64,000 nucleotides of DNA from Bacillus subtilis subsp. subtilis str. 168 (GTDB taxonomy: Bacteria > Bacillota > Bacilli > Bacillales > Bacillaceae): the NCBI RefSeq assembly GCF_000009045.1, contig NC_000964.3, positions 3,658,001-3,722,000 on the forward strand. Reading direction: 5' to 3'. Shown here piece after piece: positions 1 to 64,000 of the stretch; within the stretch, counting starts at the first letter, position 1, and each line of letters opens with the position of its first letter. The translations under genes were made by a program, and so were the position numbers. The notes under the pieces are model-generated. The model was not told where the DNA came from. It saw nothing but the letters and a program-made list of their open reading frames with translations, and searched no databases.

Positions 1-206
1 ATTAATGCTGCGCCAAAACCCATATCGAGCACAATCTGGGCGAAAACTGTAACCGTTGTGATCATGCCGACAAGCCCAAATTCTGTTAAGGTCATCATAT
101 TTCCAAGCAGGGCAAACTGAACAATTTGTATGATTGTAATACACATGGTTGAAATACTTGTCCACTTTGCACCGCTCATGATTTGTTTTGTAATACTTGG
201 CATCAT
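1..206 (-). CDS. tuaB: Teichuronic acid flippase (Wzx family), 5' part; runs off window start
   Basis: Manual translation MMPSITKQIMSGAKWTSISTMCITIIQIVQFALLG...DMGFGAAL is a typical Wzx N-terminus; lies directly downstream of tuaA. Confidence 0.85.
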   Translation of the reverse strand, partial: MMPSITKQIMSGAKWTSISTMCITIIQIVQFALLGNMMTLTEFGLVGMITTVTVFAQIVLDMGFGAAL

Positions 207-258
207 ATTCCCTACTTCTTTTTAAGCTCAGATTGATGGTGAATAATGGAATCCCGTT

Positions 259-892
259 TTATCTTGCACCATCACCCGTCCAAACTACTTTACAAGTTTT
301 TAACATAATTTTTAATTCTAAAGTGAAAGTCAGATTGCGAATGTAATATAAATCAAATATCAGCTTTTCCTTCGGCGTCATATCGTAACCGCCGTTCACC
401 TGAGCCCAGACGCTGTGTAAAGCCTGGAATCTCATTCTGGAATTTTTCCGTAAATACGGGCCGTTCCGGACGAGGGCCAATCATACTCATATCGCCTTTC
501 AGCACATTAAACAGCTGAGGAAGCTCGTCAATTCTCGTTCTTCTGATAAAAGCTCCGATCCTTGTCACCCGCGGATCTTGCTTCTGTGCCCAAACCGCCC
601 CAGACTTCTCGGCATCTATTTTCATGGAACGAAGCTTATAAAGCTTAAATGGCTTCCCGCCTTTCCCTACGCGTTCCTGCGTATAAATGGCAGGCCCCGG
701 CGTCTCCAAACAAATCAAAATTGAAAATACCGCAATCATTGGCAGCGCAATCGCCAATCCAATGAGCGCAAACCAAATATCCATTACGCGCTTTATTGCC
801 AAATAACGAGCCGTCTTTTCAGATAATGTAAAAGAATGTATTTGTTGAACTGAGAATTCACGACTCACATTCATGCTTTTCTCTGCACTCAC
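259..892 (-). pseudogene. tuaA: Undecaprenyl-phosphate sugar phosphotransferase (WcaJ/Bac_transf family), frameshifted
   Basis: RIDELPQL..VLKGDMSMIGPRPERP is in one frame and WAQVNGGYD...DLYYI in another. The family xVKPGLTG segment is missing at about 409. Probable GTG start at 892 behind GAGGTG. Confidence 0.85.
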
Positions 893-958
893 TGACACAC
901 ACCTCACGATTTGTTTGGGATGTTATGATGACCTATGCCAGTCAGTTTAGCAGACGGA

Positions 959-996
959 TGTTAATTGGATGTAAATGGTATGTTAAGAAGTGTGAA
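959..996 (-). promoter_or_regulatory. Four PhoP boxes upstream of the tua operon
   Basis: Minus strand TTCACA-4-TTAACA-5-TTTACA-5-TTAACA matches TT(A/T/C)ACA repeats; tua is known to be PhoP-activated. Confidence 0.85.
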
Positions 997-1077
997 TTAC
1001 GTGTTTTTTCTGATAAATGTTGTTAATACTCTTTTACTATTTTATATACAAGTCCTATTTGTTTTAATCATTTCATA

Positions 1078-1115
1078 TAAAAAAGAGACAAATCTGTGAT
1101 TAGATTTGTCTCTTT
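1078..1115 (-). terminator. Intrinsic terminator of lytABC
   Basis: 14-bp stem AAAGAGACAAATCT/AGATTTGTCTCTTT followed by a T tract on the minus strand. Confidence 0.85.
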
Positions 1116-1118
1116 CGA

Positions 1119-2609
1119 TTATCTGTAATAAGATACTGTGCCGTCATGAATAGCTTGTGCAGCTTTATCTTTATAAACCGCTTGCTTCAATTTACTTGCA
1201 TCTGATGCATTAGTGATAAAGGCAGTTTCAACTAAAACACTCGGCATTTTAGAATATTTAATAACATAGAAAGCAGCTGTTTTTACTCCCCGGTCTCTCG
1301 TTCCAAGATTAGCCGCTAACTTTGGTTGAATTTGTTCAGCCAGTCTCTTGCTATTTGCAGCTTGATATGTTGTATCGTAGTACGTCTCACTTCCATTTGG
1401 TGATGAGCTATCATTAGCATTTGCATGTATACTGAGAAATAAATCTGCTTGTGCAGAAGCTGCTTTATTTACTCTCTCCTGTAAAGAATAAAAAGTATCA
1501 TTAGATCTTGACAGTACTGGAAGAGCACCTGAAGCATTTAGCTTTGTATTGACTCTTTTCGCTATATCAAGGTTGACTTCTTTCTCAAGGAGTCCATTGC
1601 CGATTGCTCCTGAATCTTGATCACCGTGACCCGGATCAATAAAGATTGTTTCACCTACAACTGGATTCTTTAGCTGATTAGCAACCTTTGTGCTTACGGC
1701 AGGAGTGTTTCCGATAATCATAAAGTTTGACATGTTTTTACTTCCAATAATTTTACGGGCTCCTGTAGATAAATTTTCACCATTTGTAAGAATAAGAGAT
1801 TGCTTCTTCTTAGCTGCCAGTGTAGCTCCTGCAATAGAGTCAGGGTAGCTGAATCCATTGCTTACATATACGGTGCTTGTTGATAAATTAAGTTTTTGTA
1901 CGATATTTGCAGCAAGCTCATATCTGTTTGAACCGCTAATTCTTGTAGGAGAAGGTAACTTGTTGTATACCGTATTGCTGATACTTCCAGTGCCTCCTAC
2001 AACAACGGTACTCGAAATTCCCTTATCTTTTATCACAGACGTAGTCGCACTATTTATAGATGTTTTATTTGTAAAAAGAATTGGATACCCGTTTTTCGCT
2101 GCATAAGGGATGACGGCCGGAGCGTCTGCATATAAGAAGCCGTTCAAAATAACAGCTTTTGAAGTCGCACCCATCGCTTTTGCCACCCGTGCAGCCGTAT
2201 CATAACGGTTGCTTCCTGCAATTCGTTTAATACTTATCCCCAAGCTTTTAATCTGGTTAGCAGTGTTAGAAGAAACAGCAGGTGTTCCGCCTACAATAAT
2301 TACATTTTTAGTCTGCATCTCTTTCAATCTTGTTTTCGTTTCATATGAAAGCTTATCAGAATTAGTGTAAAGCAATGGCGCATTCTTCTGGTAAGCAAGA
2401 GGTGCTGCTGAAATAGCATCTGCATAGGAACTCCCACCAACAATTACAGCTGTACTTGCTGTTGAATACATTTGCTTTGATATTTGTACAGCAGTGCCGT
2501 ATCTATTGCTTCCCCCAACTCTTTTCACTGAGTTATCGGCCAAAGCTGTTGGCACAAAAAGTATGAGCCCCAGAAAACACATTGTTAGGACTTTTATATA
2601 AGAACGCAA
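1119..2609 (-). CDS. lytC: N-acetylmuramoyl-L-alanine amidase, major autolysin
   Basis: Signal peptide, three GxNRY cell-wall-binding repeats, Amidase_3 motifs IDPGHG and SIHAN; TTG start behind AAGGAGG. Confidence 0.97.
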   Translation of the reverse strand: MRSYIKVLTMCFLGLILFVPTALADNSVKRVGGSNRYGTAVQISKQMYSTASTAVIVGGSSYADAISAAPLAYQKNAPLLYTNSDKLSYETKTRLKEMQTKNVIIVGGTPAVSSNTANQIKSLGISIKRIAGSNRYDTAARVAKAMGATSKAVILNGFLYADAPAVIPYAAKNGYPILFTNKTSINSATTSVIKDKGISSTVVVGGTGSISNTVYNKLPSPTRISGSNRYELAANIVQKLNLSTSTVYVSNGFSYPDSIAGATLAAKKKQSLILTNGENLSTGARKIIGSKNMSNFMIIGNTPAVSTKVANQLKNPVVGETIFIDPGHGDQDSGAIGNGLLEKEVNLDIAKRVNTKLNASGALPVLSRSNDTFYSLQERVNKAASAQADLFLSIHANANDSSSPNGSETYYDTTYQAANSKRLAEQIQPKLAANLGTRDRGVKTAAFYVIKYSKMPSVLVETAFITNASDASKLKQAVYKDKAAQAIHDGTVSYYR

Positions 2610-2647
2610 TTGATTTCCTCCTTAAATGGCGTTATATCCTAAAATAA

Positions 2648-4765
2648 TCAATAACTTGTCAGAGTTGTACCTGGATAGTAAAATTTCAAAATTGAACTAT
2701 ATGAATCTCCAGCTTCTGCTCTTGCTTTTGCTCCATATTGACTCATTCCGATCCCGTGACCATATCCTTTACCGCTGATTGTGTACTTTGAAGTATCTTT
2801 TTTTACAGTCACATAAGTACTTTTAAATACAGTCGCTCCAATCATTGTTCTTAACTCACTTGTTGGTACACTAATGGTTGTAATTTTGCTCAAGTTATAG
2901 GAGCCAGTACTGCTTTTAACAAAATACTTCACTTTCATCGATGCTGTTTTTGCACGCTGCCCTTGTGTCGTTCCACTAAAGCTTAAATCGTCAATACTTG
3001 CAATTTTGACAGAATCAGCGCTTGTTTCTTTATTTTTCAAGATCCAGTTCTTAACTCCGGAAAGTCTTGCAGAATCAGTTTCAGTCGCTGAAGACCACCA
3101 AGAAGAAGGCTTCGTTAAGTCCAAAGATTTCGTATCTAGCTGTTGTTTTGACAAAGTAAGCGTCCAGCCTATTTGAGGATCCTTTGTATCTTTTTTTGCA
3201 ATCAAGTAAGGTACACTTGACGACCACACTTCATTACTAGCTTCTGTGTAACCACCATTACTGGAAGAATAAGCTGCAGTTATAAGAGATCCATTATATT
3301 TCAGAACTTTCCCCTTCGTTTGCTCTACCGCTTTATTGGTATTCGAATTCCAACTGTAGCCACCATAAACTTGAAAAGCGGTTGTATCAGGTACAGTAGT
3401 TCCTGTTTTTGTTATTGAGTAGGTTCTTGCAGCGACAGTCTGTGCTTTAAGAGCCTCAAGTGACCAGCTAGCAGGCATTTCATTCGGAATTACTCCTTTT
3501 AAGTAATCCTCAAATGGAATATTCTCATTTACCGGTCGGATATATTTAGTAGACTCAATAGAGAAATTAACCGTGCCAAGATACTGCTTTCCATCAAGAC
3601 TAATTCTGTTTGAAGTAGAATAGTTTTCTGGTTTAATTCTTAGGGAGTTTCCGTAAGTTTTGATGTTTTCAAGGTTTAATTTTCCGCTGTTGATTTTTAG
3701 ATTATAGGTGCCACCGTCAGCTAAATAAAATTCATCAGCAAGTGAATTCTCAACTTCAGCAGAAATTGAACTGGTACTTCCAATAAAGTCGTATGCATAT
3801 GTGGCTTTATCTTTCGTTATACTTTTAGCCGCAGCCGGAACGCTATCTTGTTTAACAAATAAAATTTGGCTGTTTTTCTTCGAGGCAAGCGAAGCGCCTA
3901 TCAATACGTCTGCATATTTTGTCCCGTTCGTCATTACGACTTTATCAGCCTTCAACTTTAGTTGCTTAATTATATTTGCCGTAAGTTCATATCTGGTTGA
4001 TCCAGGAATCCTTTGCACAGTTGAAGTTTTTTTAATTTGGTTTTCTACACTATCACTGACGCTAAATGAACTGCCTATAATGATGACTTGTTTTGGCAAA
4101 TCATAATCCGGAAGCTTGTCTTTCTCTGTAAGCAAAATAGGGTATCCGTGTGCTGCTGCATATGGAGCAATGGCTAAAGCGTCTTGAAATACTCTTCCGG
4201 TTACAACGATCGCTTTATCATAGCTGCCCATTTGCTTTGCAATATTTTCTGATAAGACATATCTATTTTTTCCGCTTATCCTTTTCACAGCGCCATATGA
4301 TTTCAGCTTGTTTTCTACGTCTTTTGAAATGCTTCGCGCTCCCCCAATGATTAAAATATTATCAGGGTTAAACTTAGCAATTTGTCTTTCAGTAGTTTTT
4401 GTTAACGTGTCAGGCTGAGTAAATAAAACTGGTGCGTTCAGTTTTTTCGCCAATGGAATAACAGGCAATGCATCAATAAAAATATCTCGGTTCACCAATA
4501 TCACTGTATTAGGATTTTTCCACTGGCTGTTGGATGCAAGAGTCGCAGTTTCGTATCGTGAAGCGCCTGCAAAACGATCCGTAACAGCAACATTATCTCC
4601 AGTTACTTTATAAAATCCTGTTGGCGATAGACTGATGCTAGATTTATTTCCAATATAATTTAACAATTTAACTGAGATGTTTGAGTCTGCTGCAAAAGAA
4701 ACTGATGGAATCAATAATAAGATTGCAGCAAGTGAACACACTATCAATTGTTTGCAAGATTTCAA
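2648..4765 (-). CDS. lytB: Amidase enhancer (CW_binding_2 repeats plus SpoIID domain)
   Basis: GxxRY repeats; YLKGVIPNEMPASW..EALKAQ and GHGIGMSQYGA SpoIID motifs. Confidence 0.96.
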   Translation of the reverse strand: MKSCKQLIVCSLAAILLLIPSVSFAADSNISVKLLNYIGNKSSISLSPTGFYKVTGDNVAVTDRFAGASRYETATLASNSQWKNPNTVILVNRDIFIDALPVIPLAKKLNAPVLFTQPDTLTKTTERQIAKFNPDNILIIGGARSISKDVENKLKSYGAVKRISGKNRYVLSENIAKQMGSYDKAIVVTGRVFQDALAIAPYAAAHGYPILLTEKDKLPDYDLPKQVIIIGSSFSVSDSVENQIKKTSTVQRIPGSTRYELTANIIKQLKLKADKVVMTNGTKYADVLIGASLASKKNSQILFVKQDSVPAAAKSITKDKATYAYDFIGSTSSISAEVENSLADEFYLADGGTYNLKINSGKLNLENIKTYGNSLRIKPENYSTSNRISLDGKQYLGTVNFSIESTKYIRPVNENIPFEDYLKGVIPNEMPASWSLEALKAQTVAARTYSITKTGTTVPDTTAFQVYGGYSWNSNTNKAVEQTKGKVLKYNGSLITAAYSSSNGGYTEASNEVWSSSVPYLIAKKDTKDPQIGWTLTLSKQQLDTKSLDLTKPSSWWSSATETDSARLSGVKNWILKNKETSADSVKIASIDDLSFSGTTQGQRAKTASMKVKYFVKSSTGSYNLSKITTISVPTSELRTMIGATVFKSTYVTVKKDTSKYTISGKGYGHGIGMSQYGAKARAEAGDSYSSILKFYYPGTTLTSY

Positions 4766-4788
4766 AATTTCAGGTTCCTCCCTATATC

Positions 4789-5097
4789 TTAGTTGGCACG
4801 TTCAATATCTTTTAACAGAAGCTGACCCTCATCATTTTTTTCATATGTAATCGTGACCTTATCTCCACTGTTAAACTTATCAAGATCACTTGTCGATTCT
4901 TCAGTGATATCAAGACTAACCGGCTCATTATCTACTGTTACTTCTATTGTATGAGTATCAGCTAACCCTACATAAGTACCTTCTTTTGTTTCAATGTTAC
5001 TGTCTGGCGATACATCTTCACCTTGACTCTTTTGACTATTAACCCCGCAACCCGAAAGAAGCAATATAAAGAACAGTAAAGCAATAAATTTTTTCAT
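4789..5097 (-). CDS. lytA: Lipoprotein of the lytABC operon
   Basis: MKKFIALL...LSGC lipobox; GAGGTG RBS places the start at 5097. Confidence 0.93.
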   Translation of the reverse strand: MKKFIALLFFILLLSGCGVNSQKSQGEDVSPDSNIETKEGTYVGLADTHTIEVTVDNEPVSLDITEESTSDLDKFNSGDKVTITYEKNDEGQLLLKDIERAN

Positions 5098-5117
5098 TTT
5101 TTTCACCTCATTATATT

Positions 5118-5143
5118 TTATCGTCAACCTATTTTATATTTTA
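5118..5143 (-). promoter_or_regulatory. Probable SigD promoter of lytABC
   Basis: TAAA-14-GACGATAA versus consensus TAAA-N15-GCCGATAT. Confidence 0.65.
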
Positions 5144-5162
5144 AAGAAAAATTAAGAAACAA

Positions 5163-5190
5163 TGAAACTTTTTTTTATAAAAAACGACTA
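5163..5190 (+). promoter_or_regulatory. ECF (SigX-type) promoter of tagU
   Basis: TGAAAC-16-CGACTA. Confidence 0.8.
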
Positions 5191-5280
5191 TTTTAGGATT
5201 TCATTCTTGTATTAAATAGAGTTGTATTTATTGGAAATTTAACTCATAATGAAAGTAATTTAACAGACGAGGTGCAAAGG

Positions 5281-6201
5281 ATGAGAAACGAACGCAGAAA
5301 AAAGAAAAAAACTTTATTACTGACAATTTTAACGATAATCGGACTTCTTGTACTCGGAACTGGCGGCTATGCATACTACTTATGGCATAAAGCAGCTTCA
5401 ACCGTGGCAAGTATTCATGAAAGCATTGATAAATCTAAAAAGAGGGATAAAGAGGTCAGTATCAATAAAAAAGATCCTTTTTCCGTCTTAATCATGGGTG
5501 TGGATGAACGCGACGGCGATAAGGGCCGTGCCGATACGCTCATTTATATGACCGTTAACCCAAAAACGAATACAACCGACATGGTCAGCATTCCGCGTGA
5601 CACGTATACAAAAATTATCGGAAAAGGCACAATGGATAAAATCAACCATTCATACGCTTTCGGCGGCACACAGATGACGGTAGACACTGTTGAGAACTTC
5701 CTCGATGTTCCGGTTGATTATTTTGTGAAAGTGAACATGGAAAGCTTTAGAGACGTTGTTGATACACTTGGCGGCATTACAGTTAACAGCACATTCGCGT
5801 TCAGTTATGACGGTTATTCGTTCGGCAAAGGAGAAATCACGCTGAACGGAAAAGAAGCGCTCGCTTATACCCGGATGAGAAAAGAAGATCCGAGAGGCGA
5901 CTTCGGACGCCAGGACCGCCAGCGCCAAGTCATCCAAGGTATTATTAATAAAGGCGCTAATATTTCTTCCATCACGAAATTCGGAGATATGTTTAAAGTT
6001 GTTGAAAATAATGTGAAAACGAACTTGACCTTCGATAACATGTGGGATATCCAGTCCGATTACAAAGGTGCGCGGAAACATATTAAACAGCACGAACTAA
6101 AAGGTACAGGCACGAAAATCAATGGAATTTACTACTACCAAGCTGATGAAAGCGCCCTTTCCGATATTACAAAAGAGCTGAAGGAAAGCCTCGAAAAGTA
6201 A
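5281..6201 (+). CDS. tagU: LCP-family teichoic acid-peptidoglycan ligase (LytR)
   Basis: Basic N-terminus, one TM helix, GRADT, SIPRDT and GDFGRQDRQ LCP motifs; RBS supports ATG at 5281. Confidence 0.95.
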   Translation: MRNERRKKKKTLLLTILTIIGLLVLGTGGYAYYLWHKAASTVASIHESIDKSKKRDKEVSINKKDPFSVLIMGVDERDGDKGRADTLIYMTVNPKTNTTDMVSIPRDTYTKIIGKGTMDKINHSYAFGGTQMTVDTVENFLDVPVDYFVKVNMESFRDVVDTLGGITVNSTFAFSYDGYSFGKGEITLNGKEALAYTRMRKEDPRGDFGRQDRQRQVIQGIINKGANISSITKFGDMFKVVENNVKTNLTFDNMWDIQSDYKGARKHIKQHELKGTGTKINGIYYYQADESALSDITKELKESLEK

Positions 6202-6204
6202 AAC

Positions 6205-6243
6205 AAAAAGAAGCTTCGCACAATGTGCAAAGCTTCTTTTTTA
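6205..6243. terminator. Bidirectional terminator tagU/mnaA
   Basis: AAAAAGAAGCTT...AAGCTTCTTTTT hairpin between convergent genes. Confidence 0.85.
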
Positions 6244-7383
6244 TTTGCCTGTAAATGAATCCGGTTGTTCTTTTCGATACCCGTAATGAAACAGCAATTC
6301 TTCCACAATCCGGCGGGAAGCCTCTCCATCTCCATACGGATTAGAAGCCTGGGACATTTTCTTGTACTCATCAGGATCAGTTAACAGCTGTTTTGCAAGC
6401 TGATAAATGTTTTCCTCATCCGTACCTGCAAGTTTCAGCGTTCCCGCTTCCACTCCTTCAGGCCGTTCCGTCGTATCACGCAGAACAAGAACCGGTTTCC
6501 CGAGAGATGGGGCTTCCTCCTGCACGCCGCCCGAATCGGTCAATATAAAATGCGATTTCGCTGCAAAGTTATGGAAATCGATCACCTCTAAAGGTTCAAT
6601 CAGATGCACTCTGTCAGAATCACCAAAATGCTTATGAGCCGCTTCCCGGACAACAGGATTCAGGTGCACAGGGTAAACGACTTGTACATCTTCAAATTCC
6701 CCTACAATTCTGCGGATGGCCTTAAACATGTTTTCCATTGGCTCACCCAAATTTTCCCGGCGGTGAGCGGTCAAGAGAATCATTTTATCCTCACCCACCT
6801 GATCGAGAACAGGATGTGAGTAACCATCCCTAACCGTTGTGTTGAGTGCGTCAATCGCTGTATTGCCCGTTACAAAAATAGAGTCGGCCTTTTTGTTTTC
6901 TTTTAATAAATTGTCTTTCGCCTGGCCTGTCGGAGCAAAATGCAAATCAGCAATCGCCCCTGTCATCTGTCGATTGAGCTCTTCCGGAAACGGGGAATAC
7001 TTATTCCCTGTACGGAGCCCCGCCTCCACATGACCGACAGCAATTTGATGGTAAAAAGCGGCTAGGCTTCCGGCAAACGTCGTCGTCGTATCACCATGGA
7101 CAAGCACAATATCGGGTTTGATATCTTTAAACAACTCATCCAATCTTACAAGTGCGTTAGACGTAATCTCTGCCAGTGTCTGCCGCTCCTTCATAATGTT
7201 CAAATCGAAGTCAGGCTTGATGTGAAACGCATCTAACACCTGATCGAGCATCTGTCTGTGCTGTGCAGTTACCGTTACATAGGAATCTATTTCAGGATAT
7301 TTTTTCAATTCAAGCACAAGCGGTGCCATCTTGATCGCTTCAGGCCTGGTCCCGAAAACGGTCATCACTTTTAGTTTTTTCAT
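6241..7383 (-). CDS. mnaA: UDP-N-acetylglucosamine 2-epimerase
   Basis: VFGTRPEAIK, HVEAGLR and DSGGVQEEA motifs; start taken as MKKLKV at 7383. Confidence 0.96.
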   Translation of the reverse strand: MKKLKVMTVFGTRPEAIKMAPLVLELKKYPEIDSYVTVTAQHRQMLDQVLDAFHIKPDFDLNIMKERQTLAEITSNALVRLDELFKDIKPDIVLVHGDTTTTFAGSLAAFYHQIAVGHVEAGLRTGNKYSPFPEELNRQMTGAIADLHFAPTGQAKDNLLKENKKADSIFVTGNTAIDALNTTVRDGYSHPVLDQVGEDKMILLTAHRRENLGEPMENMFKAIRRIVGEFEDVQVVYPVHLNPVVREAAHKHFGDSDRVHLIEPLEVIDFHNFAAKSHFILTDSGGVQEEAPSLGKPVLVLRDTTERPEGVEAGTLKLAGTDEENIYQLAKQLLTDPDEYKKMSQASNPYGDGEASRRIVEELLFHYGYRKEQPDSFTGK

Positions 7384-7548
7384 ATTTGTCACCTGGTTTT
7401 CTGCTATAGTAAATAAATTCATACTACATATTCTACATGAAAATGCATCATTTTAAATCATTTCATTCTTGATTCAAATAAAATGATATAAGTTTTAATA
7501 TTAAGGATAAAGCTTGTTTAAAAATGGTTTATCCGATATCATAAAAAT

Positions 7549-7574
7549 GTGTAAAAACATATTGAAAAGGGTAA
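7549..7574 (+). promoter_or_regulatory. SigB promoter of gtaB
   Basis: GTGTAA-14-GGGTAA. Confidence 0.75.
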
Positions 7575-7628
7575 ATAGAGAATAGTTTAACCATAAATTT
7601 TTTCGATCATAAGGAAGGTGCCTTTTAA

Positions 7629-8507
7629 ATGAAAAAAGTACGTAAAGCCATAATTCCAGCAGCAGGCTTAGGAACACGTTTTCTTCCGGCTACGAAAGCA
7701 ATGCCGAAAGAAATGCTTCCTATCGTTGATAAACCTACCATTCAATACATAATTGAAGAAGCTGTTGAAGCCGGTATTGAAGATATTATTATCGTAACAG
7801 GAAAAAGCAAGCGTGCGATTGAGGATCATTTTGATTACTCTCCTGAGCTTGAAAGAAACCTAGAAGAAAAAGGAAAAACTGAGCTGCTTGAAAAAGTGAA
7901 AAAGGCTTCTAACCTGGCTGACATTCACTATATCCGCCAAAAAGAACCTAAAGGTCTCGGACATGCTGTCTGGTGCGCACGCAACTTTATCGGCGATGAG
8001 CCGTTTGCGGTACTGCTTGGTGACGATATTGTTCAGGCTGAAACTCCAGGGTTGCGCCAATTAATGGATGAATATGAAAAAACACTTTCTTCTATTATCG
8101 GTGTTCAGCAGGTGCCCGAAGAAGAAACACACCGCTACGGCATTATTGACCCGCTGACAAGTGAAGGCCGCCGTTATCAGGTGAAAAACTTCGTTGAAAA
8201 ACCGCCTAAAGGCACAGCACCTTCTAATCTTGCCATCTTAGGCCGTTACGTATTCACGCCTGAGATCTTCATGTATTTAGAAGAGCAGCAGGTTGGCGCC
8301 GGCGGAGAAATTCAGCTCACAGACGCCATTCAAAAGCTGAATGAAATTCAAAGAGTGTTTGCTTACGATTTTGAAGGCAAGCGTTATGATGTTGGTGAAA
8401 AGCTCGGCTTTATCACAACAACTCTTGAATTTGCGATGCAGGATAAAGAGCTTCGCGATCAGCTCGTTCCATTTATGGAAGGTTTACTAAACAAAGAAGA
8501 AATCTAA
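7629..8507 (+). CDS. gtaB: UTP-glucose-1-phosphate uridylyltransferase
   Basis: [21 protein letters not shown] signature; full-length 292 aa. Confidence 0.98.
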
Positions 8508-8509
8508 AC

Positions 8510-8547
8510 AAAAAGGCTATTGGACATTCATCCAATAGCCTTTTTTT
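8510..8547. terminator. Bidirectional terminator after gtaB
   Basis: AAAAAGGCTATTGGA-cattca-TCCAATAGCCTTTTT; identical copy at 15528-15565. Confidence 0.92.
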
Positions 8548-8603
8548 ATTTCAACATCAAAGTCAATGTATGCTCTTCATTATCAACTGCGAAGACCTGA
8601 TCA
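8546..8603 (-). pseudogene. Stub of the tagH 3' end
   Basis: Encodes [18 protein letters not shown], identical in protein to the TagH C-terminus; 3 synonymous differences. Confidence 0.9.
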
Positions 8604-9090
8604 ACGGCCTGCCGCAAAAATTAATAATCCCAGACAAACACACTGATTGTAGAGTTAAACAAACTAAATGAAAACATAAATACAAACATGCAGATTAAAT
8701 AGTAAATATCTTGTATTCAATGCAAGCTAAGTAAACACCACTTGCTAAAAGAACAATGACTAAACAACCAGCATTACAAAATAATTAAATAAATTTGAAG
8801 CAATTACAACAGAAGGCAGTGAACTGTCGGAAAGTTCATTTTGGCTACCATATTAATCCCTTTAACTACGCTGTTGGATTTATCAAGAATTGTCGGGCTA
8901 ATAGAAAACCACGGAATCAAACCAGCCAGCATTCAAACGATAAAAGGCACTTCTCCGATACCTGTTATGACCAGCTTACTGTTGCGCATCCCAAATACAA
9001 ACCAGTACGCCATCATTAGAATAAGGGGATTTAAAACCTGCCATAATACACCAAAATAATTGATTTTTTGGATCTTTCGGTTAAAGAAAT
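8604..9090 (-). pseudogene. Diverged, disrupted tagG-like ABC permease relic
   Basis: [31 protein letters not shown] (W to stop); further homology to tagG continues to the LLQAV region, then joins the tagH stub. Confidence 0.88.
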
Positions 9091-9108
9091 TTAAAAGTAC
9101 CAGTGAAT

Positions 9109-9136
9109 ATTGTAACAAATGTTGAGTTTTTTTCAC
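9109..9136 (-). promoter_or_regulatory. Relic copy of the tagG promoter
   Basis: GTGAAA-16-TACAAT with TG extension, homologous to 18064-18092. Confidence 0.6.
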
Positions 9137-9208
9137 TTTTAAAAAGTAAAGAGAAGTCTCGCAGAACTTCTCCCAACATTTGAAGTGTCAATATAAAACA
9201 AACCAACC

Positions 9209-11911
9209 TCATTTAGCAACTTTATTATTATCTAATTCCAAAATAGCATTATAAATACGATTCCTATTATTTTTATCAGTATATGCAAAAAAGTTATCTA
9301 CTCTTTTTCTATACTTATCTTCCATACGACTATTGTTTTTCATATAATAGATAACTTTATCCACTAAGCTATTATGATTTTCTAATACATCACCAAACCC
9401 CATTTTTTTATAATCATAATAATCAAGTTTAAAATGGTATGACTTTTCGTATTGATAATAAATAACAGGTTTTTTCTCATATGCAAAATCAAACGCAACA
9501 GATGAAAAATCAGTAATCATTATATTAGAAGAATTAAATAGCATTTGATAGCTGCTGTTATAGTCGGCAAACTCCACATAATCATGCTTTTCAAAGTCTA
9601 CAATCTGTTGCTGAATATCTGGGTGAGGAAAAAAAGTTATTTTATAATTATTTTTCTTAGCAAATTCGATTAGCCGTTCATCATTAATCAAAGCATTATA
9701 CCTAGAAAAATATTCACTATCTTTAAATTTCGGGTTGTACGGTCTTACTCCTTTTGCCTGATCTTTCGGTAATACAATATCTTTTCTCCAAGTCGGCATT
9801 ATTAGAAGTTGCTTTTCTCCCTCACTCTTCTTAAGATTATCGTATCTCGGAAATCCACCCAACAAAATATTCTCTTTTTTATAGTTGTAATTCCCTTTCA
9901 CAATAGACCGATATTCAGGTTTGGCAGAAGTGACTAATAATTTGATATTCTTGTTGTATTTGTTTAACCATTCAGAATGATCTGCCATTGTTATTCCGTG
10001 CTGTAAAAAGATAAACTCAAAGTTAAATAAATCTCTAAAATAAATCTCCATATTAAAAAATGGATTTACAACCCATATATCTGCATGTGTCGATATTACT
10101 TTGGAAGAGGATAAGGTTAAAATTTTATGTCTAAAAGATCTGTATGGTATGACCTTTCCATATTTTTTGATTCTGTCGTAATCCTTGCTATCTTTTTTTA
10201 TTATAAAGTATTTTTTTACCCCATCATTCTTGTTGATTGCATATTTAAAGAGGTGCTCGGCATTATCATCAGCTTTGTCTTGTCTGTCTATGAATAACCA
10301 TACTGGTTTTCTATTAAAAATAGTGAAAACATGGTGTACCATTCTTGCCATCAGTGCCTTCTTAATCGCTGATTTTCGTTTTTTTGATTTTTCCCCTGAT
10401 TTATGTAGGGATTTTAAGAAACGAAACTCTTTTATAAATCTATTTTTAAAATTGTTTTTTTTGAACATTAATTTTTTATAATTATAATAAAAAATATAAT
10501 CTTTTTTAGCCACATAAGTATTATATAAATCGTTTGACAAACCTGAATACTTGAAAAAACGAAGTTTTGTCAACTTCCTTTTTTTACCCTTAGTTATAAA
10601 AAACTCAATATGATGATTATCTGCTAGATGACCTTTGGGAATATCTATTGAAAAACCGGGATATTTTTTTATTACTTCTCCTAAACTTATATAATCATTA
10701 TGCTGTCTTTTTATATTCTTTGCTTTTATTTTTGTTTCGCCAATTTTAGCATAAAACTTAAAACCTTTAGAATTAAACAGCGAGCTCCAAAAGCCTTCTA
10801 TGTGAATGGAATCCTCATTTTCTTCTAAAATTTCAATAGTTAAAGTTTGATCCGATAATTTCGAAACAATTTTACCTTCTCTGTATAAATAATAATCCTG
10901 TTCAGTTTCTCTTTCATATACATACCTACTATAATTTTCACCGTGCTTTATTTTTAAAGCATGATATAAATAGAAATGGCTGACACTTTTTGTTTCAATG
11001 ATGACATCGTCGTCAATATACGACAATACTTCTCGAATCAATGTTAAAAATTCACTGTATTCATTTTCGTCTAAAGGTGTTTCACTGATATCCTTAATCA
11101 ATAATTTCCACTTCAAATCATGCATAACCATATATTGAAGAAATAAAGGTATTTTCTGTTCATGATTTTTTATAATATCGATTAAATTCTTTGAGAAAGT
11201 GATAAGTGAATGGTTAAACCAATTCTTATTTGCTTTAGCAGTCTGCATGGCAGATGATCCATCTTCTCTAACTCTATAATGGTATTTTGCCTCTTTAACC
11301 AGACCATACTTTTTCTTTTGCGATATGATTAAATTAACTAGTTTGGCATCTTCACCTATTTTACAATTTTCATCAAACCTGATATTTTTCAAGGCATCTT
11401 TTTTTATAAATGTAGAACAACAATGAGTTAATATATGATGCGGTTCTTTTTCTACATCCAAAATTCTTGTAGAAGAAAACTTATTATTTAGATTATGTTC
11501 TCCAGTTCTTCCTTCTGCAAAAAAAATAGGGATTGCTACAATATCAATTTCATTCTTATGTTCGTCAAAGAAGTTTAAAACATTTTCGAATGTTCCTTCT
11601 GAAACTAAATCATCCGGATCCAAAAATTGAATATATCTACCTTCAGCATACTTTAAACCATAATTTCGAGCACTGCTCACTCCGCCATTCTGTTTCTTTG
11701 CATAGACAATGTTATTGGGATATTTCTGAGCATATTCTTTACAAATGATTTCACTTTTATCGGGGCTATCATCATTCACCAGTATTAACTGAATATTCTC
11801 AAAACCAATAGTTTGGTTAATGATACTTTCTATAGCTTCAGTGAGATACAACTCAACATTATAAATCGGCATTATAACACTGAAATCATAGTTAAAACTT
11901 TTTTCGTTCAT
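9209..11911 (-). CDS. ggaB: Minor teichoic acid synthesis protein: GT2 domain plus C-terminal CDP-glycerol glycerophosphotransferase-like domain
   Basis: GT2 N-terminus (PIYN..DDS, LDPDD); LQHG, GFPRYD, MPTWR and ITDFSSV polymerase-family motifs; very AT-rich. Confidence 0.93.
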   Translation of the reverse strand: MNEKSFNYDFSVIMPIYNVELYLTEAIESIINQTIGFENIQLILVNDDSPDKSEIICKEYAQKYPNNIVYAKKQNGGVSSARNYGLKYAEGRYIQFLDPDDLVSEGTFENVLNFFDEHKNEIDIVAIPIFFAEGRTGEHNLNNKFSSTRILDVEKEPHHILTHCCSTFIKKDALKNIRFDENCKIGEDAKLVNLIISQKKKYGLVKEAKYHYRVREDGSSAMQTAKANKNWFNHSLITFSKNLIDIIKNHEQKIPLFLQYMVMHDLKWKLLIKDISETPLDENEYSEFLTLIREVLSYIDDDVIIETKSVSHFYLYHALKIKHGENYSRYVYERETEQDYYLYREGKIVSKLSDQTLTIEILEENEDSIHIEGFWSSLFNSKGFKFYAKIGETKIKAKNIKRQHNDYISLGEVIKKYPGFSIDIPKGHLADNHHIEFFITKGKKRKLTKLRFFKYSGLSNDLYNTYVAKKDYIFYYNYKKLMFKKNNFKNRFIKEFRFLKSLHKSGEKSKKRKSAIKKALMARMVHHVFTIFNRKPVWLFIDRQDKADDNAEHLFKYAINKNDGVKKYFIIKKDSKDYDRIKKYGKVIPYRSFRHKILTLSSSKVISTHADIWVVNPFFNMEIYFRDLFNFEFIFLQHGITMADHSEWLNKYNKNIKLLVTSAKPEYRSIVKGNYNYKKENILLGGFPRYDNLKKSEGEKQLLIMPTWRKDIVLPKDQAKGVRPYNPKFKDSEYFSRYNALINDERLIEFAKKNNYKITFFPHPDIQQQIVDFEKHDYVEFADYNSSYQMLFNSSNIMITDFSSVAFDFAYEKKPVIYYQYEKSYHFKLDYYDYKKMGFGDVLENHNSLVDKVIYYMKNNSRMEDKYRKRVDNFFAYTDKNNRNRIYNAILELDNNKVAK

Positions 11912-12034
11912 AAAAGATTACTCCTAACATAATGTTTATATGAATAAGAATTCGGGTAAATAAAATTAAGAAACAAGAGAGTACTAATTTTTGCAAAACA
12001 ATTTTAATTTAGTAAAATGTATGAAAAGCATTCC

Positions 12035-13375
12035 TTACCTTTTTTTAAAAACCCTTGTAAGCAAACTTTTAAAAATGTTCACATGGTTAAGTTCTAAAGA
12101 ATCATTTGGTGTTTTTAGTACAAAGTCAAATGCAAAGGCCCAAATCGGTATTTCGACAACAAAACCAGCATATCTAAAATCTCTTAATTTATATCCCCAT
12201 ACTTCAATTGTTTTTTTCAGTTCTTTTCGTTTGCATTTTTTTAATCTTTTAAAATATTTTATATATATTCTGTCATTTTCTTTCATCTCATAATACTGGT
12301 TAATAAAGTGCCCTGTTAATTCAAGTCTAAGCCCTTTTATTTTTGCCGAAGTAACAGTACATGAACTATGCAGTACTCTTTCTTTTTTTATATTTTCAAG
12401 AGCTTCTGTATTTTCTTTTAATAAGTGAAACATAAATTCTTTATAGTACATCGGCATATCTTGTTCTTTTATAAATTGCGGGTCAATAAATTTTAAAACT
12501 TTAATAAAATCATCAACAAAAACTCTTTGTTCTTGTTGATCTAAAACAGACTTATAAACATCTCTATAGTTCGGATATAAAAACAGTTTTATATGATATA
12601 CAATTAAAAATTGCAAATAAGGCAAAACTATATCATATTTGTTGAATGAATCCATCAACAAAGTCATGTAACATTCATTCAACAAATATGTGTACCTTTT
12701 TTTGTTAAACCATGAACGATCAACTAAAGAATCCTGTTCTTTCCGTTTTCTATAAAAATACTTTCCTTCTGCAACTGCTCCGTATCTTTTTTCTTTCAGT
12801 AATAACTGGTTAAAAAAGATAGCGTCTTCCCAAAACTTTATAGATTCATCAAAAAGGACGGTACTAGTTAGTGTATGTCTTCTGTAAAAAGTGCCGCCAA
12901 TATAAAAATGAATAGCTTTATAATCGTTGAGAATATTTATAACTCTTGTTCCTTTTTCAAATCTATTATTTAATTTATGTCCCCCTTCTTTTTCACCTGT
13001 GTAATAAACAGGTAATACCGCAATATTTACATGTTCGGAATCACAAAAAAAATCATAAACACTTTGCAGCGCATTTTGAGAGAATGCATCGTCAGAATCA
13101 AGAAAACCAATAAATTTAGATCTTTCGCTTACATTTGATAATCCACAATTTCTTGCAGCAGAAGGTCCAGAGTTTTCAATTTTCATGATTTTAATATTAT
13201 TAGGATATAGATTTTTAAAGGATTCACAAATTTGAGGACTGCTGTCAACACTACCATCATCTATTAATATCAGTTCTATATTTTCCTTAAATCCAATTGA
13301 CTGGTTAAGGACACTCTCTATTGAATATCTTAAATAATTTTCAGAATTATATATTGGTATAATTATAGAAAACAT
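12035..13375 (-). CDS. ggaA: Minor teichoic acid GT2 glycosyltransferase
   Basis: IIPIYN, IDDGS and FLDSDD GT2 motifs; AAAGAGG RBS. Confidence 0.93.
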   Translation of the reverse strand: MFSIIIPIYNSENYLRYSIESVLNQSIGFKENIELILIDDGSVDSSPQICESFKNLYPNNIKIMKIENSGPSAARNCGLSNVSERSKFIGFLDSDDAFSQNALQSVYDFFCDSEHVNIAVLPVYYTGEKEGGHKLNNRFEKGTRVINILNDYKAIHFYIGGTFYRRHTLTSTVLFDESIKFWEDAIFFNQLLLKEKRYGAVAEGKYFYRKRKEQDSLVDRSWFNKKRYTYLLNECYMTLLMDSFNKYDIVLPYLQFLIVYHIKLFLYPNYRDVYKSVLDQQEQRVFVDDFIKVLKFIDPQFIKEQDMPMYYKEFMFHLLKENTEALENIKKERVLHSSCTVTSAKIKGLRLELTGHFINQYYEMKENDRIYIKYFKRLKKCKRKELKKTIEVWGYKLRDFRYAGFVVEIPIWAFAFDFVLKTPNDSLELNHVNIFKSLLTRVFKKR

Positions 13376-13398
13376 GTTTGTACCTCTTTATTTAGAAG

Positions 13399-14106
13399 TT
13401 AAAGGATCGTTTCAATTACTCTTTTAGAAGCCTTGCCTCTTCTAAATTACAAAATTTATTATAAAAATCCTCATAGTTATGATCTATATAAGGATTATGT
13501 AACAACTCTTTTACCGTATCTATAAGTTCTTCACTTGTTTGAAGCAAGTTTCCTGGCGTTTTTTGCTGAAAATTAAAGTAAAAACCTCTGATACAGTCTC
13601 TATAAGCCGGGAGATCATACACAAAAAATACAAGGTTTTTTTAAAAATTCATATTATCAAAAAAGACAGAAGAATAATCCATAATCAATAAATCACTAAT
13701 TAAATATAAATCTCGAATATCTTTATTTAAAGAAACATCGTTCACAAAATATTTATATTTCCCTAATTAAATTGTTCTGAAACTGGATAATACCATTCTT
13801 ACAAGAATAACCATAGAGTCTCCAAGGTTCCCTCTTCATTTCCTCTAATCAAATTAAAGTTAAATTTATACTGGCCAGCTTTCTTAAAATTCATTATCCC
13901 GCAAAGTTGGTGCATATAAAATTATTTTTCTTTAATTCCTTATTTGATAATGTAGAATTGGTAGGGGATTGTAGCTAAACTGTTTCCAGAATAGCTTTCA
14001 AATAAAATTAATTTATTGTTTCTTGGCAGAAGGACAAAAATTTTAAACAAAACTGAATAAACTCTAACTAGTAAACTTCTGCAATTGGTTATAATAAAAA
14101 TTTCAT
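13399..14106 (-). pseudogene. Relic of a short TarF-type glycerophosphotransferase
   Basis: RBS AAGGAG + ATG at 14106. Fragments across several frameshifts and a large internal deletion: LLVRVYSVLFKIFVLLPRNNKLILFESYSG/QFSYNP, KIILYAPTLRD, DIRDLYLISDLLIMDYSSVFFD, RGFYFNF, SKRVIETIL*. Confidence 0.88.
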
Positions 14107-14200
14107 CAGTGAACTCCTTAAAGAGTGAAGATTAATATTTACGCAAACAAGAAAAAAAGAAGCAACTGAATTTACTTCAAGCCTCTTTTAGTTAGTGCTT

Positions 14201-14393
14201 CTATAAACTAGCCATATCTTTTCTGATTTGGGTAGTTGAAATGCCTGCTATTCTTGTAAGGTAAATGGCCTCATAGTATTCCTTTGTAGACAATCGTACG
14301 ATTAAGTAATCCCAGGTTCTTTTGCTCTTTCCAGTAGCTTCATATGTCCATAGTGAAATAAATCAAACATTCCGTACGTATCACTTTCTTCAT
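14201..14393 (-). pseudogene. Relic of a TarD/TagD glycerol-3-phosphate cytidylyltransferase
   Basis: RBS GGAAGGTG; MKKVI/TYGMFDLFHYGHMKLLERAK/DYLIVRLST joined to EYYEAIYLTRIAGISTTQIRKDMASL*; two 1-nt frameshifts and about 65 codons deleted relative to TagD at 22581-22970. Confidence 0.88.
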
Positions 14394-14498
14394 TAGATAA
14401 CATCACCTTCCAACCTTTTCCAACTTAGAAAAAACAAAAATCCTTAACTGATTGTTTATCATTTCGACATATTTTTTACGTTCCATTAATAATAAACA

Positions 14499-14527
14499 AT
14501 AATAGCATATGTTCCTATAAAAGTTAA
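14499..14527 (-). promoter_or_regulatory. Relic SigA promoter homologous to PtagD
   Basis: TTAACT-17-TATTAT with TG extension; flanks share TCGACATATTT and ATAGCATA with the tagD promoter. Confidence 0.6.
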
Positions 14528-14673
14528 GGCTCTTTAAAAATGTAAATCATCAGCACTTTTTGACAATATCGTTGCATTGATGTGTATTTTTTACAGATCT
14601 GATATCTTATCTATACTCATTACAACAAGTTTTCTATTCCGGAAGAGTCAATTCTTTTTGTCGCGTTTTCAAG

Positions 14674-14699
14674 TGTAATGATTTTCTTTCTGCTGCGTC
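14674..14699 (+). promoter_or_regulatory. ECF (SigX/SigM-like) promoter in the relic divergon
   Basis: TGTAAT-16-CGTC versus consensus tGtAAC-16-CGTC. Confidence 0.5.
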
Positions 14700-14860
14700 A
14701 TTTATTTTGTACGCCCTCCTCATATTACTTCATCGTCAAAACGTGAAGGAATTGTAATACGTAGTTCCTAAAAATTTTCGTGGTAAAATTTAGTGAAGTC
14801 TTTATCAGGCTAAGGGACTTTATCTAAACTACGAATTACATATGGAGATATATAGATGAA

Positions 14861-14899
14861 AAGGAGGGTTGATATGATATAAACGAAAATCAATTAGAT
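14861..14899 (+). pseudogene. Possible tarA/tagA 5' stub
   Basis: Perfect AAGGAGG then ATG ATA TAA ACG AAA ATC AAT (M-I-*-T-K-I-N, compare TagA MQTETIHN), divergent from the tarD relic; very short, so weak. Confidence 0.4.
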
Positions 14900-14941
14900 A
14901 AAGGAAAAACTGAACACTTCTGAAAAAAGTGATAAGTTTCT

Positions 14942-17159
<2,218 letters not shown>

Positions 17160-17166
17160 TTACGTA

Positions 17167-17994
17167 TTAAAGAAAGTCAACAAACTTGTCTCTGAATTTC
17201 ATATGCAGGATAGAACCTACTAACAATAAAAGGAATGTGAACAACCAAAAGTACAGCGTGTACTTCATGTCATGGAAAAACCATGCTCCATCTAAGAAGC
17301 TGTTCCGGAATCCTTCAATAATATAGAATAGTGGATTCAACTTCAGAACAGGCACTAATTCGGGGTGGCTTTGACCGAGTTTCGCATTAACATCCCAAAA
17401 AATTGGCAACAAGAAAAACAAAAGTCTTGTTACGGCCTGCAGCAAAAATTGATAATCTCTAATCAGCACACTGATCGTTGAGTTAAACAAACTAAACGAA
17501 AACATAAAAGCAATCATACAGATGAAGTAATAAATATATTGTAACCAATGCACACTCGGGAACACACCATTAACTAGGAGTACAATGATATAAATCACCA
17601 TCATGATCATATAACTAAATAAGTTAGATGCAATTGCCACGGACGGTAGAGAACTAATCGGGAAGTTCATTTTAGCCACCATATTAATGCGCTTAAATAC
17701 ACTATTTGATCCATCAAGTATAGTTGGACTGATGAAAAACCATGGGATTAATCCTGCCAGCATCCAAATAATAAAAGGCACTTCGCCCGCTCCGGTTGTC
17801 ACAGGACCGCCCTTTCTAATCCCCATACCAAATACGAACCAGTAGGCCAGCATTTGGATAAGCGGATTTAAGAACTGCCATAAGACACCTAAATAATTCA
17901 TTTGATATTTAGACTTGGTTTCATAAGCCGCCAATCTTAAAATTAAAGGAAATGACGTTATTTGCTCTCTGAGTATACGCAACAAATCATTCAT
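17167..17994 (-). CDS. tagG: Teichoic acid ABC exporter permease
   Basis: ABC-2 permease with [12 protein letters not shown] and [12 protein letters not shown] motifs. Confidence 0.97.
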
Positions 17995-18063
17995 TTTTTA
18001 TCTTCCTTAGACTTAATTGTTTTTGGGAATCTTTCTGTTTAAAATTTGAAAGCACCGCTGATT

Positions 18064-18092
18064 ATTGTAACAGATCCTGCATTTTTTTTCAC
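18064..18092 (-). promoter_or_regulatory. Probable SigA promoter of tagGH
   Basis: GTGAAA-17-TACAAT with TG extension. Confidence 0.6.
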
Positions 18093-18158
18093 TTCTCAAC
18101 AAGTATCTAAAAAGCTGCCGAAAAATCGACAGCTATACATTTTATAAAATAACCTAAA

Positions 18159-20399
18159 TTATTCAGCTTTAAATACAGTATTAACAACCTTTTCAGATGA
18201 ACGTCCTGACTCTAAATAGCAAAACTTATCATAGAAAGGACCAAAAGAAACCGGAAGCTTATAATCAGGCGATGAGATCTGCTTGATAGCCTCAATCGTT
18301 TCTTCAGTAGTTTTTACCAAAGGACCAGGAGCTTCTTTTTCAAAATCAAAGTAGAAACCACGCAACTTGTCCCGGTAGGTTTCGATGTCAGGGACAAAGA
18401 ATAGCATTGGCCGTTTTAAATTTGCAAAATCAAAGAATACTGAAGAATAATCAGTAATCAGCAAATCAGAAACCATATACAATTCTCGAATATCCTCATA
18501 AGCAGAAAAATCATATGCAAATCCTTCAAAAGGACCTAAATCAAAATTCTCAGCTACCAGATAATGCATTCTTAAGATTACAATATATTCATTTCCAAGT
18601 TCTTGTCTAAGTTGATGCAAATCTAAATCGAGATCGAACTTATAACGCCCTTTTGCATAGAACTGATCATCTCTCCATGTAGGGGCATATAAAATAACCT
18701 TTTTATCACGAGGAATATTTAACCTACTCTTTATCAATGATATTGTTTCCTCATTATTATCATTATGAAGAAAATCATTTCTAGGATATCCAGATTCAAT
18801 CATTGTCTTGTTAAACTGAAACGCCCGTGTAAAGATCTCAGTTGAATAACCATTTGGGGAAATCAAGTAATCCCAATTAGAAGCTTCCTTGATAAAATTC
18901 CTTTTATATTTTTTGGTGTTTGTACCAGGCATATGGACTTCTTCCATATCCATTGCAAGTCTTTTTAAAGGTGTGCCATGCCATGTTTGTAAATATGTTG
19001 TATGACTAGGTTTCGGAATCCATAATGGAAGCCGGCTGTTAACAACCCAATACTCAGCTCTTGCCATAGCGAAGAGCCATTTTAATGAGAGGCGATTAAT
19101 GTAAGGAATTCCCTTTTCATCAAAAGGCGCTGAATATTGTTTATTTACACTCCAATACATTTTATACTCAGGGTGGTTTTCCCGCATATATTCGTAAATC
19201 GCTCTCGGATTACAACTGTATTGTTTCCCATTAAAACTTTCAAAAATGACTGTTTTCCTTTTAACTGGCATTCTGCTAGCCATCATGAATAGAGATTTGT
19301 ATGTTTTAGTGATTAACTTGTTTCTCATTTTTGTGATCTTTTTTATTTTTGATACTAATCTCTTCTTCTTTCCTTTAATAAAGTATTTCATCCTTGTTTT
19401 CAGGCTATAGTCGTTTACTCTGATACCTAGAGTCTGCTTTTTCTTTTTCTTAAAGACTTCATAACGAACTGGTGCGTTGTTTGTTTTAATAATACTTACT
19501 AATCCTTTTAATTTGTTTTTTCGATCTCCTAAAACAAGAGCAGTGCTGTTGAACTGAATATCCGTTCCTTCATCGTCATTGCATATATACTCCATAAAAA
19601 GACGATAAACATAACGTTTTTCATTTGAGAAAGGAATTTCTTTCAAAGGCACTTTCACTTCAAAATCATACAGTTCCGGAACAAAACCATCTGCTCTCAT
19701 GTTTTCCAGGCCATGTGTTTTTCTTTCTAGCTTGATTGGAAATTTTTCCTCAATAGGTGTTTCTCCACCCTTTTTTAAAATAAGGTTCAAGTTTTTTATC
19801 CGATATTGATTTTCGGAACTCAGGTACCCCGCATAACCTGTTATGCTTATTTCTTCAGAGCTAATCTCGATTTGATCAAATCTGATGATTTTGGCCTCTC
19901 TTTTCACCTTAATAGAAAAGTTGCCTTTATCAGTTGTATAAGGTAAAATCAAAAGTTCTGTGGTTTGATCGACATGAAAGGCGCGCTCAATTGAATTTAC
20001 TTCAGCAGAAAGACGCTTCAAGAGTGGTTCCTGCTCCGCATCTTCATATTTTTTTCGAAATTCGACATAAAAATCATATGTTTGTCCCATTTCAACAGGC
20101 ATAGGCAAAACATGAGCATTTATCTCAGTTTTATACTCTAATGAGCCAGTGTTTTGAAGCGGAAATTCAGATTCCGTTCCTGAACGTCTCTCTTTCAGCT
20201 TTAAAAATAACTGGTAATCCTCTAAAAATTGGTGTTCTGAATCAATTGAGATTAACAATTCAAGACTTCCTAAATTGTTTTTCAAGCTTTTCAAAATACA
20301 TTTAATCACAGTGTTTTCAATCATTACTTTTTTCTGCTCCTCTGTATAAAAGCTCTTTCCTTTTTGCTTCCTTTTATTAGTGTCAACTACTAAGGACAT
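18159..20399 (-). CDS. tagF: Poly(glycerol phosphate) teichoic acid polymerase
   Basis: FESFNGKQYSCNP, QTWHGTPLK, GYPRND, YAPTWRD and ITDYSSVFFD motifs; start overlaps the tagE stop (TAATG). Confidence 0.97.
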   Translation of the reverse strand: MSLVVDTNKRKQKGKSFYTEEQKKVMIENTVIKCILKSLKNNLGSLELLISIDSEHQFLEDYQLFLKLKERRSGTESEFPLQNTGSLEYKTEINAHVLPMPVEMGQTYDFYVEFRKKYEDAEQEPLLKRLSAEVNSIERAFHVDQTTELLILPYTTDKGNFSIKVKREAKIIRFDQIEISSEEISITGYAGYLSSENQYRIKNLNLILKKGGETPIEEKFPIKLERKTHGLENMRADGFVPELYDFEVKVPLKEIPFSNEKRYVYRLFMEYICNDDEGTDIQFNSTALVLGDRKNKLKGLVSIIKTNNAPVRYEVFKKKKKQTLGIRVNDYSLKTRMKYFIKGKKKRLVSKIKKITKMRNKLITKTYKSLFMMASRMPVKRKTVIFESFNGKQYSCNPRAIYEYMRENHPEYKMYWSVNKQYSAPFDEKGIPYINRLSLKWLFAMARAEYWVVNSRLPLWIPKPSHTTYLQTWHGTPLKRLAMDMEEVHMPGTNTKKYKRNFIKEASNWDYLISPNGYSTEIFTRAFQFNKTMIESGYPRNDFLHNDNNEETISLIKSRLNIPRDKKVILYAPTWRDDQFYAKGRYKFDLDLDLHQLRQELGNEYIVILRMHYLVAENFDLGPFEGFAYDFSAYEDIRELYMVSDLLITDYSSVFFDFANLKRPMLFFVPDIETYRDKLRGFYFDFEKEAPGPLVKTTEETIEAIKQISSPDYKLPVSFGPFYDKFCYLESGRSSEKVVNTVFKAE

Positions 20400-29596: not shown

Positions 29597-30547
29597 TTAA
29601 ATATGAGACACGATAAGGGTACAAGTTCCTTTTATCGTAAAATCGGGCATTTGAGCCGGCAAAATAAAGTGATCACCTTTTTTGAGCGGACATGTTTTGT
29701 CCTCATACTTGAGCAAACCGCTTCCTTCTATCACGCTGCAAATCAGAAAGGATTCATCCTGAGCCATTTCAGCTTCGCCATTGATGTCCCATTTATAAAC
29801 CGAAAAATATTCCCCTTGGACAAATGTTTTAATGGTTATTCCTTTTCTTGATTCTGTCGATTCATCTATATACCCGTCCACATGGGGAACCGTGGCGGCA
29901 TTGACCGCTTTGGCAAAATGAAGCTCTCTCGGACTTCCGTTGCTATCAAGACGGTCATAATCGTACACCCGGTATGTGGCATCTGAATTTTGCTGAGTCT
30001 CTAAAACAAGGGCCCCCTTGCACAATGCGTGCAGCGTTCCGCTCGGCACATAATAGAAATCACCCGGTTTAATTTTGATTCTTCGCAGCAGGCCCTCCCA
30101 GTCACCGCTGTTGATCATTGTGACAAGTTCGGTTTTTGAGCGGGCCGTATGCCCGTAAATGATTTCTGCGTTTTCCTTACAGTCGATAATGTACCAGCAT
30201 TCCGTCTTGCCGAGTTCTCCCTCTTCGTTTTCTCCGGCATAGTAATCATCAGGGTGAACTTTAATTGACGTATCTTCCTTCACATCCAGCAGCTTTGTCA
30301 GAAGCGGAAACCGATCCCCCTCTACGCCGCCGAATACTTCACGGTGCTCTTCCCAAAGCTCGATCAATGTCTTTCCTTTATACGGGCCATTTGCAACAGT
30401 GCTCGGTCCTTTTGGATGAGCGGAAATGGCCCAGCATTCCCCCGTTGATTCTGAAGGAATACTGTATCCAAATCTATCTCGTAAAGCGGTTCCGCCCCAG
30501 ATTTTTTCTTTAAACACAGGCGTTAGAAAAATCGGTGATTGCGTCAT
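29597..30547 (-). CDS. pmi: Mannose-6-phosphate isomerase class I (YvyI)
   Basis: IWGG, ECWAISAHP, SIKVHPDD, GKTECWY and ETQQNSDATYR motifs. Confidence 0.93.
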   Translation of the reverse strand: MTQSPIFLTPVFKEKIWGGTALRDRFGYSIPSESTGECWAISAHPKGPSTVANGPYKGKTLIELWEEHREVFGGVEGDRFPLLTKLLDVKEDTSIKVHPDDYYAGENEEGELGKTECWYIIDCKENAEIIYGHTARSKTELVTMINSGDWEGLLRRIKIKPGDFYYVPSGTLHALCKGALVLETQQNSDATYRVYDYDRLDSNGSPRELHFAKAVNAATVPHVDGYIDESTESRKGITIKTFVQGEYFSVYKWDINGEAEMAQDESFLICSVIEGSGLLKYEDKTCPLKKGDHFILPAQMPDFTIKGTCTLIVSHI

Positions 30548-30811
30548 GATCCGTACCCCTCCCCTGTAAATAACTGATCATCATTTTCCCGGTGCGCCCC
30601 TCTTACAAACGCCCGTATAAGCTGCCTTTTTCCTATGACAACATATGTACAAAGCATCATCTTTTCATTACCCCTTCAAAGAAAACGCTTCCTATCTATT
30701 ATATCACGTCGAAAAGAAGCTTTGTTTCAGCCTTTTCCTCGATAAGAATAATTCTCCTTTTTTGATACAAATTAATAAAAACCGTCAATATGTTTAAGAA
30801 GGAGAGAAACT

Positions 30812-32263
30812 ATGCAAATCGACTCTGATCTCCAGAACAATTTAGACACACTGAAAAAAACATTGGGACAAAACGACGATATGATGTTTTATACATTTGC
30901 TTTCGGAGATAGCAGACAAAAGGCGTGTTTACTGTATATTGACGGTCTGACAGAGAATAAAATGCTGGCGCAATACGTCATTTCTCCTTTACAAAAAGAG
31001 GCGTTGGCCCATAAGGAATGCTCGATTGAAGACTTATCCGCCTTTTTTTTCGGCTTTCACCACAGCGTTGTTTCTACAATGAAAGAAATAGAGCAGCTCG
31101 TTTTTTCAGGGCAAGCCATTTTGCTCGCTGATGGCTATCGCGGAGGATTAGCTTTCGACACAAAGTCAGTCGCAACACGCAGTCTTGATGAACCCTCCTC
31201 CGAAGTCGTGGAACGCGGCCCTAAAATAGGATTTATTGAAAAGCTGCGGACAAACACGGCGCTTTTGCGTGAACGGACGAGTGATCCTAATCTCGTCATC
31301 AAAGAAATGACACTCGGAAAAAGGACCAAAAAGAAAATCGCTGTCGCTTATATTCAGGATATCGCCCCAGATTATGTCGTCAAAGAAGTGTTTAAAAGGC
31401 TGAAATCAGTCAATATAGATAATTTGCCGGAATCGGGGACGCTTGAACAGCTGATTGAAGACGAACCATTTTCAATTTTCCCCACAATATTAAGCACAGA
31501 ACGACCGGACCGGGTCGAAAGTTCTCTATTAGAAGGGCGAGTGTCCATATTAGTGGATGGTACGCCGTTTGCTTTGATTGTACCGGCTACGGTTGACGAA
31601 TTTATTCATTCGCCCGATGATTACAGCCAGCGCTGGATCCCAATGTCACTTGTACGCCTTCTTCGTTATTCCAGCATCCTGATCACCATTTATTTGCCCG
31701 GTCTGTATATTTCTCTCGTTTCTTTTCACACCGGGCTATTGCCGACTAGAATGGCCATTTCCATTGCAGGCAGCAGGCTTAACGTACCATTCCCGCCTTT
31801 TGTAGAGGCCTTTATCATGATCTTTACGATCGAATTGATTCGAGAAGCCGGATTAAGGCTGCCTAAGCCGATTGGACAGACAATTGGCCTTATCGGCGGC
31901 GTTGTCATCGGACAGGCAGCTGTTCAGGCGCAAATTGTCAGTGCGCTTATGGTCATTGTCGTTTCTGTCACAGCACTGGCATCCTTTACCGTTCCTTCAT
32001 ACGCCTATAACTTTCCGCTGCGGATCATTCGGATCGGGGTTATGATAAGTGCAACAGCGCTTGGCATGTACGGCGTTATAATGGTTTATCTGTTTGTGAT
32101 CGGCCATCTCATGCGCCTGAAAAGCTTTGGCCAGGATTACATTATCCCGATCATGGCGCAGCCTGGACAGGATTTGAAAGACACAGTCATCCGTATTCCC
32201 ACGATGTTTTTAAAAAGAAGACCGACACGAAACGATCCCGAAGATAACATCAGACAAAGGTGA
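30812..32263 (+). CDS. gerBA: Spore germinant receptor subunit A
   Basis: GerA family motifs STERPDR, VDGTP, REAGLRLP and GQAAVQA. Confidence 0.95.
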   Translation: MQIDSDLQNNLDTLKKTLGQNDDMMFYTFAFGDSRQKACLLYIDGLTENKMLAQYVISPLQKEALAHKECSIEDLSAFFFGFHHSVVSTMKEIEQLVFSGQAILLADGYRGGLAFDTKSVATRSLDEPSSEVVERGPKIGFIEKLRTNTALLRERTSDPNLVIKEMTLGKRTKKKIAVAYIQDIAPDYVVKEVFKRLKSVNIDNLPESGTLEQLIEDEPFSIFPTILSTERPDRVESSLLEGRVSILVDGTPFALIVPATVDEFIHSPDDYSQRWIPMSLVRLLRYSSILITIYLPGLYISLVSFHTGLLPTRMAISIAGSRLNVPFPPFVEAFIMIFTIELIREAGLRLPKPIGQTIGLIGGVVIGQAAVQAQIVSALMVIVVSVTALASFTVPSYAYNFPLRIIRIGVMISATALGMYGVIMVYLFVIGHLMRLKSFGQDYIIPIMAQPGQDLKDTVIRIPTMFLKRRPTRNDPEDNIRQR

Positions 32264-32268
32264 TGGCT

Positions 32269-33375
32269 ATGAGGAAATCAGAGCATAAACTGACATTTAT
32301 GCAGACGCTCATTATGATCAGCAGCACATTGATTGGTGCCGGGGTGCTGACCCTTCCCCGCTCAGCCGCCGAAACCGGCAGTCCGAGCGGATGGCTAATG
32401 ATACTGCTCCAGGGCGTTATTTTTATTATCATCGTTCTGCTTTTTTTGCCTTTTCTTCAAAAAAACAGCGGAAAAACTCTTTTTAAGCTCAACAGCATTG
32501 TAGCTGGAAAATTCATCGGCTTTCTATTGAATTTATATATCTGTCTATATTTCATTGGGATTGTTTGCTTTCAAGCTCGGATTTTGGGAGAGGTTGTCGG
32601 ATTCTTTTTGTTGAAAAATACGCCAATGGCAGTTGTGGTGTTTATATTTCTTGCAGTTGCCATCTATCATGTAGGCGGAGGCGTTTATTCAATTGCAAAA
32701 GTATACGCTTATATTTTTCCTATAACCCTTATTATTTTTATGATGCTTCTGATGTTCAGCTTTCGCTTGTTCCAGCTTGATTTTATCCGGCCGGTATTTG
32801 AAGGAGGCTATCAAAGCTTTTTCTCTTTATTCCCAAAAACATTATTATATTTCTCCGGATTTGAAATCATTTTTTACCTGGTCCCCTTTATGAGAGATCC
32901 AAAGCAAGTGAAAAAGGCTGTTGCTCTGGGCATCGCGACTTCCACATTGTTCTACAGCATTACTTTGCTCATTGTGATTGGCTGTATGACTGTGGCTGAG
33001 GCAAAAACGGTGACATGGCCGACCATTTCCCTTATTCACGCATTAGAGGTTCCGGGTATTTTTATTGAACGATTTGATTTGTTCTTACAGCTGACCTGGA
33101 CAGCCCAGCAATTTGCCTGTATGCTCGGATCCTTTAAAGGCGCCCATATCGGGTTAACGGAAATCTTTCATCTAAAAAATAAAAACAATGCATGGCTGCT
33201 GACTGCAATGCTGGCTGCGACGTTTTTCATAACGATGTATCCCAAGGACTTGAATGACGTGTTTTATTACGGGACGCTTCTTGGATATGCTTTCTTAATT
33301 GTGATTACAATTCCATTCTTCGTCTGGTTTTTAAGCTGGATACAGAAAAAAATAGGGAGGGGGCAGCTGCAATGA
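32269..33375 (+). CDS. gerBB: Spore germinant receptor subunit B (APC-type membrane protein)
   Basis: IGAGVLTLP, YFSGFE and IERFD motifs; hydrophobic. Confidence 0.94.
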   Translation: MRKSEHKLTFMQTLIMISSTLIGAGVLTLPRSAAETGSPSGWLMILLQGVIFIIIVLLFLPFLQKNSGKTLFKLNSIVAGKFIGFLLNLYICLYFIGIVCFQARILGEVVGFFLLKNTPMAVVVFIFLAVAIYHVGGGVYSIAKVYAYIFPITLIIFMMLLMFSFRLFQLDFIRPVFEGGYQSFFSLFPKTLLYFSGFEIIFYLVPFMRDPKQVKKAVALGIATSTLFYSITLLIVIGCMTVAEAKTVTWPTISLIHALEVPGIFIERFDLFLQLTWTAQQFACMLGSFKGAHIGLTEIFHLKNKNNAWLLTAMLAATFFITMYPKDLNDVFYYGTLLGYAFLIVITIPFFVWFLSWIQKKIGRGQLQ

Positions 33376-34496
33376 AAACAGCATCAAAATTCTCCGTCAT
33401 GTTTTTTATGCTGCTGGCCCTCTGCGGCTGCTGGGATGTCAAAGATATCGAGCAACTATCCTTCGCCAGAGGGCTGGCGATCGATGAGACAAATGATCAC
33501 CAGTACAAACTGACGTATCAAAATCTTCTTCCCCAAAGCGAAGACAGCCAAGCATCCGGAAAACCCGAATTTGTTAATGTAACGTCCCACGGGAAAACGA
33601 TTCTGGAAGCAGTCAGTGATGTATCCATCAAGGACCCTCCTGTTTATAGCGATCATTTAAAAGTGATCCTTCTGGGAGAAAAACTGATGAGGAATCAAAA
33701 TGTAGACCAAGTCCTCAACCACTTTATCCGGGATGATGAGCTGCGGCGAAGCAGCTATTTGATGGCAGCCAGAGGGAATGCAGCTGATGTTTTCACAAAA
33801 GGAAACCCCAATCAGCAGCAGCCGATGCCCTCCGAAAAACTGATTGATTTGACAACTCACAGCGGATATAACGGTAAGATTATGATACCGCTGCGCATCG
33901 GAAGAGCTTCTGTCTACTCTCAGAACGGGTACAGTTATCTTATTCAAGCCGTGAAAAACGAAAAGGGAAAAGCCAAGTATGACGGAGCAGGCATTATCAA
34001 AAGGGGCAGCAATAAACTCGTTGGGTTTCTTTCAGCTGATGAAACCCAAACACTGTCATGGGTCATGGGGACGATCCAAGGCGGTGTCATGCCGACGACA
34101 GATAAAGGACATCCGATTACGTTTGAAATTAAAAAGTCGAAAACGAAAATTAAGCCCGTCATTGAAAACGGAAAGCCTGTCTTTCATATTTCTGTTAAAA
34201 CGAAGGGCATCCTGACAGAAGACCAAAACCCGAATGAAAACTCCTTTAGCAAAAGTTATTTGCACAGGCTGGAAAACATTTTTGAAAAAAAGCTTGAACG
34301 AGATGTAAAGCAGGTGATGGATAAACTGCAGCACGAGTATAAAACCGATCCGGTCTTTTTATCAGACCACATAAGGATTCAACACCCTGACTACTGGAAT
34401 AAAGTAAAAGGGCATTGGGATGAAATATTTTCTGAGACTGATTTTAAGTACGATATTTCTTTTAAAATCATTAACTTTGGCACGGTGGGAAAGTAA
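33372..34496 (+). CDS. gerBC: Spore germinant receptor subunit C lipoprotein
   Basis: LCGCWD lipobox; ATGA overlap with gerBB. Confidence 0.94.
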   Translation: MKTASKFSVMFFMLLALCGCWDVKDIEQLSFARGLAIDETNDHQYKLTYQNLLPQSEDSQASGKPEFVNVTSHGKTILEAVSDVSIKDPPVYSDHLKVILLGEKLMRNQNVDQVLNHFIRDDELRRSSYLMAARGNAADVFTKGNPNQQQPMPSEKLIDLTTHSGYNGKIMIPLRIGRASVYSQNGYSYLIQAVKNEKGKAKYDGAGIIKRGSNKLVGFLSADETQTLSWVMGTIQGGVMPTTDKGHPITFEIKKSKTKIKPVIENGKPVFHISVKTKGILTEDQNPNENSFSKSYLHRLENIFEKKLERDVKQVMDKLQHEYKTDPVFLSDHIRIQHPDYWNKVKGHWDEIFSETDFKYDISFKIINFGTVGK

Positions 34497-34502
34497 GCAA
34501 TC

Positions 34503-34534
34503 AAAAGGGTGCGCATGATCGCGCACCCTTTTTT
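34503..34534. terminator. Bidirectional terminator gerBC/ywtG
   Basis: AAAAGGGTGCGC-atgatc-GCGCACCCTTTT. Confidence 0.9.
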
Positions 34535-35906
34535 ATGTTCCGACAGTCTGCTGTTTTCCGGCCGCTCCTCCCTGTCCGTTTTTGTCCCGTAAATCCTGCT
34601 CAATTTCTTCAAGGCTTCTTCCCTTTGTCTCTGTCACTTTAAATCGGACAAATAAGAACGCCATGATACCGATCGCGGCATAAATCAGGAATAAATAACT
34701 GATTCCGATCGCTTCCATTAATATTGGATAGGTTAATGAAACAATCAGTGTCCCAACGTGCAACATTAAGGTCGAAACACCGGTCCCGATTCCTCTGACG
34801 TGAAGCGGGAACAATTCAGGAAGCATCACCCACACAACCGGTCCCCAGCTGACCGCAAAGACAACGATAAACACGCCTAAACAAATGACGGTCGTCCATG
34901 AGGCAGCCGGAGTGTTATCGAAAAAGAGATTTACTAAAGCGAGAACGATCAAGCTGATCACCATGCCCGCATTCCCGAATAGCAGTAACGGCTTTCTTCC
35001 AATCTTGTCGATGATTTTAATCGCTACTAATGTCATGAGAACATTGACTGTGCCGATTCCGACCGTGCCTAAAATCGAAGCGGAGTTTCCGAATCCGACG
35101 TTTGTAAAGGTCTTTGGCGCATAGTAGATGATCGTATTCGTTCCGATAAATTGCTGCAAAAAAGCGAGTCCCAAACCTGCAATAAGCGCTGGGCGCACCC
35201 ATGGATCGAACAGCTCCTTCAGACCGCCTTCATCCTGCTTTTCCGCTTCTTTTATATCATGTATTTCCTGATCAATATCTTTTGTGCCACGCAATTTTTC
35301 AAGAATTTTCTTCGCTTTGCTTTCTTCGCCATTCGTGAACAGCCAGCGCGGGCTCTCCGGCATAAACAAAATGCCAATAAGCAAGAGCAATGACGGCACA
35401 GCAGCCAATCCAAGCATCCAGCGCCACGCTTCGGCATCGGCAAATATGTAATTGACAATGTAAGAAAGAAGGATGCCGACCGTGATCATCAGCTGATTCA
35501 GTGATGACAGCGCCCCGCGTTTATGTTTTGGCGCCAGTTCAGATAAATAAAGGGGTACGATTGTCGTCGATGTTCCGACTGCAAGTCCCAAAATGATGCG
35601 AAACAGCACCATGACTCCTGTATTTGGGGCCAGTGCCACACCAAGACCGCCTATACAAAACAGCAGCGCGGCTGCCATAATTGCTTTTTTTCTTCCGAAA
35701 CGGTCAGTCAGCTTGCCGGCCGCTCCTGAGCCCAATATCGCCCCAACCAGCAAGGAGCTGACAACAAGACCTTCTGTAAACGCGTTTAAGCCTAACTCCT
35801 TTTTCATAAATAAAATAGCTCCGGAAATCACTCCGGTATCATAGCCATATAACGCGCCTCCAAGAGCTCCGAAAAAATAAAGCCATATATTTGACTGCTT
35901 TTTCAT
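34533..35906 (-). CDS. ywtG: MFS sugar porter family transporter
   Basis: GYDTGVI, DRFGRK, PESPRWL, DKIGRK and ETKGRSLEEI motifs. Confidence 0.92.
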   Translation of the reverse strand: MKKQSNIWLYFFGALGGALYGYDTGVISGAILFMKKELGLNAFTEGLVVSSLLVGAILGSGAAGKLTDRFGRKKAIMAAALLFCIGGLGVALAPNTGVMVLFRIILGLAVGTSTTIVPLYLSELAPKHKRGALSSLNQLMITVGILLSYIVNYIFADAEAWRWMLGLAAVPSLLLLIGILFMPESPRWLFTNGEESKAKKILEKLRGTKDIDQEIHDIKEAEKQDEGGLKELFDPWVRPALIAGLGLAFLQQFIGTNTIIYYAPKTFTNVGFGNSASILGTVGIGTVNVLMTLVAIKIIDKIGRKPLLLFGNAGMVISLIVLALVNLFFDNTPAASWTTVICLGVFIVVFAVSWGPVVWVMLPELFPLHVRGIGTGVSTLMLHVGTLIVSLTYPILMEAIGISYLFLIYAAIGIMAFLFVRFKVTETKGRSLEEIEQDLRDKNGQGGAAGKQQTVGT

Positions 35907-35970
35907 AAAGATGACTCCCTTTCTCCATCAGCTGCAATGACATTGTCTGTGGGATTTTTTTAGAAATCTT

Positions 35971-35996
35971 TTAGCCTCTTTTTCCGGCCATTAAAC
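35971..35996 (-). promoter_or_regulatory. SigB promoter of ywtG
   Basis: GTTTAA-14-GGCTAA. Confidence 0.7.
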
Positions 35997-36056
35997 CTTT
36001 TTATTTTTCTGATCATAAGTTTTCCAATCATTTACTTGTATTTTTTTCAATGTCGC

Positions 36057-36082
36057 CGAAACATTTTACCTGCTGCGGCGTC
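36057..36082 (+). promoter_or_regulatory. ECF (SigM-type) promoter of tagV
   Basis: CGAAAC-16-CGTC. Confidence 0.7.
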
Positions 36083-36238
36083 CAATATAAGGTGATTCAG
36101 TACATTATCGTTATCAATTTTCAAAAACAAGAACTTATAAATATAGGAATATTTATCGAAAAATGTCTTTCGAGTAGTTGCCCCATGGCAAATAGAATGG
36201 TACGCTTCAAATATTAAAGAAACGTGAGGTATTGATAT

Positions 36239-37207
36239 ATGGAAGAACGATCACAGCGCAGAAAGAAAAAAAGAAAACTAAAAAAATGGGTGAAAGTTGT
36301 TGCCGGATTAATGGCTTTTTTAGTCATTGCGGCAGGCTCTGTCGGCGCCTATGCTTTTGTAAAGCTGAACAATGCTTCTAAGGAAGCTCATGTCAGCCTT
36401 GCACGCGGAGAACAATCTGTAAAACGGATCAAAGAATTTGATCCTGGAAAAGATTCTTTTTCTGTATTGCTCTTAGGAATTGATGCCAGGGAGAAAAACG
36501 GCGAGACCGTCGATCAGGCAAGAAGTGACGCGAATGTGCTGGTTACATTTAATCGGAAAGAAAAAACAGCTAAAATGCTGAGCATTCCGCGTGACGCCTA
36601 TGTAAACATCCCAGGCCACGGGTATGATAAATTCACACATGCTCACGCTTACGGCGGCGTTGACTTAACTGTGAAAACAGTTGAAGAAATGCTGGATATT
36701 CCAGTCGATTATGTCGTAGAAAGCAATTTCACGGCTTTTGAAGACGTCGTAAACGAGTTAAATGGCGTCAAAGTAACTGTAAAAAGCGATAAAGTCATTC
36801 AGCAAATCAAAAAAGATACAAAAGGTAAAGTCGTTCTTCAAAAAGGAACACATACGCTTGATGGGGAAGAAGCGCTCGCTTACGTAAGAACACGTAAAGC
36901 GGACAGTGACCTTTTACGCGGGCAAAGACAAATGGAAGTGCTGAGCGCCATTATAGATAAATCAAAATCATTGAGCTCAATTCCGGCTTATGATGATATT
37001 GTGGATACGATGGGGCAAAATTTAAAAATGAACTTATCTCTTAAAGATGCCATCGGCCTGTTCCCGTTCATCACTTCATTGAAATCAGTTGAGTCTATTC
37101 AGCTGACGGGTTATGATTATGAACCTGCCGGAGTCTATTATTTCAAATTGAATCAGCAAAAGCTGCAGGAAGTTAAAAAAGAGCTGCAAAACGATTTAGG
37201 TGTATAA
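36239..37207 (+). CDS. tagV: LCP-family teichoic acid ligase (YwtF)
   Basis: Basic N-terminus, TM helix, ARSDA, SIPRDA and SDLLRGQRQ motifs. Confidence 0.93.
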   Translation: MEERSQRRKKKRKLKKWVKVVAGLMAFLVIAAGSVGAYAFVKLNNASKEAHVSLARGEQSVKRIKEFDPGKDSFSVLLLGIDAREKNGETVDQARSDANVLVTFNRKEKTAKMLSIPRDAYVNIPGHGYDKFTHAHAYGGVDLTVKTVEEMLDIPVDYVVESNFTAFEDVVNELNGVKVTVKSDKVIQQIKKDTKGKVVLQKGTHTLDGEEALAYVRTRKADSDLLRGQRQMEVLSAIIDKSKSLSSIPAYDDIVDTMGQNLKMNLSLKDAIGLFPFITSLKSVESIQLTGYDYEPAGVYYFKLNQQKLQEVKKELQNDLGV

Positions 37208-37209
37208 TG

Positions 37210-37239
37210 AACGGGATGGCGATTACGCCATCCCGTTTT
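37210..37239 (+). terminator. Terminator after tagV
   Basis: AACGGGATGGCG-atta-CGCCATCCCGTTTT. Confidence 0.88.
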
Positions 37240-37362
37240 ACATATTTCCTTGTTGAAAATTATCAAAGTAACGTTTAGCCTTAATTTATATGGATTATGT
37301 TTCACAGGCAAGCTGAACATACTACACGAAGCAGCTTCATTTTTAAGGAGGTTCCCCTACAT

Positions 37363-38223
37363 ATGAAATGTATTGCGATTGATCTAGACGGAACATTACT
37401 GAATAAAGAAAGCGTCATTTCTGCGGAAAACAGAGAGGCGATCAAGCGGGCCGTTGATGCCGGCATCCTCGTCACCATTTGCACGGGAAGAGCGACATTT
37501 GATGTAAAAGCGCTGCTGGATGACTTGGACATCCCTATCATTGCAGCTAATGGCGGTACGATCCACGACACGGGTTACCGTTTGATCAGCCGGACATTAA
37601 TGGATCAGGAAGCCGGTAAAGCGATTGCTGATTACTTACTTTCAAAAAACATTTACTTTGAGGTATATACAGATGACCATCTGCTTTCTCCTTTTGACGG
37701 CGAAGCTAAGCTGCACGCGGAGCTTGACATTCTAAAGAGCGCAAACCCAAACGAGCAGACGGATGACTTGTGGCAAGGAGCCATGACTCAATTCAAACAG
37801 TTTGGCATTAAACCAATCCCTCATATCGAATCGGTTTTTGACGGCGGTGAAAACATTTATAAGCTTCTTTGCTTCTCCTTTGATATGGACAAGCTGAAAC
37901 AAGCGAAGGAAGAACTGAAGCATCATAAAAAACTGGCGCAAACCTCTTCAGGAAAACATATTATCGAAATCCTGCCGGCCTCGTCAGGAAAAGGACGCGC
38001 GTTAACAAAGCTGGCTGACATATACGGAATTGAAACACAGGATATCTATGCGATCGGCGATAGTCCAAACGATTTGTCCATGTTTGAAGTCGCCGGACAC
38101 CGTATCGCCATGGAAAATGCGATTGATGAATTAAAAGAAAAAAGCACCTTTGTCACAAAAAGCAATGACGAAAATGGTGTGGCCTACTTTATAGACCAGC
38201 TTCTTTCGGGGCAATATGCATAA
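37363..38223 (+). CDS. ywtE: Cof-type HAD phosphatase
   Basis: DLDGTLL, CTGR, SSGKGRAL and GDSPND motifs; AAGGAGG RBS places the start at 37363. Confidence 0.92.
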   Translation: MKCIAIDLDGTLLNKESVISAENREAIKRAVDAGILVTICTGRATFDVKALLDDLDIPIIAANGGTIHDTGYRLISRTLMDQEAGKAIADYLLSKNIYFEVYTDDHLLSPFDGEAKLHAELDILKSANPNEQTDDLWQGAMTQFKQFGIKPIPHIESVFDGGENIYKLLCFSFDMDKLKQAKEELKHHKKLAQTSSGKHIIEILPASSGKGRALTKLADIYGIETQDIYAIGDSPNDLSMFEVAGHRIAMENAIDELKEKSTFVTKSNDENGVAYFIDQLLSGQYA

Positions 38224-38225
38224 AG

Positions 38226-38253
38226 AAAAGACTCCAGAGATTGGAGTCTTTTT
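38226..38253. terminator. Bidirectional terminator ywtE/pgdS
   Basis: AAAAGACTCCA-gagat-TGGAGTCTTTT. Confidence 0.85.
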
Positions 38254-38256
38254 CTT

Positions 38257-39498
38257 TTATTGCACCCGTATACTTCCTGCGTATTTATCCTTCCAATATG
38301 TGCTCGTGTTCATATTGGTAATGGTCACGCCGTTTGATAATGTGACATGAACAACTTGTCCGTTTCCGATATAGATGGAGGGATTTAAGCTTGTTGATTG
38401 AAAGAACACAATGTCTCCCGGCTTCAGGTCCGCCTTCTCAATCTTAGTTCCGGCATTGTACTGGCTTGTTGCGTATCGAGGCAGGGAAATACCGGCTGCT
38501 TTCTGGTATACATATTGGACAAATCCAGCTGTATCAAATCCCGTCTCAGGTGTTACTCCGCCCTGTTTGTAAGGCACTTCTCCGACATAAAGCGTCGCTT
38601 CGGAAACAATCGGATTTTCTTTCGGGATTGTCAGGTTGTCAAATCGGCGAATACCCGTCATCTTCGATTTCCAGTAATCCTCTGACAAATAGGAAATGGT
38701 TACTTTTTCTGACCGGCTTGCCTGAATGAACCTGCCTGCGCCCGCATAAATGCCTGCATGTGAAATTCCCGTTTTATACGTATTGCTGAAATAGACGACA
38801 TCACCAGGCTTTATGTTCTGAGGGGCTACCTTCTCGCCCACTGCCCACTGCTGTTCGGCTGATCGCGGTAGATAAATGCCGAGTGCCTGTTGAAACACAT
38901 ATTGCACAAGCCCCGAGCAATCAAAGCCCTCTGACGGCGTGCTTCCGCCAAACACATATGGGACACCGATATATTTTTCGGCCTCCTGAACGACAGGAAC
39001 ATCAGCCGTTGCCGGATCGGCAGCGATTCGTCTCGCCCCGATATAAGTTCCGCTCCAATAGCTGCTTTTTTTGTAATTGGTGATGATAACCCCTTTTGAC
39101 TGTGTACTGTGAACCATTTGGCCGTCTCCGATATAAAGGGCGTCATGTGTCGGAACAGTGCCGGTGCTTCCCTCTTTCTTGAAAAACAAAATATCACCCG
39201 GCTTCAGGTTTTCCGGTTTTACAGCTGTTCCGATTTTATACTGGTCGTTTACAGATCTCGGCAGATGAATATCAGCCTTACTGAACACATATTGTATCAA
39301 TCCTGATGGATCGAAACCCTCTTTCGGCGTTTCCCCGCCATATTTATACTGATATCCAAGCAGGTTTTTTGCTTCGCTGACAATCAATTCTGATGATGTA
39401 TCAGCTTCCGCAATCTCCGCTTTTGTCATAATTGGAACCAAAAAACAAATGATAACCGCCACAAGCAAAAACTTCTTCCAGTTTGCCAGTGTGTTCAC
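38257..39498 (-). CDS. pgdS: Poly-gamma-glutamate DL-endopeptidase with three NlpC/P60 domains
   Basis: Signal peptide; GFDPSG, GFDCSG and GFDTAG domains; GTG start behind GAGGAGG. Confidence 0.95.
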   Translation of the reverse strand: MNTLANWKKFLLVAVIICFLVPIMTKAEIAEADTSSELIVSEAKNLLGYQYKYGGETPKEGFDPSGLIQYVFSKADIHLPRSVNDQYKIGTAVKPENLKPGDILFFKKEGSTGTVPTHDALYIGDGQMVHSTQSKGVIITNYKKSSYWSGTYIGARRIAADPATADVPVVQEAEKYIGVPYVFGGSTPSEGFDCSGLVQYVFQQALGIYLPRSAEQQWAVGEKVAPQNIKPGDVVYFSNTYKTGISHAGIYAGAGRFIQASRSEKVTISYLSEDYWKSKMTGIRRFDNLTIPKENPIVSEATLYVGEVPYKQGGVTPETGFDTAGFVQYVYQKAAGISLPRYATSQYNAGTKIEKADLKPGDIVFFQSTSLNPSIYIGNGQVVHVTLSNGVTITNMNTSTYWKDKYAGSIRVQ

Positions 39499-39530
39499 TT
39501 TTATTATCTCCTCCTCTTTTTGCAGTTTTA

Positions 39531-39557
39531 ACATCGGTATTTTTTTGAATATGTTAA
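39531..39557 (-). promoter_or_regulatory. Probable SigD promoter of pgdS
   Basis: TTAA-15-ACCGATGT. Confidence 0.6.
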
Positions 39558-39600
39558 GAGACTTTTTAATATTTTTACAGAATGAATATGCTGGGCAAAT

Positions 39601-39635
39601 AAAAAGAGAGTGTCTCATCAGACACTCTCTTTTTT
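39601..39635 (-). terminator. Terminator of the pgs operon
   Basis: AAAAAGAGAGTGTCT-catc-AGACACTCTCTTTTT. Confidence 0.88.
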
Positions 39636-39638
39636 GAA

Positions 39639-39806
39639 TTATTTATTGGCGTTTACCGGTTCTTCCTGCTGCTGGATTTTATTCATTTCCATATCAATCT
39701 TCTGTTTTTCCTGATCTGTCAGCTGATCATTGAATTTAAAAGCTGACATAAACATGAACACGATGGCTACGGCAACAAACGGCCAGATGGCTTTGACAAA
39801 TTTCAT
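39639..39806 (-). CDS. pgsE: Small membrane subunit of PGA synthase, 55 aa (not in the ORF track)
   Basis: MKFVKAIWPFVAVAIVFMFMSAFKFNDQ...NANK*; GGAGTG RBS; follows pgsA. Confidence 0.88.
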   Translation of the reverse strand: MKFVKAIWPFVAVAIVFMFMSAFKFNDQLTDQEKQKIDMEMNKIQQQEEPVNANK

Positions 39807-39820
39807 CTTTATCACTCCGA

Positions 39821-40963
39821 TTATTTAGATTTTAGTTTGTCACTATGATCAATATCAAACGTCAGTTTTCCGTCTTCTACTTTCCAAGCGAAATTAGAGT
39901 CTTTCGTCAGTTCGCGAATAATGGTTTTCTGTTTAAGGCTGTCTTTTTTCACAGGCGCAGGTGTCGCTTCATGGATATCGATCGGTGTCACTTCAAAGCG
40001 TCCTGTTCCATTTTTCTTCAGGTGATACTGAACCAGTGCACTGTCTCTTGTTCTCGTCCAGCCTTGGTCAAAGACAAAGTTGCCGAGGCTGTAGAAAATG
40101 ACGGTTCCGTTATATACTTCAATCGGTTCTAAGACGTGCGGGTGATGGCCGACGATGATGTCAGCTCCCGCATCAGACATGGCTCTTGCAAGCTGGCGCT
40201 GGCGGTCATTTGGATCATTGTCATACTCTTGTCCCCAGTGTGACTGCACAACAACAATGTCCGCATGTTTTTTCGCTTCTGAAATCATAGGGATGAAGAT
40301 TTCAGGATCTGCGGGCAGCACGCCCGGCGTATTCTTTTTAGCCGCGAAACCTTTCCCGGACACATCGGTAAAGCCAAGCGTCGCAATCGTTACCCCGTTG
40401 ACTTTCTGGTACGAAATTTTCTTTTTCGCATCACTTAAGCTGTATCCCGCTCCAACGATATCAAGATTTTGCTTCGCAAATTCTCCAAGCGTATCTTTCA
40501 TGCCCTGAACGCCGTAATCCATTGCGTGGTTGTTGGCGCTGTTGAGAACCGTGAAATTCATATCCTTCAAGACTTTCACTGATTCCTTATTCGTCTGCAG
40601 ATGAATCTCTTTATCTGCTTGTTTATAATTCTTTTGATAGGTTACCGGGTTTTCAAAGTTTCCTGCTACATAATCCGAGGCTCTAAAGATCGGTTCAACA
40701 TATTGAAAAATACTGTCTGCCCCTTTTTGCTCCGTTACTTTTTCAACATAGCGTCCCATCATAATATCGCCTACAAATGAGGCTGAGAGTACGTCGTCAG
40801 AATACGTTTTGACCTTCGGCGTTTCCGCTTTTCCCGCCCACATGAAAGCGAACATAAGGACAAAAACGATCGGAATGGCAATAAATACGTGCTTATTGGT
40901 TTTCTTTTTTTGCTGTTTTGTCAGCTTTAGCAGCTTTTCATGAAAGCTCAGTTCTTTTTTCAT
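39821..40963 (-). CDS. pgsA: PGA synthesis protein CapA/PgsA (metallophosphoesterase fold)
   Basis: VGDIMMGR, GNFENP, ANNHAMDYG, HWGQE, GHHPH and YSLGNF motifs. Confidence 0.95.
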   Translation of the reverse strand: MKKELSFHEKLLKLTKQQKKKTNKHVFIAIPIVFVLMFAFMWAGKAETPKVKTYSDDVLSASFVGDIMMGRYVEKVTEQKGADSIFQYVEPIFRASDYVAGNFENPVTYQKNYKQADKEIHLQTNKESVKVLKDMNFTVLNSANNHAMDYGVQGMKDTLGEFAKQNLDIVGAGYSLSDAKKKISYQKVNGVTIATLGFTDVSGKGFAAKKNTPGVLPADPEIFIPMISEAKKHADIVVVQSHWGQEYDNDPNDRQRQLARAMSDAGADIIVGHHPHVLEPIEVYNGTVIFYSLGNFVFDQGWTRTRDSALVQYHLKKNGTGRFEVTPIDIHEATPAPVKKDSLKQKTIIRELTKDSNFAWKVEDGKLTFDIDHSDKLKSK

Positions 40964-40981
40964 CGTTTGACACACCTTACA

Positions 40982-41431
40982 TTAAATTAAGTAGTAAACA
41001 AACATGATAGCAAAGGTCGCTCCGCTCAATAGCAGCGTGCTTCCGAACGTAATGGTTAAACCTTGTTTCTGAATGGTATTGGCAATTAAACCTGGCACGA
41101 TGATGCCGATTCCTCGAAATTCTGCGATTTCAAATGGTACAATCGGGTATAGAAAATCAAACGCGATTTTTAGGACGATCCCTGTTATCAGCATGGCAGC
41201 GAATTTTCTGCGTCCGTACAAAATCATAAATTTGGATAAACCGTATTTCACAATGACATACGTGAGCAAGCTCACTAGCAAAACAAGTAAAATAAAGACC
41301 GGCTGATTAAACACAAGTCCTAAATATCCCGGTACAACAAGTCCTGCCGGCACGATCCCTGTTTTTTCCGCAAAAATTAAACTGAGTAGTACACCTAAAA
41401 TTAGTGCGATGTATAAATCTGATCCGAACAT
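40982..41431 (-). CDS. pgsC: PGA synthesis membrane protein CapC/PgsC
   Basis: PAGLVVPGY and GIIVPGLIA motifs; hydrophobic 149 aa. Confidence 0.95.
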   Translation of the reverse strand: MFGSDLYIALILGVLLSLIFAEKTGIVPAGLVVPGYLGLVFNQPVFILLVLLVSLLTYVIVKYGLSKFMILYGRRKFAAMLITGIVLKIAFDFLYPIVPFEIAEFRGIGIIVPGLIANTIQKQGLTITFGSTLLLSGATFAIMFVYYLI

Positions 41432-41445
41432 GTCTGCATTTCCCC

Positions 41446-42627
41446 CTAGCTTACGAGCTGCTTTACCTTGTATTCGTGGATTTTTTCAATTAAAGGCTCT
41501 GCGGCACCATGAATATTGCCGACGCCATATATGACACGGTTGTGCATTCTTTTCTTTAACAATTCCATAATTTCATCTGTTGACTTATACTCTAGATCAT
41601 GCAGTTTGTCTGCAGGAATTTTGCCTTCTTCGTAGGCTTTTACGATCGGTTCTGTTGTTTCACCGATTAAGATCAGTTCACTTGCTTCAATATAAGGCAA
41701 TACGTCATTTGCGAATTGCTGTGTCCGATCGACACGGTCTGCGCGGCAGTTCATGATGATGATCGGATCATCGGTCGGGTAACCGATTTCTTTTACACGT
41801 TTCCATATATTCAAAGTAGAAGAAGCGTCGTTTGCGGCAAACCCATTAACAAAGTGCCCAGGCTCGCTCGGACTGATCAGCGGAAGAATTCTCATTGCTC
41901 CCGGATCTGGCGGCGCATTCAGCATTCCCTTAAATGCTGTTTCTTCGTCAATGCCGAGTGCTTGAGCCACACCCAGCGCCAGAGAAGCGTTATCAGGGAA
42001 TACCATGTATTCAAATTTACGTAAATACTCATCTGTAATTTTTGAGTTATCAGCAATGATGACTTTTGTGTTTCGTTCTTTTGCTTTTTGTTTAAAGAAC
42101 TCGGTATATTCACTATCTGTAATGACAAGATGGCCATTATAAGGAATTGTAGCAGTAAACGCTTCTGCAATTTCATCAAGCGTCGGCCCCATGACATCCA
42201 TATGGTCTTCCAAAACATTCACAATGACGCCGATATTGGCCTGCAGAAGTTCTTCCTGAAAGATGATTTGATAATCTGGGTTAACAGCCATGCATTCACT
42301 GACAATCGCGTTAGCCCCTCTTTCTACTGTTTCTCTCATGACTTCTTTTTGCTCTCCGATATTCGGCCCCTGAGGTTTCCGTTTAATCGGCTTTTCCTCC
42401 GGTGTGTCCCAGTAAATCATTCTTGCATCTGTTCCTGTTGTTTTTCCAACAGTCTTGTAACCGGCTTCTATTAATATTCCGGTTGTCAGCCTTGTCACAG
42501 TCGATTTTCCGCGGATGCCGTTAATATTCACCCGAACAGGGAGGGCATCAATGTTTTTCTGATGTCGTCGTTTTTCTAATATTCCGATGACCAGTATGAC
42601 AGCACAGGCTATAATGAGTAACCACAT
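41446..42627 (-). CDS. pgsB: Poly-gamma-glutamate synthetase CapB/PgsB
   Basis: NGIRGKSTVTRL, KTTG and ECMAV Mur-ligase-like motifs. Confidence 0.96.
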   Translation of the reverse strand: MWLLIIACAVILVIGILEKRRHQKNIDALPVRVNINGIRGKSTVTRLTTGILIEAGYKTVGKTTGTDARMIYWDTPEEKPIKRKPQGPNIGEQKEVMRETVERGANAIVSECMAVNPDYQIIFQEELLQANIGVIVNVLEDHMDVMGPTLDEIAEAFTATIPYNGHLVITDSEYTEFFKQKAKERNTKVIIADNSKITDEYLRKFEYMVFPDNASLALGVAQALGIDEETAFKGMLNAPPDPGAMRILPLISPSEPGHFVNGFAANDASSTLNIWKRVKEIGYPTDDPIIIMNCRADRVDRTQQFANDVLPYIEASELILIGETTEPIVKAYEEGKIPADKLHDLEYKSTDEIMELLKKRMHNRVIYGVGNIHGAAEPLIEKIHEYKVKQLVS

Positions 42628-43094
42628 TGCTTTTCGACATCTCCTTCTATATTGTTGTAAATTCATTCATCAGTATATAGAATCACTATGAATTCTCAAT
42701 CGGCATTATGTAACATAATCTTCCCTAATCGACTAAGCCAAACTTCTCTTTTGAAAGAGATTTTATACCTACAAACTGTTTTCTATTTTTGGAAAACAGC
42801 AGGACTTATACCTTATCACTTTTTAAAAAAATCAAAGAGAATGCGCTTTCATTTTTCTCCTGATATCCTTCTGGACGTATAGTCACACCCTGCTGTTTGT
42901 ATTTAATATGCATTTCAAATCAATCTTTTTTTCAGCCTTTGTTATCAAGCATTTCCTGCTATCATGCGTGTTTCCGGTTCTTATGAACACAAAATAATTT
43001 TATCCTGTTTCTTAAGGACAAGGTCATAATGTCATCCTTTCTGCATGGAATAAGCAATATGAGGCCCATTCCAAAATGACTAAGGAGGTTCGAG

Positions 43095-43130
43095 ATGAAA
43101 ACGCTAAACATACGAGTCCGAATTCTCTAA
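43095..43130 (+). other. Candidate 11-aa small ORF with a perfect RBS
   Basis: TAAGGAGG-ttcgag-ATG AAA ACG CTA AAC ATA CGA GTC CGA ATT CTC TAA (MKTLNIRVRIL). Confidence 0.35.
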
Positions 43131-43377
43131 CATAATTAAACATTTTCTGGGATGATAGTCTTTTCTGTTTCTCCCCATTTACAGGTCTAAACGCATGACT
43201 TTGAAACAATTTTAATAAAACTTAATATTTGTTCAAGAAATCTTCATCCATATTTGTGAAGACTTTGTCAAAAAAAGAGTGAAAACCTTAAATTTTTCAA
43301 TTATATATACAATTTACAATTAGATTTCTTTTGATATTTTTATTGCTAACTTCGGATTGTTCATGATAATCTATCTA

Positions 43378-43391
43378 TGTAAACGGTTACA
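43378..43391. promoter_or_regulatory. CcpA cre site upstream of rbsR
   Basis: TGTAAACGGTTACA matches TGWAANCGNTNWCA. Confidence 0.9.
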
Positions 43392-43410
43392 TAAACAAGG
43401 AGGAGCTGTT

Positions 43411-44391
43411 TTGGCTACAATTAAAGATGTCGCCGGAGCGGCGGGCGTTTCAGTTGCGACGGTTTCCCGCAACCTGAATGATAACGGCTATGTACACGAA
43501 GAAACGCGAACGCGTGTCATAGCGGCGATGGCGAAGCTGAACTATTACCCGAATGAAGTCGCCAGATCTCTATATAAAAGAGAATCCCGACTGATCGGAC
43601 TTTTGCTCCCGGATATCACAAACCCTTTCTTCCCCCAGCTTGCCCGCGGTGCGGAGGATGAATTGAACCGGGAAGGCTATCGCCTTATTTTCGGCAACAG
43701 TGACGAGGAATTGAAAAAAGAACTTGAATACCTTCAAACCTTTAAGCAAAATCATGTCGCAGGCATTATTGCCGCAACGAATTACCCGGATCTCGAGGAA
43801 TACAGCGGCATGAATTATCCAGTTGTTTTTCTGGACAGAACGCTTGAAGGGGCTCCTTCTGTGTCCAGTGACGGCTATACAGGAGTAAAGTTAGCCGCCC
43901 AGGCTATCATTCACGGAAAAAGCCAGCGCATTACGCTCTTGAGAGGACCCGCTCACCTGCCGACCGCTCAAGACCGATTTAACGGCGCTTTGGAAATCTT
44001 AAAGCAGGCTGAAGTTGATTTTCAGGTCATTGAGACAGCTTCATTTTCAATTAAAGATGCACAATCGATGGCGAAGGAGCTGTTTGCCTCTTATCCAGCG
44101 ACAGATGGTGTGATCGCGAGTAATGATATTCAAGCCGCTGCCGTTTTACATGAAGCATTGCGGCGCGGAAAAAACGTGCCGGAGGACATTCAAATTATCG
44201 GCTATGATGACATTCCGCAAAGCGGACTTCTGTTCCCGCCACTTTCTACAATTAAACAGCCCGCATATGATATGGGGAAAGAAGCTGCCAAACTGCTTTT
44301 GGGTATCATTAAAAAACAGCCGCTGGCAGAAACGGCAATTCAAATGCCTGTCACCTATATAGGAAGAAAGACGACAAGAAAGGAAGATTAA
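43411..44391 (+). CDS. rbsR: LacI-family ribose operon repressor
   Basis: TIKDVAGAAGVSVATVSR HTH; TTG start behind AAGGAGG. Confidence 0.95.
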   Translation: MATIKDVAGAAGVSVATVSRNLNDNGYVHEETRTRVIAAMAKLNYYPNEVARSLYKRESRLIGLLLPDITNPFFPQLARGAEDELNREGYRLIFGNSDEELKKELEYLQTFKQNHVAGIIAATNYPDLEEYSGMNYPVVFLDRTLEGAPSVSSDGYTGVKLAAQAIIHGKSQRITLLRGPAHLPTAQDRFNGALEILKQAEVDFQVIETASFSIKDAQSMAKELFASYPATDGVIASNDIQAAAVLHEALRRGKNVPEDIQIIGYDDIPQSGLLFPPLSTIKQPAYDMGKEAAKLLLGIIKKQPLAETAIQMPVTYIGRKTTRKED

Positions 44392-44392
44392 G

Positions 44393-45274
44393 ATGCGTAA
44401 TATTTGTGTGATTGGTAGCTGTTCTATGGATTTAGTGGTCACCTCGGACAAACGCCCAAAAGCCGGTGAAACGGTTCTTGGCACGTCATTTCAGACTGTG
44501 CCGGGCGGCAAAGGAGCAAATCAGGCCGTTGCCGCAGCCAGACTTGGGGCGCAAGTGTTTATGGTCGGCAAAGTTGGAGACGATCATTATGGAACAGCTA
44601 TTTTGAATAATCTCAAAGCTAACGGCGTTCGCACTGATTATATGGAACCGGTTACACATACGGAAAGCGGAACCGCTCATATTGTGCTTGCTGAAGGCGA
44701 CAACAGCATTGTCGTTGTCAAAGGCGCGAACGATGACATCACCCCAGCGTATGCGTTAAACGCGCTCGAACAGATTGAAAAGGTCGATATGGTGCTGATT
44801 CAGCAGGAAATCCCAGAAGAAACGGTTGATGAGGTGTGCAAATACTGCCATTCTCACGATATCCCGATCATACTAAACCCAGCACCGGCCCGCCCGCTCA
44901 AGCAGGAAACAATTGATCACGCTACCTATCTGACGCCGAATGAACACGAGGCTTCGATTTTATTCCCTGAGCTTACCATTTCCGAAGCTCTGGCGCTTTA
45001 TCCGGCAAAGCTCTTTATTACGGAAGGAAAACAAGGCGTCCGCTATTCGGCTGGCAGCAAAGAGGTGCTCATCCCGTCCTTCCCTGTAGAACCCGTTGAT
45101 ACAACCGGAGCCGGTGATACGTTTAACGCAGCATTTGCCGTGGCCCTGGCTGAGGGAAAAGACATTGAAGCCGCATTGCGGTTTGCCAATCGTGCCGCTT
45201 CCCTTTCTGTCTGCTCCTTCGGTGCCCAAGGCGGAATGCCGACAAGAAATGAAGTAGAGGAGCTGCTGTCATGA
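44393..45274 (+). CDS. rbsK: Ribokinase
   Basis: PGGKGANQA and DTTGAGDTF PfkB motifs. Confidence 0.97.
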   Translation: MRNICVIGSCSMDLVVTSDKRPKAGETVLGTSFQTVPGGKGANQAVAAARLGAQVFMVGKVGDDHYGTAILNNLKANGVRTDYMEPVTHTESGTAHIVLAEGDNSIVVVKGANDDITPAYALNALEQIEKVDMVLIQQEIPEETVDEVCKYCHSHDIPIILNPAPARPLKQETIDHATYLTPNEHEASILFPELTISEALALYPAKLFITEGKQGVRYSAGSKEVLIPSFPVEPVDTTGAGDTFNAAFAVALAEGKDIEAALRFANRAASLSVCSFGAQGGMPTRNEVEELLS

Positions 45275-45666
45275 AAAAACACGGTATACTGAACAGCCAT
45301 CTTGCCAAGATTTTAGCCGACCTTGGCCACACTGATAAAATTGTCATCGCGGATGCCGGACTGCCGGTTCCTGACGGCGTTTTGAAAATTGATCTTTCAC
45401 TGAAGCCGGGCCTTCCGGCTTTCCAAGATACAGCGGCAGTACTGGCTGAGGAAATGGCGGTCGAAAAAGTCATTGCTGCAGCTGAAATAAAAGCATCCAA
45501 TCAGGAGAATGCGAAATTTCTAGAAAATCTTTTCTCTGAACAAGAGATTGAATACCTTTCTCACGAGGAGTTTAAGCTGCTGACAAAAGATGCAAAGGCA
45601 GTCATAAGAACAGGAGAATTCACACCATATGCCAACTGCATCCTGCAGGCAGGTGTACTTTTCTAG
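45271..45666 (+). CDS. rbsD: D-ribose pyranase
   Basis: LGHTD, DAGLP and RTGEFTPYAN motifs. Confidence 0.96.
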   Translation: MKKHGILNSHLAKILADLGHTDKIVIADAGLPVPDGVLKIDLSLKPGLPAFQDTAAVLAEEMAVEKVIAAAEIKASNQENAKFLENLFSEQEIEYLSHEEFKLLTKDAKAVIRTGEFTPYANCILQAGVLF

Positions 45667-45681
45667 AAAGGAAGATGAAAC

Positions 45682-47163
45682 ATGCAGATTGAAATGAAAG
45701 ACATTCATAAAACATTCGGAAAAAATCAGGTGCTGTCAGGCGTTTCCTTTCAGCTCATGCCTGGCGAGGTTCACGCATTAATGGGAGAAAACGGCGCCGG
45801 CAAGTCCACGCTTATGAACATTTTGACAGGCCTGCACAAAGCAGATAAAGGTCAAATCAGCATAAACGGAAACGAAACGTATTTTTCCAATCCGAAAGAA
45901 GCGGAACAGCATGGAATAGCCTTTATCCATCAGGAATTGAATATCTGGCCGGAAATGACCGTTCTTGAGAATCTATTTATCGGTAAAGAGATATCCTCCA
46001 AGCTGGGCGTTTTACAAACAAGAAAAATGAAAGCGCTAGCAAAAGAGCAATTTGACAAACTTTCCGTCTCTCTTTCTCTTGATCAAGAAGCCGGCGAATG
46101 TTCCGTCGGACAGCAGCAAATGATCGAAATTGCAAAAGCGCTTATGACAAATGCCGAGGTAATCATTATGGATGAACCGACCGCAGCGTTGACTGAACGT
46201 GAAATCAGCAAGCTCTTTGAGGTCATTACAGCGTTAAAAAAGAACGGCGTCTCCATTGTCTATATTTCGCATCGCATGGAAGAAATTTTTGCGATTTGCG
46301 ACAGAATTACCATCATGCGTGACGGAAAAACGGTAGATACAACAAACATCTCAGAAACTGATTTTGATGAAGTCGTCAAAAAAATGGTCGGACGGGAGCT
46401 GACTGAACGATATCCAAAACGCACTCCTTCTCTCGGTGACAAAGTATTCGAGGTGAAAAATGCTTCCGTAAAAGGGAGTTTTGAGGACGTCAGCTTTTAT
46501 GTGCGTTCCGGTGAGATCGTCGGTGTTTCAGGATTAATGGGAGCCGGCCGGACAGAAATGATGAGAGCGCTGTTCGGCGTTGACAGGCTGGACACGGGTG
46601 AGATATGGATCGCTGGGAAAAAAACGGCTATTAAGAACCCGCAGGAAGCCGTGAAAAAAGGTCTCGGCTTTATTACAGAGAATCGCAAGGATGAAGGGCT
46701 CCTGCTCGACACCTCGATCCGCGAAAATATTGCCCTGCCCAATCTGTCCAGCTTCTCACCAAAGGGTCTCATTGATCATAAGCGGGAGGCTGAATTTGTC
46801 GATCTGTTAATCAAGCGCCTCACTATCAAAACAGCATCACCGGAAACGCACGCACGCCATTTATCAGGAGGAAACCAGCAAAAAGTGGTGATAGCCAAGT
46901 GGATCGGCATCGGACCGAAAGTGCTTATCTTGGATGAGCCAACCAGAGGTGTGGATGTTGGCGCCAAACGAGAGATTTATACGCTGATGAATGAGCTGAC
47001 CGAACGCGGTGTCGCTATCATCATGGTGTCATCAGAGCTTCCTGAAATTCTGGGAATGAGCGATCGGATTATCGTTGTCCATGAAGGCAGAATCAGCGGC
47101 GAAATCCATGCGCGAGAAGCAACACAAGAACGAATTATGACACTTGCCACGGGAGGGCGGTAA
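45682..47163 (+). CDS. rbsA: Ribose ABC transporter ATPase (two NBDs)
   Basis: GENGAGKST and LSGGNQQK motifs. Confidence 0.96.
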
Positions 47164-47164
47164 T

Positions 47165-48133
47165 ATGAAAACGGAACAACTGCAAACAGAACAAAAACGG
47201 ATTCACTTCGACGGAGTCATGCAAAAACTCGGCCCGTTTCTTGGTTTATTTATTCTCGTTATCATTGTATCTATTTTAAATCCCAGCTTTCTTGAACCGC
47301 TGAATATTTTAAACCTGCTTCGCCAGGTCGCCATTAACGGATTAATCGCGTTCGGGATGACCTTTGTTATTTTGACAGGCGGCATTGATCTTTCTGTTGG
47401 CGCTATTCTTGCCCTGTCCAGTGCTTTAGTTGCGGGGATGATTGTGTCCGGTGTCGATCCGGTTCTCGCGATCATCCTTGGCTGTATCATTGGTGCCGTA
47501 CTAGGCATGATCAACGGATTATTGATTACTAAAGGAAAAATGGCGCCCTTTATCGCCACGCTTGCGACCATGACTGTGTTTCGCGGACTGACGCTAGTGT
47601 ATACAGATGGAAATCCGATTACCGGACTTGGCACAAACTACGGTTTTCAGATGTTCGGACGCGGTTACTTTTTAGGCATTCCTGTACCGGCAATTACGAT
47701 GGTTCTTGCCTTTGTCATCCTTTGGGTGCTTCTTCATAAAACACCATTCGGACGCCGAACGTACGCTATCGGCGGCAACGAAAAAGCCGCGCTCATTTCA
47801 GGCATCAAAGTGACGCGCGTGAAAGTGATGATCTATTCTTTAGCCGGGCTTTTATCCGCTCTTGCAGGTGCCATATTGACTTCCCGCCTGCATTCGGCCC
47901 AGCCGACTGCGGGAGAATCGTACGAACTTGATGCTATCGCGGCAGTCGTCTTAGGAGGGACAAGTCTTTCCGGCGGCCGAGGACGCATTGTCGGCACGTT
48001 AATCGGGGTGCTGATCATCGGCACACTTAATAACGGACTTAATCTGCTTGGCGTCTCATCATTTTATCAGCTGGTTGTCAAAGGGATTGTTATCTTAATT
48101 GCGGTATTGTTAGACCGCAAGAAGTCAGCTTAG
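47165..48133 (+). CDS. rbsC: Ribose ABC transporter permease
   Basis: GGIDLSVG and YELDAIAAVVLGG motifs. Confidence 0.95.
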   Translation: MKTEQLQTEQKRIHFDGVMQKLGPFLGLFILVIIVSILNPSFLEPLNILNLLRQVAINGLIAFGMTFVILTGGIDLSVGAILALSSALVAGMIVSGVDPVLAIILGCIIGAVLGMINGLLITKGKMAPFIATLATMTVFRGLTLVYTDGNPITGLGTNYGFQMFGRGYFLGIPVPAITMVLAFVILWVLLHKTPFGRRTYAIGGNEKAALISGIKVTRVKVMIYSLAGLLSALAGAILTSRLHSAQPTAGESYELDAIAAVVLGGTSLSGGRGRIVGTLIGVLIIGTLNNGLNLLGVSSFYQLVVKGIVILIAVLLDRKKSA

Positions 48134-48144
48134 GAGGGTTTTAC

Positions 48145-49062
48145 ATGAAAAAGGCTGTATCCGTCATTTTAACGTTATCATTATTTTTGTTAACCGCCTG
48201 TTCGCTTGAGCCTCCCCAATGGGCAAAGCCATCAAACTCGGGGAACAAAAAGGAATTCACCATTGGCTTGTCCGTCTCAACGCTTAATAATCCTTTTTTT
48301 GTCTCATTAAAAAAGGGTATCGAAAAAGAAGCTAAAAAACGGGGAATGAAAGTCATCATTGTTGATGCACAAAATGATTCATCGAAACAGACGAGTGACG
48401 TGGAAGATTTAATTCAGCAAGGTGTTGATGCATTATTAATCAACCCGACTGATTCTTCGGCGATCTCAACGGCAGTAGAATCTGCAAACGCAGTCGGTGT
48501 GCCCGTCGTAACAATCGATCGATCTGCGGAACAAGGAAAAGTTGAAACCCTCGTTGCTTCCGATAATGTAAAAGGCGGTGAAATGGCCGCGGCGTTTATT
48601 GCCGACAAACTTGGAAAAGGAGCAAAGGTGGCAGAGCTTGAAGGCGTCCCCGGCGCATCTGCCACACGGGAACGCGGCTCAGGATTCCATAACATCGCAG
48701 ACCAAAAGCTCCAAGTTGTCACAAAACAATCAGCTGACTTTGACCGCACGAAAGGCCTGACTGTCATGGAAAACCTGCTGCAGGGACATCCTGATATCCA
48801 AGCTGTTTTTGCTCACAACGATGAAATGGCGCTCGGTGCTCTCGAGGCAATTAACAGCTCGGGGAAAGACATATTGGTGATCGGTTTTGACGGCAATAAA
48901 GATGCGCTCGCTTCCATTAAAGACAGAAAGCTGTCAGCCACCGTCGCTCAGCAGCCTGAATTAATCGGTAAATTGGCTACAGAAGCAGCAGATGATATTT
49001 TGCACGGGAAAAAAGTGCAAAAAACAATATCCGCGCCTCTCAAACTAGAAACACAAAAATAA
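48145..49062 (+). CDS. rbsB: Ribose-binding lipoprotein
   Basis: LTAC lipobox; NNPFF, HNDEMALG and GFDG motifs. Confidence 0.95.
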   Translation: MKKAVSVILTLSLFLLTACSLEPPQWAKPSNSGNKKEFTIGLSVSTLNNPFFVSLKKGIEKEAKKRGMKVIIVDAQNDSSKQTSDVEDLIQQGVDALLINPTDSSAISTAVESANAVGVPVVTIDRSAEQGKVETLVASDNVKGGEMAAAFIADKLGKGAKVAELEGVPGASATRERGSGFHNIADQKLQVVTKQSADFDRTKGLTVMENLLQGHPDIQAVFAHNDEMALGALEAINSSGKDILVIGFDGNKDALASIKDRKLSATVAQQPELIGKLATEAADDILHGKKVQKTISAPLKLETQK

Positions 49063-49071
49063 TTGTCTGAT

Positions 49072-49097
49072 GTTTAGGAACCTGCGATAACGTGAAT
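49072..49097 (+). promoter_or_regulatory. Possible SigB promoter of ywsB
   Basis: GTTTAG-14-GTGAAT. Confidence 0.5.
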
Positions 49098-49143
49098 AGA
49101 GATATAGAATGAATTATTTCTCTTACGTGAGGAGAGGAACGGC

Positions 49144-49680
49144 ATGAACAAACCAACAAAACTATTTTCAACATTAGCACTTGCGGCTGGAATGACTGCG
49201 GCGGCTGCTGGCGGCGCTGGCACGATCCATGCTCAACAGCCAGAAACAACGGTAAGCATTGATGATTTATACAGTTATCCGATTGATTCTTATTTGGTAT
49301 CAGCAGAGGCTCTAAATGTCAGAACGAAGCCTTCCGCATCAAGCCAGAAAGCCGATACGCTGCACTTAGGAGATAGCCTAAAGCTGATTTCCTTCTCAAA
49401 TGCTGACTGGGCAAAGGTTAAGTATAAAAATGGAAAAACAGGATTTGTATCCACTCATTACATTGTTAAAGCAGCGACAACGGTAAAAACCAAAACAAAA
49501 ACAAAAGTGTATACATCCGCTGACGGAAAGAGCATTAAGACTCTTCCAGCAGACACAAGCGTTTCTTTTTTAGGCTGGAGTAAAACGAATAAAGGCGGTT
49601 TTGATTTTGATTGGGTATTCGTTGATTACGGCGGTACGACAGGTTATATGAAAACAAAGGATTTACACATGACAAAATAA
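49144..49680 (+). CDS. ywsB: Secreted SH3b-domain cell-wall-binding protein
   Basis: Signal peptide; LNVRTKPS and W.KV.Y..KTGFV SH3b pattern. Confidence 0.88.
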   Translation: MNKPTKLFSTLALAAGMTAAAAGGAGTIHAQQPETTVSIDDLYSYPIDSYLVSAEALNVRTKPSASSQKADTLHLGDSLKLISFSNADWAKVKYKNGKTGFVSTHYIVKAATTVKTKTKTKVYTSADGKSIKTLPADTSVSFLGWSKTNKGGFDFDWVFVDYGGTTGYMKTKDLHMTK

Positions 49681-49685
49681 CTGAG

Positions 49686-49716
49686 AGGGATTCCGCATAA
49701 ATGCGGAATCCCTTTT
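49686..49716 (+). terminator. Terminator after ywsB
   Basis: AGGGATTCCGCAT-aa-ATGCGGAATCCCTTTT. Confidence 0.9.
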
Positions 49717-49835
49717 ATTATGAATTGATTTGTCACATTCCCAAGATATTTCTCAGGAAATATTGTCGTATGCTGTGTCGAAACCTTACATGATCATCGA
49801 CATTTTTGTTCACGCTAAAAAGCGGAGGTGTAAAT

Positions 49836-50132
49836 ATGGATCAATTTGAAGCAGCATATGAATCGTATAAAGCCCGGCAAACAACTGCCGATCAAGAAAA
49901 TGTTCCATCTGGAAAAGAAGAAATTATTGCGGTTAGAAGAAATGAGGAAGACAATATTATCGCAGTGAAAACCAATACAGGAAGAGAGCTCGACTACCCT
50001 ACTGCGCTGTCAGAAGCAAAATCAGGAAAACTCGCTCATGTTGATGTCTTCCATAAATACGGGCGTGACATTTTGCGAAGTGAACCGGACGGCATCAAGG
50101 AAAATAACCTGTCTGAGCTGCCGGATTTTTAA
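49836..50132 (+). CDS. ywsA: Small conserved hypothetical protein, 98 aa
   Basis: GGAGGTG RBS; C-terminal NNLSELPDF; position. Confidence 0.8.
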   Translation: MDQFEAAYESYKARQTTADQENVPSGKEEIIAVRRNEEDNIIAVKTNTGRELDYPTALSEAKSGKLAHVDVFHKYGRDILRSEPDGIKENNLSELPDF

Positions 50133-50134
50133 AC

Positions 50135-50173
50135 AAATACAGCCCTGCCGTATGTTGGACAGGGCTGTATTTT
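50135..50173. terminator. Bidirectional terminator ywsA/ywrO
   Basis: AAATACAGCCCTG...CAGGGCTGTATTT. Confidence 0.85.
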
Positions 50174-50699
50174 AAACAAAAGGCTGCTGGATGTATTCGG
50201 CTAACCGTTTTGCACTGTGAGAAATATCCTCTGCAGCTGCATAATTCACGCCATAGAACACATATGGAGGCAGATACTTCATGCCGATCAGATTACTCGT
50301 GGCCTGAAATGGTTTCAATAGCTCACTGATCGAGTAATGATTTGCTCCGCCCGCTTGATATTTTTCCGCTTCGCTCCCTGTTGATACAGCCAGCATCAGC
50401 TCCTTGCCATGCAAGGCATTTCCTTCTGAACCAAAAGCCCAGCCATAAGTCAGCACAAGATCCTGCCATTTTTTCAAGAGCGGCGGAGAGCTGTACCAAT
50501 ATAGCGGGAATTGAAAGACAATCCGATCGTATTCCTCGCACAGCTGCTGTTCCTTCGCAACATCTATCGCTTCATCCGGGTATTCCTTATAAAGATCCCG
50601 TACTGTGATATTGTCATGTTTACTCAATTCCTCAGCCCACGCCTTATTAACAACTGAGGTCTCCATATGAGGATGCACTGCCAAAACCAATATTTTCAT
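50172..50699 (-). CDS. ywrO: Flavodoxin-like NAD(P)H dehydrogenase (KefF/MdaB family)
   Basis: HP, EQQL, QFPLYWYSSPPLLKKW and STG motifs. Confidence 0.92.
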   Translation of the reverse strand: MKILVLAVHPHMETSVVNKAWAEELSKHDNITVRDLYKEYPDEAIDVAKEQQLCEEYDRIVFQFPLYWYSSPPLLKKWQDLVLTYGWAFGSEGNALHGKELMLAVSTGSEAEKYQAGGANHYSISELLKPFQATSNLIGMKYLPPYVFYGVNYAAAEDISHSAKRLAEYIQQPFV

Positions 50700-50756
50700 C
50701 AGACCACACCTTTACTGTTTTGATGTTATTTTATCTAAAATCAGGAAAAGAGCCAA

Positions 50757-50797
50757 ATAAAAAGAAAGCCCTGCTAAAAGGGGCTTTCTTTTTTTCT
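50757..50797 (-). terminator. Terminator of alsSD
   Basis: AAAAAGAAAGCCCT-gctaaa-AGGGCTTTCTTTTT. Confidence 0.88.
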
Positions 50798-50798
50798 T

Positions 50799-51566
50799 TT
50801 ATTCAGGGCTTCCTTCAGTTGTTTCGATATCTTTCGCAAAATCAGGGTTATCCAGATTCGCATTAAAGAAATCCGCTGTGTTCGGAAGTCTGAGATTCAT
50901 GTTCATTTTTTGAGAAATCGTAACCGTGCAATCCTCAAGCACATAGTCAAAAACGTGTCCGCCTGAATTGCGTCCTTCGTCAATGAAGTGCAGGTGATAG
51001 CCAGAAACGGCGATTCCGTTTGCATAAGCTGGTGTCAAGAAACCTACAATCGTTCCTCTCACGTTGTCGAAGTTGAAAATCGGCTGTGTTTTGACCGCTT
51101 CAACCATTGGCACGTAAGGTTTTTCTTGAAGTTCTACTGTTCTTGTCTGCACCTTTTTAAACAATCCGTCAATGCGAATTGCATAAAATAAGTTTCTGCT
51201 TGGCAGCATGCTGTTGATCTCTTTTTCAAAGTCTTCGCGTGTCATTTTCGCATCAATTTTGTGCGTCATGTCCGGTGTAAAGAACGTAAATGAACAGAAC
51301 GGTGAACGGTCTCCATTTTGGACCGGTGTCGCGGTTCCGTCTGAGCGAAGACGGTAAAATTCGCCGTCAAACCCAATCAGCTCTCCGTCAAGCTTGTTAA
51401 AGGTTCCGATACCGAAGTCTCCATATTTCGGAATCTCTGACAGTTCAAAATCTCCGTCATATACTCCGTCTAATAGAGAAGTCATTGTTGATACTTGATA
51501 AATCTGGCTCACAGGCTGATCTTTTTGACCACGGCTGAGCACTTGAATGTTGCTTTCTCGTTTCAT
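50799..51566 (-). CDS. alsD: Alpha-acetolactate decarboxylase
   Basis: GDFGIGTF..LDGEL and GYHLHF..GGH motifs. Confidence 0.97.
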   Translation of the reverse strand: MKRESNIQVLSRGQKDQPVSQIYQVSTMTSLLDGVYDGDFELSEIPKYGDFGIGTFNKLDGELIGFDGEFYRLRSDGTATPVQNGDRSPFCSFTFFTPDMTHKIDAKMTREDFEKEINSMLPSRNLFYAIRIDGLFKKVQTRTVELQEKPYVPMVEAVKTQPIFNFDNVRGTIVGFLTPAYANGIAVSGYHLHFIDEGRNSGGHVFDYVLEDCTVTISQKMNMNLRLPNTADFFNANLDNPDFAKDIETTEGSPE

Positions 51567-51627
51567 ATTTCCCTTCACTCCTTTTATTTAGTGCTGTTCA
51601 TAAAACAGTGTCGTGATGCGCAGAGTG

Positions 51628-53340
51628 CTAGAGAGCTTTCGTTTTCATGAGTTCCCCGAATTCTTTCGGAAGCTTGTCACTTGCTAAATTAATGTTATCA
51701 CTGTAGTCAACCGGGACATCGATGATGACAGGACCTTCAGCGTTCATGCCTTGACGCAGAACATCTGCCAGCTGGTCTGGTGATTCTACGCGCAAGCCAG
51801 TTGCTCCGAAGCTTTCCGCATATTTCACGATATCGATATTTCCGAAATCGACCGCAGATGTACGGTTATATTTTTTCAATTGCTGGAATGCAACCATGTC
51901 ATATGTGCTGTCGTTCCATACAATGTGTACAATTGGTGCTTTTAGTCGAACTGCTGTCTCTAATTCCATTGCTGAGAATAAGAAACCGCCGTCACCAGAG
52001 ACAGAAACCACTTTTTCTCCCGGTTTCACCAATGAAGCGCCGATTGCCCAAGGAAGCGCAACGCCGAGTGTTTGCATACCGTTACTGATCATTAATGTTA
52101 ACGGCTCGTAGCTGCGGAAATAACGTGACATCCAAATGGCGTGCGAACCGATATCGCAAGTTACTGTAACATGATCATCGACTGCATTACGCAACTCTTT
52201 AACGATTTCAAGAGGGTGCGCTCTGTCTGATTTCCAATCTGCAGGCACCTGCTCACCTTCATGCATATATTGTTTTAAATCAGAAAGGATTTTCTGCTCA
52301 CGCTCTGCAAATTCCACTTTCACAGCATCGTGTTCGATATGATTGATCGTGGACGGAATGTCACCGATCAATTCAAGATCAGGCTGGTAAGCATGATCAA
52401 TGTCAGCGATAATCTCGTCTAAATGGATAATTGTCCGGTCTCCATTGATATTCCAGAATTTCGGATCATATTCAATCGGGTCATAGCCGATCGTCAGAAC
52501 AACATCTGCCTGCTCTAGCAGTAAATCGCCAGGCTGGTTGCGGAACAAACCGATACGGCCAAAATATTGATCCTCTAAATCTCTAGAAAGGGTACCGGCA
52601 GCTTGATATGTTTCAACAAATGGAAGCTGAACCTTTTTCAAAAGCTTGCGAACCGCTTTAATTGCTTCCGGTCTTCCGCCTTTCATGCCGACCAAAACGA
52701 CAGGAAGTTTTGCTGTTTGGATTTTTGCTATGGCCGCACTGATTGCATCATCTGCTGCAGGACCGAGTTTTGGCGCTGCAACAGCACGCACGTTTTTCGT
52801 ATTTGTGACTTCATTCACAACATCTTGCGGAAAGCTCACAAAAGCGGCCCCAGCCTGCCCTGCTGACGCTATCCTAAATGCATTTGTAACAGCTTCCGGT
52901 ATATTTTTTACATCTTGAACTTCTACACTGTATTTTGTAATCGGCTGGAATAGCGCCGCATTATCCAAAGATTGATGTGTCCGTTTTAAACGATCTGCAC
53001 GGATCACGTTTCCAGCAAGCGCAACGACAGGGTCTCCTTCAGTGTTCGCTGTCAGCAGGCCTGTTGCCAAGTTAGAGGCACCCGGTCCTGATGTGACTAA
53101 CACGACTCCCGGTTTTCCAGTTAAACGGCCGACTGCTTGGGCCATGAATGCTGCGTTTTGTTCGTGCCGGGCAACGATAATTTCAGGTCCTTTATCTTGT
53201 AAAGCGTCAAATACCGCATCAATTTTTGCACCTGGAATGCCAAATACATGTGTGACACCTTGCTCCACTAAGCAATCAACAACAAGCTCCGCCCCTCTGT
53301 TTTTCACAAGGGATTTTTGTTCTTTTGTTGCTTTTGTCAA
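51628..53340 (-). CDS. alsS: Catabolic acetolactate synthase
   Basis: [21 protein letters not shown] and GDGG..WND TPP motifs; TTG start. Confidence 0.97.
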
Positions 53341-53450
53341 CACCCTCACTCCTTATTATGCATTTTAAACGTAAAATTTTAAATATCTTGTGATAAGTTT
53401 CACTATACACTCTTTGGAAATTGACCTCCAATATCGATTCGCCTTATGAT

Positions 53451-53469
53451 TAATATGTAATACGAATTA
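53451..53469. promoter_or_regulatory. AlsR binding palindrome
   Basis: TAAT-N11-ATTA between divergent alsS and alsR. Confidence 0.6.
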
Positions 53470-53497
53470 TTAACCTATGGAAAGGAATGCATATTGA

Positions 53498-54406
53498 ATG
53501 GAGCTTCGCCATCTTCAATACTTTATCGCAGTAGCCGAAGAGCTTCATTTCGGAAAGGCTGCCCGGCGGCTGAACATGACGCAGCCTCCTCTCAGCCAGC
53601 AGATCAAACAGCTGGAGGAAGAAGTCGGAGTTACGCTTCTGAAAAGGACAAAACGATTTGTCGAGCTTACCGCAGCAGGAGAAATCTTTTTAAATCATTG
53701 CCGCATGGCATTGATGCAAATCGGACAAGGAATTGAACTGGCACAGCGGACGGCCCGCGGCGAGCAAGGCCTTCTCGTAATCGGTTTTGTCGGATCAGCT
53801 ACATATGAATTTCTGCCGCCGATTGTCCGGGAATATCGTAAAAAATTCCCATCTGTGAAAATAGAACTGCGTGAAATATCCTCGTCTAGGCAGCAGGAGG
53901 AGCTACTAAAGGGCAACATTGATATTGGTATACTTCATCCTCCCTTACAGCATACAGCTTTACATATCGAAACCGCCCAAAGCAGCCCTTGTGTTTTAGC
54001 TTTGCCTAAGCAACACCCATTGACTTCTAAGGAATCAATTACGATTGAGGATTTAAGAGATGAACCAATTATTACTGTTGCTAAAGAAGCATGGCCTACT
54101 CTATACATGGATTTTATTCAGTTCTGTGAACAAGCGGGCTTCAGACCCAACATTGTCCAGGAAGCCACAGAATATCAAATGGTGATTGGTTTAGTCAGTG
54201 CCGGAATTGGTATGACATTTGTTCCTTCCTCGGCCAAAAAATTATTTAATTTGGATGTTACTTATCGAAAAATGGACCAAATACAGCTTAATGCAGAATG
54301 GGTTATCGCTTACCGCAAAGACAATCATAATCCGCTTATAAAGCATTTTATTCATATTTCAAATTGTCAGCAGACAAGAACTAAAGAGAGTGATGCAGGT
54401 ACATGA
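53498..54406 (+). CDS. alsR: LysR-family activator of alsSD
   Basis: LHFGKAARRLNMTQPPLSQQI HTH; divergent from alsS. Confidence 0.96.
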   Translation: MELRHLQYFIAVAEELHFGKAARRLNMTQPPLSQQIKQLEEEVGVTLLKRTKRFVELTAAGEIFLNHCRMALMQIGQGIELAQRTARGEQGLLVIGFVGSATYEFLPPIVREYRKKFPSVKIELREISSSRQQEELLKGNIDIGILHPPLQHTALHIETAQSSPCVLALPKQHPLTSKESITIEDLRDEPIITVAKEAWPTLYMDFIQFCEQAGFRPNIVQEATEYQMVIGLVSAGIGMTFVPSSAKKLFNLDVTYRKMDQIQLNAEWVIAYRKDNHNPLIKHFIHISNCQQTRTKESDAGT

Positions 54407-54616
54407 ACAATACTTGCAATCTCTTTTTTCTTTTGGGATTCTTATGGAATTTTTATTAATTTAATATAATCGCTTAGTACAACTTTATATCAGTATACGT
54501 ATACATACAGTACAAATAGTTGGCAAGGACATCAGTAAGCGCAGGACATTAGTTTGATTTTAAAAATGAAAGATAGAGAGGTGAAGTAAATTATTGAGTT
54601 CACCGGCATATTCACA

Positions 54617-55945
54617 TTGCTCGCTTTTTTCGTAACAATGATTTTTATTTTCTGGAGACCAAAAGGACTAAATGAAGCTATCCCCGCCACATTTGGCGCT
54701 TTAATGGTTTTATTGTGCGGAAGTGTGTCATTGGCAGACTTAGGGGAAATCGGAACAAAAGTCACGGGTGCATCGGTTACAATCCTTGCCACTATGATTA
54801 TGGCCATTGCACTAGAAAGCTTTGGTTTCTTTTATTGGGTGGCTGCAAAACTGCTCCAACAATCCAAGGGTTCAGGCATCAAGCTTTTTTGGCTAACCAA
54901 TTTGCTCTGCTTTCTCATGACCATTTTCCTTAATAATGATGGGAGCATTTTGATCACAACTCCAATCCTTTTGCTTGTACTAAAATATTTAGGTTTAAAA
55001 AAACATCAAAAAGCCCCATATTTATTAAGCGGTGTTTTAATAGCCACAGCCTCTAGCGCACCGATTGGCGTAAGTAATATTGTTAATTTAATTTCTCTCA
55101 AAATCATTGGAATGGATCTATATCTTCACACCGCCATGATGTTTGTCCCTAGTATGATGGGACTCATTTTTATGACTTGTCTACTGTTTATGTTCTTTTA
55201 TAAACGTCTTCCCAAAAGCCTGCCAGATATACCGGGCCATTTTCAGTCTCTGCGGCATAGAAGGTACCATCCTCTTCATTCGCCATCAGCTCCTTTACCA
55301 GAACGAAATCAAACAAAAATCATGTTGTTTGTGCTTGCATTTGTTTTTCTCGTCAGAATGAGTCTATTTGCAGCATCATATACCGGTATTTCTGTTCCTC
55401 TAGTCGCTGTCATCGGATCTTTTATCCTGTTGAGCTGGAGATGGATTTATTTCAAAACCTCCCCAAGAGACTTGTTATATAAATCGCCTTGGCACATTTT
55501 TATATTCGCTTTTACTATGTATGTCTTAATTTATGGTCTGCATAATATTGGATTCACAGAGTTACTTGTGAGTTATTTTGAACCTGTGGTTTCTGGAAGC
55601 CTCGCCCATGCAACTTTCGCATCAGGTATCTCTACTTCAGTTTTTTCTAATCTCTTTAACAACCATCCAGCGTTAATGATCAGTACTTTTACCTTAACTG
55701 AAATGACCCTGAATCCTTCAACAACAAAAATCATCTACTTGGCAAATATTATCGGCAGTGATATCGGTTCATTATTATTACCTATGGGAACCTTAGCAAC
55801 GCTTATTTGGATGCATATATTAAAACAGCATGATGAAAGTATTTCATGGGGCGAATATATAAAAACGACCATTATCATCATTCCGCTGACTGTTCTTTTT
55901 ACGTTAACATGTTTATATTTTTGGATCAGTTGGTTATTTCTTTAG
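54617..55945 (+). CDS. ywrK: ArsB/NhaD-family membrane transporter; true start may be 54590
   Basis: LNNDGSILITTP, GVSNIVN and NNHPAL motifs; multi-TM. Confidence 0.85.
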   Translation: MLAFFVTMIFIFWRPKGLNEAIPATFGALMVLLCGSVSLADLGEIGTKVTGASVTILATMIMAIALESFGFFYWVAAKLLQQSKGSGIKLFWLTNLLCFLMTIFLNNDGSILITTPILLLVLKYLGLKKHQKAPYLLSGVLIATASSAPIGVSNIVNLISLKIIGMDLYLHTAMMFVPSMMGLIFMTCLLFMFFYKRLPKSLPDIPGHFQSLRHRRYHPLHSPSAPLPERNQTKIMLFVLAFVFLVRMSLFAASYTGISVPLVAVIGSFILLSWRWIYFKTSPRDLLYKSPWHIFIFAFTMYVLIYGLHNIGFTELLVSYFEPVVSGSLAHATFASGISTSVFSNLFNNHPALMISTFTLTEMTLNPSTTKIIYLANIIGSDIGSLLLPMGTLATLIWMHILKQHDESISWGEYIKTTIIIIPLTVLFTLTCLYFWISWLFL

Positions 55946-55960
55946 CACAGTATGAAACGA

Positions 55961-55994
55961 AAAACTGCCTTCTGCTTTTCAAGAGGGCAGTTTT
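55961..55994. terminator. Bidirectional terminator ywrK/ywrJ
   Basis: AAAACTGCC...GGCAGTTTT. Confidence 0.75.
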
Positions 55995-56001
55995 GTATAC
56001 A

Positions 56002-56679
56002 CTAGGGAAGATGCATTGTCTTTAGATGATTTAACTTCCAAATGACTGGCTCTCCACTTGCGTTAATAAGCTCAATGATATTATTAGAGACACCCTTTAA
56101 TAGTCCGACTTTTTCTGGCACCTCTCCCATATCAAATATGACCAATTCACCAATATTTTTTTTGATCTGCTCCTCAAAATTACGCACAAGAGGAACTTTG
56201 GAAGGCACGACCGGCAATTGTGAGTTGTCAAGAGTATACGGTGTTTGTTCAGTTGAATAAGGGGTAAACCATTTTAAATGATGCATAGATATAAAAAGTA
56301 TTTTAAATACGGGTGAGAAAAATACAATATAATCGTTTAAAACATTTGTAACATATCCATGGATCGATCGACCCCCAGTTACATAAACTTCAATAAACTG
56401 GCCTTTGACCTTGTTTAATGTATTTCTATATGAAAAAGCTTGAGTTTCTGCCTCTATCATTGGATCTTCCGGATTGATCAAAAATGGCTTCTCAGTACTG
56501 GTCACTATTTTCGCCTTGTTTATTTGATGAAGATGCAACAAGGGAATATAAAGATAATTGCAGCCATCAAAAATAACAAAAATATCCTGTCCGATATCTA
56601 TGAGGGTGCCGACAAACCTTGTATCTCCTGAAATGACAACCTCAACATCTGTGTTAAGGAATTGATTCAAACCTTTCAC
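56002..56679 (-). CDS. ywrJ: Probable spore coat-associated protein with three short repeated modules
   Basis: Immediately downstream of cotB; AAAGGAGG RBS. Confidence 0.8.
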   Translation of the reverse strand: MKGLNQFLNTDVEVVISGDTRFVGTLIDIGQDIFVIFDGCNYLYIPLLHLHQINKAKIVTSTEKPFLINPEDPMIEAETQAFSYRNTLNKVKGQFIEVYVTGGRSIHGYVTNVLNDYIVFFSPVFKILFISMHHLKWFTPYSTEQTPYTLDNSQLPVVPSKVPLVRNFEEQIKKNIGELVIFDMGEVPEKVGLLKGVSNNIIELINASGEPVIWKLNHLKTMHLP

Positions 56680-56738
56680 GATTCTCCTCCTTTAACTGAA
56701 AAAGGGCATCACTTTATCTGATGCTCCTCCATTATCTA

Positions 56739-57881
56739 TTAAAATTTACGTTTCCAGTGATAGTCTATCGTTCTGACAATCGTTTCATAGCTATAATCTT
56801 CCTTTTGTTTTCCTGAACTTTTTATTGAACTTGAATAGCCTGGTGATCTTGATGATTGATAATCTGAAGATCTTGGTGATCGTTTAGATGATTTTGATGA
56901 TTGATAATCTGAAGATTTTAATGATCGTTTAGATGATTTTGAAGAACTTTTTGAACGTGACGAACGGCCAGATTTGGATGATTGATAATCCGAAGATTTT
57001 AGTGATCGTTTAGATGATTTTGAAGAACTTTTTGAACGTGACGAACGACCAGATTTGGATGATTGATCATCTGAAGATTTTAGTGATCGTTTAGATGATT
57101 TTGATGAGCTATATGATTTTGAAGAAATGAACGAATTGCTGTCCTTATCATTATTGTCTTCCTGGTTTTGTTCATTTTTTTGATCCTCTTTTTTGTACGA
57201 CCCTTTTGGACCTAAGCTGATGCTTTTTATGTGAAAAGGATAGATGCGAAGCACCTCTTGATTTTTCACTATAGTATAATGGCCGTCGGCATTATCTACA
57301 AGGATACCCTCAATGGCTTCCGGACCTCCACGATTAATTGAAACCCATTTATGAGTCAGACTCTTAAAAACCTCGCTTAAATCATCAGCTTCCAAAACTC
57401 CAACTGGCGTCTGCTCTTCTATTTTCAAATCAGGCTCGTGTTTACTTATACTTTTGATGTGATGGATATTAAAATACACTACCCCATCCTCATTTGTGTT
57501 TAACGCAGCGTAATCATCTCCCAGCCAGACCAATCTTCCTTTTTTAGATTCCGGACCCCCTTGGTTAAATTGAACTGATTGGTTTATTAAATGTCCGATT
57601 AAGCTATGAAAATCATCAGCATCGAGCATTTCCTCAGTCTCAATTGTTGTGGTGCTATTATTGGTATCCTCAGTAATACTTTTCACATGCTCCAACTGAT
57701 AATAAATTATTTTTTTTTCAGCTTGTAAAGCTATATAATCTGATTTTACAGCTGTTAATTTTCCTTTTTTAGATTCCGGACCTCCACGATATACAGTAAC
57801 AATTTTATCTTTCATTGAGTGCAAAAAGTTATAATACGATATTTCATTATTTGAATGATATTTCATTCTCCTCTTGCTCAT
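56739..57881 (-). CDS. cotB: Spore outer coat protein B
   Basis: Three GGPE modules plus Ser/Lys/Arg-rich C-terminal repeats. Confidence 0.95.
   Translation of the reverse strand: MSKRRMKYHSNNEISYYNFLHSMKDKIVTVYRGGPESKKGKLTAVKSDYIALQAEKKIIYYQLEHVKSITEDTNNSTTTIETEEMLDADDFHSLIGHLINQSVQFNQGGPESKKGRLVWLGDDYAALNTNEDGVVYFNIHHIKSISKHEPDLKIEEQTPVGVLEADDLSEVFKSLTHKWVSINRGGPEAIEGILVDNADGHYTIVKNQEVLRIYPFHIKSISLGPKGSYKKEDQKNEQNQEDNNDKDSNSFISSKSYSSSKSSKRSLKSSDDQSSKSGRSSRSKSSSKSSKRSLKSSDYQSSKSGRSSRSKSSSKSSKRSLKSSDYQSSKSSKRSPRSSDYQSSRSPGYSSSIKSSGKQKEDYSYETIVRTIDYHWKRKF
56856..57107 (-). repeat. Coding tandem repeats in cotB (81+81+45+45 bp)
   Basis: Core SSKSSKRS(L/P)(K/R)SSD(D/Y)Q four times; the first two are followed by SSKSGRSSRSKS. 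Confidence 0.9.
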
Positions 57882-58008
57882 TCAAATTCCTCCTAGTCAC
57901 TTATACATAGATGATAAACATACTGCATATATACGTGTCACATTTATTTGTTGAACTAATTCAATAGCCTAATTGTCGCTTTTTCCGCGAATACCCATTT
58001 TCACGCAT

Positions 58009-59097
58009 TCATAAAATACTTAAATGATCTTTGAGGTATTGTGAACGGTTTTTAATATACTCGCAGATCACATCCGGCTCACGGTCAAAACGCTCAATAT
58101 CATTCTTTTTATACGGGTCCATGAGGACAAACGGCCTAATCCGTTCATACATCGCCATGATTTTCGGTTCCATATATTCTATTGTAAAAAGAGATTGGAG
58201 CGTTTTTTCTAACAGGCGCTTGTAGGACTTGCGAAACTCGGATTCATCCAATATCCGGGCGGTTAGTGTATTAAATCCTTGAATTCTTACATAATCGGCA
58301 GCCATCCGCTCTCCATGGATATCCCTGCCCCAAGTCGCATCATAATCCCAAGGAATCACCTCAAATAATCCGGTTTCCCCGCTTCTGTATAATGCGTAGT
58401 TGTGGACAAACCCGTCATAGTTCGAGGTGAATACAATACCAGCAAGCCAGCGCAAATACTTATCGACATCCACGTGTTTTGTCACTTCTGACTTAAACTG
58501 AGCTTTAGGGACCGTATTAATTTTAAAAATCATATCTTGTAAATAAAAATCATCTTCCTCAGTCCCTGTTTTCTTTTCATATCCAAGCTCCAGCGATGTT
58601 TTCGTTTCCCTTTCTAAATCGCTCATCAGAGAAAAGTTGGCATCATCATCCACCGCATAAAAAATCGCGCCATCAGCCAGCTTCCTTTTCGCCAAATAAT
58701 ATTCATCTACGGATTCAAGTTCAAGATAAACCCCTTCATTCTTCCCATTCATCTTTACAAACGCAAACTCTGCCTTTGGAGACAGTGTCCCTAGCTCCGA
58801 GAAAAAATCCAGAGACAATTTGTTTCTCATCAAGGAAGGGTCTTTATACTCCGCATTTAAGTGAATCTCTCGCGCGCCGCGGAATGTTTTCGGCTGATAA
58901 AAGGAAATATGGTATGACTTCTTTTTGAAGTCTCTGATATGTGATCCCCGATAAGCGATATCAATATCCAGCCTTTTTTGATTTACCTTCATCACAGCTG
59001 GCACCGGATCATCGTCCCATATATCCTTTTTTAATTCACGCAAGTCTTTTGGATGAACAAACAGCTGATAAAGCGGTAAATTGGATTGATTCTTCAT
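58009..59097 (-). CDS. cotH: Spore coat protein kinase
   Basis: YRGSHIR, KKSYHI and IPWDYDATWG CotH-family motifs. Confidence 0.95.
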   Translation of the reverse strand: MKNQSNLPLYQLFVHPKDLRELKKDIWDDDPVPAVMKVNQKRLDIDIAYRGSHIRDFKKKSYHISFYQPKTFRGAREIHLNAEYKDPSLMRNKLSLDFFSELGTLSPKAEFAFVKMNGKNEGVYLELESVDEYYLAKRKLADGAIFYAVDDDANFSLMSDLERETKTSLELGYEKKTGTEEDDFYLQDMIFKINTVPKAQFKSEVTKHVDVDKYLRWLAGIVFTSNYDGFVHNYALYRSGETGLFEVIPWDYDATWGRDIHGERMAADYVRIQGFNTLTARILDESEFRKSYKRLLEKTLQSLFTIEYMEPKIMAMYERIRPFVLMDPYKKNDIERFDREPDVICEYIKNRSQYLKDHLSIL

Positions 59098-59237
59098 CCA
59101 TAATCCTCCTTACAAATTTTAGGCTTTTATTTTTATAAGATCTCAGCGGAACACTTATACACTTTTTAAAACCGCGCGTACTATGAGGGTAGTAAGGATC
59201 TTCATCCTTAACATATTTTTAAAAGGAGGATTTCAAA

Positions 59238-59825
59238 TTGGGCCACTATTCCCATTCTGACATCGAAGAAGCGGTGAAATCCGCAAAAAAAGAAGGTTTA
59301 AAGGATTATTTATACCAAGAGCCTCATGGAAAAAAACGCAGTCATAAAAAGTCGCACCGCACTCACAAAAAATCTCGCAGCCATAAAAAATCATACTGCT
59401 CTCACAAAAAATCTCGCAGTCACAAAAAATCATTCTGTTCTCACAAAAAATCTCGCAGCCACAAAAAATCATACTGCTCTCACAAGAAATCTCGCAGCCA
59501 CAAAAAATCGTACCGTTCTCACAAAAAATCTCGCAGCTATAAAAAATCTTACCGTTCTTACAAAAAATCTCGTAGCTATAAAAAATCTTGCCGTTCTTAC
59601 AAAAAATCTCGCAGCTACAAAAAGTCTTACTGTTCTCACAAGAAAAAATCTCGCAGCTATAAGAAGTCATGCCGCACACACAAAAAATCTTATCGTTCCC
59701 ATAAGAAATACTACAAAAAACCGCACCACCACTGCGACGACTACAAAAGACACGATGATTATGACAGCAAAAAAGAATACTGGAAAGACGGCAATTGCTG
59801 GGTAGTCAAAAAGAAATACAAATAA
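59238..59825 (+). CDS. cotG: Spore coat protein G
   Basis: TTG start behind AAAGGAGG; Lys/Ser/His-rich repeats. Confidence 0.95.
   Translation: MGHYSHSDIEEAVKSAKKEGLKDYLYQEPHGKKRSHKKSHRTHKKSRSHKKSYCSHKKSRSHKKSFCSHKKSRSHKKSYCSHKKSRSHKKSYRSHKKSRSYKKSYRSYKKSRSYKKSCRSYKKSRSYKKSYCSHKKKSRSYKKSCRTHKKSYRSHKKYYKKPHHHCDDYKRHDDYDSKKEYWKDGNCWVVKKKYK
59340..59709 (+). repeat. About nine 39-bp coding tandem repeats in cotG
   Basis: Unit S(H/Y)KKS(Y/F/C/H)(C/R)(S/T)(H/Y)KKSR, one copy with an extra K. Confidence 0.92.
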
Positions 59826-59844
59826 TCTAAGTTTTCATTGTTTC

Positions 59845-59882
59845 AATAGGCTGCCGGCGGAGGTACGGAAGCCTATTTTTTT
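59845..59882 (+). terminator. Terminator of cotG (T tract on plus strand only)
   Basis: AATAGGCT...AGCCTATT followed by TTTTT. Confidence 0.8.
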
Positions 59883-59913
59883 ATTTGCCCTGTATTAGAT
59901 ATATGTCATGACA

Positions 59914-59941
59914 TAACATATGCAACCCGCATCATTTGGTT
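59914..59941 (-). promoter_or_regulatory. Probable SigK promoter for the long cotH leader
   Basis: AACC-15-CATATGTTA versus mACM-16-CATA-N3-TA; about 810 nt upstream of cotH. Confidence 0.6.
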
Positions 59942-59998
59942 TCCTTTAAACCATTTCGTTATAATCAAGGTATCCTAACGATAAAGGCGGTTGTTGCT

Positions 59999-60616
59999 AT
60001 GTACATATTTCAAGCTGATCAGCTTAGTGCCAAAGACACATACAAGCTATTGTCAGGTACCGTTATTCCCCGCCCCATTGCATTTGTGACAACACTTTCT
60101 TCAGGAGGAGCGGTAAATGCCGCGCCTTTCAGTTTTTATAACGTCGTCAGCTCAGATCCTCCGCTTCTCAGTATTTCTGTTAACAGGACGGAAGGACGCC
60201 AAAAAGATACAGCACGAAACGCAGTGGAGAACGGAGAATTTGTCGTTCATGTCAGTGATGAAGCCATCATTGAAGATATCAATGAAACAGCTGCAAGCTT
60301 AAGGCCGGATGAAAGCGAGCTTACACGCACCTCGCTTCATCCTGTTGAAAGCAAAGCTGTTTCAGTTCCCGGCATTAAGGAAGCCCGCGTTCGCTTTGAG
60401 TGCAAATTAGAGCGGCATATTACCTTTGACAATGATCAAGGCATCACTACAGCAGATCTGCTCATCGGAAGAGTTGTCTGCTTCCACCTAGATGAAAAGG
60501 TGTATGATGCAGAAAAGGGATATATTTTAACGGATGAATTAAAGCCTGCCTCACGATTGGCGGGAAATCACTATGCCAAGCTGGGGGAAGAATTCACACT
60601 GATTCGTCCCAGCTGA
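59999..60616 (+). CDS. ywrF: Flavin reductase-like FMN-binding protein
   Basis: PRPIAFV, NAAPFSF, KDTARN and ECKL motifs. Confidence 0.88.
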   Translation: MYIFQADQLSAKDTYKLLSGTVIPRPIAFVTTLSSGGAVNAAPFSFYNVVSSDPPLLSISVNRTEGRQKDTARNAVENGEFVVHVSDEAIIEDINETAASLRPDESELTRTSLHPVESKAVSVPGIKEARVRFECKLERHITFDNDQGITTADLLIGRVVCFHLDEKVYDAEKGYILTDELKPASRLAGNHYAKLGEEFTLIRPS

Positions 60617-60701
60617 AGAGAAGGACTATTTAAATAGAAGAAACTAGTCAAAAAGACCTTATGATTACAAAATATCGCCTGTAAATAACTGAAAAAATAT
60701 C

Positions 60702-60741
60702 AAAAAAAAGAACACCCAGAGCAAGCTCGGGGTGTTCTTTT
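60702..60741 (+). terminator. Terminator after ywrF
   Basis: AAAAGAACACC...GGTGTTCTTTT. Confidence 0.75.
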
Positions 60742-60742
60742 A

Positions 60743-60768
60743 TGAAACGTTTTTCCTTTTTCTTCGTA
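60743..60768 (+). promoter_or_regulatory. SigW promoter of ywrE
   Basis: TGAAAC-16-CGTA, exact consensus. Confidence 0.88.
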
Positions 60769-60793
60769 TAAAGGTAGATTAGGAGGAATTGGA

Positions 60794-61129
60794 ATGACAA
60801 ACTTTTGGATTTTAATGCTGATCGCTATTACCATCAGTCTCGCCTCTCAATTTTTTATAAAGAAAAAATACGGTATTGATAAATCCGGCTGGCGATATAA
60901 GCATGTCAGCAATACACACAAATGGATCGAAATCACTTTACTTATTTTGTTTGTGTTTTCACTCTCCTTTTTTCCAGTTGAATATTTGCTTCTTTTATTT
61001 TTTATTGTGATTGACTCAATACGTATTTTTATGGAGTGGCATTATAGACCTGAAGATAAACAGTATATGTACCACATTGTAGAGGTCTCCCTTATGTTTA
61101 TGCTTTTGATTTATGTTTGTACCCTATAG
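60794..61129 (+). CDS. ywrE: Small membrane protein of unknown function
   Basis: AGGAGG RBS; several hydrophobic segments; MEW motif. Confidence 0.85.
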   Translation: MTNFWILMLIAITISLASQFFIKKKYGIDKSGWRYKHVSNTHKWIEITLLILFVFSLSFFPVEYLLLLFFIVIDSIRIFMEWHYRPEDKQYMYHIVEVSLMFMLLIYVCTL

Positions 61130-61133
61130 TTAT

Positions 61134-62711
61134 TTAAATCCCCACAGCCGCTCCGTCTCCCCGAGGATCGGCTCCGCCTTGGAGAAAGCCTTCTTCATCA
61201 ACTTTGATTGCAGCCGCTTGTCCCATCAGCGGATCATAGTCACCGACAACCTCCACGAGATGCCCGCTGTCTTTCAGTTTTTGGATTGTTTTGTCTGTGA
61301 ATCTGCCCTCGACTCTGAGACCTTCGTATTCCTCTCCCCACGTTCTGCCCCATACCCAGCGCGGTTCGCTGATTGCCTGCTGTGGATGCATTCCGTAGTC
61401 CAGCATTCGGGTAATGATGGCCGTCTGGGTCTGCGGCTGGCCTTCGCCGCCTTGTGTGCCGTACAGAATTTTTGGCTTTCCGCCTTTACAGACCATAGCC
61501 GGCATCAACGTATGGAAGGTGCGCTTTCTCGGTTCAAGCGTGTTGACATGATTTTCATCCAGTGAGAAAAACGATCCGCGGTTTTGCAGTAATATGCCTG
61601 TATCACCGGCAGTGACTGCCGAGCCAAATTCAAAGTACAGGCTTTGAATGAATGACACTGCGTTGCCATCCGCATCGATTACGGCCGCATATGCCGTATC
61701 ACTTCCCACCGGCCTGCTTTCTGCCGGTATTGCGAGATAGCCGATTTCTTCTGCCAATTGTTTTGCATAACGTTTGTCCAAAAGCCTTTCAAGCGGAATG
61801 TCTGCAAACGCCGGATCAGTCAGGACGGCATCCCGATCTAGAAAACTCTTTTTCAATGCCTCCACAAGCACGTGATAATACTCAAATGAACCGTGTTCGA
61901 TTTGGGTGAAATCATAGTTTTCCAAAATGTTCAGTGTTAATAAACCGGTAAATCCCTGAGAATTCGGCGGCGCCTGATACACACTGTATCCTCGATAATC
62001 ACTTGATACAGGCGCTGCCCACTCACCCCGATGCGCTTTAAAATCATCGATTGTCATGTAACTGCCGTTATTCTGTAAATGTGAGACAATCCGCTGAGCG
62101 AGATCTCCTTCATAAAATGCGCTTCTTCCTTTTTCAGCAATCAAGTTCAGACTGTCTGCAAGCTCTTTTTGCACAAACCGCTCTCCCGGGACAGGTGCTT
62201 TGCCCCTTCTCGTGAAGATGTCAGCCGTGTAAGGCGTGGAAGCCAGCAGTTCAATATTCTTTTCTGTGTGACGACACTGATCAGCTGATACAGGAAACCC
62301 ATTTTGGGCATAATCGCGTGCGGGCTCCAATACATCTGCAAGAGACAGACGCCCGTACTCCTTCAGGACCGCATCCCAGCTATCAACCATTCCCGGCACG
62401 GTAATAGCACTGTCAATTCCCCGCAGCGGAATCGCGCTTTTTCCCTTATATACATCTCTCGTTACGTTTTTTCCTGAACGGCCGCTGCCATTGTAGACTT
62501 TTACTGCCTTTGTTTCCTGGTGAAAGGTCAGCCAAAAGGAATCCCCGCCAAGTCCGGTCATATGCGGGTACACAACCGCAAGACAAGCACTCACCGCAAC
62601 AGCGGCGTCAAACGCGTTGCCTCCCTTATCCAGTATGCGGTTTCCGGCTTGAGAAGCGAGATAATGCGGACTGACGACCATTTGCTTTGTACCGATGACA
62701 GATTTGTTCAT
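61134..62711 (-). CDS. ywrD: Gamma-glutamyltransferase-family Ntn hydrolase
   Basis: GGNAFDAAVA, GLGGD, DTAY (small-subunit Thr), LQNRG, KRTFHT and GGEGQPQ motifs. Confidence 0.9.
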   Translation of the reverse strand: MNKSVIGTKQMVVSPHYLASQAGNRILDKGGNAFDAAVAVSACLAVVYPHMTGLGGDSFWLTFHQETKAVKVYNGSGRSGKNVTRDVYKGKSAIPLRGIDSAITVPGMVDSWDAVLKEYGRLSLADVLEPARDYAQNGFPVSADQCRHTEKNIELLASTPYTADIFTRRGKAPVPGERFVQKELADSLNLIAEKGRSAFYEGDLAQRIVSHLQNNGSYMTIDDFKAHRGEWAAPVSSDYRGYSVYQAPPNSQGFTGLLTLNILENYDFTQIEHGSFEYYHVLVEALKKSFLDRDAVLTDPAFADIPLERLLDKRYAKQLAEEIGYLAIPAESRPVGSDTAYAAVIDADGNAVSFIQSLYFEFGSAVTAGDTGILLQNRGSFFSLDENHVNTLEPRKRTFHTLMPAMVCKGGKPKILYGTQGGEGQPQTQTAIITRMLDYGMHPQQAISEPRWVWGRTWGEEYEGLRVEGRFTDKTIQKLKDSGHLVEVVGDYDPLMGQAAAIKVDEEGFLQGGADPRGDGAAVGI

Positions 62712-62924
62712 CACAAGTCCCCTTTTTTAAGAAATTTTCTTCAGTATAGGGAGCCTGATTTTTCACATCTACTGATCCGGCAGAAAAACTGACGAACTTT
62801 CTTCTTTTCGCAAATAATAAGATATTTTCGCATTCATTTCGAAAACAAATGAAAAATTATTATTTCTATACGTAACTTTTATGATAAAATGATTGCTAAA
62901 AGGCTACGAAAGCAGGTGGAGCAA

Positions 62925-63401
62925 TTGAGTCATGAATATCAAATCCCCAACCTTGTACTTGATGAGACTGATAAACAAATTCTCACGATTTTGCATGAAG
63001 AAGGCAGAATTTCTTATACGGATCTTGGCAAAAGAGTCGATTTGTCACGGGTCGCCGTTCAGGCCCGTATCAACCAATTAATTGAAGCCGGTGTTATTGA
63101 AAAATTCACCGCTGTCATCAATCCCGCTAAAATCGGCATCCATGTTTCCGTGTTTTTCAATGTCGAGGTAGAACCGCAATTTTTAGAAGAGGTCGCTCTT
63201 AAGCTTGAGGAAGAGCCTGCGGTCACCAGCCTTTATCACATGACAGGCCCGAGCAAGCTGCATATGCATGGGATCTTTACCAACGATCAAGAAATGGAAG
63301 AATTCTTAACAAAACGGCTGTATCCATTGCGAGGCGTCGTCAGTGTTGATTGCCAGATGCTGATCAAACGATACAAAAGCCGTATGGGAATGAAGCTGTA
63401 A
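62925..63401 (+). CDS. ywrC: Lrp/AsnC-family regulator
   Basis: [22 protein letters not shown]; TTG start behind GGTGGAG. Confidence 0.9.
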
Positions 63402-63414
63402 AGGAGAGAAACAA

Positions 63415-64000
63415 ATGAAAAACCATCCTTATCGGGATATGACGGCCGCAATGGTTCGCACCGGCATATTAGGGTTCGGCGGCGGACCTTCCGTGATTCC
63501 GCTGATCCGCCATGAAGCGGTCAATAAATATAAATGGATTGACGATGATGAATTCGGAGAAATATTAGCAATCGCTAATGCGCTTCCCGGACCGATTGCC
63601 ACCAAAATGGCTGCTTATCTGGGCTTTAAGCTAAAAGGCACATTAGGTGCAATTGTGGCGATCCTCGCCCACATTCTGCCTACATGTCTTGCGATGGTGG
63701 GCTTGTTTGCGGCTGTAAATGTGTTAAGCCATTCAGCAATTGTTGCAGGTATGATTGGTGCCGTCACGCCGGTAATTGCGGTCATGCTCGGAATCATGGC
63801 GTACGAGTTTGGCCAAAAAGCGCTTAAAGGTTTCGGCTGGGTTACCGGCATCCTGTTTTTTATCATCGCTTTTATCGGCCTGCAAACTTTACAGATTAAT
63901 CCCGGCCTGGTCATTATCATTTTCTTAGCTTACGGGGCGTTTCATTTTAAACTGAAAGACAAAATCACAAATAAACATTCAAAAGATAAAGGAATGTCAG
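63415..64000 (+). CDS. ywrB: Short-chain chromate transporter subunit, runs off window end
   Basis: Manual translation MKNHPYRDMTAAMVRTGILGFGGGPSVIP...ANALPGPIATK contains CHR-family motifs; AAGGAG RBS. Confidence 0.88.
   Translation, partial: MKNHPYRDMTAAMVRTGILGFGGGPSVIPLIRHEAVNKYKWIDDDEFGEILAIANALPGPIATKMAAYLGFKLKGTLGAIVAILAHILPTCLAMVGLFAAVNVLSHSAIVAGMIGAVTPVIAVMLGIMAYEFGQKALKGFGWVTGILFFIIAFIGLQTLQINPGLVIIIFLAYGAFHFKLKDKITNKHSKDKGMS

Follow-up and report, generated by a model that had tools for sequence, protein, structure and literature searches.

In B. subtilis W23, a ribitol-type divergon of tarABIJKL and tarDF was reportedly described by Lazarevic et al. in 2002. In the pneumococcal capsule loci, surface polysaccharides are switched by homologous recombination in the flanking regions, and Karamata and colleagues are said to have worked with 168/W23 tag-tar hybrid transformants. 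We analysed 64,000 nucleotides of the B. subtilis 168 chromosome (the window) and compared the surroundings of its ggaAB genes with a reference set of ribitol-type loci from B. inaquosorum KCTC 13429 (L001), B. mexicanus (L002) and B. subtilis (L008 among others), which stand in for W23. Read on the minus strand from 14899 to 8546, the window is fully collinear with the intact loci of all three species at 82-95% identity. It has tarD, a short tarF and a divergent tarA in the same order, no tagE, a regulatory gap of about 500 nt and an ECF-type site directed toward tarA. Unlike the intact loci, the window has broken tarD, tarF, tagG and tagH genes and lacks tarB and tarIJKL, and its tarA ends at codon 10. 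As in the switching of surface polysaccharides, conserved flanks would have allowed allelic surface-polymer cassettes to be exchanged, with phage pressure as the probable driver. Here, however, the exchange was unclean and half of the other allele was left, which became a mobile sub-cassette.

Parts of the locus were known before, and the initial annotation was right to expect only partial novelty. The genes yvzE, yvzH and yvzI are annotated as pseudogenes of strain 168, with yvzE as a truncated gtaB copy. By position, yvzH and yvzI lie where the tagG and tarF relics sit, in the gtaB-ggaB and ggaA-yvzE intervals. The 168 annotation shows them as isolated fragments and, as far as checked, includes neither the tarD relic and the tarA stub nor the fossil promoters nor a common origin. 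A "devolved tagF" remnant and ggaAB at a "non-orthologous location" were described in clade VI strains by Sutton et al. 2021 (F1000Res, PMC8753576). Their remnant is the same tarF 3' remnant (bp 654-1185, 93% identity), with two small hypothetical ORFs over it. That paper describes neither the relics of tarD, tagG, tagH and tarA nor the exact junction, its presence in other species, the direct repeats or the module swaps via the relics. New here is that B. halotolerans, B. mojavensis and a second B. subtilis type carry the very same junction and have each decayed independently, and that divergence between species is much lower in the relic/ggaAB block than in the adjoining tag genes. Also new are the flanking 0.7-kb repeats and a block that was excised in a laboratory strain, is absent in natural strains and has a swapped interior in others.

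The intact counterparts have the order tarLKJIBA | tarD-tarF-ggaA-ggaB-tagG-tagH and converge on gtaB. NCBIfam models identified TarI, TarD, TarA, TarB and TarF/K/L-like proteins in the B. inaquosorum and B. mexicanus loci. Intact ribitol loci were also present in B. subtilis L008, L010, L011 and L016, where GtaB is identical to that of the window. Against the B. inaquosorum locus, every relic piece was collinear with 86-97% nucleotide identity, and tarD, tarF, tagG and tagH were found to be destroyed by four deletions and by frameshifts. A near-identical parent allele was not found among the B. subtilis ribitol loci compared, the closest of which are still 6-18% diverged from the relic block. 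We conclude that, very probably, 8546-14899 is the remnant of one half, the tarD side, of a ribitol-type wall teichoic acid locus and was produced by a single illegitimate join of tarA to gtaB. That the lost half (tarIJKL) was of ribitol type we infer solely from the relatives, since no more than 10 codons of tarA are preserved. Such an origin would explain how glycerol-type B. subtilis retained a minor wall polymer. The initial annotation had already read the flanks of ggaAB as remains of a tarD-tarF | tarA type locus, and collinearity and trees bear this out. The elements that it listed were all located where it had placed them or within a few bases, well above chance, and the protein motifs that it named occur in the intact B. 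inaquosorum TarD and TarF.

The tarF relic is split into two pieces on the minus strand. The 3' piece (13399-13929) covers about codons 219-395 with many frameshifts and stops, 8 stops in all, and is 91.5% identical to the B. inaquosorum tarF and 59% to the live tagF. In tblastn searches with the window's own Tag proteins, all four of TagG, TagH, TagF and TagD matched the relic region; amino acids 576-743 of TagF aligned to 13931-13431 (E 2e-36) and amino acids 356-412 to 14119-13952. A relic ORF in the 3' piece carries the Pfam domain Glyphos_transf (3e-11), and in the tree this piece falls within the ribitol-locus tarF clade (SH-aLRT 99) as sister to B. subtilis L008. The 5' piece (13952-14106) comprises codons 1-53 with their own RBS. 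A deletion of about 480 nt removed the middle of tarF, and 13 nt of it (AAATAAGGAATTA) are left within 13930-13951. The relic ends 23 nt before ggaA, which is exactly the spacing of the intact tarF in B. inaquosorum. A short tarF-type relic at 13399-14106 with this spacing had been proposed, and the tblastn matches and the alignment confirm it. The tarD relic (14201-14393, minus strand) retains codons 1 to about 38 and codons 103-129; the reading frame shifts after codon 4, and a deletion of about 188 nt separates the two stretches. Correspondingly, TagD amino acids 6-28 matched 14379-14311 and amino acids 103-129 matched 14284-14204. The relic is 88-89% identical to the B. inaquosorum tarD versus 67-70% to the live tagD, and an ORF with the Pfam domain CTP_transf_like (7e-6) was detected; the tarD assignment made earlier holds. 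The order of tarD and tarF without tagE, recognised earlier as ribitol-like, is that of the intact ribitol loci. Between the two relics, the spacer 14107-14200 (minus strand) is the best-conserved relic part (87/90 identical to B. inaquosorum) and contains an A-tract, a hairpin and a U-run. Its predicted fold of -14.8 kcal/mol was no better than that of shuffled sequences. A strong hairpin and a U-run occupy the equivalent position in the live tagD-tagE spacer, and the structure in the relic spacer is a possible attenuator.

As had been noted, ggaA and ggaB are intact. On the minus strand, ggaB (9209-11911) encodes 900 aa and is 94.3% identical to the B. inaquosorum gene with a dN/dS of 0.08-0.09; ggaA (12035-13375) encodes 446 aa at 92.6% identity with a dN/dS of 0.19-0.25. 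Both genes remain under purifying selection. Downstream of ggaB, the spacer 9057-9208 (minus strand, 90.8% to B. inaquosorum) contains the ggaB terminator hairpin (9174-9149, -12.3 kcal/mol, z -2.55) and an intact PtagG-type promoter with GTGAAA at 9136-9131, 16 nt and TG-n-TACAAT ending at 9109. The tagG relic (8604-9064, minus strand) covers about codons 32-188 with stops and frameshifts and is 90.5% identical to the B. inaquosorum tagG and 76.4% to the live tagG. TagG amino acids 31-191 matched 9067-8594 (E 8e-51) with 5 stops in the alignment, and the tree places the relic, on a long branch, within the clade of ribitol-locus tagG genes (SH-aLRT 100). At its 5' end, a 112-nt deletion took the RBS, the start codon and the first 31 codons. 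Of tagH, 58 nt remain (8546-8603, minus strand), which include the stop codon and the last ~18 codons; 51/58 nt are identical to the 3' end of the B. inaquosorum gene, and TagH amino acids 504-527 matched 8620-8549 with 83% identity. The tagH homology ends at 8603/8604, where it is joined to the middle of tagG by a 1,810-nt deletion relative to the B. inaquosorum locus (14912-16721). Both the tagG relic and the tagH stub had been recognised earlier.

The tarA stub (14877-14899, plus strand) consists of the first 10 codons, with ATG>ATA and CAA>TAA changes and a 7-nt deletion. A divergent stub with an RBS had been correctly proposed, but its start was placed at the ATG at 14874; the ancestral start is the next codon, 14877-14879, which is now ATA. 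The illegitimate fusion to the middle of gtaB was likewise confirmed and could be mapped to the base: at 14899|14900, tarA codon 10 is fused in frame to gtaB codon 81 with a microhomology of at most 1 nt. The truncated gtaB copy yvzE (14900-15525, plus strand) continues with codons 81-292, originally in frame with the stub. Its 5' part has decayed (a 13-nt deletion and 12 amino-acid changes) and its 3' part is almost identical to gtaB; the lineage-specific change amounts to about 4% versus 0.9%. The relic/ggaAB block is bracketed by direct repeats of 0.7 kb. The left copy (7869-8603, plus strand) contains gtaB codons 81-292, a bidirectional terminator and the tagH 3' end, and the right copy extends over 14900-15621. 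The full-length left gtaB is typical for B. subtilis with 0-3 differences per 150 nt to other strains. As judged from the sequences, both sides of the junction look B. subtilis-like, and therefore no distant donor is needed.

A single origin of the junction is indicated by 168, L024, L003 and L049, which share the fused base and the ATG>ATA change but differ in their deletions elsewhere. The tag genes of B. halotolerans and B. mojavensis are diverged from those of 168 at the species level (dS 0.6-1.2), whereas the relic/ggaAB block is much closer, with a dS of 0.29 for ggaB and a p-distance of 0.13 for the relics; for B. halotolerans against the window, tag and core genes together gave a dS of 0.46-1.17. 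The 5' part of yvzE in B. halotolerans is B. subtilis/B. inaquosorum-like and unlike its own gtaB. It follows that the relic block reached a glycerol-type background as a unit in at least one lineage. In a 168-derived laboratory strain the block was excised by a crossover at 7937-7957. The natural strains L028 and L029 have empty sites and may be ancestral rather than deletion products. In L024 and L027 the interior of the block is swapped, with breakpoints inside the tarD and tagG relics.

The in-frame join of tarA codon 10 to gtaB codon 81, which had no useful microhomology, would have taken place in a cell that held both the ribitol-type and the glycerol-type allele, most likely during natural transformation within the B. 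subtilis/B. inaquosorum clade. The route could be homology-facilitated illegitimate recombination or a transient merodiploid, both documented during transformation (PMC6382021, PMC3784515). Our locus resembles these cases in the non-homologous junction beside long homology, the partial duplication and the naturally transformable host, but differs in its microhomology of at most 1 nt. The immediate product would have had two tagGH pairs, tarDF plus tagDEF, and one and a half gtaB genes. The redundant ribitol-side duplicates then decayed neutrally, and ggaAB, without a counterpart in the glycerol cassette, were kept under selection. Bracketed by the repeats of the gtaB 3' part, the terminator and the tagH 3' end, the block now acts as a recombination-mobilised cassette that has crossed into B. 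halotolerans and B. mojavensis, has exchanged its interior with the relics as homology arms and is lost by recombination between the repeats.

Could the relics instead stem from an in-situ duplication of the window's own tagD, tagF, tagG and tagH followed by decay? The direct repeat of gtaB and yvzE and the order of the paralogous pieces, which is that of the live genes, would fit. This origin is refuted by the identities, 52-76% to the live genes versus 83-92% to the ribitol-locus genes, and by the trees, where the relics fall with the ribitol-locus genes apart from the window's tagD, tagF and tagG (SH-aLRT 99-100); in addition, the relic has no tagE and a short tarF. The initial annotation had named the same grouping as the deciding point. 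It is also unlikely that the relic segments were retained because they serve some function themselves, as small proteins, as a regulatory leader or riboswitch of ggaAB or as a non-coding RNA from the relic PtagG. The promoter blocks and the tarD-tarF spacer are far better conserved than the coding debris, the relics persist through about 5% neutral divergence, and a riboswitch prediction lists candidate windows upstream of ggaA and downstream of ggaB (PMC4448311), all of which would suit such a function. However, an Rfam search found no match, and the coding parts change at ~3 times the rate of intact genes (46 and 44 lineage-specific substitutions in 933 columns in the relic lineages versus 13-16 in the intact genes) with deletions that differ by lineage. 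Moreover, the tagG/tagH relic is replaced by an IS fragment in B. halotolerans, and the block is dispensable in laboratory strains.

For the direction of the founding event there are two readings, which yield the same product. The initial annotation had assumed a horizontally acquired glycerol cassette that replaced a ribitol pathway in situ; the illegitimate join at the tarA stub is correct, and the replacement in situ is only one of the two readings. In either direction the long gtaB-tagH homology of the incoming DNA should favour a clean swap, and therefore the illegitimate product must have been rare. It is conceivable, though we would not call it probable, that a ribitol-type B. subtilis ancestor with ggaAB took up a glycerol-type fragment ('gtaB-tagHGFED|tagABC) with a homologous right end beyond tagC and an illegitimate left end in tarA, so that tarA-tarL were replaced and the tarD-side genes left to decay. 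This would give exactly the observed structure and agrees with the typical B. subtilis gtaB on the left, with the tarF relic as sister to a ribitol-type B. subtilis tarF, with the closest ggaA allele in B. subtilis L008 (dS 0.13) and with the ggaAB-bearing ribitol loci, which are common in B. subtilis both among the loci compared and in Sutton et al. (PMC8753576). Sutton et al. also found ggaAB to be shared by ribitol and glycerol clades. However, a fragment with 2.3 kb of gtaB-tagH homology would normally lead to a clean replacement, and nothing marks the glycerol side as foreign, as yvzE is B. subtilis-like once its own decay is removed. Further, species-level differences separate the glycerol cassettes of B. 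subtilis and B. halotolerans but not their relic blocks, so this route did not create the composite in both species. Just as conceivable, and again short of probable, is that a glycerol-type chromosome received a ribitol-type fragment reaching from gtaB to tarA codon 10, with its homologous anchor in or upstream of gtaB and its illegitimate end at gtaB codon 81; ggaAB would then have been gained and no ribitol pathway would ever have operated there. An illegitimate end adjoining the anchor is typical of homology-facilitated illegitimate recombination, the block was transferred into glycerol-type backgrounds, as seen from the B. halotolerans yvzE 5' part and the dS contrast, and glycerol-type strains with empty sites exist. 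In 168 as well as in L003, yvzE agrees with the resident gtaB in its 3' part, as expected from a crossover there, but gene conversion could equally give this identity; "Numerous mutations in gtaB and yvzE" were reported in evolved isolates (bioRxiv 10.1101/2021.03.06.434191). Against a glycerol-type recipient, empty sites can be deletion products, as in the laboratory strain, and the incoming DNA again had homology that should have been used.

The former divergent regulatory region of tarD and tarA (14394-14876) is 87% identical to that of B. inaquosorum. The distance between tarD and tarA had been correctly given as 480 nt in the relic and 399 nt in the live locus, and is 507 nt in the intact B. 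inaquosorum locus. On the minus strand, the PtarD relic (14527-14499) has TTAACT at 14527-14522, 17 nt and TG-n-TATTAT ending at 14499; this block hardly varies across four species and is homologous to the live PtagD. The PtagG-type block aligns with the live PtagG and with the B. inaquosorum and L008 loci, so that both promoters proposed by the initial annotation have live homologues. Toward tarA, the ECF-like site that it had noted was found at 14674-14699 (plus strand; TGTAAT at 14674-14679, 16 nt, CGTC at 14696-14699), where the intact relative has TGAAAC-16-CGTC, and is followed by the tarA RBS GGAGGG (14863-14868, plus strand). Since promoter scans alone were not above the shuffled background, with matches at chance level in this AT-rich region, the case for the relic promoters rests on homology and conservation. 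A scan found no terminator between the PtarD relic and ggaA, and ggaAB probably still depend on the fossil tarD promoter, whose transcripts would have to cross roughly 1.1 kb of tarD/tarF debris. The hairpin and U-run 3' of the tarD relic could stop transcripts from PtarD.

The window covers the wall teichoic acid region in a Bacillus subtilis genome of the 168 type. The minus strand carries mnaA (6241-7422), ggaB (9209-11911), ggaA (12035-13375), tagH (15564-17147), tagG (17167-17994) and tagF, tagE and tagD down to 22970. On the plus strand are gtaB (7629-8507), yvzE, a gtaB-like ORF of 198 codons (14929-15525), and tagA, tagB and tagC from 23370. The relics are carried by two stretches beside ggaAB that look free of genes, 8508-9208 and 13376-14928. 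They were detected by tblastn with the window's own Tag proteins as queries against 8400-15000. TagG residues 31-191 matched 9067-8594 (56% identity, E 8e-51) and TagH residues 504-527 matched 8620-8549. TagF matched with residues 576-743 at 13931-13431 (42%, E 2e-36) and 356-412 at 14119-13952, and TagD with residues 6-28 at 14379-14311 and 103-129 at 14284-14204. The small relic ORFs were also matched by the Pfam families Glyphos_transf and CTP_transf_like, and all coordinates of the initial annotation proved correct to within a few bases. With TagA, no tblastn match was obtained in 8400-15000, since only 23 nt of tarA remain; this stub was found by DNA alignment. An Rfam scan of 8400-15600 gave no family. 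Antisense within the tagG relic lies a 72-aa ORF (8841-9059, plus strand) that hundreds of Bacillus genomes list as a "hypothetical protein" and that is probably a spurious gene call.

Intact ribitol-type counterparts were found with a GgaA search in B. inaquosorum KCTC 13429 (L001) and B. mexicanus (L002). Their gene order is tarL-tarK-tarJ-tarI-tarB-tarA / tarD-tarF-ggaA-ggaB-tagG-tagH, converging on gtaB-mnaA, with a tarD of 129 aa, a tarF of 395 aa and a tarF-ggaA spacer of 23 nt. When both loci were compared with NCBIfam, TarI and TarD scored above the curated cut-offs and TarA, TarB, TarF and TarL-like were best hits below them; TarJ-, TarK- and TarL-like genes are present in both. The same intact order occurs in four B. 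subtilis genomes (L008, L010, L011 and L016), whose GtaB is identical to that of the window. These four have three additional genes between mnaA and gtaB (4752-9660), encoding a TarS-like GT2 protein with TarS_linker/TarS_C1 domains, a GT1 protein and a 455-aa protein, and their gtaB differs from that of the window at 17 silent sites within its first 140 nt.

On the minus strand, window positions 14899 to 6139 align collinearly with L001 7772-19143. The relic order of a tarA start, a regulatory gap of ~500 nt, tarD and a short tarF, with no tagE, matches L001 7772-9977. Identity to L001 is 24/26 for the tarA start, 87% for the regulatory gap, 88% and 89% for the 5' and 3' parts of tarD, 97% for the tarD-tarF spacer, 86% and 91.5% for the 5' and 3' parts of tarF, and 22/23 for the tarF-ggaA spacer. 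It continues at 92.6% in ggaA, 94.3% in ggaB, 91% in the ggaB-tagG spacer, 90.5% in the tagG relic, 88% in the tagH end and 95% in gtaB. Four L001 segments are missing from the window: ~188 nt within tarD, ~480 nt within tarF, 112 nt at the start of tagG, which held the RBS, the start codon and the first 31 codons, and 1,810 nt between tagG codon ~188 and tagH codon ~509. The ribitol-specific tarIJKL half is also absent. Chance likeness in AT-rich DNA is ruled out by the E-values and the base-level collinearity. A "relic ORF" in B. inaquosorum DKG76 was considered as a further composite locus but is explained by a frameshift in tarF; the rest of that ribitol-type locus is intact.

The relics were then compared with the ribitol-locus genes and the window's live tag genes by identity tables and maximum-likelihood trees. 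The tagG relic is 90.5% identical to the ribitol-locus gene and 76.4% to the live gene, and the corresponding values are 88-89% and 67-70% for tarD, 91.5% and 59% for the 3' part of tarF, and 83% and 53% for its 5' part. In the trees, the tarF relic was nested in the ribitol-locus tarF clade (SH-aLRT 99) as sister to a B. subtilis tarF, and the tagG relic fell in the ribitol-locus tagG clade (SH-aLRT 100), both on long branches away from the live genes. Identities and trees exclude that the relics arose from the live tag genes by tandem duplication in situ, and the proposed origin of the relics from a ribitol-type locus was upheld, as no grouping with live tagD, tagF or tagG was obtained. A classical mobile element or genomic island was also rejected: there is no integrase or transposase ORF in 8546-15525, and the boundaries are direct repeats of host genes. 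The only loci with IS fragments are those of B. halotolerans ATCC 25096 (L003) and B. mojavensis (L049).

The intact tarA starts with ATG CAA ACG AAA CCC ATT AAT CAA TTA GAT TTT. The stub in the window reads ATA TAA ACG AAA, lacks 7 nt, continues with ATC AAT TAG AT and is followed by AAA GGA AAA ACT GAA, which is gtaB from codon 81. The join thus connects tarA codon 10 to gtaB codon 81 between 14899 and 14900 and was ancestrally in frame. An ATG had been noted at 14874; it is present, but this codon is new and directly precedes the dead start. Microhomology at the junction is at most 1 nt (tarA ...TTAGAT/AAAGGA... gtaB), and a homologous tract adjoins it. Such a non-homologous junction beside a homologous tract is the configuration expected of homology-facilitated illegitimate recombination, which may have been the historical process. 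The identical junction and the ATG to ATA change were found in L003, L049 and the second B. subtilis junction type (L024/L027). L049 has a further 26-nt slip deletion, and L024/L027 retain the 7 nt and another 13 nt that are missing in 168. When metagenomes were scanned for the junction pattern, 18 matches were obtained, one of them genuine (L037, similar to L024).

Two directions of the founding event appear equally credible, each falling somewhat short of an even chance. In the one, a glycerol-type cassette entered a ribitol-type chromosome; in the other, a ribitol-type fragment entered a glycerol-type chromosome. A third route is a merodiploid followed by deletion, which would yield the same product as the uptake of foreign linear DNA with one anchor. 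The direction was sought from the divergence of the two gtaB copies and their flanks. The full gtaB is typical of B. subtilis, the ribitol-side genes are nearest to B. subtilis alleles, and yvzE, when corrected for decay, is also B. subtilis-like; both sides resemble B. subtilis, and the signal has been overwritten by recombination. The initial annotation is borne out for the ribitol-type relic and the illegitimate join, whereas its glycerol-into-ribitol direction is only as probable as the reverse. The live tagG is allele-specific, with ~78% identity to ribitol-type tagG; for tagH and gtaB, identity is at the usual level between species. Inside the live tagG (17270-18020), identity to L001 is ~78% up to ~17270 and then 88-97% through tagH and gtaB, and the allele-specific cassette has its inner edge at this step.

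While ggaA and ggaB have dN/dS values of 0.08-0.25, the relics are pseudogenes with frames broken by stops and frameshifts, and with deletions. In 933 tarD-tarF columns of five genomes, 46 lineage-specific substitutions were counted in the window relic and 44 in the B. halotolerans relic, compared with 13-16 in the intact genes. The 5' part of yvzE shows ~4% lineage-specific change and indels, and the comparable decay on either side of the junction fits one inactivating event. The 3' 320 nt of yvzE, nearly identical to gtaB, have 0.9% lineage-specific change. This fits a later homogenisation with gtaB; alternatively, a crossover occurred during import of the block. When the yvzE 3' half, terminator and tagH end (15244-15621) are compared with the gtaB copy (8226-8603), ~2% of the sites differ, versus ~8% in the 5' half, indicative of gene conversion or of an endpoint of recombination. 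In an evolution experiment, the same isolates were reported to have "numerous mutations in gtaB and yvzE" (bioRxiv 10.1101/2021.03.06.434191); we think that these may be conversions between the copies.

Other deletions vary between the lineages that carry the junction, and L003 has kept most of tarD and a longer tarF than the window. Its ggaA (10001-11337) is frameshifted near codon 110 and split, and a DDE transposase (IS) fragment at 14350-15279 stands in place of the tagG/tagH relic, with a different gtaB terminator. Between the window and B. halotolerans, dS is 0.58-1.17 for the tag genes, 0.46-0.74 for the core neighbours gtaB and mnaA and 0.29 for ggaB, and the p-distance of the neutral relic block is 0.13. 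In its 5' part, yvzE of B. halotolerans resembles the gtaB of B. subtilis and B. inaquosorum and not the gtaB of its own genome. This likeness and the contrast in divergence suggest that the block arose a single time, within the B. subtilis/B. inaquosorum clade, and would later have been transferred into other glycerol-type backgrounds. Alternatively, local alleles later overwrote the neighbouring tag genes.

Two relic promoters were recognised. PtarD, TTAACT-17-TG-n-TATTAT at 14527-14499 on the minus strand, lies in a block of ~100 nt that is nearly invariant in four species and aligns with the live PtagD. PtagG, GTGAAA-16-TG-n-TACAAT at 9136-9109, is intact and aligns with the live PtagG. 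Towards tarA, the window has TGTAAT-16-CGTC at 14674-14699, and the intact relative has TGAAAC-16-CGTC. These calls rest on homology, with the matches of a promoter scan at background level. At a distance of ~25-35 nt downstream from the -10 element, the relic PtarD (14455-14470, minus strand) and the live PtagD (~23075-23090, minus strand) share a AAATATGTCGA box that may be a candidate regulator site. No terminator was found by a scan between PtarD and ggaA; a hairpin with a U-run behind it can, however, fold in the tarD-tarF spacer. Expression of ggaAB from PtarD has, in our judgement, an even chance; under the former tarD promoter, ggaAB may share regulation with the teichoic acid linkage-unit genes. 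Between the live tagD and tagE (22500-22585, minus strand) there is a strong hairpin and U-run (z -3.2), and at the equivalent place after the tarD relic (14140-14215, minus strand) a weaker A-tract, hairpin and U-run. These could be an attenuator within both operons.

A tarF 3' remnant in 24 glycerol-type strains and a "non-orthologous" position of ggaAB were described by Sutton et al. 2021 (PMC8753576). In gene-caller output the relic ORFs are hypothetical proteins, the 168 annotation includes yvzE, yvzH and yvzI, and a riboswitch-prediction paper treated both stretches beside ggaAB as intergenic candidates. The literature searched contained no exact in-frame junction, tarD, tagH or tarA remnants, cross-species sharing, repeat-bounded cassette behaviour or fossil promoters; an earlier description in Freymond et al. 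2006 or Lazarevic et al. 2002 is possible. The feature is a well-resolved case of a known process, the exchange of surface-polymer cassettes that leaves pseudogenes, and the general picture of this process is unchanged. It provides a natural example, dated and resolved to the base, of surface-polymer alleles joined by illegitimate recombination, the product of which then spread to other species, and gives the three scattered pseudogene annotations yvzE, yvzH and yvzI a common origin. Strain 168 makes both a glycerol-type major teichoic acid and a ggaAB-dependent minor polymer because ggaAB survives as the working part of the ribitol-type allele. These results should be of use to workers on cell walls, phage receptors and genome engineering.

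The block of relics and ggaAB is bracketed by 0.7-kb direct repeats (7869-8603 and 14900-15621) that contain gtaB codons 81-292, a bidirectional terminator and 58 nt of tagH. In the 168-derived, genome-reduced 3.09-Mb strain L022, the block is gone through a crossover at 7937-7957. Its only gtaB (12470-13348) is a gtaB::yvzE hybrid, yvzE-like from 7958 onward, with the ~12 amino-acid changes of the pseudogene. The repeat pair thus destabilises the region, and its loss in laboratory strains leaves a hybrid gtaB with pseudogene-derived substitutions. In the natural glycerol-type strains L028 and L029, gtaB converges straight on tagH. In L024/L027, the ends of the block are 95-99% identical to 168, whereas a different glycosyltransferase module occupies the interior. 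One breakpoint falls within the tarD relic (~14327) and the other within the tagG relic (~8863); thus the relics acted as homology arms. We tentatively propose, while regarding it as rather doubtful, that the relic-bounded ggaAB block is a distinct minor-polymer cassette mobilised by transformation, with dead host genes as its sole "mobility genes". The gtaB/tagH repeats would insert or excise it at any glycerol-type locus, the tarD and tagG relics would swap its interior with ribitol-type strains, the fossil tarD promoter would drive expression, and the relics would persist because they are used and not merely undeleted. The L024/L027 module (13594-19813) encodes a 448-aa GT2 protein, an 894-aa GT2+Glyphos_transf protein and a DUF6270 protein. 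These strains also have their own, less decayed tarF debris, suggesting that this site can specify a second type of minor polymer. Yet another B. subtilis cassette arrangement is found in L017 (13513-20879): gtaB converges on tagH-tagG, followed by genes for a GT2+Glyphos_transf protein of 731 aa and a short TagF-like protein of 398 aa, and then by tagD / tagA-tagB-tagC-like genes, with tagABC 91.5% identical to the window's.
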